From Candidatus Omnitrophota bacterium (GTDB taxonomy: Bacteria; Omnitrophota; Gorgyraeia; JAFGGP01), in NCBI GenBank assembly GCA_016930485.1, contig JAFGGP010000030.1, forward strand, positions 2,745 to 66,744: a DNA stretch of 64,000 nucleotides, written 5' to 3'. Each line of letters begins with the position of its first letter. Position 1 is the stretch's first letter. Under the pieces are notes generated by a model. The model made no database searches, was not told where the DNA came from, and was given only the letters and a program-made list of their open reading frames with translations. This document shows, in pieces, positions 1-64,000 of this stretch. The translations under genes were made by a program, and so were the position numbers.

Positions 1-735
1 CCTGTGCAGTGTTCGGATAAAATGTTTGATGAAAATCTTTTCGCTTTTACGGACCCGCGTCCAGTGGCCTTCAAATACCGGGACAACAATACGGTTCACT
101 GCATCGCGCTGGGGGTCGAGCAGATATCCTAATTCTATAGTCCACTGTTGAAAATGGTGGTGCCCCACGGTAAGCATTTTCTCTAACAATACCGCGAAAA
201 CTTTTATAATAGCGCCGCCGACAAAGGTTACACCGAATAATGTATAGATAACACCCCTGAAAAAACTGCGAAATGTCTCAACCATCATATAGACAGGCAG
301 GCCGACTATACGACGCACAACACCTCCCTGATAGGTCCAACGCACCAATCGGCCAACAGGGTTGCGCTCGTCAAATTGGCTGACATCTTTCTGCATGGAA
401 TGGCCAAAAACTGCCACACCCACACCCATTACTATGCTAAATAAGAGATCTGTGGAAAGCGGTAATAATTCAGGATTGCGAAACAACATATACACCAAGG
501 AATACATAGCTATTCCTGTTATCCAAGAGACAACTGCGAATGTTAACCCTCTCCAGTGAGTCCAGTGAACATCCATTTCCTCACCTGCAATAGAAGCGCC
601 GCGGTTTATCCGCTGGCCAGCAGCTTTCAACACTATATGCGCAATAGCAGGAAACGCTTGGAACAGCTTGAGGAGATATATGATAGGGAAAAAAAGCAAC
701 AGGGTTACAGATAGGGACACAACACTCAGCAGCGT
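1..735 (-). other. Polytopic membrane region of giant protein (last part visible)
   Basis: At least 4 hydrophobic ~20-aa stretches: LLSVVSLSVTLLLFFPIIYLLKLF (661-732), LTFAVVSWITGIAMYSLVYMLF (481-546), LLFSIVMGVGVAVFG (~400-450), VIYTLFGVTFVGGAIIKVFAVLL (~185-255). Confidence 0.6.
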
Positions 736-3700
736 GTTAGGCACCTCGCGCAGGCTGCGCGGCCTCAGGTTTTTTAACTCCGCTAAAATCATCCTGCCGA
801 TTTTCCATTGTTTTTTGTCTTTTTGTGACGGTCCTGAAAGGCGCGCGTTTTCTGTATCGGATACCCGGGAATGTGTTTTATCCCGCTGAGTGGCTACCCC
901 GAGAGACCAAAATAACCTTCTGGCAATAAGCCGAAACCGTTCTGCGGCATTCCTTAATGGGGAACGTCCGAACACAAACTCCCCTGTTATACCCTCCAGC
1001 TTAAGGAGCTGCTGGAAAGCCCCTTTTGCCCGGGGTGTTTTCGGCAGATGTGCCCTGTTTAAAAAGACAATATTGCCTGCCTTAACCAGCACTTGACTGC
1101 TGTCCGTGAAATCGGCTATGAGTAATCGACTGTACAAGTTTTTAGGCACAAACTCTGTGTATTCCTCAAAAGGCAAGGAATAAGAAGGAAGAGCCGCATA
1201 GAGAAGCGGGTGTATGCGTTTTGCCTGATTCTCAAGAACCTTGTTAAGGGCGGGATAATCAGGGAGATATATTACATCAGGATCAAATGACCGTTCGTTG
1301 AATTGGCTCTGAAGGTAGAGTACTAAATTATCCTCGTCTTTCAAAGACGCGTTCTTTTCCTGAAGATGATGAATAAGCGGAGTCAACGCATTAACAAGTC
1401 TGATATTATCAGGATACTCAAAAACCGCATCAATTACTGTCTTTACGGCCGCTACTGTTTTGGCATCGACTTCTATCGCACCCCATGAAACAGGTATGGA
1501 CGTAGTTACCGGCAAGCTTACCACAAGTACTGCCGGTACATTATCCACGTCTAATTCAGTTATATCGTCAGGTGTTGTTACGCCTTTAACGGTCAGAAAA
1601 GTTTGTGGTATCGCCCCGGGTGAAAGTGGAGTATTAGAATAATAAATGGAGATGCCGTTTATCCGAACATGCTCAAGCTTGCTGAGATCATTGACTAATT
1701 CATTATTCAGCATAATCTTGCCATCAGGGCAAAACCGCATTCTTTCTTTTACTATCTCGCTTCCGTGCTTTTTATTGATGGAAGACCGGACGCGAACCTG
1801 CGTTCCCGACCGTGATACATTCTGTGCGTGTGGCTCGATCGCCAGACCGAAAGAACCGTTGGTACGTTTAAAAACTAATTTGTATTCTTTGCCTTGGGAA
1901 GCAGTTATTACGGTAATGGTGTCGTCCTTTTTGTTCACAAACTGCAGCCCCGAATAAAAACCCATGCCAAACCGTCCGAAAGTCGCTGCACCCTCCTTGT
2001 CTGTCATAGTCGGGATTAGAAGATTGATGAGCACTTCTTTCAGGGTCATGCCTTTTGCCTGATCAGTTACTACAATATTCCTATTGTCAATCTGCACATC
2101 TATCTGATCAGACTGCCCCGGCACCAGTTTATCTATGCTATTTTCAACAAACTGGGGAATAGCATCGTATTTATCGCGTGTCTGGAAGGTTTTTATATTA
2201 TCAACCAGATCGCGCCAGTAATTACGCTGGCCCGGGGCCTGATTTAAAATCGGCGTAAGGTCCTCTCCGTTGTCAATGGCCTGCATGAGAGTATCGAGTT
2301 GCTGATCATTACTTGCCACAAGAAACGCGATCATATCACCGAGTGGTATAAACTCGGCAGCAGTAGATGGAGCAGCAATCTCATCATCCGTGAATTCCCC
2401 GGGCTGCTGCCGTGTCGAGCCAGTAAACGTCGCCATACCCAGCATGGGTGCTTCCCGCGGAAGGGCGGCAAAGAGATCTGTCAGGCTGGCGTGACTGCCG
2501 AAGATCAGCAGCGCGCACTCGGTCGCTGCCACCATAACAAGCGTTATAAGAAGGATGGTCAAAACCTTGTCTATCGGCTTAAGCGCGCGGAAGCGGGTCC
2601 AGGCCCATTTGAACGGGTTCGCGAAAAATTCCCGCCGGCTTGCCGCGCGGGCGGCGGCCCTCTCCTCAGCAACACGGTTTCTGTCTACGAGGGCGTACAG
2701 CTCTGCCTCGTTGGTCCAGCGCGGCTTCTTCCCCTTAATCTGTCTTGCCTCTTCAGTCGCCGGGGAAACTGTGTCTTTACCGGCCCCGGGCTCTCCCTTT
2801 AGACTTTTAACCCCCGAGGTTCCCGCATCAGCCACTTGACCACTAACCTCGGGGGTTATTGCCTTGGAGGTTGTTGTGGGCCCTTCCGCGCGCTCGGCTT
2901 TTATCTCGGCAAGTATCCGCTCCATCTCAGCAGCGACTCCTGAGGATACCTCTCTTTTGTGGCCAAGGCGAGCCTCCATCGTTTTTATAAAAGCGGCCTG
3001 CATTTCTCTGATATCCTGCATGGAATCCATCTGTTGGAAAAAGTCGTACATCATATCCACAAACTCATAGATCTGGATCTGGTTTATTTGAGCCGGCTCA
3101 TACAGCTTAAGTATCTCATGCATAGCGGTTTTCAAGACCTGCTCCCTGCCGTCCTCCAGTCCGTGCAGTCTTTTCTGCAGACCCTGCATAATTTCAGCGG
3201 TTGAATTACCAAACTGTTCAGGGTCGTCCAAAAACTCCAGAATAACAGGATGGCTAAATATGCTTCCCAGCGTTGTCCCGAAACCGCTGCCCGCTTCCCG
3301 CTCATCACCGGGCACCGCTTCCCATTCTTCTGTCGCATCACTTGGTTGGGCGGTATCGGTCGTCTCGCCTCTCGGCCGGCCGGTGATTTCATCCAACAGA
3401 CGGGAAGCGGCTTTTTCTATATCATCGGTTGTCGCCAGTCTGCCAAAGACAAAGCCCTTACCCTGTTTCTGCCATTCCAGCTCATACCGCAGGGCTTCAA
3501 GGTACGGGCTCTTCGGATCAAATATCCTGGAGACAACTTCTATGTATTTTTCCAGCTTCTGCTTAATCTGTATCCTCTCCAGAAGCGCCACCGTAAGACA
3601 GACATTTTCGCGGATAAGCACTGCCTGGTCCTCATACCCTGTCAGAGGCCCCATAAGCTGATTGGTCAGCGCAACAGTCGCAAGCACCAGAAGTTCATCC

Positions 3701-6700
3701 GCTGTCGCGTCCTCATCAAGCTGCTGCCGCAGGTGCTCAAACGCGCCGATCTGCAGGAGAAGCTGCGGATTTCCTACATTGTTAACCAGTATCTCGCTCA
3801 AGTCACGGTAGTTCGGGTCAAGCACTATATCTACCGTGGCATCAGGCATGACAGGGGTACGTCTTCCGAGCTGAGAAATAACGCCCTTTCGTTTGTCCAT
3901 GGCAAGATTAAGGTACTCGATAAACGCGTCGACAGAAAGGCGCATTCCTGCCATACGCATATTGCCGACTGCCGCGACAAGTCGCCGCAGGCCTGCATCC
4001 TGCAACTGCTCCGGCGTCACCTCAAGCCTGCCCCCGCGCAGCGTAATGCCGGGTATGGTAATCGGCGCGTCGCCTGTCTTGACCCACCCCTTCACCTGCC
4101 ACGCGGGCCCTGTCCGGCCAATGGAGCCGGCAATCAGCTCTGTCACTGCCCGGCCGGCCTCTTTCTCAGCCTGTGCTGACCGCGCCTGCTCCTCTTCCTG
4201 CGCATAATAATCAGCCCCTATCTTCTCAAGACCGGGCCGCAGTATTTCCGCTAAATATTCACCGGTCAGTTCCGGGATCTTCTCCGTGCCTTCGGGCGTA
4301 ACCCTGACTATCTCTTTCATCTCATCGCCGAGGTCATGCGCGCCGGGAAAGTCGCGTATCTGCGCAAGTTCGTGGGCAAGGCTCGCTGTAAACTGCGTAT
4401 GGTCGGCCTGGTATGCCGCGTAATCATCCTCACCGATTATGACCTGATTGGCGCCGGTAAGCACACACCCCTCTATCGGTACTCTGCGCGCCTGTGGTAC
4501 TCCATTGTCCAAAACCATATCCAGCCTCACCATCCACTCCTGTGGGACAACGATGATCTCTCGAGGCAGCGTCTCTGCCGGGCCAAAATCCCCTAACGCG
4601 TCGAGCACGTCCTGCGGCACCTCTCCATGCCGTATCCGGCCGGGCTCTCTCTCCATCCTTAGCTCTATAGCCGCCACATCCTCCTTTGTAACCTTCCGGT
4701 CCTCTGAGTAGTCCCGGTCAGGCGGGTAGAATAACTGGTCAAGAATATTCCTTATCCTCTTCGTTTTTTGCTCTCTAAAAAATTCGTAACCAAGATCCAT
4801 CGTATTCAGCCACCCCAGCATTTTTAGCATCTCCTCATACCGATACTGCTCTACCAGGGCCGGGACAGCGGGATTGAGGTATAATCGTCGAATCAGCTCG
4901 TCATCAAAAAGGTCTTCGTGTTCAAAAAGCACCTCCTCTATGCCTCTAATCAATTTCACAAAAGACTCTGGGGCAGCATCGCTGCGGTCCCAGTCAGCCT
5001 TGAGGGGTTCGATTCCGGCCAAGAACTTCCGTAACAGGTCTGAATCATATGAACGGCCGAGCTGGGTCAGAACGGCGGGGATCCCTTTATTGTCCCGTAT
5101 CTGGGCGCGGTAGTTTTGTTCTGAGGACAGGGGGCCGTTTTCTTGAAGCAGGACGTGCCATATGTGAGCCCCGGTGCTTTCCTTGCCTATCGCCCCAAAG
5201 AGGTGGGCCGTGGCCTCAAGCATGAGGTATTGCTTGTGGGCCGCCTTCATCTCCTCAGGCAAGATTTCTCCCCAGGCACGGAGAACCTCCCCTACACTGT
5301 ATTCGGCAAAAGCACCGGAAAAGTTCTTTTCCGCTGCTGCCAATACCATCCGGTGAACAAGAACGTCATTGGCCATACATTCCGGGATAAGCTCTTTGGA
5401 GAACCAGCCGCCGACACGCTCTTCTCTCCCTGCTCCATACGAACCCGCATATGGCCGCACCATAAATCGTCCTGAGTCGCCATTAAGCCCGATATATTCC
5501 TTTTGTAGCAGCTCGCCCTTCATAGACTTGAAATCATCCGTACCATCATCGGTCAGCTCATCGCGGTATGTTGGTTCATCAAAGCCCTGAGGGTGAAGAT
5601 GCATAACGGTTGAGAGAAAATATCTGCGGTTTGTGGGGTAGAGAGGAAGACGCGGGTTTACATTCGCTTCTAATAGACCCCAGAAGGTTCGCCAGTCTTG
5701 ATAATAATCTTTCTCTCCAACCTCCTTTCCCTGCACTATCAATAGCTTGCCAGCGGCATAGACAATACCAATCTCGCCCTCTTTGTGTTTGTCTTTAAAA
5801 CGCTCTATCTCCTGCCAGAATCTTACCGAAGGCACCGTAATGCCGTTAATCGTCTCGGTGCAACTCTCGAGGTCTACCGCAAATACTGAATCGGCGCCTG
5901 AGAGGCCGATTGCCTTCAGATTATCTAAGGGGAGGAAGGAAGAAAAACTCTTATCGGCGTCTTTCAGCCACTGTCCTTTCCACCATCCACTACTTGCCTC
6001 AGCTGCCATGAGAAGATACTCATTCCACTCGATTAAATCCTCTGCATAGAGGTAGCCGGAGGCGTGCTCTCTGTGCGAAAATATACTTTCTACCCGCTGC
6101 TCGATCGCCTTCTTTGCCTGCTCATCTGCCCGCTCATTCCGCCTGATCGACCCCACGCCGAACATGCCGAGGAGGGGCATGCTCCTATGAGCCCCCGCGT
6201 GAGCCAGTCGACTGCCAACTTCTGGGGTTGAACTCAGTGCAAGGATAATCAGCGCGGTGATTGCCGCCGCGCCCAAGGCGATGCCGGCAACGAGGAGTTT
6301 GTGGTCCCTGACAAAGGCGAGGAATCTCCTGAGGCCGCTCTGCCTGCTCCTCTCCGGCAACGCTAGCGTTTCCCTTTCCGTCACCCTGGCGCCGAGCCGC
6401 ATGACGATAGCGGTGTTATTGTCCGCATTAAGCTGAGAGGTGACCTGCTTTGCATTGTATTCAAACTTTACAATCTGCCTGAATGTTGTCTCGATTTTTT
6501 CTTTAGTCAAGCCGGTGCTGCGTGTGTCGCAGACCCCGTCTGTGGCAAGCAGGATAATGCTATGCGGGCCAAGCTCCACCTCGTCAATGGCAGGCTCCCG
6601 GCTTACTATATGCGCATATCTCCGGTCGCCGAGCGACCTTGTCAGCTGAATCCGCCTTCCTGTACGCACATTCCTGATAAACAGATTGTCGTCTGTGAGC

Positions 6701-9700
6701 ACAACACCTTGAGCCTTAAGACTCTCTATTTCCTCTTTACTTAAAAACCGCGCATTGTGTACAGGGCCTATGTTAACCTCACCGTTCTTATCCCGTATAA
6801 CTGCGGCAGAATCGCCTATGACGCCTCTATAGGCCTTGAGTTCATCGCTCGGCACATAGATAATAGTCAGGGTGGAGCCAGAGCGTTTTTTGCTGACCAG
6901 GCGCCCAAGCTCCTTAAAGGTACGCTCTAAGGCCTTGTGCACATCCCCGGTTTCGTCTTCAAGACAGGTACTGAATATGTAGGCCGCCTTTTTGGAGAGC
7001 AGGCGGGCAGTTCCCCTGCCCCCATGGCCGTCCATTACCGCCATGAACATGCCCTCGCCATGGTGAATGTCCGGCACGCTGACAGGCGTGGTTATGAAAA
7101 AGTCTTCCTGTGTTTCTCTGAAGCCCCGCATGGTGTGCGAGGTGACTGTTGCCGAAACCTCCTGGCCGTCTTTCGGTTTGATGGTGAACTCCCGAAGCGG
7201 GCCGGACGCCTCCTTTGCACCGGCCTGCCACATCCTCCACGCGACAAATATAACTATACCCAGTGTCAGCCCCGCGCCCAAAAGCACCAGCCTCCCCTCA
7301 GGACCCAGCGCGTCCAGCAACCGCCCGATCATCGTCATCATCGGCATCATAACCAGCCCGGCAAGGTTGATGTTCATGCCGGATGTGCTGCTTGCGGCTT
7401 GCACCGTGGCCATCACTTTATCTGTTGGTTGATTATCTGTCTTTCTAGGCATCAAAACCAATCCAGAAGCTGTGGCGGGCGCACTAACCGTTTGAATAAA
7501 TTCACCCACGCTCGGATCATATGCTTGAGATAAAAACAATCTTTCATCCAAGATAACATTCGCTACAGCACTATTGGCCTGAATGCGAACCTGCTCAATA
7601 TCTTTGCGTTCCAGGGCAAGCATGGCAAGTTGCAGATTATCTTCTTCGTAGGGAACAATCCATCGTAATGTATCGGCCGATACCGGCACACCATATTCCT
7701 GCGCTTTACTGAATACTTGCCGTAGAAAAGAGCCAAGTTCTCTGGACGGTACCATAATAAAAGCATTTGCCTCGGTAAGCGGGAGCCCCTCTGTTGCCAA
7801 AACCTCTCCTGGCCAAATCATTATCTGACCTTGTGAAGTACCGGCGGCGAACCTTTCAATAAACCACGGATCTCGCCCTGTAGCAACCACTCCCTCGGCT
7901 CTCCATTTTCTGACCGCATTCCGGGAACCGGCTTCCACACCAGGCTGCCAGCTAAGCGTCATTGATTGTTTATAGTCAAAATCTGACGATTTTTCTCGCG
8001 CCCATTGCCAGGCTTTTTCATACCCCAATTCCATGATTTTACGCCTTATATGTTCAGTGGCTTGAACAGACCATAAAGAATTATCAAATACGGTAACGCT
8101 GTAATCAGCCTTCAATCTTTCAATGTCGTCCATAGCAATGAAGATGCCGAACTCCCCTTCTTCTCTAGGTTTGTGCATCCTAAAATAACTAAATCCCTCT
8201 TTATATCCTTCAGAAAAGCGGGGATGATAATAATGATATGCATTAGGAATATTGCCGTACAATCGTTCAACAGCACCGATCTGAAAAGAGATATCTTCTT
8301 CTATGCCACCGCTTTTTCTCGCTATTCCCCTCTTTAAAACCCGTTCACCTGCTAATTTTCCTAAAAGACCGCTTAGAACAATATCCGCAAGATATTCAGG
8401 CTGCGTAGCGTGGGTAGCGAATATCTGATTAGGCTCGAGTGTAGTGGGAATTGAGTGTATAATGCGTTCCTCTTCGGTGAGCGGTCCGCGCAGAAATCCT
8501 GTTATTTCTTCAAGCATTGCCGTTATCAGAACACTGTCATATAGGGATCTGACACGCTGTAATCCGTCAAGACCATCTTTATTATTCCGGACTATATCTG
8601 ATAAAAGCGTATCGAGATCATCCTTGGATATGCCCTTACCCACCGCAAGAAATTCTGAAAGTGCCCGGTCGTAGTGAGGCACAATAGTTACAAGTGTTTT
8701 CTTTATATCAAATCCCACCCTCATGTGCTTCGCTATACCGGTAATATACTCGTCCGCATGGTGAGGCAGAATTGCACCTTTTTCTTGTAACGCGTCTTTA
8801 ATAAGGGCTAGCAATTTACCTTCGGCCTCCCTGTCTTCTTTAAGATGCCGCACAAAAGATTTCAAGTCTTCCCGGTATAGTTCCATAGCATTTCTTATTT
8901 TTATCAGCCGCCTACCGGCAGGAAATTGTTTGAGCTTCCCTTCAAGCCCTTCCGGTATTTCCGCGCCGGTACCCGAGAGCGATGAAATATCTTGCGTCAA
9001 CTGCTCTAATTCCACCGCGTGATTGTCAAGCCAATACCAGTCCTCAGGAACAGGAAATCCTAACCGTTTTATTTCTTCCAAAATTTCCTCTATCTCGGTA
9101 TATACGCTGCTCTGCAGAAACTCCTGAAATAATCTGTCAGCAGTAGGTTGTCTCTGTATAGTCTCCTCTATCCTCCTCCCCCTCCGCAGCACCAGCACCA
9201 CAGCAACCGTCGCACCCACCACCGCCATCACCACACCCAGTATCATAAAAAGCGTGCTGGCGTCCATGTGCAGCCGTCCAAAGAGCCACGGCAGCGCGTT
9301 GAGCGGGAGGGCAAAACCAAACATGCCCCCGCCATGCACCCGGCCGCGGCCATGCTTGCCGCCATGCCTGCCGCCGCGCCTTTCATCCGGCCGTTGTGCC
9401 GTGCGACGGTGCGCGCCCGGGACAAAATCGCGAATCTGGTTAAACGCGGTAAACGCCTTGCCCTTTTCAATACCCTTATTATGAATTGCTGTTTCTATCT
9501 GCCGCAGTAAATCAGAAATGCTCTCGTTCTGCATCATGCCAAAAGCAATTGTGTTCCCTATCATCTCCTGGTCCTGAGGATTGGTAACAAGCCGCGAAAA
9601 CGCCTTATCGCAAAATAGTGTCCAGAGGCGATCTGAGTAGTACGGGGTACCCCGCTGCACACCCGCCATATCAGCAGGGGTAAGATGTGTTATAACTTCA

Positions 9701-12700
9701 TCAAGAATCTTTTCAAGCCCGCTATGTTGTCCCCGTCTTTCAGTCAAATTGACAAACATGCGTCGCATAAGCTCCTCCCGCGTCTCTACCTGCGGATCGG
9801 CGAGAATGGCGGAAAGTTGACTATCGCTGAGCCCAAAGCTATAGCCGGTCTTTTGCATGCGCGCGGCCGCCGCCCTGTATATATCGGCCGGGCCGTTCGG
9901 AAACTGCTGCGGATGGGCAAACAACCGGCTGCGGGTTGGCTCATCAAGAAAATTATCGCTATTCAGGAATGGTTTTTCTCCGTGCAGCCAGTCATCGGCT
10001 ATCATGCCGGGTACGTCCGCAAGCAGGGCCGCAAAAACCGCCTCCTCGTCTTCGGCATCCTTGGGTATCTCATGCTCCTCAAGAACCATATCAATCACTC
10101 CCTCTACTACCGCTTTGGGATAAATCAACGCATAGGGGGCGTGTTGTTTCAGGTGATCATAAAGCCCGCCTCTGATTATCCGCTGGCAGGCTTGGGCAGC
10201 CTCGGTCTTCGGCCGGCTAAAAAGTAGGATTCCGGCAAGTGCTATGGCACTTTGCTCTTCACGAAAAAGCTGGGGAAACCGTTCAACATAGGTAGTGTCA
10301 GAGTAATCGCCCTTACCCAGGTCATGAAAATGACTCTGCAATTTCTTGAGTACTGCCTCGGCGTCAACCGGGTGTTCGCTCTTAATAGCGTACAAAGCAG
10401 GGGCATGAATAAACCATTCCTGGCCGCAGAGCCACGCGTAGAGGACTTTCGCGTTGTCTAATTCCATCTCGGAAAGTATCTCAGTAGCCGCGATCAGCGC
10501 GTCCGGGGCGTGTACTACCAGGGGCGTACCGGGTTTCCGGTTTTTCGGCATGTTGCTATTCATTTCATCGGCCTGGGCCAGAATATATTTTCGATAGGTT
10601 GGATACATCTCTTCATCCGGTCTTTCGAGCAGGTCTGCCAGGGCACATCCAATTGCCTGTTCAGCCGGCGTACCGAAAAACAGTAGTGAACCGGTAAGTA
10701 TCATAAATGACTCCCAGGGCCGGCTGGCGCTTTCAGTAAGCCACGTACCGAATTCTTTGGGTAGGGTTGCGGTAATAAGGGCCGGGTTTCCCTTGGCATG
10801 TTTAATAGCCGGGGCAAGAAGTATACCGAATTCTGTGTCACCCTGTCCTATGAGTACCCCATACTGCACAATCCAGCCTAGAGGAAGCTTCTGTTCTATC
10901 GCACGTTTCATTGCTCCGGATGCCAAATGCCCTACCCTGGCTGCCTCTGCTTCCTCCTTCGCTGCAAGAGCAGCGCGACGGCATCGTATCAGGCCCTCGG
11001 CAAGCTTGAGCGAACCGTACGGGGAATTGCCAAAGAGTCCGTCTGCTTTTTCAAGCAGCAGTTTCCCCTGAAGCAAACGGTTCGTCTGATCGTCAATCAC
11101 TGCTCCTGTCTGCACCCGACCATCTTTTTCAACAGCGGCAAACAACACCTTCGCCTTACCCAGCTGCGCCTCTGCCATGTGTGGGTGTGACTTGAGCAGT
11201 TCATCATAGATCGCCTCTGCCTCGCTAACCTTCCCCTGCCGCATATAGAGATCAGCCAGGTTTATCTTGAACCACGCTACATAAAGGAGGATCTCGAGAT
11301 CACCGGCGTCTCGCTCAATTTGAACAATCATGTCTTCAAGTGTCTTGACCGCTGCGTCAGGCCGGTGCGCCATAGTCTGGTAGAGCGCCTCGGCAAGGCG
11401 ATAGTCAGGCCCTTTAAGAATGTCGAAAGATTCGCCGAGTTCGAGGATGCGACCGGCGGTCTCGGCATCACCTCGTATCAGATGTACCCGGGCAATAATT
11501 CCCAGCCGGTCCATCAGGAATGAGTCATCGAGCCCGGCAGAACCGTCCTCAATCACTGAGCGGCGCTTCTCAATAACCTTAAGTAGTTCGTCGGTCCGTG
11601 CCTGACCGCCGAAGGCAAGCCCGCTCTCTTGATCCTTCTCCGCTATCCTGTAGTAAAGTGCCAGCTCCGCACACCGCAGGGCCTCACTCAAATTGCCGAT
11701 TTCAAGATAGTAGGCACTGGCATAGCCATACATAAATGAAAACTGGCTGTATATCTGCTGTTTGCGCACCAGTGAAATGCCGGTTTCAATATATTTTTTC
11801 TCGGTTATCTCGGCAAGGAGTGAACGATCGCCGGTGGCAAGAAACTGGTCCCATAACACAGCGGCCAATTTTACTGCTGACAATCCTTTAATGCCGGGTA
11901 TGCTGCACTTCTGTGATTCTCTGAGTGCGGCACGGGCTTCAGCATAGTTGCCGAGCGGGAATAAGGCTGAACCATGGAGAAAGTGGGCATAGAATTTCTT
12001 GTCCTGATCAAACTCCTGTGTTGCGGCATCGGCTGCGGCCTCGGCCGAGGTCTCAAAATCATGCCTTATCAGGTAATGTTGTGACCGCCATATCTGAACC
12101 ATGCCACGGTTTCTGCTCTGGAGCCGGTTATTTGCGGGTGTTTCTGCATTAGGGTATACCTCAGTTGTCCGTTCAGTATCCCTAAGAAGATCGTCAAGGG
12201 CCGCCTGAATCACATTCTCAATTTGTTCAGGCTCTTTACCAGGAAATGTATCGAGAGTAGCCGTTATCATCTGCATCTGGTGCTCGAATATGCTTTCTAT
12301 GTTATCCCGGAAACCTAGGTACTCCCGATCACTCGGCTGGGAGGCTACAAAATGCCATTGCGCTTTCAGGGCTATGCCGTATTGCAGCACAGCCTCTCTG
12401 ATTTGCCGGACACTGTTTTCACCCCCAGGGTGCTCCAGGGCGCTCTGTGTTAATAAGCGGGCCGAGTTAGGGCGGGGGCCAATGGTAAAAAACGGTCTTT
12501 CAGGCACAGGGAGTGTATCGGCATATTCTATAACCATACCGTACGCTGCAAGCGCCTCATCATATCGTCCAAGGTTTTCCAGTGTCATGGCGCGCCAGTT
12601 ATTGAGACGCGCAATCTGCGCCGGGCTTCCGGTCTGTTCGGCCATTTTTAGAAGAAGCGGATTATCAAGAAGGGACCATGTCTTTGGAAAATCCTTGGCT

Positions 12701-15700
12701 GCAAAGGCATCGCTCACCTTCTGCATTTCCGTGTTAAATTGTTGTGTCGCTGCATCATCGCCACCCGGCACACTGCCTATGCTGCCGGTAAAGGCAATCG
12801 GCATAAACGGCACGGCCTCAAGCATCCGCGGCACCCCGGTGAAAAGATCGAGGCCCCCACCAACCCCCGGGGCCTTTAGCGCGGCCAGGTGCGTTTCAAC
12901 CCCGCTGGCCGGTGCCGCGCCGAACGGGTTGAGGTCTACGCCAAGGAGGTAGAGCGCGATAAGGGTAATGCCCACGGTAACGGTTATGCCGATCAGGGCC
13001 GCCTTCTGCCGCCCTGAGAGTGTCGGCCACCGGCGGACGATAGACCTGCCCACCAGGAAGACCGCAGTCCCTACAAAAAGCCACGGCAGTGCCGAGGCTA
13101 TAGCACCGACTACCCCGGCAAGACCGCTTGAAAAGATCCGCGGCAGAAGATTTGCCGAGAGCAGAAAAACGGTAGACCCGAGCCCTCCGCCATGCACCCG
13201 GCCGCGGCCACCCCGGGCCGCCGGCGCTCTCACGTCCGCAGTCGCCTTCGTCATACCGGCGGTCGGCGCCCTTGGGCCCCACATCATCATCGCCCCCATC
13301 TGGAGTCTCTCGTTAAAACTCCTGGCCGCAAACGCCCCGTGGACCCACAGCATGGAGTCACCGCCCGGGTCAATAACCAGTGCGTCGGTCACCTTTAGTT
13401 CATCCCGTAAAAATGCGGCCATCTGCCTGAGGGTCCCGCCCATGCGGTTTGACTTGCCCTTGAATATAATCTCGAGGATCTTCCCGTCATCGCGCCTGGC
13501 AAGGATATGATGCGGATGGATGCCGGGATACAGAATAACCCTGACCTTGCCTCTGGCCTCGTCAATAGCAAAGTCTCCTTCCTTAGTTACCTCATCCCAC
13601 CCCCTGGGCCTGTACTCCTGCCCGCGTACGATGCCCTGACGCTGAAACCATCCGGTCAGATCCGCGGCATTCGGTACAACCGTTACGATCTCCCCGTCAA
13701 CCACCTTGTTATACCGCATATCAAGCTCGACCGGTTCCCCCTGCGCGACTTTGTCGAACAGTTCCCCATTCAGCGTGGTCGGGTCAACGTAACACTGGTC
13801 CACCCCGAAATGCGACAGGGAGTCGGGTACGAACGGAAAATCCGCAATCCACCTCACGTCATAGTAGAGATCCAGCACATCTGTTATCGGCACTATGCTG
13901 CCGGTATCCTCTCCGGGTTTTCTGAAGATAAGCGGCGGTGAGGTAAGGAACTCCTGGACCGTCCCGGTGATATCCTCTCCGGTGTCCGCGTCGTAAATCT
14001 CCCGGTACCGGTTGATGGTAATCCTCCTGAACCCCTGCGTACCCTCTACACCTTTAACAAACGCATAGTAGACAAACTCGCCATCAAACCGTTGCTCCTC
14101 ACCGGTTACATGAAACCATCCCTTATCCTTGATATAGCCGACAACGCCCGGGTTGGCAAAGAGCGTGCCCGCGCCGGTAATGACCTCGGGGGCTACTTTG
14201 TGCTCCGCCATAAAGGACCTGGCATGTTCGGAGAGTGTCATCATGTCCTTGCGCATGGTAGTAGCGGGATCCGTGTCCCAGCCTACCTCGCCATCGGAAC
14301 TCACATATCTGCCTATGCCGGTATTCCGCAGCATGCCTGAGCCGAGATTGCGGGATTCCTGGACGCTGAGATAAAACTCAAGCTCTGATGGATCTATTTC
14401 TTTAATAATCACCTGGGTAGAACCGCCGCGCTCACTCTCAAACGGCAGCATAGTGTATCTCTGCGACAGGTCCGCATCTCCGGTCAGAAGGCCAAACGTC
14501 ACCCCGCCTGCCTGCGACCGGTCTTTTGCCTCGCCCCCGGTCCGTATCCCCACTACAACCGGCCCGGTAAGAGCAAGTTCATTGATGGCACCCAGATACC
14601 GCTGGAGCGCCTCCTCCGAGGGCGGACCGTAGTCACCGACAGGATTGAGCGGCAACGCCTTGATGTGGATATGGTTGGTATAGCCTTCTTCATGGGCCAC
14701 TTTATGGATAATCGTGGCAAGACGCCGTGCCTGTTCGGGCGTGTCATTGATCCCCTCTATCAGTGGCACCCGTACATCAAGACGCGACCTGTTGTGAATC
14801 GCCCTGTCATAGGCGATTGCGGCCTTGACGATTTCGGCAACCGTAGACATCGGTTGCTTCCTGTCGATCAGTGCGTTCCTGGTATCCTCATCTCCGGACA
14901 GAATAGAAAGGTCGAGCATCGGGGCACGCAGAGTACCGGTGAAGCCCTTCTTTACAACCGCTTTCTGCAGTTCCCCGATCTTTTCGGCGTCTACCCCCAC
15001 GGTCTGAATCCGGCACTTTGAGATGACCTTATCCTTCTCCAATTTGTAAACGGCGTCTACTATCTCATTGATATTATTCAGCGGTTCGCCTATCCCCATA
15101 CAGCTCAGCTGTAAATTTTCCCCGGTGCCGTACTCTTCCAGAATGTTATCCCTGACAAACTGAAGTCCGAGCGTCACCTGATCCCTTAATTCCTCCGCGT
15201 TGAGACTGTGGGCAATTAACCTATCCTCATGGGTAGCCTTTCCTGTTGCGCAGTAAAGGCACCCCTCATGACACCCCGTATCGGTCGATATGCTTATGGA
15301 ATGGAGTCCGCGTCTGAGTACCGCCACTGTTTCAATAGTCAGATTCTTGAATCGTTTGAGTTTAAACTCCATTCTGATCACGCGGCTCTCCAGGTCGGCG
15401 TCAACCTTCATAAGGGTAAGGGCGTTGCTTGTGTAGCTCTCCGGCTCTACCGTCTCGCCAAATACAGAAGGATTCTCCGCTCTGATGCCGGCATATTTGA
15501 TATATCCCGTCTCGTTTATAAGGATGCGCTGCGTTGTGTCGGGAGCGACGTAATATATCCGGTATCCCCTGCCGTATATCTTCGCGTCTCTATCAAGCTC
15601 GATAAGCCTGCCCCACTCCGCGGTCTTCCACTGCGTGAATAACAACTCCTCTGCCCGTGCCGCGCCAAGGGGCTGACCGGGATCGTTGTTAATGCTCTCA

Positions 15701-18700
15701 ATTAATTCACTCCCCGGAAGATCAGGGGGCGCCGGTGTGAAATCGGGCTGAAGTCCGTCGTCTACGTGGCTGTCCTCGATGCTGCCTACCCCGCCCGGCA
15801 GCACAACGACACCGAAGCGGAGGAACCTGGGGAGAACTCTTGATAGGTTAACGTCGTGCGTCAGCAACATGAAAACCGTAAATGTCAGCAGTATGGCACC
15901 CAGCGCAATGCCGGCGATGATTGTGGTCTTCTTCCATCTCGGCAGGTCGCGGAAGCGGGCGAGGAGGCTTTTCTTCTGAAAAGCCGGCACCTCTCTCAGG
16001 CTGTGCCCCTTAAGTTGTGCAAAGATCCTTAGGAATTGTGCGCCACCCTTCTGGAATTCAAGCGTCTTAGAGTGCAGGGGTCGCCTGGCAAACTTATCAA
16101 GGTGTGTGGCAGCGCCAAATAAGATAGGGATGGTAACAACATTTTCCTCTGGAATAATCTCCTCTATCTCCTCTTCGGTAACATCCTCATGCGTGTCATT
16201 GGGTGCATCACCCAGTAATGCATAGGCGGTGCACTGACGGGGCGTAAGCGGTGTCTCAAATGCTCCTTTCTCTTTAAAAAACTCTAAGGCTCGTAGGGCG
16301 GTTGAATGCTTATCTGCTACACTTATGTCAACAGCAGTGCTGCTGTATACCCGACAGAGGCTGTCCGGTATATCATTCTGGATTGATGCAAGAATTACAG
16401 CAAGGAGTACTGTCAGATCTGTCTGATTGTTTTTGGCAGCTGCCGCTGGTGTAACGGCCTTTTTGAGATGCTCACTGGACTTGAGCAGATCCAGGGTAAG
16501 TTGCCCTTTATCCGCGGGTAACTTGATAAAGAGGTCGCCTAAAATCTCGTGCGCCTGCGGGTCTACGGCAAAGTAGTCATGCTCGTCACCGCGTTCTTGC
16601 TTCTGCCACTTACTACGCAATGACACGTCTTTCCACCGATCGATATCGCTATCGGTAATCTGTTGGTCTGATGCGATGCTCAGCGCTTCTCTATATTGTT
16701 TAAGTTCGTCAAAAAATGCCTCTTTATACCGTCTGGATAGCTTTTTAATGTTTTTGCTATCAATGTGTCCGGGGGGCCACGCTTTGTCTTTTTGATAATC
16801 GTTATCCTTATTAAAGTAGAAGGCGCCGTTACCACTGTTGAAGGCTACCAGAAGTTTGCCAAGGAGATATTCTTTATTGGTTGCCTTTAGAATAGGCTTA
16901 ATAACATCGATAACATACTCTTCTATTACCTTTTCAGTCTCACCGGTAAGGATGATAAAGAGGTCAACCTCCTCGAGTGCCTTAAGAAAGGCGTCCAGAC
17001 ACTCTCCCTCCAGTATTTTTTCACCAACAGTATTGAAGTAATCTGCAATAACTATGCTGCGGCCCACTTGTTCTTTGGGGAGTCTGAACCAGGAAGGAAC
17101 GGTGAGATCCATGGTGAGATGCCCTAACCATATCATAAACGCATCAGCGGCCGCATTATAGTCAGCATAGATTATCGCAGGCTCACCCTGCCCCTCACCT
17201 ACCGGCTGTCCTTTCATCCTTTCAGCACTCACAAACAGCACTCCGGCAATGCCGATTTTCTTGGCTGCGCCGATATCCGTTTCGAGAGAATCTCCAATCA
17301 CAACGCACTGATCTTTCGGAATTTTCTTTTTTCTAATCACTTCTTCCATGATTTCGTCTTTCCCGACAAATGTTCCCTTATTATCTACCTGCTGGGAATG
17401 TATCTCACTGAAGCAATTATTGATACCCAGTGCCTCTGTCTCAGCGGTCAATCGATCGTAACCTGCAGCACTCGCAATAACCAGCTCAACCCCTTCAATT
17501 TGACTTAGTGCGTGAATTCTCTCAATGGCCCCGGGCAGTACCGGCGGTATGCCGTGGTAGTCTCTTTCCAGAATGAATCTGTAATTGCGTGTGTAGATCT
17601 CGAGAAACCCCTCTTCGGTCAGTTCCCCAATAGAAATATTATAATCCTGAAATACACTCTGCATGTGTCGCATGCGTTCAAGGGGAGGCACTATATCTTC
17701 CCGTTCATGCCGCTCCATTTCTCTTACTATCGCCTCTCGCGTCTCCTGCGGGATGTCTTGTTGGCTTCTCTTAAAGAACTCGGCACACATATATTTCCAT
17801 GCCGCGATACAAAGTGATTGAGTGTCAACTATTGTGTTATCCCAGTCTATGAAAATCAGCCGCGCTGGTTTTGACATATCGCGCGCCTCGCGTTGTACAA
17901 AACCGGGCTGCGGTGCGCTGATTGCTTGAGGCCGGCTCGGCAGGACGCTGCCTGCGTTTTTCTGACTGATTTCCTCGTTGATGAGTCGCATCACCTGCGC
18001 CTGTTTTGAGCGGCTCACATCTGTAAAGGTTTGGCGAAATAGCATATAGCTTACATGATGCTGCAGGGCCGCCAGCCTTTCTTGTTCAATGGCGGTTGCA
18101 GACTGTGCCTCTGCCGCATAATCCGTAAGCCACGACTGGATAGCCACGCGAATCTTCACATTGTCGTTCCGTCCCTTGGCAGGTCTAATCCATATCATCA
18201 GTTTCGTTGCCGTTGTTGAGATAATAATCGCGACCGTAAGCGGCAGTATAATCATCGCAAGGGCAAGGCCTCTTATAACCCGTGGGGTGCGGGGCAGGCT
18301 AAATACCTTTATATCCGCGGTATGAGGATTTTTATTATCGTTGAGTTGGCCATCCGGAGTTATAATCTGCACCCTGCCAAGGCGCGTCGGCACATAACGG
18401 GTAAAGAGGCCGTCATAGAGGGCTTTGAATAGGGGCTTTAATCCGCCAGAGCCACTTTCTAATAATTTTGTTATGATATAGCGAAGTTCTCTGAATGTAC
18501 TCTCTGAATATCGCGTATACCATATAATCACATTTCTTACATTAAAATAGGTCCAAAAGGCTCCTCGTGAACCTCCGGTTGCCTGCATGCTTTTATGGTA
18601 GACAGCGATGCGCGGATTGAATAGCGTTTCGTAGTTAAACTCCCGGTAGCGGGTGGCGAGTTCTGGATCCTCGTCATACATGAAAAACCGGTTATCATAG

Positions 18701-21700
18701 TTCCCCAGAAGCAATAGAGTCCATGAGGGGAACGCCATAAAACTGGGGGCATGCGAAGCCTTGACTATTTCGCCTTTCTCTAATACCTGCAGCTCATCCT
18801 GCCCATCAGCCAGGTACATGGAAAATGTCTGATCGACCGGATAGGCCAATGCCTGCCCATGCTCATCGAACCGCGTGGAATACATATATCGGGCAGCACC
18901 CATCGTTGCCACACGGTCGGCATTGTTCTTGATGCCGTCAACCGTTGCCTGAAATGCGTTTCTATCAAAGGTAATGTCATTGTTAACGGCAATCACCAGG
19001 CCGGGATCAAGTTTATTCATGGCATGCTCAGTGCCCAGGTTATAGCCGCCTGCTGTGCCTCCATTGGTGATCCATTCATTAGTTTGTTGCTGTGCCTTGA
19101 CATTTGCCGGGTCCAGTTCGCCTTTTATAAACGTAATTTTGAGGCCTTCGGGCTTGTCTTTGGTGAAGATATCTGGCCCTTCATAGATAGCTGATTCTTT
19201 GTTTCCGTACCGGTCAAAGAAGTTGTCAGGGGAATTATTATCCACGATAATAAGGTCGATTTTATCCATCGGATAATCTATGTTATAGAGCGAGCGCACC
19301 AGATCCAGCGTGTCTTTTTCACCTACACCGCCCTCTTTGCCCCAGTGCAATACTACAAGGCTTATTCGCGGATAGTCCTCTTTAAGGAATGCCTTTTTTC
19401 TTTCTTCAACACTGTTTTGGGAAAGCCACATAAGGTTATTGAGCCAGTTCTTCCTGCCGTTATAGTCGCGCCTGTCGAGCCAGCCGATGCGCCGAGTGAG
19501 TATTGTGCGTGCGCTGGGATTTCTCGTCTCTGCCTGATCAAGGAGGGCCTGCACCCGCGGGTCTTTCAGCGGCTTAGGAGCAAAGGCAAGGGCGTGGATG
19601 TCCTGTTCTGTTAATACAGGCTGCTGAGATAAGTCCCTGTCGCGGCTCTTTATCATCCCTTTCCCCACAATTATCATCGGCGCGGCGTGTTTGAGGGTGT
19701 CCAGAGCCGCACCGTGGGTCACAGTAGCACCCATGGTTGGGGACAGGCCTTCGCCAATTCCCGGAACCAACTCAGGAGCCTCGGGCATTATTGCCGGCGC
19801 GCCCTCGGTAAGAAGCGGGGTTTCAACTCCGGGAGTTAACATGACCTCGGGGGTTGCGATGGGCGCGTTCGACCAGAAGTCTATTGCTTTTAGCCACGGC
19901 ACGTCGGTAGTGAAAATCAGGACAAGACATGCCACTGCTACGGCACCCAGCGCAATGCCGGTGATGATGAGCGCCTTTTTCCTGGGTGACAAGCGGGCGA
20001 GGGGAGAACGGGGTATAATAGTCGCTGTCTTCGCCTGCATAAAGATATCTATTTGATTCGCGATCACCTCTTCTGTCTGGCTATACGTATTACCGCGCGT
20101 TGCATTGGCCGCGCTTACCAGGTAGCCTTCGAAAATGCGTTCAAGTGCGGTGATTAGTTCTGCTTTTTCCTCCTGTGTCTTTGCATGTTCATAGGCATCG
20201 AGAAAAGCAAATGTTACAGCACCCCAATCCGCTGCGGTAATGGAAACTGAGTCTTTGTCAAGCCCCGTCTGTCCTGAGAGTCTCTTATAGATATCTTCGG
20301 GTAAGAGGCTCTGGTATATTTCCGAAAACTGCCCCATGCCCTCTGCAAATCCCTGATAGAGTTCGTCGGTGTTAAGTCTCTCGGTCTTATTCGGTAACGC
20401 CCCGTTTTGCTTCTGCCATGTCTCGGCATTGAAGGTATCGGCAAACGGCTCTTCTTTTGGCTGCACCGTGGCAATGTTCTGCCAGTATTTTTTCTCTGAT
20501 AAGAGGATATCAAACAAGTTTGAGACGGTAGCGATAAACCGTTCGCGTATGGGATGTGGCATCGGGAGATGAATCTTCCTTCCTATAAACACATTGGCAA
20601 CCTTCGCGTCAGGATTGCGCAAAGACCGTGCTCCCATCCACTGATCCTGTCCTATAATAGAATTCCACATAGTCCAGTTCTTTCTGAAATTTCTGGTTTG
20701 TTGCGGATGAAATCCCCAGTCACCGCCACCCAGTTCGCGTAAATGCCTGCCGTATACAGCGCTAAACAGCGGATAGTAGAGCCAATCGGTTATTATCCCG
20801 TCCGCATCCTGTGTGTAATTTCGCCAGTATTCGGGTGACACCACATCATAGCCCGCGAGCTGAGGCGCGATATATGCCTTGACCCAGTCCTCGGTTATAC
20901 TTTCAAGGTCGCCGTCAACAAAGGCAATAGCATCGGCATCTAACTCACCGCCCAGGTCACAGATAGACCGCACACCCCACCCTTTTCCTTTAACCGGCAG
21001 TGTCAGGGTAAAACGATGGATGCCCTCTGTTTCAGGGACCGCTTCGGCAATCCGGGCAACTTCCTGTGAGACGGAACCCGGTCCGCCCGATGGAATAATA
21101 ACAATATTCGCCTCAGGGTAGTATTTTTTCGCGCCTTCTTCGAGGGTCTTAATTACCTTGGGAACTGTATCTTTTTCATTAAAGAAATTCACACCCAATA
21201 CAATAACAGGCTGATTTTCTTTGAAATGCTGTTTCAGCTGGCGCGCCTTCTTTTTCCACGGCTTCATGTTGTGTTGGTACCTCAGATATGTCTTGAGGTT
21301 TTTGAAATTCGCCTTCGGAACGGTTCTTGTTATCTCGCTGCGCTCGCCGGTGACACTGCCGGTTAATCCGGGAATCACAAGGGTGCCGGCCACGGCAGGT
21401 AAGGTATGTTGAACGGCCGGTGTCTGCTGGAACACCTGACCAGCGCCTCTAAGGGCCTCAGGCATGGTCTGCTTCATAGCATCGATCCCTGAGGCCCCGA
21501 ACTCAGCCGCTTTAACTCCCAATTCCGGGGTTGTAGTTTTTAGAACCTCGGGGGCAAGCGTGGTAAGTTGCTTTGCCGCATTCGGCCAGAAGTCAATGAC
21601 CGGCATGTCAAACCAGTAGCCAAGGGCAATGTATATAGCAGCAAGTATGCCAACCGCGGCAAGTGCAATGAATGCCTTTTGACGGGTTGGCAGCGCATGG

Positions 21701-24700
21701 AAGCGGGCGAAGAGGGATTTTTGTGAAGGCTGTTTCTGGAATCTGTCAATCCTATCCAGCCGCCGGCCGCGGATGCGGTTAACGAGCCTGAGATACTGCC
21801 CGCCACCCTTCTCAATACCAATACTGGAGTGTGCCGGGGTGTTTGTAAATTTATCCAGATTGTGCTCAGGGCCCAGAAAGATGGGGGCTACCGCGACAGG
21901 TCCTGTGATCAGCTTTTTGAAATCCTTTGCGCGCAATTCAAGATGCAGGTCATTGGGCGCGTCTCCCATAAGCGAGACCAGGGTACAGCCGCCGCGGCGG
22001 GGCTTTTTCTTGAGGGTAGAGTCGAACAATGTCAGGGCACGAAGGGCGCTCGACTGTTTATCCTCCATACACACATCAACCGCCTCACTGCTAAAGACCA
22101 CGTGTCTTGCCTCTGTCTCTCGGACATCCCCCCTGATTGAACCGGTAATCGCGCCTAAGAGAGGCGTTATGTCAACCTCTCCCTTTTTGAGAGTAGCCTC
22201 AGGGGTAATGGCATCCGTAAAGTTTTTGCTTAGTTCATCAAGTGACATGATGAGAGTCAGCTGTCCGCCGTCTTCTGAAAGCCGCACCGCGATATCCCCT
22301 AAAAACCCGAGGGCATCAGGAGGGAGAAAGTGATCAAGTCGTGACGCCTTGGTTGTCTGGGTAAATTCTTTGCTCGTTTCAGCTGCTGAAACTGTCCGCC
22401 ATGTGTCAGGTTTATCAGGGTCGCATGTCTTTTCCAGGGCATACGCTTGCCACGTATTTATCTGTTCATCGGTTATCCTGAGCTTGTCCTTATATGTCCT
22501 GATCTGCTCAAAAAACCGGGTTTTAAGCTTCTCGCTGAGTGACATCACGGTCTCGGACGGTATTATCTCAGGCGGCCACGCATCCTGCATCTCATAACTA
22601 TCATCAGGAAACCAGAATGCCCCATTGCCTGAGTTATAGACAACCACGAGTTTTCTGAGGAGATGGAGCTTGTTCTGCTTTTGTAGTTCGGGCTTGATTA
22701 TGTCTATAAGATCGACGACCTTTGAGTCTTTTGTGTCTCCGGTCAGAACGACTACCACATCCTGTGTCTCAAGCGCCTCAATCAAGTCATCCCGCTCTTC
22801 TTCGCTCAGTTCGTACACTCCGAGGGTATGGCGGTAATCCGCTATCGTCACCTGCCGGTCGACTCTTTTATGCGGCAGCTTCATGCCCTTGGGCAAGGTG
22901 AGGGTGATGTCGGGTAGGTTGGCGAGCCAACTCTCTTTTTCTTTGCTGGTAATACCCTGTTTCTGGTGGCGCAGGTTGGCAACGATACTGGTGAGTTTTT
23001 TATTGGTGCCGTCTACTGTTTCGTTTAAGAGTGTGCGCAGGGCATTGACCGAGGCAAGGGTCTCTATTTTTCCATCGTGGGCATTCTTTTCTATAAAGGA
23101 GAAGGTTTCCTGCACTACCTCAGGACTGTCTTTACCCCTCAGGATATTCTGGAATTTGTCATTGCCGTTTACAAAGATATCGATGGTATTAAACGTATTA
23201 AAGAGGAGTTTCATGTCTTCGATAGAGATAGAAATGCCCAGGGCTTCCTGACCTTTTTCGGCTTCCTTCAGGAAATCCTTATACTGGCGCATGGGGTGGT
23301 AGCGGAGAAAAAGTCTGAGCTCGGGGGAAAGCTCGATGCCCTTTGCCTCGGCTACTTCAACCGCGTGCTCACCGGGTGAGAACGCGTGGAGCAGGTAGTG
23401 GCGTTCTTGCTCTGAAAGAATCTCGCCAAAGACCTCCCGGTTCTTTGCATCGCTAAAGGCCCATTCTTTAAATTCTTCATATGAGGTAAAGTCGCTTGAG
23501 CGCTCGCGCACATCAAATTTTTCCTTGGTAATCTCGTTGAACCGGGCGGTTGCCTTACGGGCCTCCTCGCTATCCGGGTTCTGTGCTGCCTTGCGGCTCA
23601 TCAGTATCGGGAAGCCGATCTCGTGGAGGATGATCATCCGGTGGCCAAAGCCTCTGACCCTTTCATCCATATTCATCCGGTCGGCCATTTCATCAAAGAG
23701 CCCGGTTGCCTCTGCGGCATGATACTTTCCCGGGCCTTCGTTATATAAAGCAAGGGTTTTTTTGTCTGAGAGCCCTGCAGGGTCGATTGTTTTCTTTTTC
23801 GCGGTCTTAATACTCCCTGTCATCCCCGGCAGTATCAGCGTGCCGGCGCCGATGTCAAAGAGCCGGTGGCTGTCGGCAAGTACTTTAGCGGCGTCTGCCT
23901 GGGTAAAGCCGGACGCGGTGATGCGGAGGGCGCCTTCGTTGGACAGGATAAACTGCTCACCGCCCGGCCCCTGGAAAAGGGCGAGCTTTCCCTCGATATC
24001 GCCTGAAAGATGCGAGAACCAGTCAGGGTTCACCTCGATGTGCTGGGCGTTCGCGTAGGCAATCGCAAAGGCCAGAAGGGCAAGGGCACACAGGGCCCCG
24101 ATCCATACATACTTCCTCCCCCGCACGCGCGCCCGCTTGATGTTATCTTCTGAGTTTGCACTTAAGAGACGGCGCAGCGACCCCGGCACCCAGTTAAGAA
24201 GCAGCTGGTGCGGCAGGGGCGCGACACCGCGCAGGAGGTCGTGGTAGCGCTCGGTATCCACGTCCTCCTTTGAGACCGGCGAGACAACGGCATAGGACAT
24301 ATGTTTTTCTCTGAGGAGTTCGGCGATACCGCGGGTGTGAAATCCGCCGGCAATTAACACATAGACAGGGGTTCGCGGGTGCTCGGGTTCGCGGGTGCTC
24401 GGGTTTTGTTGATCTTTGAACCCGCTCACTTGCGAACTCGCTAACTCGTCAATCTGTTTAAGTGTGTTGTTGACCATCACCGCGTCGCGCTTATGGACCG
24501 TGTCGTAAAAGGCCTGAAAGGCGCCGAGCCGCGCGTCGAGGAGCGCCGGGTCATACTGTACCTTTGTCTTTATCATATAGGGGCGGCGCCGGGGCTCGAT
24601 GAAACTCCGGAAGCGCTCGACAGAGATCTCACTTTTGTGCCCCTCAAACCACGCGAATTCATCGCGCGATATCTTGAGGTCAACGAACCTTGTTAAAAAC

Positions 24701-26844
24701 GAGCTCTGCCTGAGGAGGGCGAGGAACTCCCTCTCCTCGTCCGTCTGTGCCAGTGAAAGGGCCGCCTCCTCTTCTATTGACTCGAATTCCCGGAAGAGGG
24801 CCTCGTAATCAAGCGCGTCTATCAGCCTGAGATACGAGAGATACTCTTCAATGACGAGCAGTTCTTTTTTCTTTTCGGGAAGGGTCTGTTTGACAAGGTT
24901 GAGAAACACCTTGTAAAAGAGCCGGCGCGAGATCTTCTTATCCGAGAGCTCGCGGTGGCAGGACTCGATAAGCTCCCTTGCCGCGGAGGCACCCTCTTCG
25001 GAAAGGCGCGCGAGGAGCGTCGTACGCAACTCCTCGGTCTTAAGGGCGATCTCGTCCTCGTCGATCCTGTCCTCCATATCCAGGAGGGCCAGGAGATCGG
25101 CAAAGACCGGATAAGCCCCCTCGATATCAAACCGTCCTGACCCCAGTTTCTGCCTGAGGTATAAGGCGTAGTCGCGTATGGGAAGCGTGCCGGCCTCATA
25201 ACCGGCTTTCTTCTGGAACAGGGTCTGGAGTTCGCTGTTACAGAGTTTATACTTGATCTGATCCAGGCTCTGCTCGATTCTGGCAAGCATGTCTTTGGTG
25301 GCCGCGTTATTGTCGACGATGGCAAGAAACTGGTCCAGGTTGTCAAAGTAGAGCTCAAGGTCCTCGATACCCCAGATCGAAATATCGGGGCGGCTGGTGA
25401 TGGAAAAGTACTCCTCGGCGGTGAGTTCGCCCGAGTTGACAAAGAGCCTGGCTGTCTTTTCCTTGACCTCTTCAATCGGGAATGAAGAGATGCTGGATGT
25501 ATCACACATGCCTTCGGCGCCCTCTGAAAAGATAATTTTGAGATCATACTGCCCGTCCAGAAATTTCAGTATCTCGGCGGTATTGAACTGTGCCCCCGCC
25601 TGGGTGTGCAGGTCCTGGATGTGGACGATAAGAGTTTCCGGGTTCGCAGGTTCGCGGGTTGGCGGGCTTTCTATAGCGGGTAGTGAATCCTCTTGGCTCC
25701 TTTCTGGATTCCGGGTCATGGTTCGACCGCGCTCACCACGGGTGCCCGGAATGACAGAAGAGGGGGCAGGGACATTGCTTCGTGGCTCCGCGCCTCGCAA
25801 TGACGCTTGTTGCATGTTTTTTTGTTTTGAATTTTGGTTATTTGAAATTTGGGATTCATTTGGAATTTGTGATTTGGGATTTGGGATTTGCGAAGTATCA
25901 TATACCTCGGTCACAAAACCCAGCTGTTCCGGGATATGAAAGGTATCGGTATAAGTCAGAGTCGACAGAAAGGAAAGATCTATGTCCGGCCGGGTAGCGG
26001 TGGTAGCAGGAGAGGGTGTCTGGTGAAAGGCTGGCTCTTGCCGGACGGCGGTAGCGGCAGGAGACGTGGCAGGGGGCGCCCTTTGGGCAACGGCTTCCGG
26101 CGGCCGGGCGGTCACGGGACGCTGCCAGGCCGCAGGGCCTGACGATGTAGCCGCGGGAGACGTCTCCTCAGCCACAGGCCCCTCCTGAATGGCCGGTTCT
26201 CTGGACGGCAACGCAGTAACAAGCAGTGTCTCTGTGATGGCAGGCGCTTCCTGAATAGCAGGTTCCTCATGGGCAGGCAATGGCCCTGACGGGGCAGGCC
26301 GGGTTTCGCCGGCAGGCTGGTTAGACGGAGAATCAGCGACGGGGTGTGTTTGTCGGGCAACGGGTTCCTCAACGGGGGCAATTTGGTCTTCAAGCAGAAG
26401 CCAGTCCCGGGAAACAGACGGTGTTTGGACCTCGGACCCGGTCTCACTGGTAGGTTCTTCCCTGAGTGCTGACCGATCTTCGAAGGCCCGATGCCCCTCC
26501 AGGAGAGTAACGTCAGGGGCTGTCGTCCGGTCATCTGGCTGAGACGGCTCTTCGTAAGAGGCCGGCTGAGGAGTCTCTGCCGATCTTATATGACTAATAA
26601 GCGAATTAATCTGATTATTGTAGGAGGGTGTTTCTCTGGGTTCTAAGGCGCTGCTATCGGGCGTTTCTTCTTCGTCTTCAGCGGTCGTCTGGTTTTGAGG
26701 GGCGCGTTTCTTTGAAAAGATATTTTGATAAGACGGTTTCTTAAGGAGTGTGGAAGGCTCTGCCGCATAGACAAGATTCGACCACAGGAAGAGTTCGATG
26801 ACAAGGAGGGAGATAATTTTAATCCATAGAGAGTGCGTTCGCAT
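1..26844 (-). CDS. Giant multidomain, multi-TM protein (5' end in window; 3' end beyond left edge; >=8,948 codons)
   Basis: Hand translation of the minus strand from ATG 26844..26842 stays open to nt 1 (26844 = 3 x 8948). An in-frame TAA lies upstream at 26895..26893, with no other ATG/GTG/TTG between, and AGGGG sits just upstream. Catalytic motifs of unrelated enzyme families all sit in this one frame: (26844-p) mod 3 = 0 for codon starts p = 19260, 17868, 15273, 10332, 7200, 5604, 2151. The ORF track lists no minus-strand ORF in this frame anywhere in 1..26844, as expected if a single stop-less, edge-truncated ORF was dropped. All listed ORFs here are in other frames and are R/S/P/A-rich. 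Confidence 0.9.
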   Translation of the reverse strand, partial: MRTHSLWIKIISLLVIELFLWSNLVYAAEPSTLLKKPSYQNIFSKKRAPQNQTTAEDEEETPDSSALEPRETPSYNNQINSLISHIRSAETPQPASYEEPSQPDDRTTAPDVTLLEGHRAFEDRSALREEPTSETGSEVQTPSVSRDWLLLEDQIAPVEEPVARQTHPVADSPSNQPAGETRPAPSGPLPAHEEPAIQEAPAITETLLVTALPSREPAIQEGPVAEETSPAATSSGPAAWQRPVTARPPEAVAQRAPPATSPAATAVRQEPAFHQTPSPATTATRPDIDLSFLSTLTYTDTFHIPEQLGFVTEVYDTSQIPNPKSQIPNESQISNNQNSKQKNMQQASLRGAEPRSNVPAPSSVIPGTRGERGRTMTRNPERSQEDSLPAIESPPTREPANPETLIVHIQDLHTQAGAQFNTAEILKFLDGQYDLKIIFSEGAEGMCDTSSISSFPIEEVKEKTARLFVNSGELTAEEYFSITSRPDISIWGIEDLELYFDNLDQFLAIVDNNAATKDMLARIEQSLDQIKYKLCNSELQTLFQKKAGYEAGTLPIRDYALYLRQKLGSGRFDIEGAYPVFADLLALLDMEDRIDEDEIALKTEELRTTLLARLSEEGASAARELIESCHRELSDKKISRRLFYKVFLNLVKQTLPEKKKELLVIEEYLSYLRLIDALDYEALFREFESIEEEAALSLAQTDEEREFLALLRQSSFLTRFVDLKISRDEFAWFEGHKSEISVERFRSFIEPRRRPYMIKTKVQYDPALLDARLGAFQAFYDTVHKRDAVMVNNTLKQIDELASSQVSGFKDQQNPSTREPEHPRTPVYVLIAGGFHTRGIAELLREKHMSYAVVSPVSKEDVDTERYHDLLRGVAPLPHQLLLNWVPGSLRRLLSANSEDNIKRARVRGRKYVWIGALCALALLAFAIAYANAQHIEVNPDWFSHLSGDIEGKLALFQGPGGEQFILSNEGALRITASGFTQADAAKVLADSHRLFDIGAGTLILPGMTGSIKTAKKKTIDPAGLSDKKTLALYNEGPGKYHAAEATGLFDEMADRMNMDERVRGFGHRMIILHEIGFPILMSRKAAQNPDSEEARKATARFNEITKEKFDVRERSSDFTSYEEFKEWAFSDAKNREVFGEILSEQERHYLLHAFSPGEHAVEVAEAKGIELSPELRLFLRYHPMRQYKDFLKEAEKGQEALGISISIEDMKLLFNTFNTIDIFVNGNDKFQNILRGKDSPEVVQETFSFIEKNAHDGKIETLASVNALRTLLNETVDGTNKKLTSIVANLRHQKQGITSKEKESWLANLPDITLTLPKGMKLPHKRVDRQVTIADYRHTLGVYELSEEERDDLIEALETQDVVVVLTGDTKDSKVVDLIDIIKPELQKQNKLHLLRKLVVVYNSGNGAFWFPDDSYEMQDAWPPEIIPSETVMSLSEKLKTRFFEQIRTYKDKLRITDEQINTWQAYALEKTCDPDKPDTWRTVSAAETSKEFTQTTKASRLDHFLPPDALGFLGDIAVRLSEDGGQLTLIMSLDELSKNFTDAITPEATLKKGEVDITPLLGAITGSIRGDVRETEARHVVFSSEAVDVCMEDKQSSALRALTLFDSTLKKKPRRGGCTLVSLMGDAPNDLHLELRAKDFKKLITGPVAVAPIFLGPEHNLDKFTNTPAHSSIGIEKGGGQYLRLVNRIRGRRLDRIDRFQKQPSQKSLFARFHALPTRQKAFIALAAVGILAAIYIALGYWFDMPVIDFWPNAAKQLTTLAPEVLKTTTPELGVKAAEFGASGIDAMKQTMPEALRGAGQVFQQTPAVQHTLPAVAGTLVIPGLTGSVTGERSEITRTVPKANFKNLKTYLRYQHNMKPWKKKARQLKQHFKENQPVIVLGVNFFNEKDTVPKVIKTLEEGAKKYYPEANIVIIPSGGPGSVSQEVARIAEAVPETEGIHRFTLTLPVKGKGWGVRSICDLGGELDADAIAFVDGDLESITEDWVKAYIAPQLAGYDVVSPEYWRNYTQDADGIITDWLYYPLFSAVYGRHLRELGGGDWGFHPQQTRNFRKNWTMWNSIIGQDQWMGARSLRNPDAKVANVFIGRKIHLPMPHPIRERFIATVSNLFDILLSEKKYWQNIATVQPKEEPFADTFNAETWQKQNGALPNKTERLNTDELYQGFAEGMGQFSEIYQSLLPEDIYKRLSGQTGLDKDSVSITAADWGAVTFAFLDAYEHAKTQEEKAELITALERIFEGYLVSAANATRGNTYSQTEEVIANQIDIFMQAKTATIIPRSPLARLSPRKKALIITGIALGAVAVACLVLIFTTDVPWLKAIDFWSNAPIATPEVMLTPGVETPLLTEGAPAIMPEAPELVPGIGEGLSPTMGATVTHGAALDTLKHAAPMIIVGKGMIKSRDRDLSQQPVLTEQDIHALAFAPKPLKDPRVQALLDQAETRNPSARTILTRRIGWLDRRDYNGRKNWLNNLMWLSQNSVEERKKAFLKEDYPRISLVVLHWGKEGGVGEKDTLDLVRSLYNIDYPMDKIDLIIVDNNSPDNFFDRYGNKESAIYEGPDIFTKDKPEGLKITFIKGELDPANVKAQQQTNEWITNGGTAGGYNLGTEHAMNKLDPGLVIAVNNDITFDRNAFQATVDGIKNNADRVATMGAARYMYSTRFDEHGQALAYPVDQTFSMYLADGQDELQVLEKGEIVKASHAPSFMAFPSWTLLLLGNYDNRFFMYDEDPELATRYREFNYETLFNPRIAVYHKSMQATGGSRGAFWTYFNVRNVIIWYTRYSESTFRELRYIITKLLESGSGGLKPLFKALYDGLFTRYVPTRLGRVQIITPDGQLNDNKNPHTADIKVFSLPRTPRVIRGLALAMIILPLTVAIIISTTATKLMIWIRPAKGRNDNVKIRVAIQSWLTDYAAEAQSATAIEQERLAALQHHVSYMLFRQTFTDVSRSKQAQVMRLINEEISQKNAGSVLPSRPQAISAPQPGFVQREARDMSKPARLIFIDWDNTIVDTQSLCIAAWKYMCAEFFKRSQQDIPQETREAIVREMERHEREDIVPPLERMRHMQSVFQDYNISIGELTEEGFLEIYTRNYRFILERDYHGIPPVLPGAIERIHALSQIEGVELVIASAAGYDRLTAETEALGINNCFSEIHSQQVDNKGTFVGKDEIMEEVIRKKKIPKDQCVVIGDSLETDIGAAKKIGIAGVLFVSAERMKGQPVGEGQGEPAIIYADYNAAADAFMIWLGHLTMDLTVPSWFRLPKEQVGRSIVIADYFNTVGEKILEGECLDAFLKALEEVDLFIILTGETEKVIEEYVIDVIKPILKATNKEYLLGKLLVAFNSGNGAFYFNKDNDYQKDKAWPPGHIDSKNIKKLSRRYKEAFFDELKQYREALSIASDQQITDSDIDRWKDVSLRSKWQKQERGDEHDYFAVDPQAHEILGDLFIKLPADKGQLTLDLLKSSEHLKKAVTPAAAAKNNQTDLTVLLAVILASIQNDIPDSLCRVYSSTAVDISVADKHSTALRALEFFKEKGAFETPLTPRQCTAYALLGDAPNDTHEDVTEEEIEEIIPEENVVTIPILFGAATHLDKFARRPLHSKTLEFQKGGAQFLRIFAQLKGHSLREVPAFQKKSLLARFRDLPRWKKTTIIAGIALGAILLTFTVFMLLTHDVNLSRVLPRFLRFGVVVLPGGVGSIEDSHVDDGLQPDFTPAPPDLPGSELIESINNDPGQPLGAARAEELLFTQWKTAEWGRLIELDRDAKIYGRGYRIYYVAPDTTQRILINETGYIKYAGIRAENPSVFGETVEPESYTSNALTLMKVDADLESRVIRMEFKLKRFKNLTIETVAVLRRGLHSISISTDTGCHEGCLYCATGKATHEDRLIAHSLNAEELRDQVTLGLQFVRDNILEEYGTGENLQLSCMGIGEPLNNINEIVDAVYKLEKDKVISKCRIQTVGVDAEKIGELQKAVVKKGFTGTLRAPMLDLSILSGDEDTRNALIDRKQPMSTVAEIVKAAIAYDRAIHNRSRLDVRVPLIEGINDTPEQARRLATIIHKVAHEEGYTNHIHIKALPLNPVGDYGPPSEEALQRYLGAINELALTGPVVVGIRTGGEAKDRSQAGGVTFGLLTGDADLSQRYTMLPFESERGGSTQVIIKEIDPSELEFYLSVQESRNLGSGMLRNTGIGRYVSSDGEVGWDTDPATTMRKDMMTLSEHARSFMAEHKVAPEVITGAGTLFANPGVVGYIKDKGWFHVTGEEQRFDGEFVYYAFVKGVEGTQGFRRITINRYREIYDADTGEDITGTVQEFLTSPPLIFRKPGEDTGSIVPITDVLDLYYDVRWIADFPFVPDSLSHFGVDQCYVDPTTLNGELFDKVAQGEPVELDMRYNKVVDGEIVTVVPNAADLTGWFQRQGIVRGQEYRPRGWDEVTKEGDFAIDEARGKVRVILYPGIHPHHILARRDDGKILEIIFKGKSNRMGGTLRQMAAFLRDELKVTDALVIDPGGDSMLWVHGAFAARSFNERLQMGAMMMWGPRAPTAGMTKATADVRAPAARGGRGRVHGGGLGSTVFLLSANLLPRIFSSGLAGVVGAIASALPWLFVGTAVFLVGRSIVRRWPTLSGRQKAALIGITVTVGITLIALYLLGVDLNPFGAAPASGVETHLAALKAPGVGGGLDLFTGVPRMLEAVPFMPIAFTGSIGSVPGGDDAATQQFNTEMQKVSDAFAAKDFPKTWSLLDNPLLLKMAEQTGSPAQIARLNNWRAMTLENLGRYDEALAAYGMVIEYADTLPVPERPFFTIGPRPNSARLLTQSALEHPGGENSVRQIREAVLQYGIALKAQWHFVASQPSDREYLGFRDNIESIFEHQMQMITATLDTFPGKEPEQIENVIQAALDDLLRDTERTTEVYPNAETPANNRLQSRNRGMVQIWRSQHYLIRHDFETSAEAAADAATQEFDQDKKFYAHFLHGSALFPLGNYAEARAALRESQKCSIPGIKGLSAVKLAAVLWDQFLATGDRSLLAEITEKKYIETGISLVRKQQIYSQFSFMYGYASAYYLEIGNLSEALRCAELALYYRIAEKDQESGLAFGGQARTDELLKVIEKRRSVIEDGSAGLDDSFLMDRLGIIARVHLIRGDAETAGRILELGESFDILKGPDYRLAEALYQTMAHRPDAAVKTLEDMIVQIERDAGDLEILLYVAWFKINLADLYMRQGKVSEAEAIYDELLKSHPHMAEAQLGKAKVLFAAVEKDGRVQTGAVIDDQTNRLLQGKLLLEKADGLFGNSPYGSLKLAEGLIRCRRAALAAKEEAEAARVGHLASGAMKRAIEQKLPLGWIVQYGVLIGQGDTEFGILLAPAIKHAKGNPALITATLPKEFGTWLTESASRPWESFMILTGSLLFFGTPAEQAIGCALADLLERPDEEMYPTYRKYILAQADEMNSNMPKNRKPGTPLVVHAPDALIAATEILSEMELDNAKVLYAWLCGQEWFIHAPALYAIKSEHPVDAEAVLKKLQSHFHDLGKGDYSDTTYVERFPQLFREEQSAIALAGILLFSRPKTEAAQACQRIIRGGLYDHLKQHAPYALIYPKAVVEGVIDMVLEEHEIPKDAEDEEAVFAALLADVPGMIADDWLHGEKPFLNSDNFLDEPTRSRLFAHPQQFPNGPADIYRAAAARMQKTGYSFGLSDSQLSAILADPQVETREELMRRMFVNLTERRGQHSGLEKILDEVITHLTPADMAGVQRGTPYYSDRLWTLFCDKAFSRLVTNPQDQEMIGNTIAFGMMQNESISDLLRQIETAIHNKGIEKGKAFTAFNQIRDFVPGAHRRTAQRPDERRGGRHGGKHGRGRVHGGGMFGFALPLNALPWLFGRLHMDASTLFMILGVVMAVVGATVAVVLVLRRGRRIEETIQRQPTADRLFQEFLQSSVYTEIEEILEEIKRLGFPVPEDWYWLDNHAVELEQLTQDISSLSGTGAEIPEGLEGKLKQFPAGRRLIKIRNAMELYREDLKSFVRHLKEDREAEGKLLALIKDALQEKGAILPHHADEYITGIAKHMRVGFDIKKTLVTIVPHYDRALSEFLAVGKGISKDDLDTLLSDIVRNNKDGLDGLQRVRSLYDSVLITAMLEEITGFLRGPLTEEERIIHSIPTTLEPNQIFATHATQPEYLADIVLSGLLGKLAGERVLKRGIARKSGGIEEDISFQIGAVERLYGNIPNAYHYYHPRFSEGYKEGFSYFRMHKPREEGEFGIFIAMDDIERLKADYSVTVFDNSLWSVQATEHIRRKIMELGYEKAWQWAREKSSDFDYKQSMTLSWQPGVEAGSRNAVRKWRAEGVVATGRDPWFIERFAAGTSQGQIMIWPGEVLATEGLPLTEANAFIMVPSRELGSFLRQVFSKAQEYGVPVSADTLRWIVPYEEDNLQLAMLALERKDIEQVRIQANSAVANVILDERLFLSQAYDPSVGEFIQTVSAPATASGLVLMPRKTDNQPTDKVMATVQAASSTSGMNINLAGLVMMPMMTMIGRLLDALGPEGRLVLLGAGLTLGIVIFVAWRMWQAGAKEASGPLREFTIKPKDGQEVSATVTSHTMRGFRETQEDFFITTPVSVPDIHHGEGMFMAVMDGHGGRGTARLLSKKAAYIFSTCLEDETGDVHKALERTFKELGRLVSKKRSGSTLTIIYVPSDELKAYRGVIGDSAAVIRDKNGEVNIGPVHNARFLSKEEIESLKAQGVVLTDDNLFIRNVRTGRRIQLTRSLGDRRYAHIVSREPAIDEVELGPHSIILLATDGVCDTRSTGLTKEKIETTFRQIVKFEYNAKQVTSQLNADNNTAIVMRLGARVTERETLALPERSRQSGLRRFLAFVRDHKLLVAGIALGAAAITALIILALSSTPEVGSRLAHAGAHRSMPLLGMFGVGSIRRNERADEQAKKAIEQRVESIFSHREHASGYLYAEDLIEWNEYLLMAAEASSGWWKGQWLKDADKSFSSFLPLDNLKAIGLSGADSVFAVDLESCTETINGITVPSVRFWQEIERFKDKHKEGEIGIVYAAGKLLIVQGKEVGEKDYYQDWRTFWGLLEANVNPRLPLYPTNRRYFLSTVMHLHPQGFDEPTYRDELTDDGTDDFKSMKGELLQKEYIGLNGDSGRFMVRPYAGSYGAGREERVGGWFSKELIPECMANDVLVHRMVLAAAEKNFSGAFAEYSVGEVLRAWGEILPEEMKAAHKQYLMLEATAHLFGAIGKESTGAHIWHVLLQENGPLSSEQNYRAQIRDNKGIPAVLTQLGRSYDSDLLRKFLAGIEPLKADWDRSDAAPESFVKLIRGIEEVLFEHEDLFDDELIRRLYLNPAVPALVEQYRYEEMLKMLGWLNTMDLGYEFFREQKTKRIRNILDQLFYPPDRDYSEDRKVTKEDVAAIELRMEREPGRIRHGEVPQDVLDALGDFGPAETLPREIIVVPQEWMVRLDMVLDNGVPQARRVPIEGCVLTGANQVIIGEDDYAAYQADHTQFTASLAHELAQIRDFPGAHDLGDEMKEIVRVTPEGTEKIPELTGEYLAEILRPGLEKIGADYYAQEEEQARSAQAEKEAGRAVTELIAGSIGRTGPAWQVKGWVKTGDAPITIPGITLRGGRLEVTPEQLQDAGLRRLVAAVGNMRMAGMRLSVDAFIEYLNLAMDKRKGVISQLGRRTPVMPDATVDIVLDPNYRDLSEILVNNVGNPQLLLQIGAFEHLRQQLDEDATADELLVLATVALTNQLMGPLTGYEDQAVLIRENVCLTVALLERIQIKQKLEKYIEVVSRIFDPKSPYLEALRYELEWQKQGKGFVFGRLATTDDIEKAASRLLDEITGRPRGETTDTAQPSDATEEWEAVPGDEREAGSGFGTTLGSIFSHPVILEFLDDPEQFGNSTAEIMQGLQKRLHGLEDGREQVLKTAMHEILKLYEPAQINQIQIYEFVDMMYDFFQQMDSMQDIREMQAAFIKTMEARLGHKREVSSGVAAEMERILAEIKAERAEGPTTTSKAITPEVSGQVADAGTSGVKSLKGEPGAGKDTVSPATEEARQIKGKKPRWTNEAELYALVDRNRVAEERAAARAASRREFFANPFKWAWTRFRALKPIDKVLTILLITLVMVAATECALLIFGSHASLTDLFAALPREAPMLGMATFTGSTRQQPGEFTDDEIAAPSTAAEFIPLGDMIAFLVASNDQQLDTLMQAIDNGEDLTPILNQAPGQRNYWRDLVDNIKTFQTRDKYDAIPQFVENSIDKLVPGQSDQIDVQIDNRNIVVTDQAKGMTLKEVLINLLIPTMTDKEGAATFGRFGMGFYSGLQFVNKKDDTITVITASQGKEYKLVFKRTNGSFGLAIEPHAQNVSRSGTQVRVRSSINKKHGSEIVKERMRFCPDGKIMLNNELVNDLSKLEHVRINGISIYYSNTPLSPGAIPQTFLTVKGVTTPDDITELDVDNVPAVLVVSLPVTTSIPVSWGAIEVDAKTVAAVKTVIDAVFEYPDNIRLVNALTPLIHHLQEKNASLKDEDNLVLYLQSQFNERSFDPDVIYLPDYPALNKVLENQAKRIHPLLYAALPSYSLPFEEYTEFVPKNLYSRLLIADFTDSSQVLVKAGNIVFLNRAHLPKTPRAKGAFQQLLKLEGITGEFVFGRSPLRNAAERFRLIARRLFWSLGVATQRDKTHSRVSDTENARLSGPSQKDKKQWKIGRMILAELKNLRPRSLREVPNTLLSVVSLSVTLLLFFPIIYLLKLFQAFPAIAHIVLKAAGQRINRGASIAGEEMDVHWTHWRGLTFAVVSWITGIAMYSLVYMLFRNPELLPLSTDLLFSIVMGVGVAVFGHSMQKDVSQFDERNPVGRLVRWTYQGGVVRRIVGLPVYMMVETFRSFFRGVIYTLFGVTFVGGAIIKVFAVLLEKMLTVGHHHFQQWTIELGYLLDPQRDAVNRIVVPVFEGHWTRVRKSEKIFIKHFIRTLHR
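1700..2170 (-). other. GHKL (Bergerat-fold) ATPase-like module, Hsp90/sacsin-like
   Basis: N-box FVENSIDK (2151..2128), G1-like VTDQAKGM, G2 GRFGMGFYS (1977..1951), in canonical order and spacing. Confidence 0.7.
2497..2565 (-). other. TM helix 11 of giant protein
   Basis: VLTILLITLVMVAATECALLIFG, preceded by basic FKWAWTRFRALKP. Confidence 0.65.
5540..5900 (-). other. JAB/MPN (JAMM)-like metalloprotease motif region
   Basis: MHLHPQGFDEPTYRD fits H-x-H-x7-[S/T]-x2-D (HLHP = 5601..5590). A candidate upstream Glu (KEGEIG) lies ~58 aa earlier. Motif-level evidence only. Confidence 0.35.
6235..6297 (-). other. TM helix 10 of giant protein
   Basis: LLVAGIALGAAAITALIILAL after basic RRFLAFVRDHK. 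Confidence 0.7.
6390..7150 (-). other. PP2C/PPM-family Ser/Thr phosphatase module
   Basis: Colinear PPM motifs: RGFRETQEDFF, MAVMDGHGG (DGHGG 7032..7018), GSTLTIIYV, GDSAAV, LTRSLGDRRY, LATDGVCD, DNNTAIVMRL (6423..6394). Confidence 0.85.
7228..7374 (-). other. Hydrophobic hairpin (TM 9a/9b) of giant protein
   Basis: NINLAGLVMMPMMTMIGRLL ... LVLLGAGLTLGIVIFVAWRMW. Confidence 0.6.
9187..9325 (-). other. Hydrophobic hairpin (TM 8a/8b) of giant protein
   Basis: GMFGFALPLNALPWLFGRL ... LFMILGVVMAVVGATVAVVLVLRRGRR. Confidence 0.6.
9400..12800 (-). other. Long alpha-helical / TPR-like repeat region of giant protein
   Basis: Repeated A/L/E/Y-rich ~34-aa units, e.g. WRAMTLENLGRYDEALAAYGMVIEY, LADLYMRQGKVSEAEAIYDELLKSHP, GNYAEARAALRES. 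No catalytic motif recognised. Confidence 0.5.
12937..13176 (-). other. Hydrophobic segments TM 6/7 of giant protein
   Basis: STVFLLSANLLPRIFSSGLAGVVGAIASALPWLFVGTAVFLVG and AALIGITVTVGITLIALYLLGV. Confidence 0.6.
13330..14330 (-). other. Phosphodiester-glycosidase (NAGPA/DUF2233)-like module
   Basis: C-terminal pattern HHILARRDDGKILEIIFKGKSNRMGGTLRQMAAFLRDELKVTDALVIDPGGDSMLWV resembles the R-x-G...dG...G-tl-ela..l...G...A-nLDGGGS signature. By-eye similarity only. Confidence 0.4.
14540..15400 (-). other. Radical-SAM module, RlmN/Cfr-like
   Basis: CHEGCLYC = CX3CX2C (15273..15250) in the context ISISTDTGCHEGCLYCATGK. It is followed by SCMGIGEPLNN, RIQTVG, LDLSILSGDEDTRNALI, VRVPLIEGINDTPEQARRLA and HIKALPLNPVG (14667..14632). 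Confidence 0.8.
15862..15927 (-). other. TM helix 5 of giant protein
   Basis: TTIIAGIALGAILLTFTVFMLL after FQKKSLLARFRDLPRWKK. Confidence 0.7.
15950..17060 (-). other. Repeat module R, copy 2 (HAD-IIB-like C-terminal GDAPND motif)
   Basis: IVIADYFN..VDLFIILTGETEK..VIDVIKP..LLVAFNSGNGAFYF..KAWPP..LGDAPND (16215..16192)..HLDKF..FQKGGAQFLRI. Colinear with copy 1. The nucleophile DxD motif is not evident. Confidence 0.4.
17225..17868 (-). other. HAD-IA hydrolase/phosphatase module
   Basis: Motif I LIFIDWDNTIVDT (17868..), motif II VIASAAG, Lys KGTFVGKDE, motif IV VVIGDSLETDIGAAKKIG (~17305..17250). Confidence 0.8.
18187..18270 (-). other. TM helix 4 of giant protein
   Basis: GLALAMIILPLTVAIIISTTATKLMIWI. 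Confidence 0.65.
18540..19378 (-). other. GT2-family glycosyltransferase module
   Basis: YPRISLVVLHWGKEGG, IDLIIVDNNSPDN (19260..), GGTAGGYNLGTEHA, VIAVNNDITF, FFMYDEDPELATRY, IAVYHKS: typical GT-A/GT2 order. Confidence 0.75.
19909..19974 (-). other. TM helix 3 of giant protein
   Basis: ALIITGIALGAVAVACLVLIFT after LARLSPRKK. Confidence 0.7.
20560..21215 (-). other. GT-A glycosyltransferase module, glucosyl-3-phosphoglycerate-synthase-like
   Basis: PVIVLGVNFFNEKDTV..., VKGKGWGVRSICDLGGELDADAIAFVDGDLES (DxD 20922..20899), VVSPEYWRNY. The pattern resembles GKG..x..DAD..Y-R of GpgS/MpgS-type GT81/GT2 enzymes (by eye). Confidence 0.5.
21610..21675 (-). other. TM helix 2 of giant protein
   Basis: AFIALAAVGILAAIYIALGYWF after FQKQPSQKSLFARFHALPTRQK. 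Confidence 0.7.
21690..22855 (-). other. Repeat module R, copy 1 (HAD-IIB-like C-terminal GDAPND motif)
   Basis: VTIADYRH..QDVVVVLTGDTKD..LIDIIKP..LVVVYNSGNGAFWF..DAWPP..MGDAPND (21969..21946)..NLDKF..IEKGGGQYLRL. Confidence 0.4.
24052..24111 (-). other. TM helix 1 of giant protein
   Basis: YVWIGALCALALLAFAIAYA after RARVRGRK. Confidence 0.7.
24370..24450. repeat. CGGGTT / GAACTCG periodic repeat element, copy inside giant ORF (in frame)
   Basis: gttcgcgggtgctcggg x2 tandem, spacer, then gcgaactcgctaactcg. Related to 25638-25667 and the intergenic 28522-28643. Translated as ELASSQVSGFKDQQNPSTREPEHPRTP. Confidence 0.6.
25638..25892. repeat. Patch of palindromic / low-complexity repeat-like DNA read through in frame by giant ORF
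   Basis: Contents: ccgggttcgcaggttcgcgggttggcgggc; hairpin attccggg(25708-15)/cccggaat(25745-52); hairpin cattgc(25773-78)/gcaatg(25797-802); tttgggat/tttggaat runs 25822-25892. Confidence 0.55.
25640..26763 (-). other. P/E/T/A/S-rich, probably disordered N-terminal region of giant protein
   Basis: Runs such as HEEPAIQEAPAITE / SREPAIQEGPVAEE and PPATSPAATA; no hydrophobic core. Confidence 0.6.
26764..26844 (-). other. Signal peptide / N-terminal anchor of giant protein
   Basis: MRTHSLWIKIISLLVIELFLWSNLVYA-AEP: basic n-region, hydrophobic core, VYA small-x-small site. Confidence 0.6.
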
Positions 26845-26984
26845 GGTGCCCCTACCATGGTCGCGGCCTTTTGCCGCAACGGTGCGAAGTGGTTAACTCT
26901 CGCGGACCCTTTACAACACACAAACTGGTTGAGAAAGAAAGGTGCCCCTTAGAGTTCTTGAAACATTTTTAAAATCTTAATTAA

Positions 26985-27012
26985 AGTATAACATATAAGT
27001 TTTATTTCATAA
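26985..27012 (-). promoter_or_regulatory. Candidate sigma70-type promoter for giant ORF
   Basis: On the minus strand: TTATGA - 16 nt - TATACT, in an AT-rich tract ~140 nt upstream of ATG 26844. Pattern match only. Confidence 0.25.
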
Positions 27013-27176
27013 AGGGAGAATAATGGGAAAATTAGTACGGTGTAGGGCTCTTTATAAAAAAATGGGCTATTTTTGCATTAAATTGCTATAATTTTATATT
27101 TATTGACTATTTTTGTTATTTTTTAAATTTTAGGGATTTGTGTAAATTTCCCTTTACAGATGGTGTTAAAACGAAG

Positions 27177-27212
27177 TTATCCACAACCTAGGTCACACTT
27201 AAGTGTGACCTA
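27177..27212 (-). repeat. REP-like palindromic element, copy 1 (inverted relative to copies 2/3)
   Basis: ttatccacaacctaGGTCACACTTAAGTGTGACCta. The core is a perfect 20-bp palindrome. It is the reverse complement of the elements at 49804-49840 and 50472-50507. Confidence 0.85.
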
Positions 27213-27402
27213 CTGTGAGGGTGGTGGTGTGGGATAAAAATGTGGGGAATATCTAACTAACTCTTTTAGTTCCGAAATTTCAATTCCGGGAACTAAACGT
27301 TGGATGTTAGATTTTGGGGATTAAAAACCTTTCAACACCCGGTGTTGAACGTCGGGTGTTGGAAAAGAGTGCGGGGGAATCATTGGGGATAAAAGTCTCC
27401 TT

Positions 27403-27444
27403 CAACCCCCCGGAGTCGCCTCCCGGAGGCGACTCCGGGGGTTG
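27403..27444 (-). terminator. Strong GC-rich hairpin downstream of accA (candidate terminator)
   Basis: caaccccccggagtcgcctcc / cggaggcgactccgggggttg forms a ~20-bp stem. On the minus strand it is followed by AAGGAGACTTTTAT (weak U-tract). It lies 95 nt after the accA stop. Confidence 0.4.
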
Positions 27445-27538
27445 GCTTCGGGGTTAACTGAGAATTAAAAAAGGAGAGGCTGAGAAATAATAAATGAGGA
27501 TAATACAAATCTCGGAAGAGAGTAAGGGGTAAAGCGGA

Positions 27539-28507
27539 TTACTGGGTGGTGTCTTCTTGAAATACGCCCATCCTGCGGAATTTCTGGTACCGTGCCTCAA
27601 GAAGATCGTCGATAGACAGCTGTTTTAATTCACTAAGAGCAGCGAGGATCGTTTCCTGCAATAATTCTGCGGCGCGTTCCGGATCGCGGTGGGCCCCTCC
27701 GAGAGGTTCAGGAATTATATCATCAATAATGCCCAATTGTTTGAGGTCGGGTCCGGTCAGCTTCAGGGCCTGCGCAGCCTCGGGCGCCCGCGCCCGATCC
27801 TTCCAGAGGATTGCCGCGCATCCCTCAGGAGAGATTACCGAATAATAGGCATTCTCCATAATATAGACGCGGTCACCGATCCCGATGCCCAGGGCCCCGC
27901 CTGAGCCGCCTTCGCCGATAACAACAACCACAATCGGCGTCTTAATCTTGAAAAACTCAAGGAGATTGTCCGCGATGGCAAGTGCCTGGCCCCGCTCTTC
28001 TGCGCCGATACCCGGATAGGCGCCCGGTGTGTCAATTAGACAAACAAGCGGCAGAGAAAACTTTTCTGCCATCTTCATAAACCGGAGCGCCTTGCGGTAT
28101 CCCTCGGGGTGGGCACTGCCGAAATTTCTGTAGAGGTTTTCCTTGATGTCCTTTCCCTTCTGGTGCCCGCAGATCATGACCTTCTGGGTCCCGATGGTAC
28201 CAAGGCCGCCGACAAGCGCCTTGTCATCCGCGAAGGCCCTGTCACCATGCAGCTCAATAAAATTCTTCACCATAAGCGAGATATAATCATAGGTGTAGGG
28301 CCTGCGGGGATGCCGGGCTATAAGGACCCGCTGCCACGGGGTGAGCTTCTCATAGGTCTCCTTCTTCAGTCTTGCCAGTTTCTTCTGGAGATTGCCGATC
28401 TCCGAGGAGAGGTCAAGCTCGCCACTTTCGGTGAGGTGCTGCAGCTCCTCTATCTTATTCTCAAGTTCAACAATCGGCTTTTCAAAATCAAGAATGTTGT
28501 GCTGCAT
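27539..28507 (-). CDS. accA: Acetyl-CoA carboxylase carboxyltransferase subunit alpha
   Basis: 322-aa ORF. Full-length AccA pattern: LDFEKPI..LE.KI.EL, RHPRRPYTYDYI, GHQKG, FGSAHPEGYRKALRFMKMAEKF.LP, IDTPGAYPGIGAEERGQ, IGEGGSGGAL. Confidence 0.95.
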   Translation of the reverse strand: MQHNILDFEKPIVELENKIEELQHLTESGELDLSSEIGNLQKKLARLKKETYEKLTPWQRVLIARHPRRPYTYDYISLMVKNFIELHGDRAFADDKALVGGLGTIGTQKVMICGHQKGKDIKENLYRNFGSAHPEGYRKALRFMKMAEKFSLPLVCLIDTPGAYPGIGAEERGQALAIADNLLEFFKIKTPIVVVVIGEGGSGGALGIGIGDRVYIMENAYYSVISPEGCAAILWKDRARAPEAAQALKLTGPDLKQLGIIDDIIPEPLGGAHRDPERAAELLQETILAALSELKQLSIDDLLEARYQKFRRMGVFQEDTTQ

Positions 28508-28521
28508 AACTTAGTTCCACT

Positions 28522-28643
28522 GGTTAGCGGATTCTCCGGGTTCACGGGTTCAAAAATAGTTCTTCGGGTTACTCGGGTTGCACGGGCTATGCGGGTTCTT
28601 TTTTAAACTCGAGTAACTCGCGAACTCGTCGAACTCATGAACT
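28522..28643. repeat. Intergenic array of 9-nt-periodic CGGGTT units and inverted GAACTCG units
   Basis: ttcgggtta ctcgggttg cacgggcta tgcgggttc - ttttttaaa - ctcgagtaa ctcgcgaac tcgtcgaac. Lies between the accA start and the ldt stop. Confidence 0.6.
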
Positions 28644-28659
28644 AATTATTGGGCATCGC

Positions 28660-29628
28660 TTATTCAATAATCACCACTTCGGTCCCGATCGATAAAATGG
28701 CGTACAACTCCTCGACATCAGCATTCCTCATACGGATACAGCCCTGGGTGACATTCTGGCCTATTGAATCAGGGTCTGTCGTACCGTGAATGCCGTAGCC
28801 CGGTTTCGAAATTCCCAGCCATCGCGAACCCAGGATGTTATCCGGACTCTCCGGAGGGACAATCGCGCCGGCTTTATACCATACCGGGTCACTGAGTTTA
28901 TTGACGATGGTAAACTCTCCCTGCGGGGTAAAGTTATCTTTGCCGGTTGCCACGGTATATGTCTTGATAACGTCTCCGTTCGCCTTCAGGAATAATGTAT
29001 TAAGTGACTTATCTACAAGAACGCTGAACTTTGAGCCGGGAATTTTCAGGTTGTCGCCCACCCTGATAAGATCCCCTGTCAATCCATTTGCCCTTCTGAG
29101 TAACTCCACCGAAACGTTAAACTGCTGGGCGATCTTTCCAAGCGTGTCGCCGCTCTGCACCTCATACCGGATATCGTTTCTCTCCTCGTCGATAACCTTC
29201 GAGAAGAGAATCTTCATGTTAACACTCTCCCATTTTTCCTGAATCTCGGAAATGAGTACCGTATTCGGATAGTCTCTTAAAATAGTCTGATAAGCCCCTT
29301 TTATGCCGAGGAGATTGTTCCTCGCCTCATAGATATCCGCCTTGAGGAGCAGAAGTGCAACCACATCCTCTATATTTTCTGTATCTTTAGCAAAATCAGG
29401 AAGTTGCGAATCTATCAAAGCGACCGCCTCATCAAAATTTCCCTCGGCCATCAGTTTTTCGGCCTTCTGAAGAAGCGACATGCTCGGTGCCGAAAGCGTC
29501 ACGCGAAGAGGCGCTGCCTGAGGAAGCGGTTTCACATCCCCGGTAGTAAACCGCCGTGTATTGGCAACGTAGATAAACAGTAAAACCGCCGCCAGTATAA
29601 TAACAATAGTCACCATCCGTCGAGACAT
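28660..29628 (-). CDS. L,D-transpeptidase (YkuD) with LysM domain and N-terminal TM anchor
   Basis: TM IVIILAAVLLFIYV; LysM YEVQSGDTLGKIAQQFNVSVELLRRANGL; YkuD catalytic HGTTDPDSIGQNVTQGCIRM. Confidence 0.9.
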   Translation of the reverse strand: MSRRMVTIVIILAAVLLFIYVANTRRFTTGDVKPLPQAAPLRVTLSAPSMSLLQKAEKLMAEGNFDEAVALIDSQLPDFAKDTENIEDVVALLLLKADIYEARNNLLGIKGAYQTILRDYPNTVLISEIQEKWESVNMKILFSKVIDEERNDIRYEVQSGDTLGKIAQQFNVSVELLRRANGLTGDLIRVGDNLKIPGSKFSVLVDKSLNTLFLKANGDVIKTYTVATGKDNFTPQGEFTIVNKLSDPVWYKAGAIVPPESPDNILGSRWLGISKPGYGIHGTTDPDSIGQNVTQGCIRMRNADVEELYAILSIGTEVVIIE

Positions 29629-29651
29629 TCATCCTCCCCCGTGTTATGCGT

Positions 29652-30104
29652 TTATTGCGAATAAAATGTGACCGCGATCCCAAATCCGATACACGCACCG
29701 ATCAGTACCTGAATAGGCGTGTGTCCCAAGAGTTCTTTTACCCGCTCTTCTTTGATGCCGCGATTGAAGTAGATATCATCGAGAATCTTGTTTAGCACCT
29801 CGGCCTGCATACCGCTTGCCCGCCTTACTCCCTGCGCATCAAACATCGTAATGAGGGCAAAGATCAGTGTGACGGCAAATATAAGCGAGTCAAATCCGGT
29901 GGTGAAACCGACCGATGTTGCCAGGGCGCTCACGCCGGCTGCGTGCGAAGACGGCATGCCGCCCGTTCCCACAAACCATTTAAAGTTAAACTTCTTCTCA
30001 CGAATAATTCCCAAAAAAACCTTGATGCACTGGGCTATCATCCAGGCACTGATCGTTACCCAGAAAATCTTATTGTAAAAAATGTAAAAAACAGTGTTCT
30101 TCAC
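29652..30104 (-). CDS. Divergent PAP2 / DUF212 (YuiD-like) membrane protein
   Basis: GGMPSSHAAGVSALATSVG ... FDAQGVRRASGMQAEVLNKI is characteristic of the acid phosphatase/vanadium-haloperoxidase-related DUF212 family. Confidence 0.8.
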   Translation of the reverse strand: MKNTVFYIFYNKIFWVTISAWMIAQCIKVFLGIIREKKFNFKWFVGTGGMPSSHAAGVSALATSVGFTTGFDSLIFAVTLIFALITMFDAQGVRRASGMQAEVLNKILDDIYFNRGIKEERVKELLGHTPIQVLIGACIGFGIAVTFYSQ

Positions 30105-30275
30105 GCCGATGGCTCCCTGCTCTTTACGTCTTGGTGGGAATGTGGAAACAGTTGAATTGCGCTAGAGAACCCCGTTCTTTGAACAGCCCTTGCCGGCAAC
30201 CGCCCTCTCCGATCATCGGTTCTTGCAGACAAAAACCTCTGATTGTGCTCCGCGGCTTTCTTGAACGAGGTCCAT

Positions 30276-30920
30276 TTACAAATCGGCAGGCAATACCTTG
30301 ACGTCTATCTTTTTATCGAGAGTCGACTGCCCTCCCCTGACCACGTATCCGCGATTGCCCAGAGATAACCCTAATCGATCTTCCGCCGCAAGCGCCCGTT
30401 CTCTTGCCTGGCGCGCCTCCTTGCCGAAATTCCACAGCAATCCTTTTTGCGTGGCGATGTTCTGAAGACGGCCTTCGAGCTTCAGTCGCTCTTCCTCCAG
30501 CTCGCGCTTTGCAACGGTCAGCGCCGCCAATTGTGCGGCGAGATCCGCCTGATCCGCCCATAACGTACCCATACTCGACCGTGCCTCCTTCAGCAGAGTC
30601 TCGGTCTCATCTAATCGCATCTTGAGATCGGCAATCTCTTTCCTTAACTGTTCCTTTTCCCGTACCGCCTCCTGGACGTCTGCCTCACAGAGTACCGAAC
30701 GGGTCCGCTCCTTCTCGAGCAGCGTTTCGTACTGCAACCGTTCTACCTCATATTCAGAGACAGAGAGGCGCATGCTCTCGATCGCCAACTCCATATTGCT
30801 CAGCGCCTCTTCAATCGTATCCCGTTCATTTTTGATATGGAAATAATTAAAAAAGGTCAGGCCTGCTAAACTGAGGGATGTGAACAGGATAAGCCAATAA
30901 ATAATTACCTTGGCCCGCAT
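30276..30920 (-). CDS. Membrane-anchored coiled-coil protein, function unknown
   Basis: TM VIIYWLILFTSLSLAGLTFF followed by an E/L/R/K heptad-rich sequence. The start was moved to ATG 30920; the track start 31001 adds a non-hydrophobic leader. Confidence 0.55.
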   Translation of the reverse strand: MRAKVIIYWLILFTSLSLAGLTFFNYFHIKNERDTIEEALSNMELAIESMRLSVSEYEVERLQYETLLEKERTRSVLCEADVQEAVREKEQLRKEIADLKMRLDETETLLKEARSSMGTLWADQADLAAQLAALTVAKRELEEERLKLEGRLQNIATQKGLLWNFGKEARQARERALAAEDRLGLSLGNRGYVVRGGQSTLDKKIDVKVLPADL

Positions 30921-31358
30921 TACACCCCCATTGGTAAGTCTGGTTAGAGTTACCCGCGGCGACTGACAGGTCCCTGTCCTTTTAGCGGCACTAAATGGCA
31001 TATTCCCGCTGATGCCAGCTGTTTCTCTACCAGAATAAGCCCGCCGCTAACAGACTGCAAGGTTTAACGTTATGTAATTCTACACTAAGGGGCTAAAAAA
31101 AACAAGAATTCTTTTGGAAGACATAATGAAAGCACCACGCAATGGTCTATAAATGCAATGGTTGCGGAAATAGAGAGTGTGATAAACCGGGACGCTCTGG
31201 CGCTGCTTACCATGCAGGGTCCCGGGGGAAAATGGGATTGACAGCGGCATAGAAATATGATAAAGATAGTATACTTGTGGTGTTGTTGCAGCCTTTCCTT
31301 GACGTACGCCATCCATCATACAAGCCCCTCAAAAGCCCGTATACTCTCTCTAACAGTA

Positions 31359-32429
31359 ATGGTCGCTACGTTATTCGGTGGTTATACGCTCGGCATCGAC
31401 GGCTTTCGTGTCTCGGTAGAGGTGGATATCTCGGACGGACTCCCCTCAGTAACGGTTGTGGGACTTGCCAATACCGCGGTGAAAGAGGCCCGCGACCGGG
31501 TAAAGAGCGCTATTAAAAATAGCGGCTTTAAATATCCTGCCAGCAAGATCACCGTCAATCTGGCACCTGCCGATGTAAAAAAGGAAGGTGCCCTCTTCGA
31601 CCTGCCTATCGCCCTGGGAATTCTCATATCATCAAACCAGCTGAGGCCCTTCCGGGATATCGGCCGATACTTCCTGTTCGGTGAGTTGTCACTCGACGGA
31701 AGCATACGGCCGGTCAGGGGTATACTGCCTCTGGTGCTCTCCCTTAGCAAATACGGTAAAGCATTTATTCTCCCTGAACAAAATGTCGCCGAGGCAAGCA
31801 TAGCAAATAAGCTGGACATCCTTGGCGTGAAAAATCTGAAGGAAGTGGTTCTATTTTTAGAAAAGAAATCAGATATTCTTCCTCTACGGGTCAACCCTGA
31901 TGAGTCTGCCGCACGGCATCCGGCGACAGAAACTGATTTCTCCGAGATAAAGGGGCAACGATTTGTAAAACGGGCCCTTGAGGTTGCGGTGAGTGGCGGT
32001 CACAATATCCTGATGATCGGGCCGCCGGGAAGCGGCAAGACCATGCTCGCAAAACGTATCCCGACCATCCTGCCGCCTTTACCATACCCGGAGATGATCG
32101 AGACCACGAAGATTCACAGTATCTGCGGACTTCCGCACGCAACGCCCCTGGTGAGGAGTCGTCCTTTCAGGGCGCCGCATCATACTATCAGTGACGTAGC
32201 CATGGTAGGCGGTGGCAGTATTCCCCGCCCCGGAGAAGTGAGTCTGGCCCATAACGGGGTGCTCTTTCTGGATGAGCTGCCCGAATTCCCACGTCATGTA
32301 CTGGAGGCCCTGAGAGAGCCGCTTGAGGAAGGTGCGGTGCTTATCTCTCGTGCACACTCCAGCATACACTTTCCCGCGCAGTTTATGCTGGTTGGGGCGA
32401 TGAATCCCTGCCCCTGCGGCTCGGAATGA
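31359..32429 (+). pseudogene. comM: comM/yifB (Mg-chelatase-like AAA+ competence protein), 5' fragment truncated by insertion
   Basis: [29 protein letters not shown].., Walker [14 protein letters not shown], Walker [10 protein letters not shown]. The fragment ends NPCPCG-SE* at the element junction. Confidence 0.9.
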
Positions 32430-34065
32430 CAACAAAGTGGAATCTGTCTCTCTTCTTGGAAAGGTCAGAATCGAGGAATAACTGCACTTCTAGATGAAAT
32501 TTTCTCAACTTGCGGTCATAGTTAACAATAATCTGGTTAACCAAAGTCCTAAGCTTTTCCTGCTTTTCCTCATCAGTCAGATTCTTCCACATCTGGGGAA
32601 GATTGCATAAATCCTCAAAGCTAGTCTGCAAAGCAATCTCCTGTAAATTAATCTCTTCGCCCTGAGAGGCTAATTCAGCCATCCTGTCTCTTATGGAATC
32701 AATTCTCTTCTTGTTCTCATCAAACCTCTCAACGAAAGTAGTATCATCAATAACCTTGTTCTCAAGTTTCTCAAGTAAGGTATTCCTAACCTCAACCAGC
32801 CTTTTTTCTTCCTGAACAAGCCTTTTCTTCTCATCGTCAAAATCAGACTTAACAGGCTTTGACTGTTGCCTTATCTCCTTAAGCATTTTCTGTTTATCAT
32901 TCAAGAATTTCTCATTCTTTGAAAGCTCAAGCAATGTCCTCATAACCTGCTCTTCTAAAACATACCCCGGCACAACCAATCCTTTGCAGACACTTCTTCC
33001 TTTCTGTATTGAGTTCTGGCATCTGTAATAGAAATATTTTTTATCATATGTTTTTTTGAAATAAAGATACCCGAACATTCCGCCCTTGCAATGTCCGCAT
33101 CTGGCAAGGCCTGCAAGCAAATAACTTTTTTTTGCTTTACTGGGCTTCATGTATTTCTGTTTTAACAACGCCTGCACTCTCTCAAACATATCTTCAGGAA
33201 TAATCCCTTCATGTTCTCCCTTAAATATTTTCCAAAGTCTAGGCTCAACATTCTTCAGCTTGCCTGTTCCAAGATCAGTCTTTCTCTTGCCATACCAAAC
33301 CTTGCCTGAATATGTCGGGTTAGTGAGAATCCGTCTGATAGAGGTTGCGGCCCAGGACAAGCCCTCAGGAGTTTTAATCTCTCTTTTGTTCAATTCATGG
33401 GTAACTCTTCTAAGACTTTTGCATTCAAGATAAAGCCCATAGATTTTTTCAACCAGCTCAGCATCTTTCTTAACAAGATACAATCTGCCTTTTTCAGGGG
33501 CGATTTTGTTAGCCTCTTTTAATGCCTCATCCTCGCTTAATCCTTTCTCAAGAAGCTTTCTTACCAGCTTGCCCTTAGTAACATATCCTAGAGGCACAAC
33601 TCCACCTGTCCATTTTCCTGCTAATGCCCTATGGTGCATGTCCGCACTTACTCGTTCAGAATCAATCTCCCTTTCCAGCTGAGCGATAGAGCCAAGAAGA
33701 TTAATAATGAATCTTCCCATCGGCCCGGTAGTATCAATGCTCTCGGTAAGGGAAACAAGCTTAACATTATGCCTCTGCAATTTCTCCATCAACTCAATCA
33801 AATCTTTCAAAGAGCGAGTGATCCTATCTAATCTTGTAACAATAACAACCTGAATCCTGCCTGCTTCAATATCATTCATTAACTCCTCAAAAGCAGGGCG
33901 TTTAGTATCCTTTGCAGAAATACCTTCATCCTTGTAGGGCTTGTTCTTGTAAAGCTCAAAACCCTGAGCCTTGCAATATTGCCTTAACCGTTCTTCCTGT
34001 GTCCTTAGTGAATCCCTGTCAATCTGCTGTGTTGTTGAAACTCTTACATAAGCTCCTGCCTTCAT
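32383..34065 (-). CDS. Large serine recombinase (integrase)
   Basis: [20 protein letters not shown] (catalytic Ser), [13 protein letters not shown], recombinase domain GGVVPLGY, Zn-ribbon [16 protein letters not shown], then a coiled-coil. The start is set at MKAGAY (the track start 34113 is 16 codons upstream). The last ~8-12 codons lie beyond attL in comM-antisense sequence. Confidence 0.9.
32409..32434. other. attL of integrated element
   Basis: Core TGCCCCTGCGGCT (32409-32421) matches TGCCCGTGCGGCT at 49248-49260. The element-side arm is AATGACAACA (32425-32434). Confidence 0.8.
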
Positions 34066-34078
34066 CAAGAAATCCTTT

Positions 34079-34723
34079 CTAAGAATTTTTTCTTTGGGAT
34101 AACTCTTTTCCAAAAACCATCAACGCAGAATCAATTTCTTTTCTTGAGTATAATCTCCTATAGCGAGCATGAAGCGAATTAAAAAATCGGCTGTATGAAT
34201 CATAATAGCTATCTATTATTTTTTTGTTTAAAGACCCTTGCTGGATTCTCCCAGTTTTAAAATATTGAAATGCTCTGTATACATGTCGGTCAAAAAGAGG
34301 GAATTTCTCAGGATTACAGATATGACAGATAAAAAGCTGTATCACTGGCCCATTAGGAGAGATATATTTAAGGGTATCTTGAAAATCTTCTAATGACATC
34401 TGGCTTTTCTTGAAAAGGTTAATGTCATGCACTTTTTCAATGGCTCTTTTTATTAGCGACTGGTGTTTCTTGCTCAACTGCGCATATTTCCTTTTGCCTG
34501 CTAATTTCCAGCACAATATATCTCTTAATTTTGTGCTTATTAGCTGATGTGAATTAATTGCATCGAAATAAACTTGGAGATCATATTTTTCATTATCAAA
34601 TTGCCGTAAATACTCAAGCAATCCTATCTCAAACTTTTCTAGTCTTTTATTTATCATCTTAATAGTAGCAGGACTGATTTTTTTAAGGTTTCTAAACTCT
34701 TTATCTCTTTCCCCTATTTGCAT
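34079..34723 (-). CDS. Hypothetical protein
   Basis: 214-aa ORF co-oriented with the recombinase. No motif recognised with confidence. Confidence 0.5.
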   Translation of the reverse strand: MQIGERDKEFRNLKKISPATIKMINKRLEKFEIGLLEYLRQFDNEKYDLQVYFDAINSHQLISTKLRDILCWKLAGKRKYAQLSKKHQSLIKRAIEKVHDINLFKKSQMSLEDFQDTLKYISPNGPVIQLFICHICNPEKFPLFDRHVYRAFQYFKTGRIQQGSLNKKIIDSYYDSYSRFFNSLHARYRRLYSRKEIDSALMVFGKELSQRKNS

Positions 34724-34967
34724 CTTTAGGCCAGTAATACCTTACTTGTTTGGTAACCGCCAATTTCACCCCAATATCAAGAATTGATTTAAATGCCCGT
34801 GTTGCCGCTCTTTCGCTCAAGCCGCTTAACCTCGCCAGCTCTTCCAAATCAACCGCACTTCTCGGCGTTCCCTTCCTGGAAAGAAGAGCCATAAGAGAGC
34901 CAGCATCTTTGTCCAGTTTCGAAAGTTTAATATCCCAATCCTCCAACTCAGGCTTTTTCTTTTTCAC
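34701..34967 (-). CDS. Small wHTH-like protein
   Basis: 88 aa. SAVDLEELARLSGLSERAATRAFKSIL resembles a helix-turn-helix. Confidence 0.45.
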   Translation of the reverse strand: MKKKKPELEDWDIKLSKLDKDAGSLMALLSRKGTPRSAVDLEELARLSGLSERAATRAFKSILDIGVKLAVTKQVRYYWPKDANRGKR

Positions 34968-35256
34968 AAGCCGCTCCTTTCTGCATTAACTTATTCAAAT
35001 ATTTCAAATCAGCCTCAAGTAAAATATCAAGGACAGCATTAAGCCTTACAAACTCATCGCTGTTTTCTTTAATCTCGATTGTCCTGCAAGGCTGCATCTT
35101 TCTTGCCCTTCTCCATATCTCTTGCCTTTCAACTCCATAAATCCCGTTAGAATCAGCCCACTCACTAAAAAGAGGAAAAAGCTCTTTGCCTTCATTCTTA
35201 GAGGCATGATCCTTGAATGACACAACCTTTTCTTTATAGAAAGCTCTTTTATTCAT
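34948..35256 (-). CDS. Hypothetical protein
   Basis: 102-aa ORF overlapping its neighbour by 20 nt in the same operon-like block. Confidence 0.45.
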   Translation of the reverse strand: MNKRAFYKEKVVSFKDHASKNEGKELFPLFSEWADSNGIYGVERQEIWRRARKMQPCRTIEIKENSDEFVRLNAVLDILLEADLKYLNKLMQKGAACEKEKA

Positions 35257-35332
35257 GCTTCTCTATCTGTTTGTATTCTGTATCTTAATTATACAAAATA
35301 TAGAAAGATTGTCAAGAAAGAAATAGAAATGA

Positions 35333-35515
35333 TTAATCTTCAGATAGATATTTAATGCTCTTTAAGGATTCAAAAGGATAGTAATTAAACTTATATCCCT
35401 GATTATTTCCCTCTTCGTTTACTACTTCTTTTACTGCTCTGCATTCCTCATCTATATCTGCTTTCTCTACTGTTTTTGTTTGCTCGTCAATAAAAGTTAA
35501 TTCGTACCTTGCCAT
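35333..35515 (-). CDS. Hypothetical small protein
   Basis: 60-aa ORF from the track only. Confidence 0.3.
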   Translation of the reverse strand: MARYELTFIDEQTKTVEKADIDEECRAVKEVVNEEGNNQGYKFNYYPFESLKSIKYLSED

Positions 35516-35643
35516 TAAGTTTGAAGATAAAAAAGCCTTTTAAATATTATTATTAATAGGAAACTCTGTTTAATCCTTTTTATCACTCTCATTCAGTAGT
35601 AACAAATAGAAAGATTTATAAACTTCGTATCCTTATAAAAAGT

Positions 35644-36111
35644 ATGAGCCTTGATGAATTTTTGAAAGGAATAGAAGAGAACAGGAAGAAGGGCGAGGTA
35701 ATTATTTCAAGAAGAAAAATCCAGGAAATGCTCTCAGGCAAGATTGTTATTTATGAGTATATCAGCCCTGATGCGGAGAAATTAAGAGCTCAGTCTGCCC
35801 TTAAATTTGGACAAATCAAGCTCACTGGGAACAAGGCAAAAGATGATACTCTCTTATCTCTATATTCTGATGAAATAGTCCTCGAAACAAAAAAGGGATA
35901 TTACGGCGGCAGGCTCGATGCTTTTGATGGAAGTTATTTCCATCTTGGACAGCGTGTGTTTTCCGATAAGCCAATAGATTTTATTTCATACAGAAAGCAG
36001 CGTGGCACTAAAACCGAGATGGTTCCCGAGGATGAGGTTGTTACAATATACAAGATGCCTATAAAGAATACTGATGATTTTTATAGGACAAGGGTCAATC
36101 ACAAGAAGTGA
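35644..36111 (+). CDS. Hypothetical protein
   Basis: 155-aa ORF with no recognisable motif. Confidence 0.45.
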   Translation: MSLDEFLKGIEENRKKGEVIISRRKIQEMLSGKIVIYEYISPDAEKLRAQSALKFGQIKLTGNKAKDDTLLSLYSDEIVLETKKGYYGGRLDAFDGSYFHLGQRVFSDKPIDFISYRKQRGTKTEMVPEDEVVTIYKMPIKNTDDFYRTRVNHKK

Positions 36112-36113
36112 TT

Positions 36114-38126
36114 TTAAATAATCTTCAGAAACTCAGCGATAGAATAAATCTCTGCTTCACTGCTTAACCCTGCAAGCTCTTCAATTAATTTCTTCTTTGC
36201 ATTATTATCAAGGCAAACAAGCATAATCCTGTCGCATTTTCCCCGATCCTTAATCACATTAATATATTCGGTCTTAAAGGTGGAGATGCAGATTTCAACT
36301 GCAACCTTTTTTTCATCCTTGATATAAAACAAATCTATCTTCTTGCCCTCAAACTCCTTTTCAATCTCTACCTGCTTACAGCCCTTGTTTTTCAGGTAAT
36401 CAGCAAGGTAATGCTGTATAAAAACATGCAAAGAGCCCTTGCCGCCTGAATACTCCGGCTTTCTTGGTTTTTTAATAAGCCCATAACCCTTGTCAGTTAT
36501 CACAAAAAACTTTGACTGGCCGCCTCTTCCTGAAAGGTTGAGATAAACCGGCTCTGCAAGTTTCTCATTCTCAATATGCCTGTAAATCCTCTTCGCCTTC
36601 TCATTGCTTAAATGCAAATCAATAGCCCTGTCATTAGAGCTTACAAACTGCCTGTGAAAGATGTCATTCAATACATCTTTGATTTCATCAAGTTTTTCCT
36701 CGCTTTTTTCTTCCTCAGCTTCCTTCTTTTCAGCCTTATATGGCCTTCTCGGCTTTACAGCTTCAAGGATATAAACAAACCTGCTGTTGTTCTTTCTCTT
36801 ATCTTCCCTGCTTATTTCAAGCTCATCAATCTTTTCCATGCCGGGGATTTTATACATCTTGGAAAGGAAGGGGGCAGGGTATCGGGAAGAAAACTTGACA
36901 AGCATTTCCCTTTCTTCCTTGCTAATCAACCTGGCAAATTTTCTCTGCTCCTTGTCCTGCACGCCCATAGAATCAAGCATTCTGTTGGTATCATTTGAAT
37001 CAGAAAGAGTGAACATGATTTTTGTAGAGCTTGTGCCGAAAATGCCCTGCCCCATAAGAGAGGGGTACTGTCCGATCACTATCATGTTTATCTTGGCTTT
37101 CCTGACTTCTGCAAGATGATGGTTGATTATCGGCATTCCTCTATCTGGCCTCTTCTCAAAATTCGCATCAAACAAAAGCATGGCATCATCTATTATCAGG
37201 AAATGCCGCAGGTCAGTTTTATTATTCTCCTTGTAAGAAAAGAGCCATGAGATAAGGGCATTGACGATAAATACCTGCTGTGATGCCGGCAAACTTCCAA
37301 TATTAAAAATCACATTCTCATTGACTAATTCTTCAAGGCAGCCGGAAGAGCAATCCAAAGCACCCCTTACAGGCCCTTTTAATATGCCGCCGATTCTGTT
37401 TAATGCGGATTCAGCATAATGGAAGCTCCTGCTCATCTTCGGGAAATCCTTTGACTTTATGTAATCATGCAGTTCAAACAGGCTCGGCTTCACCCCGAAT
37501 TTATCATATTCAGAAGCAAGGTCATAAGACTGCTCAATCAAGAAATTCTTTGTGCCGTCATAAATTGCCTCTGCCTGAATAAACATATCCCAAAGGGAAG
37601 CATACCATTCATGCCTTGTTACATTCTTGGGCGGCTCCATCAGATTGAATTTCACCTGCTCGTCAAAATCAACGGTAATTATGTTTGCCTTCTTGTACAA
37701 TTTTACAAGCTTTTCCGTATCCTTTGCCTTCACAAAAAACCAGCATTTTATTCCTTGCGAAATCGCCTGAGGGGCAATAAAGAAATTTGCGATTGTTGTT
37801 TTGCCTGTGCCCGGCTCTCCTGCAATCAGGATATGAAGCTCTTCGGGCATAAAGCCGACAAACTGATTTTCTTCCGCAACGCCGAATTTTATTTCTCCGT
37901 CAGCTTCTTCTGAGGGGGAAGGGAAAGGATTTGTCCTTAGAGACTTCTCTACAAGGTATGGCTGGACAAGAAGCATCAAGAGGTTATAACTTTCATAATC
38001 AGAATTATCAGCCATAACGCAGTTAAGCAATGCGCTGATTTTACTGTCATCCTCAAGCCCTAAATCTTTTATCTGCTTGGCAAGTGCTAAAACCTGCCCT
38101 ATGTCTATCGGTCGCCCGGCTTGCAT
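36114..38126 (-). CDS. HerA/FtsK/TraG-superfamily P-loop NTPase fused to C-terminal wHTH + PD-(D/E)xK-like module
   Basis: Walker A IAGEPGTGKTT, Walker B HFLIIDDA, IVIGQYPS. The C-terminus is ..FFVITDKGYGLI..HVFIQHYLADYLKNKG..KIDLFYI..KVAVEICIS, similar to the 43029-43727 protein. Confidence 0.65.
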   Translation of the reverse strand: MQAGRPIDIGQVLALAKQIKDLGLEDDSKISALLNCVMADNSDYESYNLLMLLVQPYLVEKSLRTNPFPSPSEEADGEIKFGVAEENQFVGFMPEELHILIAGEPGTGKTTIANFFIAPQAISQGIKCWFFVKAKDTEKLVKLYKKANIITVDFDEQVKFNLMEPPKNVTRHEWYASLWDMFIQAEAIYDGTKNFLIEQSYDLASEYDKFGVKPSLFELHDYIKSKDFPKMSRSFHYAESALNRIGGILKGPVRGALDCSSGCLEELVNENVIFNIGSLPASQQVFIVNALISWLFSYKENNKTDLRHFLIIDDAMLLFDANFEKRPDRGMPIINHHLAEVRKAKINMIVIGQYPSLMGQGIFGTSSTKIMFTLSDSNDTNRMLDSMGVQDKEQRKFARLISKEEREMLVKFSSRYPAPFLSKMYKIPGMEKIDELEISREDKRKNNSRFVYILEAVKPRRPYKAEKKEAEEEKSEEKLDEIKDVLNDIFHRQFVSSNDRAIDLHLSNEKAKRIYRHIENEKLAEPVYLNLSGRGGQSKFFVITDKGYGLIKKPRKPEYSGGKGSLHVFIQHYLADYLKNKGCKQVEIEKEFEGKKIDLFYIKDEKKVAVEICISTFKTEYINVIKDRGKCDRIMLVCLDNNAKKKLIEELAGLSSEAEIYSIAEFLKII

Positions 38127-38623
38127 ATTATATTCCTGTCATGCAGATTGAAAATAGCCAACCATGCATTGACATTTATCTCCCTTGCATGTTTCTTGCA
38201 TAAATTCATATTGTTCACAACAAACCTGTAGCAGTCATCTCTGGGGCAAAGCTTCTGCATGCAGCCTTTCTTGGCACAGACAAGGTGTTCCTTCTCAACG
38301 CATGCCTTGCATGCTGTATGCCCGCACTCAGCCTGATGCCCGAAATTATCATGGGTTCTCGCATGGCCGCAGTCATACAGCCCTGAGCTGGTTACATGGT
38401 TATGGACAATGCCCCCGTCCTTGCCGAATTTTACCTCTTCTTCCTCTTCTGAAAGGATTAAATCACCTGATCCCAAAGAAAGTTTCTTTACTTTCCTTGT
38501 CTTCTTGATGCCCCTTGCCTTTGCATTCATCAATGTTTCAAGCTTTTTTCTCTGCGTTGGCTTCATCTTGGAAAGTATATCTGCTATCCCCTCAAGCATA
38601 TCATCTTCATTCAATTTAGCCAT
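38105..38623 (-). CDS. Cys/His-rich (zinc-binding) protein, overlaps ATPase start by 22 nt
   Basis: CGHARTHDNFGHQAECGHTACKACVEKEHLVCAKKGCMQKLCPRDDCYRF..CKKH. Confidence 0.5.
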   Translation of the reverse strand: MAKLNEDDMLEGIADILSKMKPTQRKKLETLMNAKARGIKKTRKVKKLSLGSGDLILSEEEEEVKFGKDGGIVHNHVTSSGLYDCGHARTHDNFGHQAECGHTACKACVEKEHLVCAKKGCMQKLCPRDDCYRFVVNNMNLCKKHAREINVNAWLAIFNLHDRNIICKPGDR

Positions 38624-38951
38624 TCCCTATCACCTCGCTTTCATGTATTTGCCAGTTATTCCTTTAATTTTACCACCCTGTTGGCGGATTACAAAGATAA
38701 TTATGAACAGAAAGGCAACAAATCCAAACTTCTGAAAGTTCAAAATCAAAAACAATGATTTGCTTTCGCTAATTGCTCTAACCTCAAATATAGAATAACT
38801 GACATCACTCTGTTCCTCTTCCTGAAAGTTGCCAATAAGCCCAATGGGTTCATTCTCTTCCTTATTCTCTTTGATTTTTCATTTAACACCACAGAGCTAG
38901 GCATTTAATTTTTTCTGCCAAGGGCAACCCGCCCCAGGATTAATCGGGTCA

Positions 38952-39167
38952 GTGAAAAAAATAAAAGCCGCTCTTTTGAGCAAGCTCAAGGTTATGAAAA
39001 ATCAAATTCACTTTATGGAAGAGAACGAAATACCTGAATGGCTTAATGGGCCGTTCATGAGCGAAGAGGAACAAGACGAAGCGATGTCTTCTTATCAGTA
39101 CATTATTGAAAGGAGGTTAGAGCAAAGACAAAATGAAAACTTTACAGCAAATCAAATCGGATTTTGA
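38952..39167 (+). CDS. Hypothetical small protein (first of four overlapping ORFs)
   Basis: ORF track; start/stop overlaps with the next ORFs, a phage-like operon layout. Confidence 0.4.
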   Translation: MKKIKAALLSKLKVMKNQIHFMEENEIPEWLNGPFMSEEEQDEAMSSYQYIIERRLEQRQNENFTANQIGF

Positions 39168-39471
39168 ACAGATACTTTCAGAAGTCCTGAGGATTAATGG
39201 AATATCTGTTGAATCGGCTGTCCAAGTGTCAACAGTGATACTACAGGAATCTGGCAAATACAACAGATGCCCTGAGATTAAGACAGAGAATGAAGATGAG
39301 TTTGTGTTTGCAACAGAAAGCCAGAAAAAAGCAATGAGAAACTTGAGGATAAGTTTCCCTGAAGAAATTGGCAAAACTGAGGCATCACAGCTCATCGAGA
39401 GCGCAGTTACAAAGCTTCGCAGTAACGGAAACGGCAGGGCTATTCCTGCCCGCTCTCCTTTCCAAAAATGA
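39133..39471 (+). CDS. Hypothetical protein
   Basis: 112-aa ORF in the same block. Confidence 0.4.
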   Translation: MKTLQQIKSDFEQILSEVLRINGISVESAVQVSTVILQESGKYNRCPEIKTENEDEFVFATESQKKAMRNLRISFPEEIGKTEASQLIESAVTKLRSNGNGRAIPARSPFQK

Positions 39472-39692
39472 AGCAGTACAAAAGAAAGGAGTTGCCCTAT
39501 GAGTGCATCATAGATGTAGAGTATATGCCTTTTCCCTCTGAGGAATCAAAGAGAGAGGCATACTACACTCATGCAAAGCTCTTTCTCAGGGCAAAGGAAA
39601 GAGAAGCCAGAGACAAATACAGCAAGCCAGTGAACATTGACAGCAGAGAGCAGGGCGGGCTTGCGGCCCTCTCCTCTTACTATATAAGATGA
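39468..39692 (+). CDS. Hypothetical protein
   Basis: 74-aa ORF with an ATGA-type overlap with its neighbours. Confidence 0.4.
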   Translation: MKQYKRKELPYECIIDVEYMPFPSEESKREAYYTHAKLFLRAKEREARDKYSKPVNIDSREQGGLAALSSYYIR

Positions 39693-40009
39693 CAGATGAC
39701 TTTTGGAAAGATGCAGAAATCATAGATGCTTATACAGATGAGCAGGCTGTTGATGATGGAATTGTAATTCCAGTCAGCTTTGGCATTATCAATAGGGTTA
39801 CAAGGCCAGTCTTTGATGACTTTGTTAAAGATGAGGAATGTGATCTTGCCAGATTCAATATCTTCATGGATAAAGCCATAGAGATTTTTGATTCAGTCAG
39901 GCAGAAGAAAGATGATTGGTTCTATAAGGTAGTCGTTGATGAAATTCCTTATTTCGTCTGTCAGAATGATACTGGATATTTCACATTAATGAAACCAGAG
40001 GACTACTAA
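39689..40009 (+). CDS. Hypothetical acidic protein
   Basis: 106-aa ORF, D/E-rich. Confidence 0.4.
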   Translation: MTDDFWKDAEIIDAYTDEQAVDDGIVIPVSFGIINRVTRPVFDDFVKDEECDLARFNIFMDKAIEIFDSVRQKKDDWFYKVVVDEIPYFVCQNDTGYFTLMKPEDY

Positions 40010-40032
40010 ATTTTTTTGTTTCCTCTTTAGCA

Positions 40033-40578
40033 TTATCCTCGGATTCCCGTCTTTTTCATTCTTCGATGAAATCTGCTGTTGTATTCCTCTTTGAACTTAG
40101 GCCCCAACTGAGATAAAGGAACTGTTAGGGGCTCCCCTCGCTCTGCCCTTGCCATATTTTCCTTAACAATATCTTTCTCTTTTGAACCATTCATTCCATC
40201 TATTTTCTCTAACATTTCTTCTTCTGCCTCATCAATTTCTTTCTCTGTTTCCCGCTCTTCTTCCAAAGCTTTATCTTTGCAATTAAAACAAGAAAGATAA
40301 TTTGCTTTGTGATATTTCTTTCGGCAGATATGACAAAGCTCCAAATTATGATGTATTGCAAAATGGCATTTCCTGCAAAGAACAATATTTTCTTGTTCCT
40401 TTAAGTCAACATATTGATCCTTTTTGTCATATGTTGATTCATCCAAATGATGAACCGTCAGAAATAGGCTTGAACCACACCACTCGCATTTTCCGCCTCT
40501 GGCTTTAATAAATTCGTCTCTTTTTTCCTTCCACTCCTTTCTGTTCCAAAGATTATGCAGTTCTTTTCTCTTTTCCAT
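40033..40578 (-). CDS. HNH-endonuclease-like protein
   Basis: CEWCGS..LTVHHLDE ... CRKCHFAIHH plus further CxxC pairs. Confidence 0.6.
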   Translation of the reverse strand: MEKRKELHNLWNRKEWKEKRDEFIKARGGKCEWCGSSLFLTVHHLDESTYDKKDQYVDLKEQENIVLCRKCHFAIHHNLELCHICRKKYHKANYLSCFNCKDKALEEERETEKEIDEAEEEMLEKIDGMNGSKEKDIVKENMARAERGEPLTVPLSQLGPKFKEEYNSRFHRRMKKTGIRG

Positions 40579-40798
40579 GTCTCGCTTCCCATTTATCCGC
40601 TGATTTGTTAAACCAAAAATATAACCCCCATATAAAAATAAGCCCCAAGCTTAGTGAAAAAATATCTTCTCCATTGATTCTTGAATTAATACTCAATTGG
40701 TTAAAAAGAAATAAAAAAGATATTAATATTGCAGACCAAACAGAGATCCTGAAAGGCTTATTCCACCATCTAATTTTCTTTGTCTCATTTTTATCCAT
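40553..40798 (-). CDS. Small membrane protein
   Basis: 81 aa with two hydrophobic helices (VWSAILISFLFLF, LSLGLIFIWGLYFWF). Confidence 0.4.
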   Translation of the reverse strand: MDKNETKKIRWWNKPFRISVWSAILISFLFLFNQLSINSRINGEDIFSLSLGLIFIWGLYFWFNKSADKWEARHGKEKRTA

Positions 40799-41029
40799 TT
40801 CAGATTAAAAGCTCTATATGATTTTAAATCTTTTGAAAATTAGCCTGCCCTTCGGTGCAGATATTAATAAGGTGTGCCCTCGGCTCTGGCTGGCTATTTA
40901 ATAGGGCACACACTGAAGCCCTAAAGCCCTAAAGCCCCGCTGAATGCCGCCCCTCATTTGATAATGAGCCTCTCCTATTCAGAAGGGCTTTCCCCTTTTT
41001 CGAAAGGGTCGGGCTTGTTTCTTTGCTTG

Positions 41030-41365
41030 TTTTTGATGAGATTGAGATGTGGTTAGTTATTGAGATTGCTATGCAGGTATTTTTAGATTGCAAATGTTCT
41101 TTTAATTTAGTCAGGTTCAGTTTAGGTTAATGAGTGAGCAGGTGAGCTCTTTGTATTCAGTTAGTTAGAAGGATATATCACCTCTTTTACGAGATGTTTT
41201 CTTGTGTTTTGTATTTCAGTTTCAGTTATAGAGTTTTAGTTTCCGTTTCCGTGCGTGTTATTTGATTCTTTGATGTAAGTTGTTGATTTATAGAGTGTTA
41301 GTTTTGTTTCTTGTATATAGAAATATATAATGGAAACAGAGAAACAGAAACGAACAGGGGGTATT
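41030..41365. repeat. Iteron-like repeat cluster in 720-bp non-coding region of the element
   Basis: GAGATTG x3 (+TAGATTG); TTCAGTT x5; GTTTCC GTTTCC opposed by GGAAACAGAGAAACAGAAAC; an AT-rich core tatatagaaatatataa. Confidence 0.5.
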
Positions 41366-41530
41366 TGGCTATTGGCTTTCCCCCCACATATCTTTATCCA
41401 AAGGTAAAGAACCCCGGATTTACGGGTATTTTCGCATTTCTGAGGCGTTTAGAAGGTAAATACGCGGGGAGAATAACTGGAATACCCCCAAGGGGTAAAT
41501 ACCGGATATTATACTTATTATACCTATTTT

Positions 41531-42796
41531 TTAGGGGGTGTTTTGTTTCTGGAAGTATAATTCCATTAATTTCTTGCCTAAGCCTTCCTTTAAAGCTGAT
41601 CCAATAAGTGCTTCTTGCAGGGAAAGGTCTTTTCTTAACAAATCTGCAAGGATACTTTCAAAGCCGCCCTTCTTTTCATCAAGCGCAATGGCAGTTTTAA
41701 CATCTAAAACACTGCCGCATTTCTTGCAGAATAAATGATCCTTCGGGTTTATGTCATTGCACCTGGGGCATTGTTTTATCTTTGGCTCTTGTTTTTCTGT
41801 CTCTTCTTTCTTGAAACCATGAATTTCAAGCATGACATCATTAACATCTCTTGAAACTAAATGTGAATATTCGGAAAGCATGTTGCTTGAAGGAACCCAG
41901 CCAAAATAAACTTTAGCCTGTGATTCATTTATCTGCTTGTTGATAAGCAAATGAGTAACCCTTGTATGCCTGAACAGATGGGGATAAATTCTCTTCTTTA
42001 TTTTTGCTTTCTCTTTCAGCCTTAAAACTAATGCTCTGAAAGCCGCATATTTCATTCTTTGATTTTTGTTTCTATTCCCAAGCATAACCCATAAAGGCGC
42101 ACTTGGATCGTTTTTTAACGGATGAGAATTAAGCCATGTAGTTAAATAAGAATCAGAAACTACTATTCTCGGAGTTCTATGCCCTGTCTTTCCGCTTAAG
42201 TCAATGATGAAGCTGTAATTATCCCTTGATATATCGCCTATGCTTATTTTCCCTATCTCTCCTATTCTTGCGCCCAATTCATAGAGCATGCCGACGAATG
42301 CTTTATCTCTTGGGTTCTCTGCAACCTCAATCAATTTATCAATTTCTCTTTCAGTTAAGATATCAGAGGCATTCACTCTAGGTTTTTCCTTTTCTGAAAC
42401 ACTTACCCTCATCCAGCTAATTATTTCTGGTTGTTCCTGTCTTTCAAGGTAGCCATCCCCGAACACATGCCATCTGTAGAATTTCTTGAGAATAGTTTTG
42501 TAGCTATGCCTTGTCCATACCGAATAATCCTCTCTGCCATCAATCTTTAACACAGCCTGCTTTAATTGATCCTTCGTGGCCTTGTCAAAATCAATTTTTA
42601 TGTAATCCCTTGCAAGAATAATCAAATAGCTTATTATCTTTGTTTTTCTCGATATGCTTAATCTTTCAAGGCTGCATGCTTCATCAAACTTGAAAATCAA
42701 ATCTTTATTTGCCTGAGAAATCTCGGCTTTTTGCAGATGTTCTTTTGCCCTTGTATACTGCAAATCATGCCCGTAAATATCTTTTTTGGGATTCAT
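41531..42796 (-). CDS. Tyrosine recombinase/integrase with C-terminal zinc ribbon
   Basis: ELGARIGEI (Arg), HLFRHTRVTHLL (HxxR), SEYSHL (Tyr), CPRCNDINPKDHLFCKKCG. Confidence 0.8.
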   Translation of the reverse strand: MNPKKDIYGHDLQYTRAKEHLQKAEISQANKDLIFKFDEACSLERLSISRKTKIISYLIILARDYIKIDFDKATKDQLKQAVLKIDGREDYSVWTRHSYKTILKKFYRWHVFGDGYLERQEQPEIISWMRVSVSEKEKPRVNASDILTEREIDKLIEVAENPRDKAFVGMLYELGARIGEIGKISIGDISRDNYSFIIDLSGKTGHRTPRIVVSDSYLTTWLNSHPLKNDPSAPLWVMLGNRNKNQRMKYAAFRALVLRLKEKAKIKKRIYPHLFRHTRVTHLLINKQINESQAKVYFGWVPSSNMLSEYSHLVSRDVNDVMLEIHGFKKEETEKQEPKIKQCPRCNDINPKDHLFCKKCGSVLDVKTAIALDEKKGGFESILADLLRKDLSLQEALIGSALKEGLGKKLMELYFQKQNTP

Positions 42797-43028
42797 ACAA
42801 ATAGTACGAGAGCCGTGCTACTATTTAAAGCTTTCGACATATACTACTTGTTTACAGCCTCAGACATGCTTATAACGACTTGTTCATGTCGTGGGCTTTG
42901 ACATGTTTAAGTCTTTTTTGATTTTATACTTCAAATCCGAAGTGTAAAGGGCGACGAATTGCTTTACCCAATCAGGTAAATGAGCATTCAAATCTTTTAA
43001 ATATTTCTCCTGAATCTGTGTCTTGCTT

Positions 43029-43727
43029 TCATGATATTCCATTTTCCCCATCATCTCTTTTTGGGGTTTTTGTTGATACGTCGAATTTAAAAGCCAGAAT
43101 CATCTTTACATTTTTTCCAAACTCATTATCCTTCAGGTCTTCTGATATCCTGTGTTGTGCGGTTCCGTTGGTTGGAACACAAATCACCGAATCAAATCCA
43201 GAATAAAGATTTCTCCTTATGTTCTTCAGGTGATTTGAATTTCCTGTTTCTATCTCAACAGCTATCCTGTTCTTGCCTTTCCTTATCGCAATATCGGCGT
43301 TATCTTCCTCGATTGAAACATGATAGCCCTGTTTTTCATAATATTCGGCAATTTTCAGTTTCCAGAATTTATGCTCAATGCTTTCATTGAAGGTATTAAC
43401 ATGATAGCCGCTTCTTCCTAAAATACCGGCGCCCTTAGGCGTTATCTCAAATAATACAATCCATCCCGATTTTGTGATAATTCTCTTAGGAATGATAAAG
43501 CCGTGTGAAATCCATAGTTCTTTCCATTTGTTTCCTGTTTTCGGGTTTACGCCGAGCCTTTTATACCTATCAACAACTGTTGAAATAGGGTGGTTCACTA
43601 TGTCAATCATAAAAAGGCATTCCCTTGATCCCGGCAATTCCCCCTCGTCTAAACTATCCTCATATTTCATTTCTCCCTCGTCCTTATTTGAAAATAGTAA
43701 TCCTGTAGTATTTAAGCGTTGTATCAA
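43029..43727 (-). CDS. wHTH + PD-(D/E)xK-like nuclease-fold protein
   Basis: ..IVLFEITPKGAGILG..HKFWKLKIAEYYEKQGYHVSIEEDNADIAIRKGKNRIAVEIETGNS.. A paralogous unit of the ATPase C-terminus. Confidence 0.55.
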   Translation of the reverse strand: MIQRLNTTGLLFSNKDEGEMKYEDSLDEGELPGSRECLFMIDIVNHPISTVVDRYKRLGVNPKTGNKWKELWISHGFIIPKRIITKSGWIVLFEITPKGAGILGRSGYHVNTFNESIEHKFWKLKIAEYYEKQGYHVSIEEDNADIAIRKGKNRIAVEIETGNSNHLKNIRRNLYSGFDSVICVPTNGTAQHRISEDLKDNEFGKNVKMILAFKFDVSTKTPKRDDGENGIS

Positions 43728-44002
43728 GATAGGCGAAGTTTTTAAGCGTTGTACAAGGATGCGGAGGAAGAAATTTAAAAGGGTTGTTTAAGGATAAGAG
43801 AAAGGAATTGCTAAAAGGAAAGAATTTCCCAATCCTTGCCTAAATTCCTTTCATCAAAAGAATATTTTTCAGAATGATTATATCTGAAACTTCCATCTTT
43901 AAAGATAACTATACCACCCCCATAACTTTTTTCCCTTTTTTAAATTTGTACGGTTAAACAGAAAATGCGGGTGGAGAGAATGCAAAATTGAATATTCTAT
44001 CT

Positions 44003-45199
44003 TTATTCTTCGTCAATACCTTCAGCCATCATCTTGCCAACCTTATTTTTTTGCTCAAGAAGATGGCGAGGGAGGAAAAATATATTTGCGATTAAGGTAG
44101 GAATGACAGCGCTTGCTATAACTGTTGCCACGAGAAATGAATATTGTTGCAGCGTTACGATGCCATGCGAATATCCGTAGAGAGCTGAAATCGTGCCAAA
44201 GGTAAGCCCTGTTGACATCAAAAGCGTGTAATACCATTTTTCTCTTTTCTCTTTACGGAAAATGCCGATAATCGGATAAAGCCCGAATATCTTTGATATT
44301 ACCTTGCCGATAAAAAGCATCAAGAATACAAATGGTGCGCTTATCAAAGCGGCAATTGAAACAAGCGAGCCAGCTCGAATAAAGTAAAACGGCGTAAGAA
44401 AACCTACAGTTAATGTCCTCAATCTCCTCACCCAATGATGCTCCTTAGATGCAAACTCTGCAAGCAGCATACCTGCAATGTATGCTGGCAATACCGCCTC
44501 GCTTCCTGACCAAAGAGCAAGCGCCCCGAGACCAAAAAGCACAAATATCACCCACTTTGCCCTAATTGCGGCTGTCCTGTTCCCATAAACCCTTGTGAGA
44601 AACGAAGTCATGACAGGAAATAATCCAAGTATGATAATGCTGCCGACAACAAAAATTATAGTCTTATACGTAAAAGGGGCAAAAATTAAACCCAAAGCAA
44701 GCACAGTTCCAAGGTCATTGATAAAGCAGGCGCCTAATATGCCTTTGCCAAATTCGGTTTTATTAAACCCCATTTCAAGCATGACAGCATAAACAACTGC
44801 CATAGATGTTGTTGAAAGAGCAATGCCCGCAAGCCAGCTTGCCTGAGTGCCCCAATGAAGAATAAATCTAGCGAAAGCAGTGCACCCCAAAAACGGCGCA
44901 AGAAAACCAACAACCCCCACCACTACAACCTCTTTCCATTTTGAGCGAATCACTTTTGGGTCAAGTTCTGCGCCTGCTAAAAAAGTAAGCAGCATCGCTC
45001 CGGTTGCAGCCAGAAATTTAAGCCACTCGAGATCGCTTCCAAAGACATTCGGCCCAAAAAAGTGGCTGACGACATTTGCGACAATAACGCCCATGCATAT
45101 CTCAACAAGCGCAATTGAAATTCTGAGATGATGTGCAATAATCGCAGAAATTACAGCCAGCCCAAGCCACGCCGTGGCGATTAAATAAAATAGTTCCAT
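44003..45199 (-). CDS. Cation/H+ antiporter (Na+/H+ exchanger family)
   Basis: 398 aa with ~11 TM helices; sequence typical of the CPA-type Na_H_Exchanger fold (..LAATGAMLLTFLAGAELD..). Confidence 0.75.
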   Translation of the reverse strand: MELFYLIATAWLGLAVISAIIAHHLRISIALVEICMGVIVANVVSHFFGPNVFGSDLEWLKFLAATGAMLLTFLAGAELDPKVIRSKWKEVVVVGVVGFLAPFLGCTAFARFILHWGTQASWLAGIALSTTSMAVVYAVMLEMGFNKTEFGKGILGACFINDLGTVLALGLIFAPFTYKTIIFVVGSIIILGLFPVMTSFLTRVYGNRTAAIRAKWVIFVLFGLGALALWSGSEAVLPAYIAGMLLAEFASKEHHWVRRLRTLTVGFLTPFYFIRAGSLVSIAALISAPFVFLMLFIGKVISKIFGLYPIIGIFRKEKREKWYYTLLMSTGLTFGTISALYGYSHGIVTLQQYSFLVATVIASAVIPTLIANIFFLPRHLLEQKNKVGKMMAEGIDEE

Positions 45200-45210
45200 A
45201 CTTTAAAACC

Positions 45211-46503
<1,293 letters not shown>

Positions 46504-46520
46504 TCATCTTAAATTTAAAT

Positions 46521-47240
46521 TTATCTATTGATAAATAATGAAAAGGCGGCAACTACAAGCACAATATCCACAAAATAACCAAACGCCTTGCTGGACATAT
46601 TTTTAATAAACCTTCTTGCCGTCCATGAACCAGCCACCATCGCTAATCCTAAAATCACTCCTGTAATAAAATCCTGCATCGTCAGCAGGGCATAACTGCC
46701 ATAAACCACAGTTTTCGTAAGATGCATTACAACGGCTGTAACAGCTTCGCTTGCGACATAAGCTGTGGGAGTAAGATTAAGGCTCAAAAATGCAACAGCA
46801 CCTATTGGCCCGGCACTGCCTAAAACAGCAGACAAAAACCCGACTAACGCTCCAAAAGGAATAAACCATTTTTCTGCGATAGTATACTTTATATTAAGGT
46901 GCCGGAGAAGCACGATTACAAACAGAAATATTCCGATTGCCTTCATAATCAGCCCTGAAGGCAATTCAACAAACATTCTAGATCCTAGAACAGCCGCGGG
47001 CAGAGCCCCGATACAAAAATAAATAACTGGCTTCCACTTAATCTCTTTATACCCAAACCCCGCGCGTGAAAGATTGCCCATCATCCAAGCTATTGTAAGA
47101 ATAGGGATTGCCTTCTTGGCTCCTACAAGAAAAGAGAAAACCGGCAATATGATAAGGGAGCCGCCAAAACCAGCTACGCCGGAAATAGTTGCTGCCAGCC
47201 AACTGATAAATAACAGCATCGACCAAATTGCTGTTGTCAT
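46521..47240 (-). CDS. TauE/SafE-family anion exporter
   Basis: 239 aa, ~7 TM, G-rich helices (GVAGFGGSLIILP; LGSAGPIG). Confidence 0.7.
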   Translation of the reverse strand: MTTAIWSMLLFISWLAATISGVAGFGGSLIILPVFSFLVGAKKAIPILTIAWMMGNLSRAGFGYKEIKWKPVIYFCIGALPAAVLGSRMFVELPSGLIMKAIGIFLFVIVLLRHLNIKYTIAEKWFIPFGALVGFLSAVLGSAGPIGAVAFLSLNLTPTAYVASEAVTAVVMHLTKTVVYGSYALLTMQDFITGVILGLAMVAGSWTARRFIKNMSSKAFGYFVDIVLVVAAFSLFINR

Positions 47241-47281
47241 AAAATTCGCTCCCCAAGAATTTTTTCTTTTTTCCTCATATG

Positions 47282-47941
47282 CTAAAACATTCCTCCTTTG
47301 CCTTCCAATTTTTCAATCGCCCTGATCCATGAATCTCCTTCCTTGCCAAAACCTTCCTTGGAAAACCGGTAATCATGCTTTCTCTGAAATTCATTCAGTT
47401 CAGCAATCAAGCCTGATATCTTTTCTGACTCAATTGCTATTATCTCCTCAATCGCTTTCCTGTTTTTAAATTTATTGATAGTTGTTAATAAATGGGGGAT
47501 ACAGAAACCGAAAGAATTTTTATAGTGATACTTTAATTCAGAATCAATTAAATTCTCAATAAAAACAGAAACATAGCGGTTTTCGACATCTTTCTCCTGC
47601 CTGCAGAACATGCAATTATTTTTTAGCTTCCTGGTTTTATTCAAGTCCTTAATTACCGCAGGCAGGTCATCTGTCTTTCCTAATTTTTTGTTAATAAGCT
47701 GTGCTAAATCCTCATACACAATGCTTATGCCAAAGCCGTCTCCGAATTTCTGTAATTGCCAGACATGGCGATTGCAAAAGCCGTATGATTCCCTGATTTC
47801 TTTTCTCAATCCCGGATCGTTTACGCTTTCATATAAAAAGTCATCCATAAATTTATGCGTGCTCTTTCTGATCAAAGAACAGACAAGGCACCCCTTTTCT
47901 TTTATGGCGTCCAGCAAGTTATAATACGGCGTGTGTTTCAT
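47282..47941 (-). CDS. Cys-rich hypothetical protein (duplicated CxxC ... GFCxxH unit)
   Basis: GCLVCSL...YGFCNRHVWQL and NCMFCRQ...FGFCIPHLL. Confidence 0.55.
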   Translation of the reverse strand: MKHTPYYNLLDAIKEKGCLVCSLIRKSTHKFMDDFLYESVNDPGLRKEIRESYGFCNRHVWQLQKFGDGFGISIVYEDLAQLINKKLGKTDDLPAVIKDLNKTRKLKNNCMFCRQEKDVENRYVSVFIENLIDSELKYHYKNSFGFCIPHLLTTINKFKNRKAIEEIIAIESEKISGLIAELNEFQRKHDYRFSKEGFGKEGDSWIRAIEKLEGKGGMF

Positions 47942-48288
47942 GTCTCTATAACAAAAAAGCCTCTATCTTCTTTAAGTAGAGGATTATATAAAAACACCTC
48001 TACCATTTTTTAGTAGAGGTTATCAACCTTTAGTTCTGAGGTGGTTTTTAAAAAGGGCGAACCTCATCGCCTTTAATCCTTATTAGTTAAGATACCATAA
48101 ATTCATGAAAAGGCAAGTTAAATGTGCATGGAGGTATAAAAGAATACGGGACACTAAGAAAATTGAAAATCATGAACAAATAAAGAACAAAAAAATATAA
48201 ATACGCCAATAACGATATCGTTTGGGCAATGAGGTCTGCCCAGGTTAATCCCGAACCGCCTCAGGCTAATGACTTCTAAGGGATTAAT

Positions 48289-48516
48289 ATGATTGCAACA
48301 TTACAACAATACATGGTAATTCTCATTCTACCCTCTCTTGTTTTCGGCATTCCCTTCTGGATAATGATATTTATTGCGACATATGTGCCTTTCCCAAGGA
48401 TGGAGAAAGCAGATAGATTAAAGATGAGTGTTAGTAATGCTACAATTCTCACATTATTGATGCTTTTGATATCTTATCTGTTTTTAGTGCTGCTTTTCGA
48501 ATACATACTAAAATGA
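48289..48516 (+). CDS. Small membrane protein
   Basis: 75 aa with three hydrophobic helices. Confidence 0.4.
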   Translation: MIATLQQYMVILILPSLVFGIPFWIMIFIATYVPFPRMEKADRLKMSVSNATILTLLMLLISYLFLVLLFEYILK

Positions 48517-48929
48517 GGCGCTCAAGACATGTCGACAAAGGGCTGCTGAAATTTTTCATGCACAGCAACAGCCTGAATGACTTGCTGGAGATTCTTAACA
48601 ATATCTGCGGGCAATTGGACTTGAATTATTTAAACCCGAGATTAAGGCATTTCAAATATTTCCAGTTTACCTTCTTCGGCTTGATGTTAAGGGCAAGAGG
48701 GCTGCTGGAAATTATGCTTTTCAGGCTGGAACCGATTGAAAACAATTTCTCTGAATTCAAGAAGATAAGAGTAGAGCTCCTGAATTTAAGGAAGAATGTG
48801 CAAATCGCAGACAACTTCATAAAAGAAAAAAAGATGAGGGAAGGGAGAGATAAGGTAATTGAGGTTGCTGAAGAATACTCAAAAATCTTTGAAGATATAA
48901 ATAAGTTATTGGACAAATATATACCATAG
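48513..48929 (+). CDS. Hypothetical protein
   Basis: 138-aa ORF overlapping the previous stop (ATGA). Confidence 0.4.
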   Translation: MRRSRHVDKGLLKFFMHSNSLNDLLEILNNICGQLDLNYLNPRLRHFKYFQFTFFGLMLRARGLLEIMLFRLEPIENNFSEFKKIRVELLNLRKNVQIADNFIKEKKMREGRDKVIEVAEEYSKIFEDINKLLDKYIP

Positions 48930-48975
48930 TCCGCATCTTTGAAATCTTATGCTTTATGTGTCCTAAGAACAGAGT

Positions 48976-49188
48976 CTAACAGGAACTATTCAAGAATTCC
49001 TGCACCCTGTTAAAATTTCTGCCCACAGGCTTTCTCCCCCTCACTTCCCAATTTATCACAGTATCCTCGGTAACCCCAAGTTGTGCCGCAAGCTCCTTGA
49101 TCATCAAACCCCTGTCCATCCTTGCTTTCCTTATCCTCTCGCCCAAATTCTTAGGATTTTGGGGGTAATCAGGGTCAAAATCATTCAA
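48976..49188 (-). CDS. XRE-family HTH protein (frame stays open upstream through attR)
   Basis: LGERIRKARMDRGLMIKELAAQLGVTEDTVINWE. The annotated start is TTG. The same frame has no stop up to 49275. Confidence 0.65.
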   Translation of the reverse strand: MNDFDPDYPQNPKNLGERIRKARMDRGLMIKELAAQLGVTEDTVINWEVRGRKPVGRNFNRVQEFLNSSC

Positions 49189-49223
49189 ATTAAGGCTTAA
49201 TTCAAGGTTATAGACAAGAGGAA

Positions 49224-49260
49224 TGTTGTCATTGTGTACATCAGGGATGCCCGTGCGGCT
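49224..49260. other. attR of integrated element
   Basis: Element-side arm TGTTGTCATT (49224-49233) and core TGCCCGTGCGGCT (49248-49260). Confidence 0.8.
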
Positions 49261-49724
49261 ACTTTGCCTCCTCCCTCAGGGAGTGTCGTTGTTCCGTAAC
49301 GGCGATTGAAAAATACCGCGCCCGCATATCAGGGCCTCTTCTTGACAGGATTGACATCCATATCGAGACACCGGCCCTTGCCTACAAGGAACTTGCAGGT
49401 TCTGATGAGGAGGAGGCCTCGTGTACCATACGCGGTCGAGTAGTTGCTGTGCGGGAAGTACAGATGGGACGTTTCAAGAAAACCGGCATTTTTTGTAACG
49501 CCCACATGAAGATATCCGAGATAAAGAAACACTGCGGTCTTGAGCCGGCGGCCGGGCGGCTCCTAAAGATGGCAATAGCAGAGCTGGGAATCAGCGCGCG
49601 GGCCTACCACCGGATACTGAAGGTGGCGCGGACAGTGGCCGATATGGATGGGTCGGACCGCATCGAAGAAAGCCACGTAGCAGAGGCTATACAGTACAGA
49701 AGTCTGGATAGGCGGTTGTGGTAA
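49250..49724 (+). pseudogene. comM: comM/yifB 3' fragment
   Basis: ..CGYFASSLRECRCSVTAIEKYRARISGPLLDRIDIHIETP...ARAYHRILKVARTVADMDG..HVAEAIQYRSLDRRLW*. In frame with the 5' fragment; the total is 509 codons when joined. Confidence 0.9.
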
Positions 49725-49803
49725 TGGCTTGGCTTAGATAATCAAAAAAATGCCATCGCGCCTGCTGTCTAGATATGCCCTTCTTCACATTTTTCCCTAT
49801 GCA

Positions 49804-49840
49804 TAGGTCACATTTAAGTGTGACCTAGGTTGTGGATAAA
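49804..49840 (+). repeat. REP-like palindromic element, copy 2
   Basis: taGGTCACATTTAAGTGTGACCtaggttgtggataaa, immediately 5' of the RAYT gene. Confidence 0.85.
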
Positions 49841-49918
49841 TTTGCAGCTCTTTTATTGCAAATAAAATACAAGATAGGCAGCATCCACTATAACCCTATA
49901 CTCTCAAGAACAGTTATT

Positions 49919-50410
49919 ATGTCAACTATAAAAAGATATTGTGTAAAAAACGCCGCATATTTTTTGACCACAAACACGAAAGGTAGAATAGAGATATTCC
50001 GAGAACCCAAAAATTGTGATCTTTTGCTTATAACCATAGAATATTTTAAACGTGTCCTTGATTGCAAAGTATATGGTTTTTGTGTCATGCCCGATCATTG
50101 CCATTTGGCTATTCATCCATTTGGAAGATATACATTCTCGTATATAATGAAAATGATAAAGGGGAGTTTTGCCAGGCGCCTCAACAAAAGCAGGGATACT
50201 CAGGGTACGATTTGGCAGAGAAAATTTTATGAGGTATGCATATTGACGAATTTTGATCTTATTAATAGACTAGAATACATGCATAATAATCCTGTTAAGG
50301 CCGGGCTAGTAAAAACGCCTGAACAATATCCTTACTCTAGCTATAATCATTACATAAAAAATGACTATGCCCAAAATCCTATAATTTCCATAGATGTCCC
50401 AGAGCTATAA
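49919..50410 (+). CDS. REP-associated tyrosine transposase (RAYT; IS200/IS605 Y1 HUH family)
   Basis: HUH: FCVMPDHCHLAIHP; catalytic Tyr region LEYMHNNPVKAGLV. The start is set at MSTIKRY; the track start 49832 lies inside the REP. Confidence 0.8.
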   Translation: MSTIKRYCVKNAAYFLTTNTKGRIEIFREPKNCDLLLITIEYFKRVLDCKVYGFCVMPDHCHLAIHPFGRYTFSYIMKMIKGSFARRLNKSRDTQGTIWQRKFYEVCILTNFDLINRLEYMHNNPVKAGLVKTPEQYPYSSYNHYIKNDYAQNPIISIDVPEL

Positions 50411-50471
50411 TATTCGTTCGCAGCCATAATAAAAATGATAGGCAAGGAAACATTTCCTTTTTCCGTATCCA

Positions 50472-50507
50472 TAGTCACATTTAAGTGTGACCTAGGTTGT
50501 GGATAAA
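50472..50507 (+). repeat. REP-like palindromic element, copy 3
   Basis: taGTCACATTTAAGTGTGACCtaggttgtggataaa (1-nt deletion in the left arm), 60 nt 3' of the RAYT gene. Confidence 0.85.
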
Positions 50508-50697
50508 TTCGTAACTGCTTATGTTACAACAAAATAAAGGGGTTTGTTTTTGGCGTAGCTTGTTCTTTTTCAAAAGAAAGGAAGTTTTTTTAAATCAGGC
50601 GGGTGTCAGCAACGGGAAATGCAATCGCAACATACACCACAATAGTCGGATTTCCTAAAAATGCTTAATCCGCGAGGGGGATAAAAAATGTTGCTTT

Positions 50698-51120
50698 TTG
50701 CGCTCTTCTTTTCGCTATGCTATACTATATACGATGCACCGCCCCGTAATAATAAAAATTATAGGAATAGCGGAATTGCTTGTCGCCTTCGTAGCGCTGG
50801 CGAGTTTTGCCATATGTTTTTTGTTGTCTACGTTAAACAAACCCTCCAACGTATTCGTATTTGTCGTCATATCTAACATAATCTCTGCTTCATTGGGAAT
50901 CGGCATATTACGGCATCGGGAATGGGCCAGGGCAACCCTTATATTCTTTTCCGGCTATATCATTATTACAAAACTGCTTATCTTTTCTCAGCTCCTGCAT
51001 TTTTCAGGCGAGATCCTGGTATTTATACCGCCGACGTTGAAAAATGCTCTTTCTATCGTCTACCACGGCTTTCTTATAGTAGTACTGCGTAACCCGGCGG
51101 TCAAAAAATACTTTAATTAA
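50698..51120 (+). CDS. Small integral membrane protein
   Basis: 140 aa with 4 predicted helices. Confidence 0.5.
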   Translation: MRSSFRYAILYTMHRPVIIKIIGIAELLVAFVALASFAICFLLSTLNKPSNVFVFVVISNIISASLGIGILRHREWARATLIFFSGYIIITKLLIFSQLLHFSGEILVFIPPTLKNALSIVYHGFLIVVLRNPAVKKYFN

Positions 51121-51121
51121 A

Positions 51122-53089
51122 ATGAAACCCGAAAATAAAAATTACATCCTGGAAAATATTAAGACGAAATCTGTAGAGCAGATTTCACAAGAGTTAGGTA
51201 TTCGAGAGAAAGATATTAGGCGGTTTATACAAAAAGAGCGGGCAAGAAAAAAACAACAAGGTCCCACATTAGAGGCTGCGCGCGCCACAGAAAGAGTAGA
51301 TGTTAAAAAAGCCGAAAAAGATAAAAAAACAGGGGGGCTTAAAGAGTTAAGCAATAATACTGCCACAACAATAACGGTACTTGCGATCTGTTTAATAATT
51401 GTCGCAGGGTTCGCCACCTATTGCACTATGCTTAACGGGGAGTTTTTGTGGGATGATATTGGTTTGGTGAAGAATAATTTTTATATACAAAATTGGTCTA
51501 ATATCGCTCCCATTTTTTTAAACAAGCAAAGTATTACTGCGGGAAAGGAAATCATTTTTTACCGCCCGCTTCAGATGGTTACCTACATGTGTGATTATTC
51601 GTTATGGAAATTCAACAGTATGGGATACCATCTCACAAGCATTATAATACATATTTGTGTTGCTTTGTGTATTTATTGGTTTACCATTCTTCTTTTTAAA
51701 GACGGACGGCTTTCATTGTTGACCAGCCTCTTTTTTGTTGTTCACCCCATACACATAGAGTCAGTTTCATATATATCCGGCCGATCTGATTCGCTTGGGC
51801 CGCTGTTTTTGCTTATTGCCTTTATTTTTTATATCAAGTCCCTCCGTTATCGTGAATTTAAAAATGCCGGCATGTATATTTTGGCTTTTGTAAGTTATAT
51901 AGCAGCTTTGCTCTCGCGCGAAAACAGCCTCATCTTTCCGGTATTGCTCATTTTTTACCACTGGCATTTTAAGGTAAGGGTTGGCATCAAGAAAATGATG
52001 CCTATTCTGGCCATCACCGTTGCATACCTCATAATGAGAGTAACCCTTTTAAGCCCTCCATCGAAAATTGTCTCTAAAGGTGCTTTTACCGGCACCGCTC
52101 TGTTGCAAAGAGTTCCCGGTATGTTTCGCGCGTTTTTCAATTATATAAGACTGCTACTAGTGCCTTTTAACCAGCATATGGAGTATGGATCAAACTTATA
52201 CCACTTTAATGACGTAACAGTACTTCTGGGAATCGTCTTGTTATCATCGCTTGTTTTTTATGCTATAAAAATAAGAAAAACGCAAAAACTGGTATTTTTC
52301 TCTCTGTTGTGGTTTTTTATTACACTCCTGCCTGTCTCTAATATATATCCGCTGAATGCCTATATGGCAGAGCACTGGCTGTATCTGCCGTCGCTGGGTT
52401 TTTTTCTGCTTTTGGCAAAATCCGTTGACTCTGTATCATCGCAGATAAAAAAGAGATGTCCCGCAATTTTTTCTATAATACCCGTAATAGCCGTGTTGGT
52501 TTTTTATTCAAGGCTGACCATCAAAGAAAATAATTATTGGAACAACCCGCTGCTTTTCTATCAGAAAACAGTGCAATACGCCCCTGAAAGCGCGAGACTG
52601 TATAATAATCTCGGTAATATATATTTGTCTATGAAGGAATACCAGAAAGCCATAACTGCGTACACAAAGGCGATAGAGATTGACCCTAATTATGCGGACG
52701 CATATAGCAATCTCGGTAATATATATTTTTCTCTGGAACAATACCAAAAAGCCATCACTGCGTACACAAAGGCAATAGAACTCAACCCTAACTATGAGGA
52801 CGCGTACTTCAATCTTGCCAATACCTACAATACGTTCAATAACGATTATAAAAAAGCCATCCCTTTATACAAAAAGGCCATAGAACTTAATCCAAACTTT
52901 GCAAGCGCATACTATAATCTTGGCAGAACATACGGCTCAATGGGAGATATAAACAAAGCAATATCTCTTCTGGAGAAAGCAATAGCATTAGACCCTAATC
53001 TTACAGAGGCCTACGACATGCTTGCCGCCGCATACACAGCATCTGGTCATCCGGAGAAAGCCCGCAGCTTATTGGATAAAAGAAAGTAA
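51122..53089 (+). CDS. Polytopic PMT/TMTC-like (GT-C) membrane protein with C-terminal TPR repeats
   Basis: ~10 TM helices after a short HTH-like N-terminus, then 6-7 TPR units (..YNNLGNIYLSMKEYQKAITAYTKAIEIDPNYADAY.. repeated). Confidence 0.7.
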   Translation: MKPENKNYILENIKTKSVEQISQELGIREKDIRRFIQKERARKKQQGPTLEAARATERVDVKKAEKDKKTGGLKELSNNTATTITVLAICLIIVAGFATYCTMLNGEFLWDDIGLVKNNFYIQNWSNIAPIFLNKQSITAGKEIIFYRPLQMVTYMCDYSLWKFNSMGYHLTSIIIHICVALCIYWFTILLFKDGRLSLLTSLFFVVHPIHIESVSYISGRSDSLGPLFLLIAFIFYIKSLRYREFKNAGMYILAFVSYIAALLSRENSLIFPVLLIFYHWHFKVRVGIKKMMPILAITVAYLIMRVTLLSPPSKIVSKGAFTGTALLQRVPGMFRAFFNYIRLLLVPFNQHMEYGSNLYHFNDVTVLLGIVLLSSLVFYAIKIRKTQKLVFFSLLWFFITLLPVSNIYPLNAYMAEHWLYLPSLGFFLLLAKSVDSVSSQIKKRCPAIFSIIPVIAVLVFYSRLTIKENNYWNNPLLFYQKTVQYAPESARLYNNLGNIYLSMKEYQKAITAYTKAIEIDPNYADAYSNLGNIYFSLEQYQKAITAYTKAIELNPNYEDAYFNLANTYNTFNNDYKKAIPLYKKAIELNPNFASAYYNLGRTYGSMGDINKAISLLEKAIALDPNLTEAYDMLAAAYTASGHPEKARSLLDKRK

Positions 53090-53231
53090 ACCTCGTTAGA
53101 CCCCTACCTAAAGACCAGGGCTTTCTTGCTGCCTAGGAAGCTATAAAACAATAGACATTGCCGGCATCAAAGACGTTCATGCTCACTACTACAGGAGCAA
53201 GGAACCCCATAAGGAACGTTCTGAAGGTGCC
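53078..53231 (+). repeat. ~150-nt repeat, copy A (begins in last codons of 51122-53089)
   Basis: aaaagaaagTAAacctcgttagacccctacctaaagaccaggg...ggaacgttctgaaggtgcc. About 90% identical by eye to the reverse complement of 56911-57061. Confidence 0.85.
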
Positions 53232-53341
53232 AACAATGTTAGCGCGTTCGGTTGCTTTTTTGTTTCAATGCAACAGTGTATTCATTTCCCCACTTTGAAA
53301 AACGGGGCTTTGCGGGCTTAACGGAGCAAATAAAAGGTGGG

Positions 53342-54415
53342 TTACACGCTGAACCGGATGTGCAGAATGTCGCCGTCCTCGACGATATAGTCTTTTCCCT
53401 TTACGTAAAACTTGCCGGCCTCTTTGAGTTTTTCCTCGCTTCCAGCGGCAATAAACTCGCCGTATTTCATGACCTCGGCCCGGATAAAACCCCGTTCCAT
53501 ATCGCTGTGTATTGTCCCTGCCGCCTCGGGGGCAAGAGAATTTGCCGGGACCGTCCATTGCCTGACCTCTTCTCCGCTGGCGGTAAAAAAAGATATCAGA
53601 TCCAACGCCTTCATTGAGAGACCGGTAAGTATGTTAATGGCGGGTTCCTGGATTCCCAACGCCTCCAAAAATTCTTTTTTTTCTGCTTCTGTCTCTAATG
53701 TTCTTATTTCAGATTCAACTTTCGCGCATACCTGCATACTGTCGATGCCTAAAGGAGCAAGCTTGTTTGTCAGCTGACCCAAAAATGCCGTATCCCCAAG
53801 CTTATCCTCAGAGACATTCAGAACGATCAGCATTTTTTTCAACGTAATAAAGGGGTAGCCGGAGATAATCTTTTTTTCGTCTTTGTCCAGTGTCAGAAGC
53901 CGCAGAGGCATCTCTTTCTCCAGCTGTTCCTTGAGTCGGATCAGAAGGTCTCTTTCCCTGGTCCCTGATTTATCCGCTATTTTCCTCAGGGTATTCTCAA
54001 GGCGTTCCAGTCTTTTCTCGATAAATACCAGGTCGTGGAGCACCAGTTCCGCATTGATAGTCTCTATATCCCGCGCCGCATCCACCGACCCTTTTATGTG
54101 GTAAATGGCATCGTCATGAAATGCCCTAACAACATGGCAGATGGCATCAAGGTTGATGATGTCTTTAAAAATCTCGCCCTTGGCAATAGTATCCTGTTCT
54201 ATCTTGGGGAGAAGCTCGAAATCTATCCGTGCGCGTACGCTTTTTTTAGGCCTGTAGATACCGACTAACGCGTCAAATCTCGCGTCGTATATTTCCGCGA
54301 CACTCTTGATGGGTTTATTTGACGCAAGGTCCTTATCGGAACACGTATATCCGGTAAGCACCTCAAACAGTGTTTTTTTTCCGGTCTGCGGCAGACCGAT
54401 AATGCCGATTTTCAC
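53342..54415 (-). CDS. ychF: Ribosome-associated ATPase YchF (Obg-like)
   Basis: G1 GIIGLPQTGKKTLF; C-terminal TGS/DUF933 ..VRQWTVP....APEAAGTIHSDMERGFIRAEV.... Confidence 0.9.
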   Translation of the reverse strand: MKIGIIGLPQTGKKTLFEVLTGYTCSDKDLASNKPIKSVAEIYDARFDALVGIYRPKKSVRARIDFELLPKIEQDTIAKGEIFKDIINLDAICHVVRAFHDDAIYHIKGSVDAARDIETINAELVLHDLVFIEKRLERLENTLRKIADKSGTRERDLLIRLKEQLEKEMPLRLLTLDKDEKKIISGYPFITLKKMLIVLNVSEDKLGDTAFLGQLTNKLAPLGIDSMQVCAKVESEIRTLETEAEKKEFLEALGIQEPAINILTGLSMKALDLISFFTASGEEVRQWTVPANSLAPEAAGTIHSDMERGFIRAEVMKYGEFIAAGSEEKLKEAGKFYVKGKDYIVEDGDILHIRFSV

Positions 54416-54630
54416 TAATGCCTCACTTTGAAAGGAGTTAATGTGCTGTTTATATGTTATACTCTACCACAATTTCTGCGTCTTTTCCTGATGAAAATGA
54501 AATTCCGGTGCCTGATTTTTGCGTGGAAATATAAAAAGGACAGCGACCGGACCGACAAGACAAAACTATAGTGATAATTTGTTTGCACTAACCCTTTATT
54601 TTTGGTATAGTTATAATATCATCTCTGGGT

Positions 54631-55800
54631 GTGAAAATGAACGATCCTGATCGGCATATCCAACTTTCTATTGTCATTCCGTGTCTGAACGAGGAAGAAA
54701 CCCTTGGTCTGTGTATCACCAAGGCGTTCAAGGCAATAAGGGATCTCGGCATTTCGGGTGAGGTGGTGGTGGCTGATAACGGGTCAATCGATCAATCGGC
54801 CTCTATAGCCGAATCGCTCGGGGCCCGTGTCGTATATCAGCCATTACCGGGATACGGCAACGCCCTGATGAAGGGCGTTGCCGAGGCACAAGGGAAATTT
54901 GTCATTATGGGCGATGCCGATGATTCGTATGATTTTTCCTCCATAGCGCCCTTTATGGAAAAATTGAACGAAGGGTATGATCTGGTTATGGGAACGCGGC
55001 TTAAAGGGACGATTCATAAAGGTGCGATGCCGTTTTCGCACCGCTGGGGAAATCCGCTGATGACGTGGATCCTCAATCTCTTTTATCGGACAGGCATCTC
55101 TGACGTAAACTGCGGCATGCGGGGATTTACCAAAAAGGGCTTTGAGCGCCTCAATCTAAGATGCGGCGGCATGGAGTTTGCCTCTGAATTTGTCGTAAAG
55201 GCAATTAAAGAAAAATTGAGTGTCGCCGAAATCCCCATTACCTACTATAAAGATAAAAGAACCAGCCCTCCGCACCTCAGGACCTTTAGCGACGCGTGGC
55301 GACATATGCGGTTTCTTCTGCTCTACTGCCCGTCCTTTTTGTATCTTGTCCCCGGTGTATCGCTTCTTGTGTTGGGATTCTTTATCCTGATCCGCGGTTT
55401 ATTCGCACCCTTTCAGATAGCTAATATCATTCTTGACTATCACTATAATTTCCTTGCCGCCGTGTTTGCTATTCTCGGCGCCCAATTATGCCTGCTCGGG
55501 ATATACGCCCGCGCCTTTGCCTATATAAAAGGATTTGATAAATATGATACTTTTATAAAAAAATATATAAAGCAATTTTCGCTGGAGCGAGGGGCGCTTA
55601 TCGGCCTGCTTACTGTCGGGCTGGGCATGGTCTTTTTTGTGACCATACTGGTCAAATGGATCGCGGCGGGAGGCGGGGTCCTTTTTGAAGTGCGAAAAGG
55701 CATCATCGGCATTGCACTTCTGGCGATCGGATTTCAGCATATTTCTTTTTCTTTCCTTTTGAGCATGCTCTTAATGGAATCCCAGGAATATAACTCCTAA
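54631..55800 (+). CDS. GT2 glycosyltransferase with C-terminal 4-TM domain (GtrB/DPM1-like polyprenyl-phosphate sugar synthase)
   Basis: LSIVIPCLNEEE, VVVADNGSIDQS, GDADDSYD (DxD), then TM helices. Confidence 0.8.
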   Translation: MKMNDPDRHIQLSIVIPCLNEEETLGLCITKAFKAIRDLGISGEVVVADNGSIDQSASIAESLGARVVYQPLPGYGNALMKGVAEAQGKFVIMGDADDSYDFSSIAPFMEKLNEGYDLVMGTRLKGTIHKGAMPFSHRWGNPLMTWILNLFYRTGISDVNCGMRGFTKKGFERLNLRCGGMEFASEFVVKAIKEKLSVAEIPITYYKDKRTSPPHLRTFSDAWRHMRFLLLYCPSFLYLVPGVSLLVLGFFILIRGLFAPFQIANIILDYHYNFLAAVFAILGAQLCLLGIYARAFAYIKGFDKYDTFIKKYIKQFSLERGALIGLLTVGLGMVFFVTILVKWIAAGGGVLFEVRKGIIGIALLAIGFQHISFSFLLSMLLMESQEYNS

Positions 55801-55805
55801 AAAAC

Positions 55806-56804
55806 ATGCAGGCCGAATTCCCTTTTATTTCGATTGTCATCCCGGTAAGAAATGAGGCCTCCGTACTCGCCCGGTGCCTGGAATCGCTGGGTAAGCTCGA
55901 TTACCCCAAAGACCGCTATGAAATAATCATTGCTGACGGTCTCTCAACCGATCGCTCGGCAGAGATTGCCCGCTCCTTCGGCGCTATCGTCATCAGCAAC
56001 GAAGGCCTAACCGCCACAACAGGCAGAAACAGCGGCTTTGCCTGCGCACAGGGTGATATTGTCGCATTTACCGACGCGGATTGCGTCTTTGATCCAGGCT
56101 GGCTCAAAAACAGCTTGAAATACCTCGGTGACCCGAGGGTAGCCGGTGTAAGCGGGCCGACCCGCTTTCCTCCAGACAGCTCCCATTTTGAAGCGGCCGT
56201 GAATCTCATTTTTAATATGGTCGCCAAAACCCATTATACCGTACATATGCAAGAACTAAATCGCCCTCGAGAGATTCATGATATACCGGGGTGCAATGCG
56301 TTATACAAAAAAGAGGCGCTTGAGAAGGTTATGCCTCTGGATGAGAATCTACTGACCGCGGAGGATGTATGGGTCAACTATCTTTTGCGTAACGCGGGCT
56401 ATCGGCTGCTCCTGACGCCTGATATTATCGTATGGCATTACCGCCGTTCTTCCCCGAAAAAGTTCATACGTCAAATGTACCGGTATGCTATCGCCCGTTG
56501 CCAGGTCGGAAAGAAAAGCTCTTTACAGTTGTTGAGACCGCTTCATATAGTTATCGCTGTCCTGCCGGTGCTTTTTTTAATCGGCCTCACGGTTGCTTGT
56601 GCATTCGGGTTACTTTCGACGATGATAAAGACGGCCCTTATAATAATATTCATAATAACCGGGGCGCTGCTCGTGAAGACCGCAAATGTAGCGGTTGCGC
56701 TCTATACGATCTTAGCGGCGTTTATACTGGTGTGTTCGTGGTCGGCCGGTTTTTTAAGGGAGTGGTTTTTCCCTCTGCGGGTGAAGAAGACCGGTGATCA
56801 GTAA
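55806..56804 (+). CDS. GT2 glycosyltransferase with C-terminal TM helices
   Basis: ISIVIPVRNE, IIIADGLSTDRS, FTDADCVF, EDVWVNY. Confidence 0.8.
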   Translation: MQAEFPFISIVIPVRNEASVLARCLESLGKLDYPKDRYEIIIADGLSTDRSAEIARSFGAIVISNEGLTATTGRNSGFACAQGDIVAFTDADCVFDPGWLKNSLKYLGDPRVAGVSGPTRFPPDSSHFEAAVNLIFNMVAKTHYTVHMQELNRPREIHDIPGCNALYKKEALEKVMPLDENLLTAEDVWVNYLLRNAGYRLLLTPDIIVWHYRRSSPKKFIRQMYRYAIARCQVGKKSSLQLLRPLHIVIAVLPVLFLIGLTVACAFGLLSTMIKTALIIIFIITGALLVKTANVAVALYTILAAFILVCSWSAGFLREWFFPLRVKKTGDQ

Positions 56805-56816
56805 GTGCGTTGGCTT

Positions 56817-56850
56817 ACCCCGTTAGATTCAAAAAGCCCTGTTTTTTAAA
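56817..56850 (+). repeat. Degenerate partial third copy of the 5' end of the ~150-nt repeat
   Basis: accccgttagattcaaaaagccctg, 13 nt after the stop of 55806-56804 (compare aacctcgttagaccc...aaagaccaggg). Confidence 0.4.
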
Positions 56851-56910
56851 GTAAGGCTAAATGCAACGTTGTAGTGGAACAAAAGAGTAATCGAACGTGT
56901 CAATTTCATC

Positions 56911-57061
56911 GGCACCTTCAGAACGTTCCTTATGGGGTTCCTTGCTCCTGTAGTAGCAGCATGGGCGTCTTTGATGCCGGCAATGTCTATTGTTATAGCT
57001 TCCTAGGCAACAAGACAACCCTGGTTTTTAGGTAGGGATCTAACGGGGTTTACTTTCTTTT
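56911..57061 (-). repeat. ~150-nt repeat, copy B (begins in last codons of 57050-57961)
   Basis: On the minus strand: aaaagaaagTAAaccccgttagatccctacctaaaaaccaggg...ggaacgttctgaaggtgcc. Confidence 0.85.
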
Positions 57062-57961
57062 TCGTATATGCCACAACAAGTTATGGTAGAGGAGTCCTGC
57101 AAAAAAGAATAGCCCGCCCAATAATTCTATATAGCTCTTATCTATCCTCTTAAGACAATCGACTGCTTTTTTAAACATGCGCCTTCGAAGTTCCCTGCCA
57201 TCGTATATACCCGGAAACATCCTGGTAAGAAATACTTTGCTTTCGCTGTTCTGGTAATTCCATTTTAAAAAATGCCTCACCAACATCCTTTTTCTGGGAA
57301 TAGTATGATATACGACACACGAAGGGCAGTACCATACTGTATGTCCGCCTTTCATCATACTGAAAAAAACCTCTGTATCCTCCCCTCCTTGTGTATTTGT
57401 CCCTTTATGCCCTAAACATGTTTTAAAAAGATAGGCCTCGTCATTAAAGATGCTCCTTCGTATAACACAGTTTGCGGTAATGAACTCATGCAGTAATGAT
57501 ATAATGCGAAACGGGGTATCTCCGTAATCCAATAACCCGAGGGCCTTGCACAGATTATCTGTTATCCAGGGCGGTCTTTGGATTTCCCATTTTGGCAGCA
57601 CTCTTCCCGCTATACAATCTACGTCACGGTCTCGAAGATTTTTAACTATCTCGATAAGCCACAGAGCATCGACTTGGACATCATCGTCGATAAAGGCAAG
57701 GAACTCTCCCTTTGCCTCTTTGATACCCCTGTTTCTGGCGCACGAACTGCCCTGTGCGGGTTCACAAAAATAACGGATGTTTCCGCCAAAAAGCGGAGAG
57801 ACAGATTCCACCGTCTCTTTTGTATAGTCGGAAGAGTTATTGTCGACCACGATAACTTCGTAAGCGGCATCTTCGGGCGCTTTGGCAGCAAGAATGCTGT
57901 GCAATGCGTTATGCAGGCCCTCGGCGTTATTATACGTGGGTATAACGACACTAATCTGCAT
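57050..57961 (-). CDS. GT2 glycosyltransferase
   Basis: MQISVVIPTYNN, VIVVDNNSSDYT, ARNRGIKEAKGEFLAFIDDDV. A tandem paralogue of the upstream gene. The start is set at ATG 57961. Confidence 0.8.
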   Translation of the reverse strand: MQISVVIPTYNNAEGLHNALHSILAAKAPEDAAYEVIVVDNNSSDYTKETVESVSPLFGGNIRYFCEPAQGSSCARNRGIKEAKGEFLAFIDDDVQVDALWLIEIVKNLRDRDVDCIAGRVLPKWEIQRPPWITDNLCKALGLLDYGDTPFRIISLLHEFITANCVIRRSIFNDEAYLFKTCLGHKGTNTQGGEDTEVFFSMMKGGHTVWYCPSCVVYHTIPRKRMLVRHFLKWNYQNSESKVFLTRMFPGIYDGRELRRRMFKKAVDCLKRIDKSYIELLGGLFFFAGLLYHNLLWHIRKRK

Positions 57962-58877
57962 TGTCAGCCTGGTTGTGTTTTGATAAGGTGTATACAATCA
58001 GCCCTATAAAGCGGGCGCATAATGTAAGTAATTCTATATACCTTTTGTGGAGGGTAATAAGATTACGCATAATGAGCTTTGTTCGCTTGAGCAGCATTGC
58101 TTTTTTGCTTTCATACAAGCCTAACGGAAAAAATGTCTGCAGTTTTCCCATGCTCTGTCCATAGTAGAAATTCCATTTTAATAAATACCCAACGGACATC
58201 CTGTGTCTTGGTACTATATGATATACGAAGGCCGAAGGCCAGTACCATATTAAGCGGTGATCCCTGAGTAATCTTAAAAATAATTCCGTTTCCTCACTGG
58301 AAAGAACTCTTTTCCCTGTTCTGCCCAATTGGGTTTTAAACAAATACCTCTCGTTGTCAAATAGGCTGCGTTTTACGCAAAAACTTGTCCCTACAAACTG
58401 TCTGTCTCTCGATCGTATATGAAATGGCTGGTCGCCGTAATCTAAAAGCCCTAAGTTCATACTCAAGGCGTCCGTCAACCAGGCGGGTCTCTCCGATTCC
58501 CAGCGCGGAAGAACCTTCACAGCTATACAGTCCGGGGTATGTTCTTTTATGCAACGCAGTAATTCGATAAGCCAGTTTTGATCAACACAAACATCATCGT
58601 CAATAAATGCCAGATAGGCGCCCTTCGCTTCTTTAATGCCCCTATTCTTTGCGTAAGAAAGGCCTTGTTGCTTTTCAAGATAAGAGCGGATGGTTAAAAA
58701 CGGTTTGAAGCCCTCAATCACCTCTCTTGTATTATCGGATGAGTTATTATCGACTATTATAATTTCGTGGTCAATTGCATCGAGATTTCTCAAATGCGAC
58801 ACACTTTCCAATAACCGCCTTAATTGCTGTGCGCGATTGTAACTACAGATAATGAGGCTGATAAATGGGGCATTCAT
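57951..58877 (-). CDS. GT2 glycosyltransferase
   Basis: ISLIICSYNR, IIIVDNNSSDNT, AKNRGIKEAKGAYLAFIDDDV. Confidence 0.8.
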   Translation of the reverse strand: MNAPFISLIICSYNRAQQLRRLLESVSHLRNLDAIDHEIIIVDNNSSDNTREVIEGFKPFLTIRSYLEKQQGLSYAKNRGIKEAKGAYLAFIDDDVCVDQNWLIELLRCIKEHTPDCIAVKVLPRWESERPAWLTDALSMNLGLLDYGDQPFHIRSRDRQFVGTSFCVKRSLFDNERYLFKTQLGRTGKRVLSSEETELFLRLLRDHRLIWYWPSAFVYHIVPRHRMSVGYLLKWNFYYGQSMGKLQTFFPLGLYESKKAMLLKRTKLIMRNLITLHKRYIELLTLCARFIGLIVYTLSKHNQADNAD

Positions 58878-58948
58878 GTAAGTATGCGTCGTATAAGATC
58901 GTTATCCGTTGATTGTGTAACAGCCATCGCCATAGTAGCAGGCTCTGC

Positions 58949-60391
58949 TTAAAAGGGTTGTGCGAGGTTCGACGTAAGAACGTGCCTTATCGTGTATAGC
59001 TCTTCTTTTGATATCAACTGCAATATATATGATACCAGTATAAAAGCCGATGCTATGTATAAAGCCCTGTAAAAAAGCATCTGGAAAGGAATAAATAAGG
59101 TGCCCCCTGCTACAATGCACAGGGTCAATACCATTTTAAGAAAGAATGCCGCAGGGAAAGAAGCGCCTGTTTTCATTTTAACCATGAGAAAATATATTCC
59201 GCACACAAGCGCATTTGTCGCAAGGGTTGCCACCCCCGCCCCCATATAATCATATTTAGGGATTAACATAATATTTAATACGATATTTATCAGTACGCAT
59301 AGGGCCTCGATAACGGTGCACATGGGTTGATTGCCGCTGGCATTCAACATAGTTGCTGAACCGTATATGAGAAATCGGAACAGAATCATACCGGCAATAA
59401 TCGAGAATAGCGGCAGTGCGGGAAAATATGCGGGGCCAAAGGTGATCTGTAGAATCCACCTGCTAAAAAAGAAAAGGTAAACCCCGATGAACGATGCGAT
59501 AAAAAATAATGACTTAATAGTCATGATATATGCGGTGAGTAACCGCTTTTTATCCGTATAATAGAACGCCACCATATGCGGCAGGACAGATTGTGTAATC
59601 GCCTCAGGAAAAAGCATTAAAACAACCCCGACCTTTACTGCTACCTGATATATGCCAACCGATACATCGCCTTTTATATACGAGAGCAGTACTGTATCTA
59701 TACCTAAATACAACATAGCAAAACATAAAAAGAGGGCGTATGGTGCTGAAAGTTTCACAAGGGCCAGCCCCTCCTGCAGAGACGGCAATTGCAATACAAT
59801 AGACCCAACATGTGCCCGGTAGAGAAAAAAGGTAAACATGCAGGATATCACTTTTAAAATCAGAAATAACCATACAAGTGCTGTAACCCCGTATCCCTTC
59901 TGAAGCAATCCTACGCCGCACAGCAATAGGAGCGGTTTTTCAAAAAATTCCGAATACGCCTCAAGGTGCGCCTTTTTGAGACCTCGAAAGAGATCGTTTA
60001 TAAATTCCTGGTATGATTTAAATATAATGTAAATACCTAATATATACACAAGGATTTTTGTCTGGGTGTCATAACCCATCAGGTTAATCGCGATAATGAT
60101 GACTAACTCGACGATAAGGGCGAAAAAAATCTTGAGGGTAAACGCGTACTGTATGGTTTTCCGTGATTCATCCAAATTCTTTGCAACTTCTCTATTCAAA
60201 TATCTGCGGAATCCTAAATCGGAAAGGATGATGAATAAGGAGGTAAATGCAAACGCAAAATTCAGTTTACCAAACTGGGAGGGGCCTAATGTGCGGCCTG
60301 CGTACACAATAAGAAGAAATAAAAAAAGATATTCGACTATTCTTTTAACAAGCAGTGAAACTATATTTTGAAATACACTCTTTAAATGCAT
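58949..60391 (-). CDS. MOP-superfamily oligo/polysaccharide flippase (Wzx-like)
   Basis: 480 aa, ~12-14 TM, typical polysaccharide-biosynthesis-protein composition. Confidence 0.7.
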   Translation of the reverse strand: MHLKSVFQNIVSLLVKRIVEYLFLFLLIVYAGRTLGPSQFGKLNFAFAFTSLFIILSDLGFRRYLNREVAKNLDESRKTIQYAFTLKIFFALIVELVIIIAINLMGYDTQTKILVYILGIYIIFKSYQEFINDLFRGLKKAHLEAYSEFFEKPLLLLCGVGLLQKGYGVTALVWLFLILKVISCMFTFFLYRAHVGSIVLQLPSLQEGLALVKLSAPYALFLCFAMLYLGIDTVLLSYIKGDVSVGIYQVAVKVGVVLMLFPEAITQSVLPHMVAFYYTDKKRLLTAYIMTIKSLFFIASFIGVYLFFFSRWILQITFGPAYFPALPLFSIIAGMILFRFLIYGSATMLNASGNQPMCTVIEALCVLINIVLNIMLIPKYDYMGAGVATLATNALVCGIYFLMVKMKTGASFPAAFFLKMVLTLCIVAGGTLFIPFQMLFYRALYIASAFILVSYILQLISKEELYTIRHVLTSNLAQPF

Positions 60392-60416
60392 CTTCTCATT
60401 TTTTCTGTATTCTACC

Positions 60417-61892
60417 TTACAGCTGCCATATCACAATATCTTTGACAATCTGCCCAAAGTCAAAATACGCCGCTTTAGTTACTAAATAAATAACTAATAG
60501 AGGGATGCCAAATCGTACAAATCGTAAGAGGGGATTGCGGCAATTCTTGCAGATATCATATATCCGTATAAGAGCATCCGAAGCCAGTAGAATAAGTGCA
60601 GGCAATGATGCAAGGATATATCGACATTCATATTCTCTGAAAAAGCTAAAAAATAACAACGGCGGAAGAGCAACGAAAAAAAACAGTATATTGTATTTAT
60701 TCCACTGGGGTGCAAAGAGCAGCGAAATAAAAACAAAATAATACACAGGGAATAACGTAGTAAGCCGGTCAATATAAAATGTAAGTGGCTCGTCATTAAA
60801 GGCATACATATCCTGAGAAAGATTAAAACTGTGTCTGTAAAAAAATCGCCGTATATCAAAAAAATGGGCAAGTCCGTATACGCATACAGCCGTGGAAATA
60901 AAAAAGACGGTGATCTTTATGCTTTTGTGGTTAACGCACAGACTAATACAATGCTTTGCGCCACTTAGTATGCGGTCGCAAAAAATCCGCACAATAAGCA
61001 AAAGTGATGTTATAAGTAAAGAGCCGCCACCCAATAGTATGTATCGTATGTGTTTCTGCAGTCCGGCGTCGTTTATATTCGAATCGGCTACCAGGCTTTT
61101 TACATAGGTGGTTAGAAAAGTGCCCTCCTGACCATAGACCCTGTAGAGCCAGATCAGCCAGGGCAGTACCACAAGAAAAGATAACAAGATAAAAAGACCG
61201 AAATACCGCTTTGACCGTATTTCCTCAATAATAAAAATAACAAAAAGTGCCACGCCCGCGCATGATAATACCGCAAATTCCTTGGTAAGTAAAGAAAGGC
61301 CGAATGCTACCCCTGATGCGATCAGCCATCTTCCGTTTTTCTGCAACCCTAATATAAGAAACAAAATTCCCGCATAAATAAAAAAGACATAGCTAGTTTC
61401 AAGCCACACTCTCTTAGAACAGAGTACATGCACTGGTTCAACCGCTAAAAATAGCGCTGCCAGAATTGCCCGTCGTTCATCAAAGGCAAAAACAGCAATG
61501 TAATACAACGCTATTATAGTCAAGACACCAAATACCAGAGAAGTATATATTCCGGTTTTTCTGTCGTTGCCGAAGATGCGAAAAGCTAAAGAGACAATAT
61601 ATGGAAAAAGCGGAGGATGTTTAAAAAGAGGTGCTTTTAGATATTCGGGGGCGGGTTTGCCCTCTGCTTTGAGCCGGTGATATACATGAACCATGGAATA
61701 AGCCGTAGGATCGTGCATGAGTTGCCCGGCCAAATGAAGATAGACCTTTTCATCAAAGGTTTCCGTTGTGCGTTGACTAACCGCTTGTGCGCGAAGCCAT
61801 GTCGCGAAAAAGAGTATGACAACCAGTGCGATAATCGCATATTCCTTCAAAAATGCCTTTTGCCTCTCTGAGGCAACGTCTTTCTGTACCAT
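60417..61892 (-). CDS. GT-C glycosyltransferase, ArnT/PMT (GT39/GT83)-like
   Basis: First-loop acidic motif TFDEKVY, ~11 TM, KHPPLFPY. Confidence 0.7.
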   Translation of the reverse strand: MVQKDVASERQKAFLKEYAIIALVVILFFATWLRAQAVSQRTTETFDEKVYLHLAGQLMHDPTAYSMVHVYHRLKAEGKPAPEYLKAPLFKHPPLFPYIVSLAFRIFGNDRKTGIYTSLVFGVLTIIALYYIAVFAFDERRAILAALFLAVEPVHVLCSKRVWLETSYVFFIYAGILFLILGLQKNGRWLIASGVAFGLSLLTKEFAVLSCAGVALFVIFIIEEIRSKRYFGLFILLSFLVVLPWLIWLYRVYGQEGTFLTTYVKSLVADSNINDAGLQKHIRYILLGGGSLLITSLLLIVRIFCDRILSGAKHCISLCVNHKSIKITVFFISTAVCVYGLAHFFDIRRFFYRHSFNLSQDMYAFNDEPLTFYIDRLTTLFPVYYFVFISLLFAPQWNKYNILFFFVALPPLLFFSFFREYECRYILASLPALILLASDALIRIYDICKNCRNPLLRFVRFGIPLLVIYLVTKAAYFDFGQIVKDIVIWQL

Positions 61893-62019
61893 AAGTTCAC
61901 CCTTGTTGCGTTAATGGTGCAAACTGATGTCCGATTCGATGCGGCTTCCTAGTGCAAAGATATTTTGCTTATTATAGCATAATTTGTTACAATAAGAGCC
62001 GGAAAAATACGGGGTCTCT

Positions 62020-62301
62020 ATGTTGAAATTTCTGATCGGTTGTGTTATTGGCGCCTTGCTTACAGTAACCGCTTATTTTTTATTTCCCATCGATCCGAGA
62101 CTGCAGATAGAAATCGGCAGGTTATTAGACCGTGACACCCTGTACCTCAATAACGGGCATATCATAGAGGGGTGGATCGTGCGGGAAAATGAGCAGGAGC
62201 TGCTCGTTGAATTAGAGACAGGAAGTTTTTCGATCCGCCGTTCTGACTGTAATATGCTACGCAAGAATACATTTTTGCGGTATATACGCCAACTGATCTA
62301 G
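62020..62301 (+). CDS. Small membrane-anchored protein
   Basis: 93 aa with N-terminal TM LIGCVIGALLTVTAYFLF. Confidence 0.45.
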   Translation: MLKFLIGCVIGALLTVTAYFLFPIDPRLQIEIGRLLDRDTLYLNNGHIIEGWIVRENEQELLVELETGSFSIRRSDCNMLRKNTFLRYIRQLI

Positions 62302-62303
62302 CC

Positions 62304-63200
62304 GTGGATCGTCATCACGCATCCCCATTCCAGCAACAGGCAAAACGGACATTTCTCCGTATCCAGGTACGTCTCCCCGCCATTCTCTATTTTAACCGCA
62401 CCCAATACAAACAAATTCGCATCAATGAGTTAAGTGCCGGGGGACTCTCTTTCACTATTGCAAAAAAGGTTCTCCTTCCCGAACTGTTTGAATTGCACCT
62501 TAAGCTTAAGCCCTTCTCCCCACCAATAGGTATGACGCTCAGGGTGCGCAGCAGAACGCCCCTTCCCGACGGCAGTGAGCGGGTCGGTTGTCAATACGTG
62601 CGGGTTAGCGAAGGCAATAAGCTGGCAATTAACGACTTTATCTGGAAATACGCCTATCTCTCATCCCCCTTCAAGGTGGTCTATGCCGCCGCTTTTTTTC
62701 TCTGCCTCGATGCCTCCCTCAGGCTTTTTCTTTTTTTGATCCAGATGTACTACGGCAATCTGGAGGCCAATGAGTTATTCCCCGGCACCGCTATAGGGAG
62801 TCGCTATTTAATCATGCTGCTCGCCTATTTCCTTTTTTCCCTGGGTGCCTTTATATCTATCGACCCTTCGCGCAAAAGAACATATGTTAATTTCCTCTCC
62901 GGTATCGCATGCCTGACCCCGCCGTTTTTATTTATTCTTTCTAAAAACCTCATGTACTTTAGAATGCAGCTGTGGTACAGCCGCTATGCACTGGTAAAGA
63001 TAGTCCTGGGGCTCGATATGTTACTCATGTTTTTTGTGGGCTTTGTCGTTGCCGTCGGGTTTATCTCGCTTCCCAAGGTAAAAAATATACTGCACCTCAC
63101 CGAAGAACACCTGAAGGGAATGCGGTCAAGAAAAACGGAGGAAGGCAATAAGAATGTATCAGGGGGTAGCGGAAAGGATCGCCCGTACCCGCTCCAGTAA
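62304..63200 (+). CDS. PilZ-domain (c-di-GMP-binding) protein with C-terminal 4-TM region
   Basis: RTFLR...(N)ELSAGGLSF fits RxxxR / [DN]xSxxG. GTG start. Confidence 0.7.
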   Translation: MDRHHASPFQQQAKRTFLRIQVRLPAILYFNRTQYKQIRINELSAGGLSFTIAKKVLLPELFELHLKLKPFSPPIGMTLRVRSRTPLPDGSERVGCQYVRVSEGNKLAINDFIWKYAYLSSPFKVVYAAAFFLCLDASLRLFLFLIQMYYGNLEANELFPGTAIGSRYLIMLLAYFLFSLGAFISIDPSRKRTYVNFLSGIACLTPPFLFILSKNLMYFRMQLWYSRYALVKIVLGLDMLLMFFVGFVVAVGFISLPKVKNILHLTEEHLKGMRSRKTEEGNKNVSGGSGKDRPYPLQ

Positions 63201-63575
63201 ATTCCTGATAGAAAACGGCTTTTTGATGTGATGCCTGAAGAGAATGGGATCGGTTATGCCAAGGTACTCGACCTGCTTTTCCGCCTTTGCCGTCATAAAA
63301 AGAACCGGTATCCTCCGCGTAAATGCGTGGTCTTTTAACTCCTTGTAAACGGCAATGCCGTCGGGCGGTGGCATCATAATATCCAGAATAATTAAATGCG
63401 GTCTCATGACCTTGGCGAGATTCAACCCCTCCTTACCGGAAAGGGCCGAGTGCACAATGTAGCCTTCGCCCTTGAGGGCCGTGGTGACCGTCTTAAGGAT
63501 GTGTGGCTCATCGTCGATCACCAGAATCTGTTTGCGTTTTCTTCTCACAAAAAACCTGCGCAGAAAATCAAGCAT
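63159..63575 (-). CDS. Stand-alone response-regulator receiver domain
   Basis: ILVIDDEPH..., LIILDIMMPPPDG, VLFMTAK. Confidence 0.85.
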   Translation of the reverse strand: MLDFLRRFFVRRKRKQILVIDDEPHILKTVTTALKGEGYIVHSALSGKEGLNLAKVMRPHLIILDIMMPPPDGIAVYKELKDHAFTRRIPVLFMTAKAEKQVEYLGITDPILFRHHIKKPFSIRNLLERVRAILSATP

Positions 63576-63578
63576 CTC

Positions 63579-63968
63579 TTACTCCCCCAAAAGACCCCTA
63601 ATGGCATCCAGGACTTCGTCGTTCTTGAACGGCTTTGTGATATAGGCACTGATACCCTCTAACTCGAAAATATCCTGCATATGCGGGCCCTGTGCGGTCA
63701 TCACGATAATCGGAATAGCACTGAGAGTGGCCAGTTCTGAGTCCTGCTCCAATTTTAAAGCGCGTATCTTCCTCACTGTCGTATACCCGTCCTGATTCGG
63801 CATGACCGCATCCATTAAAATCAAATCGGGTTTCACCTCCTTTACTCGTTCAAACCCCTCCTTTCCGTCAGAGGCAACAAAAACCGCATAGCCCGATACC
63901 TCAAGAAACTTTCTGAGCACCAATACAATATGCTCTTCGTCATCAACAACCAGGATTTTCTTATTCAT
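63579..63968 (-). CDS. Stand-alone response-regulator receiver domain
   Basis: ILVVDDEEH..., LILMDAVMPNQDG, IIVMTAQ. Confidence 0.85.
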   Translation of the reverse strand: MNKKILVVDDEEHIVLVLRKFLEVSGYAVFVASDGKEGFERVKEVKPDLILMDAVMPNQDGYTTVRKIRALKLEQDSELATLSAIPIIVMTAQGPHMQDIFELEGISAYITKPFKNDEVLDAIRGLLGE

Positions 63969-64000
63969 AGAGCACCCTCCTGTTATCCTGATTCCCTCCC

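Follow-up and report, generated by a model that had tools for sequence, protein, structure and literature searches.

Organization of the locus

The window is the whole stretch of DNA that was analysed, 64 kb in length and part of an uncultured Candidatus Omnitrophota genome. It contains two copies of a repeat in inverted orientation, each lying between the 3' ends of two convergent genes. The genes and the two copies are as follows.

51122-53089, + strand: TPR-repeat protein of 655 aa (Pfam TPR families), identical to the NCBI/Logan protein P0121
53078-53329, + strand: copy A of the repeat, 252 nt, delimited by alignment and blastn against copy B
53342-56804, no strand: bracketed segment with ychF (53342-54415, - strand), GT2-389 (54631-55800, + strand) and GT2-332 (55806-56804, + strand), assigned by Pfam
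56815-57061, - strand: copy B of the repeat, 247 nt, inverted relative to copy A, delimited by alignment and blastn
57050-57997, - strand: GT2-315 glycosyltransferase (Pfam Glycos_transf_2; P0001), 315 aa as an ORF and 303 aa in NCBI

An inverted pair at these places had been pointed out in a sequence-only reading of the window, and alignment and blastn both recover it. Copy A fills the gap between the stop codons of the TPR gene (53087-53089) and ychF (53342-53344), leaving a spacer of 12 nt on the ychF side. Copy B fills the gap between the stop codons of GT2-315 (57050-57052) and GT2-332 (56802-56804), with a spacer of 10-12 nt on the GT2-332 side. The two convergent gaps measure 252 and 245 nt, compared with -47, 2, 23 and -42 nt elsewhere in the window; without the element both junctions would be only ~10-12 nt. 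The flanking genes are intact. The alignment of the GT2-315 protein with its paralogue reaches residue 310 of 315, the C-terminal domain of YchF is complete according to Pfam, and the GT2-332 protein is aligned over residues 1-326 of 332.

The last three sense codons and the stop codon of the TPR gene lie within copy A, and those of GT2-315 within copy B. The common terminal KRK and stop that had been read from the two ORFs is borne out, with the TPR protein (..LLDKRK*) and the GT2 protein (..WHIRKRK*) both ending in the codons of AAAAGAAAGTAA.

53078-53089, + strand: AAAAGAAAGTAA in copy A, encoding K-R-K and the TAA stop of the TPR protein, outside the left arm of the terminal inverted repeat (TIR)
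57050-57061, - strand: AAAAGAAAGTAA in copy B, encoding K-R-K and the TAA stop of the 315-aa GT2 protein

These nucleotides are identical between the copies (12/12), and AAAAGAAAGTAAACC has only two occurrences in the window. The GT2-315 protein can be aligned with its homologue P0002 as far as H-[I/F]-R; beyond this point the tails differ (KRK* versus LK*). Native tails in both families are basic: the TPR paralogues end in ...PYRK* and P0002 ends in ...RLK*.

Comparison of the two copies

Copies A and B share 84% identity over 234 nt in blastn. Their alignment is a mosaic, with 92% identity (142/154) in the 5' 154 nt and 66% in the 3' 98 nt; the switch after 53231 is sharp and the difference significant (Fisher p = 4e-7). 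The sequence-only reading had put the identity by eye at ~90% over ~150 nt, which agrees with the pairwise alignment, but the homology actually extends to ~250 nt, the 3' third having been overlooked because it is only 66% identical. A supposed degenerate third copy at 56817-56850 turns out to be the distal terminus of copy B. The body of the repeat can be divided into the following parts.

53102-53231, + strand: conserved 5' body of copy A, 120 of 130 positions identical, with one 2-nt and one 1-nt indel
53186-53231, + strand: invariant 46-nt block at the 3' end of the conserved body, holding AAGGAAC-N5-AAGGAAC and the palindrome GAACGTTC
53232-53315, + strand: diverged 3' body of copy A, 56 of 84 positions identical

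The 46-nt block occurs exactly twice in the window and was absent from shuffled sequences. At the other end the onset of homology is abrupt, as the 30 nt upstream of its start show an identity of 20%, the random level. The repeat is non-coding: stop codons are present in all six frames and no ORF is conserved in any of them, the reading frames being broken between the copies because of the 2-nt and 1-nt indels. The alignment shows 34 transitions and 6 transversions between A and B, of all types and in both directions. Mismatches are not confined to adenine, and the two copies were rejected as template and variable repeat of a DGR; no reverse transcriptase was found among the annotated neighbours.

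Both copies were recovered exactly in an independent Logan assembly of run SRR13394437, in which contig L013 corresponds to 50480-53215 of the window and contig L001 to 53202-56940. Since this assembly reproduces both exactly, the copies are not an artefact of the MAG assembly.

Terminal inverted repeats

No obvious TIRs had been noticed in the repeat. Copy B nevertheless carries a perfect 12-bp TIR, which is degenerate in copy A.

57038-57049, - strand: left TIR arm of copy B, ACCCCGTTAGAT, the perfect reverse complement of 56817-56828
56817-56828, - strand: right TIR arm of copy B, ATCTAACGGGGT on the element strand
53090-53101, + strand: left TIR arm of copy A, ACCTCGTTAGAC, with 2 transitions relative to copy B
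53316-53327, + strand: right TIR arm of copy A, GCTTAACGGAGC, with 5 transitions relative to copy B

A perfect terminal inverted repeat of 12 bp such as ACCCCGTTAGAT/ATCTAACGGGGT was obtained in none of 20,000 shuffles. The right arm lies within 2 nt of the homology boundary and the left arm 12 nt inside it, which gives a TIR-bounded unit of ~233-238 bp, or ~250 bp when the 12-nt left extension is counted. The sequences flanking the TIRs read TAA/ACCCC...GGGG/TAA in copy B and TAA.../CAA in copy A, only 3 nt being concerned and the flanks being A-rich. No further ends resembling ACCCCGTTAGAT were found in the window beyond chance expectation.

The changes in the arms are one-sided, with 7 transitions in copy A and none in copy B. 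Of the 12 positions at which the arms of copy A face each other, 7 are Watson-Crick pairs, including a compensatory one, 2 are G.T and 3 are A.C mismatches. The five single changes yielded 2 wobbles and 3 A.C mismatches, which equals the neutral expectation. Judged from the aligned arms, the decay of copy A is a neutral pattern rather than the maintenance of an RNA helix.

Related junctions and distribution of the repeat

The homologues of GT2-315 and GT2-332 have overlapping 3' ends in one relative (L012) and are 28 nt apart in another (L011), compared with 245 nt in the window. The orthologous junction is empty in these two relatives, which is evidence for insertion. The synteny GT389>GT332><GT315 is kept in L012, and this gene order at the copy B junction is the ancestral one. 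No syntenic relative was found for comparison with the TPR/ychF junction of copy A.

Searches with nhmmer and k-mers gave no copies in the 64-kb window beyond these two, ~3.7 kb apart. A k-mer scan of GTDB representative genomes, JGI metagenomes and IMG/VR did not detect the element, and none was found in plasmids or phages. No cognate transposase with matching ends was found in the window; the only transposase nearby is encoded by a RAYT gene 2.7 kb from copy A.

Origin of the repeat

Several roles had been proposed for the repeat from its sequence. Among them a mobile element fits best, because of the TIR, the small non-coding size, the position in convergent gaps, the empty orthologous junction and the neutral decay of the arms in one copy. 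A functional RNA is weakly supported, and an inversion between the copies is geometrically valid but would change no pairing of promoter and gene. We see an even chance that the repeat is a small interspersed element of MITE-like, non-autonomous type, or the relic of one. Its 233-252 nt are without coding capacity, TIRs are present and an orthologous site is empty. Counting against this class is the number of copies known, only two and 3.7 kb apart, as multi-copy dispersal is a defining trait of MITEs.

A MITE-like element would have depended for its movement on a transposase supplied in trans, and its insertions would persist only where nothing was disrupted, leading to a position between stop codons. 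The apparent targeting of gene ends is on this analysis more likely to be survivorship, in that only insertions between convergent stops would be harmless in a dense genome; the like pattern of the pneumococcal BOX, RUP and SPRITE repeats has been read in this way (PMC3049150). With AAAAGAAAGTAA carried at its left end, the host gene would read K-R-K and the stop from element sequence. Transcription would probably run on from the upstream gene and make the element its 3' UTR, in which the paired termini could close a long hairpin. Copy A may be an older, decaying insertion; copy B may be younger, or its ends may have been maintained. Gene conversion between the nearby inverted copies might account for the high identity of the 5' two-thirds, as might an origin from different source copies. 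A classical cut from TIR to TIR would not be expected to carry along the 12 common nucleotides outside the left arm; they imply either that the TIR is subterminal or that one copy was templated from the other locus.

The latter possibility leads to an unlikely alternative, in which one copy was templated into the 3' end of the other gene by a single local, non-transpositional event, taking the final 12 nt of its host gene with it. Homology-facilitated or microhomology-mediated recombination, template switching and gene conversion are possible routes, and the TIR would then have belonged to the original sequence, which may have been one old insertion or the region of a hairpin terminator. In favour of this, just two copies are seen, at a short distance from each other. 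Copying of one locus from the other is the easiest explanation for the 12 coding nucleotides outside the TIR, because they are identical in two unrelated genes and homology ends abruptly upstream, at 20% identity. The native basic tails, R/K-K-stop in both protein families, offer microhomology, and the 92%/66% mosaic with its sharp boundary resembles a conversion tract. However, a right homology boundary within 2 nt of a TIR arm is unexpected for an arbitrary duplicated segment. Copies of equal age should also decay symmetrically, whereas all of the changes in the arms (7/7) fall in copy A (p ~0.016, if a perfect ancestral TIR is assumed), and an initial insertion is still required at the junction that is empty in relatives.

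It is rather improbable that the element is, or became, a functional RNA common to two glycosylation genes, either a structured 3'-UTR element or a 3'-UTR-derived sRNA, which could affect the stability or termination of the mRNA or act in trans on a shared regulon. The stop codon next to the repeat belongs in each case to a gene related to glycosylation and adjoins the same end of the copy, so that one and the same strand would be present as 3' UTR; the stop-proximal 154 nt are much better conserved than the remainder. The consensus folding energy of the forward strand has z = -2.5 (2/300 column shuffles), against z = -1.3 for the reverse strand; RNAalifold finds 59 pairs, none of them broken, and the ratio of transitions to transversions is high (34:6). 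On the other hand, covariation, a check proposed together with the RNA reading, gave 3 compensatory pairs against a shuffle expectation of 2.6, none beyond the null, although two sequences provide essentially no statistical power. The reverse strand yields an equally 'perfect' structure, the terminal helix of copy A decays like neutral DNA, and the orthologous junction in two relatives is without the element. Neither copy matched Rfam at the gathering threshold; at E<=10 copy A gave only the rpsB sRNA, with 14 bits against a cut-off of 40, and copy B gave no match. No promoter-like or terminator-like sites were found inside either copy. Somewhat more doubtful still is the full form of the proposal, in which two surface-glycosylation genes of Omnitrophota would share a structured 3'-UTR RNA of ~150-240 nt, either domesticated or arisen de novo, with a start at the stop codon and a long-range closing helix; selection rather than gene conversion would hold its stop-proximal 154 nt at 92% identity, the remainder having drifted to 66%. 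Such an RNA would coordinate the stability or termination of both genes, or yield a 3'-UTR-derived sRNA.

It is very improbable that the copies are sites of programmed or recurrent inversion, a phase-variation-like switch of surface glycosylation: recombination between them would flip ychF and two GT2 genes, an arrangement that is confirmed here, and the inverted orientation, the 3.6-kb spacing, the identical 46-nt block (RecA-mediated exchange needs a minimum of roughly 25 nt), a tyrosine recombinase gene ~10 kb away and the Logan graph and unitigs, which break exactly in the 46-nt block so that short-k assembly is compatible with both orientations, would all allow it, but both breakpoints lie in convergent 3' gaps where every gene keeps its promoter and stop and the expression logic is unchanged, the present order GT389>GT332><GT315 is that of the relative L012, the recombinase is distant and scores far below invertase and integron-integrase cut-offs, and the repeats are 84% identical, against the short near-perfect sites typical of invertons.

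Relation to known repeat families

The behaviour of the MITE-like element, with its convergent position, paired TIRs and repeat-encoded stop, is already well documented for BOX, RUP and REP and involves no new mechanism; the kind of element is ordinary and the family is new. If confirmed as a family, it would be a first MITE-like repeat described from Omnitrophota, which as a phylum is known almost entirely through metagenomes, and another case in which the final codons of host genes are rewritten by selfish repeats. The repeat also marks a break point of short-read assemblies in this lineage, where Logan contigs end in the 46-nt block, and the orientation of the 3.6-kb segment between the copies could be mis-assembled.

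The pneumococcal BOX, RUP and SPRITE repeats are short and non-coding, and they are strongly over-represented between genes transcribed towards each other (Croucher et al. 2011, PMC3049150). An adjacent gene frequently takes its stop codon from the repeat with no sign of being truncated, as 36 genes do in the case of BOX; the TIRs of BOX and RUP pair, and all three are read as non-autonomous parasitic elements tolerated downstream of genes (PMC3049150). The present element is like them in being short and non-coding and in its pairing TIRs, its convergent-gene position and its repeat-encoded stop codon. It differs in copy number, with two copies known and no partner, whereas BOX, RUP and SPRITE number from tens to more than 100 per genome and an IS partner has been proposed for RUP. 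At ~240 bp it is about twice as long as RUP (~107 bp), has no sequence similarity to BOX, RUP or SPRITE, and comes from a different phylum.

Correia/NEMIS of Neisseria, ERIC and the Rickettsia RPE are repeats of 100-400 bp with TIRs and no ORF, co-transcribed with their neighbours, which occasionally add codons or stops to host ORFs. Their TIRs lie at the very ends, and their target-site duplications are defined (TA for Correia). The element resembles such classical MITEs in size class, TIRs, the absence of an ORF, the codons and stop given to host ORFs and its probable co-transcription with a neighbour; it departs from them in that its common sequence runs 12 nt past the left TIR and its target-site duplication is ambiguous.

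An integron attC site is likewise an imperfect inverted repeat at a gene 3' end, sometimes holding the stop, and ranges from 57 to 141 bp. The arms of the element contain GTTAGAT and ATCTAAC, matching the GTTRRRY and RYYYAAC consensus. As an attC site the element was rejected, the order being inside-out (GTTAGAT...ATCTAAC versus RYYYAAC...GTTRRRY) and the length ~233 bp. Neither a cassette array nor an integron integrase is present in the window; the nearest tyrosine recombinase reaches 31.7 bits, and the cut-off for an integron integrase is 265 bits.

A REPIN consists of two palindromic REPs of ~20-25 nt in inverted orientation, usually ~100 nt in total, and the same REP flanks the RAYT gene (PMC3116915, PMC3337134, PMC3733652). 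REP termini supply TAG stops (PMC3733652). The element shares with REP and REPIN an intergenic position between convergent or unidirectional genes, termini that can give stop codons, and a RAYT gene nearby. It was rejected as a REPIN of that RAYT, as the RAYT-flanking unit and the element have no 7-mer in common and the arms are not palindromes. The unit itself is a hairpin (GGTCACAYTTAAGTGTGACC...) that flanks the RAYT gene at 49804-49842 and 50471-50512, with a solo copy at 27171-27212.

Anatomy of the repeat and its genetic setting

Two inverted copies of a repeat of about 250 nt were delimited by alignment. Genes are named by protein length in amino acids where a number is given.

53078-53329, plus strand: copy A
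57061-56815, minus strand: copy B
Gene order: TPR-655 (+), copy A, ychF (-), GT2-389 (+), GT2-332 (+), copy B, GT2-315 (-), GT2-308 (-), flippase (-), PMT_2 (-)

The two copies display 84% identity over 234 nt (blastn). Reading and alignment of both intervals bear out that they share the start AAAAGAAAGTAA, as the sequence-only reading had proposed. The length of about 150 nt given there holds for the well-conserved part, while the homology spans about 250 nt. The left edge of homology is abrupt, with a random level of 20% identity in the 30 nt upstream and then 12 of 12 matches, and the right edge lies at most 2 nt from the motif TAACGGRGY. In copy B the near-end arm (57038-57049) is the exact reverse complement of ACCCCGTTAGAT on the plus strand (56817-56828). 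Copy B therefore possesses a perfect 12-bp terminal inverted repeat (TIR), a feature previously described as not obvious, and none of 20,000 shuffles of this copy had such a repeat in its 30-nt edges. What was taken for a degenerate third copy (56817-56850) is copy B's own far end, whose first 12 nt match the near end in inverted orientation. The arms of copy A, ACCTCGTTAGAC ... GCTTAACGGAGC, are a degenerate version of the TIR. The earlier observation is thus real, though described wrongly in part.

A 46-nt core is identical in both copies (53186-53231 and 56911-56956); the window has no further occurrence, and shuffles never produced it. It contains the direct repeat AAGGAAC-N5-AAGGAAC, spaced one helical turn apart and directly followed by the palindrome GAACGTTC, and this arrangement could be a protein-binding site. 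Logan unitigs break in the core. Two contigs of an independent Logan assembly (run SRR13394437) agree exactly with the window, L013 over 50480-53215 and L001 over 53202-56940, and both end 30 nt inside the identical block, as expected of a k = 31 graph. This shows the copies to be real sequence, not an artefact of the metagenome-assembled genome.

At both sites the element takes up the whole gap between convergent genes; on the left it overlaps the upstream gene's stop, and on the right it ends 10-12 nt short of the opposite gene's stop. The two gaps measure 252 and 245 nt, and crude ORF-based gene calls put the remaining credible gaps between convergent genes of the window at -47, 2, 23 and -42 nt.

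Empty orthologous site

The same trio of GT2 genes was found in two metagenomic relatives, L011 and L012. In L012, where the GT2-315 homologue is 57-61% identical, the order is pgpA-like, GT2-389 and GT2-332, converging on GT2-315, with the last two genes overlapping at their 3' ends. Their stops are 28 nt apart in L011. The orthologous junction thus lacks the 245 nt of copy B. This empty-site comparison covers the copy B junction only, since the nearest genomes (YchF 60-68% identical) do not preserve the synteny around ychF. Sampling of the lineage is poor, as even the best YchF match in GTDB representatives reaches only 68% identity.

The genes flanking both copies are intact. GT2-315 aligns with its tandem paralogue up to residue 310 of 315, the GT2-332 alignment covers residues 1-326 of 332, and the C-terminal domain of YchF is complete. 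Against the database protein P0002, the alignment of GT2-315 extends up to and including H-[I/F]-R, and the tails beyond it differ (KRK-stop versus LK-stop).

The gene order of L012 also means that the present orientation of GT2-389 and GT2-332 against GT2-315 is ancestral. A recombination switch working through the inverted copies is very improbable.

Tandem paralogues GT2-315 and GT2-308 (57050-58877) share 44% protein identity and an 81-nt stretch with 78% DNA identity (57256-57336 versus 58169-58249). The long ORF of GT2-315 and the end of GT2-308 share 47 nt, and the NCBI product is shorter, with 303 aa.

The shared 12 nt

Although it lies outside the TIR, AAAAGAAAGTAA is shared without a mismatch by two unrelated genes. 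That both sites, in two genes 4 kb apart, already had the same 12-nt target beforehand would be far too improbable. These 12 nt may be part of the element, in which case the left TIR would be subterminal and insertion would donate K-R-K-stop; or else the other locus, flank included, may have served as the template for one copy. The TIR-bounded unit is flanked by a 3-nt direct repeat, TAA/TAA in copy B and TAA/CAA in copy A, which does not count as a target-site duplication because it is too short and its context too A-rich.

Most Omnitrophota TPR paralogues end in PEFLKLLEPYRK-stop and P0002 ends in RLK-stop. Basic tails are native to both protein families, and therefore a replaced tail would be tolerated. 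Either gene, or neither, may be the owner of AAAAGAAAGTAA. The TPR homologues, at most 49% identical, are too paralogous to polarise the C-terminus, but show RK-stop tails as a native trait of their family. In the large Omnitrophota family of TPR paralogues (P0122-P0180), a conserved C-terminal module closes with PEFLKLLEPYRK-stop in most members. The window TPR protein (51122-53089) ends in HPEKARSLLDKRK-stop, without the preceding part of that module. Its gene also contains 102-nt tandem repeats at 52601-52933, each encoding one TPR unit, and their DNA identity of 75-83% suggests a recent expansion or homogenisation inside the array.

Divergence between the copies

Identity is 92% (142/154) over 53078-53231 and 66% (65/98) over 53232-53329, and the drop is sharp, starting where the 46-nt invariant block ends (Fisher p = 4e-7). 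This mosaic fits conversion between neighbouring inverted copies, separate source copies, or stop-proximal constraint equally well. The differences comprise 34 transitions and 6 transversions of all kinds. When the perfect arms of copy B are taken as ancestral, the arms of copy A carry seven changes, all transitions, and those of copy B none. This one-sided decay (p about 0.016, given a perfect ancestor) argues against copies A and B being simple copies of equal age.

Relation to known repeats and competing explanations

The nearest known repeats in behaviour are the pneumococcal BOX, RUP and SPRITE elements, which are significantly over-represented between convergent CDSs, like IS elements (PMC3049150). 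The TIRs of BOX and RUP pair, BOX supplies the stop codon of 36 genes without evident truncation, and the authors read the pattern as the footprint of non-autonomous parasites tolerated downstream of genes (PMC3049150). REP termini likewise provide TAG stops and are located between convergent or unidirectional ORFs (PMC3733652). The present element resembles a MITE in its size, the absence of an ORF, its TIR and the empty orthologous site, but does not yet match one in copy number, a clear target-site duplication or an identified transposase. We consider a MITE-like small interspersed repeat, with one decaying and one intact copy, the most likely reading, at about even chances.

Its status as a family rests on anatomy, not on copy number. 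A two-copy nhmmer profile detected no more copies in the window or in any of the other loci retrieved. The 20-mer core k-mer scan gave no match in GTDB representative genomes or in IMG/VR; its three JGI matches are all one 22-mer within a single unrelated coding gene and were attributed to chance. Neither a second core block nor a correctly spaced TIR pattern had a match in IMG/VR, and distant-mode BLASTN against plasmids and phages found none. The only match to a mis-spaced TIR pattern is an unrelated, nearly perfect long palindrome, L016 (IMGVR_UViG_3300035695_000222, 3528-3713), with arms of at least 30 nt (TTAATCAATTGGCAGTTAAGACCCGTTAGATC...); it has only the 10-mer CCCGTTAGAT in common with the TIR, probably by coincidence. 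The 43-codon stop-free reverse frame of the element served as query for a protein search as a DNA proxy. It yielded no candidate in a set of 5.8 billion clusters, a search of low power as a 26-aa edge ORF of L013 is apparently absent there. Its sole match in the representative library, P0241, is a tandem-repeat protein whose score sums 18 weak matches and does not indicate homology.

A one-off local copying event would also place two copies in this neighbourhood, one templated from the other; we regard it as unlikely, though the most probable rival of the MITE-like repeat.

A functional 3'-UTR RNA is somewhat less probable again. With RNAalifold, the forward strand folds with full compatibility (59 pairs, 3 of them compensatory, 0 broken), and the reverse strand folds equally well (63 pairs, again 3 compensatory). 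Three compensatory pairs correspond to the chance level (2.6 expected under a column-shuffle null). The consensus energy is modestly low forward (z = -2.5; 2/300 shuffles) and unremarkable in reverse (z = -1.3), so that the predicted folding of two sequences lends an RNA role weak thermodynamic support. The arms of copy A include one compensatory pair, and five single changes produce 2 G.T wobbles and 3 A.C mismatches, which is the 50:50 result predicted when pairing is not under selection. Rfam returned no family at the gathering threshold and none at E<=10 beyond rpsB sRNA for copy A, at 14 bits below its cut-off of 40.

Other element classes were rejected. All six frames contain stops, and 2-nt and 1-nt indels shift the frames between copies, which excludes a conserved small ORF. 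The arms contain GTTAGAT and ATCTAAC, which fit attC motifs, but in the order opposite to R''...R'; moreover, the length exceeds that of attC sites, and there is no integron integrase. A DGR repeat pair is excluded by the mixed transitions and transversions. Replicative inversion would, in the standard model, leave the target duplication at opposite ends of the element, one inside and one outside; the shared 12 nt lie at the same end of both copies, on the outer sides, and the intramolecular form was dismissed. A REPIN was rejected since the nearby RAYT carries its own hairpin unit of about 40 nt, which has no 7-mer in common with the 250-nt element.

Neighbouring features

This RAYT gene (49832/49921-50410, plus strand) is genuine (NCBIfam NF047646, 123 bits versus a cut-off of 80) and is flanked in direct orientation by the hairpin unit TAGGTCACATTTAAGTGTGACCTAGGTTGTGGATAAATT at 49804-49842 and 50471-50512. 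The hairpin unit has one more copy, solo, inverted and intergenic, at 27171-27212 with 95% identity. Gene and hairpins constitute an Omnitrophota RAYT/REP system, unrelated in sequence to the 250-nt repeat.

A tyrosine recombinase of 421 aa (41531-42796, minus strand; Pfam Phage_integrase, E = 4e-19) scored below every Xer, integron-integrase and invertase equivalog cut-off. Its neighbouring ORFs (40033-40578 and 43029-43727) have no Pfam match, so the recombinase may be part of an integrated element.

Two fluoride riboswitch aptamers are placed back to back in opposite directions, at 48007-48080 (minus strand) and 48216-48285 (plus strand), with 46.3 and 38.7 bits against a gathering score of 34. 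The minus-strand side leads to DUF6062, TauE, enolase and a Na+/H+ exchanger, and the plus-strand side to a 138-aa ORF with no Pfam match.
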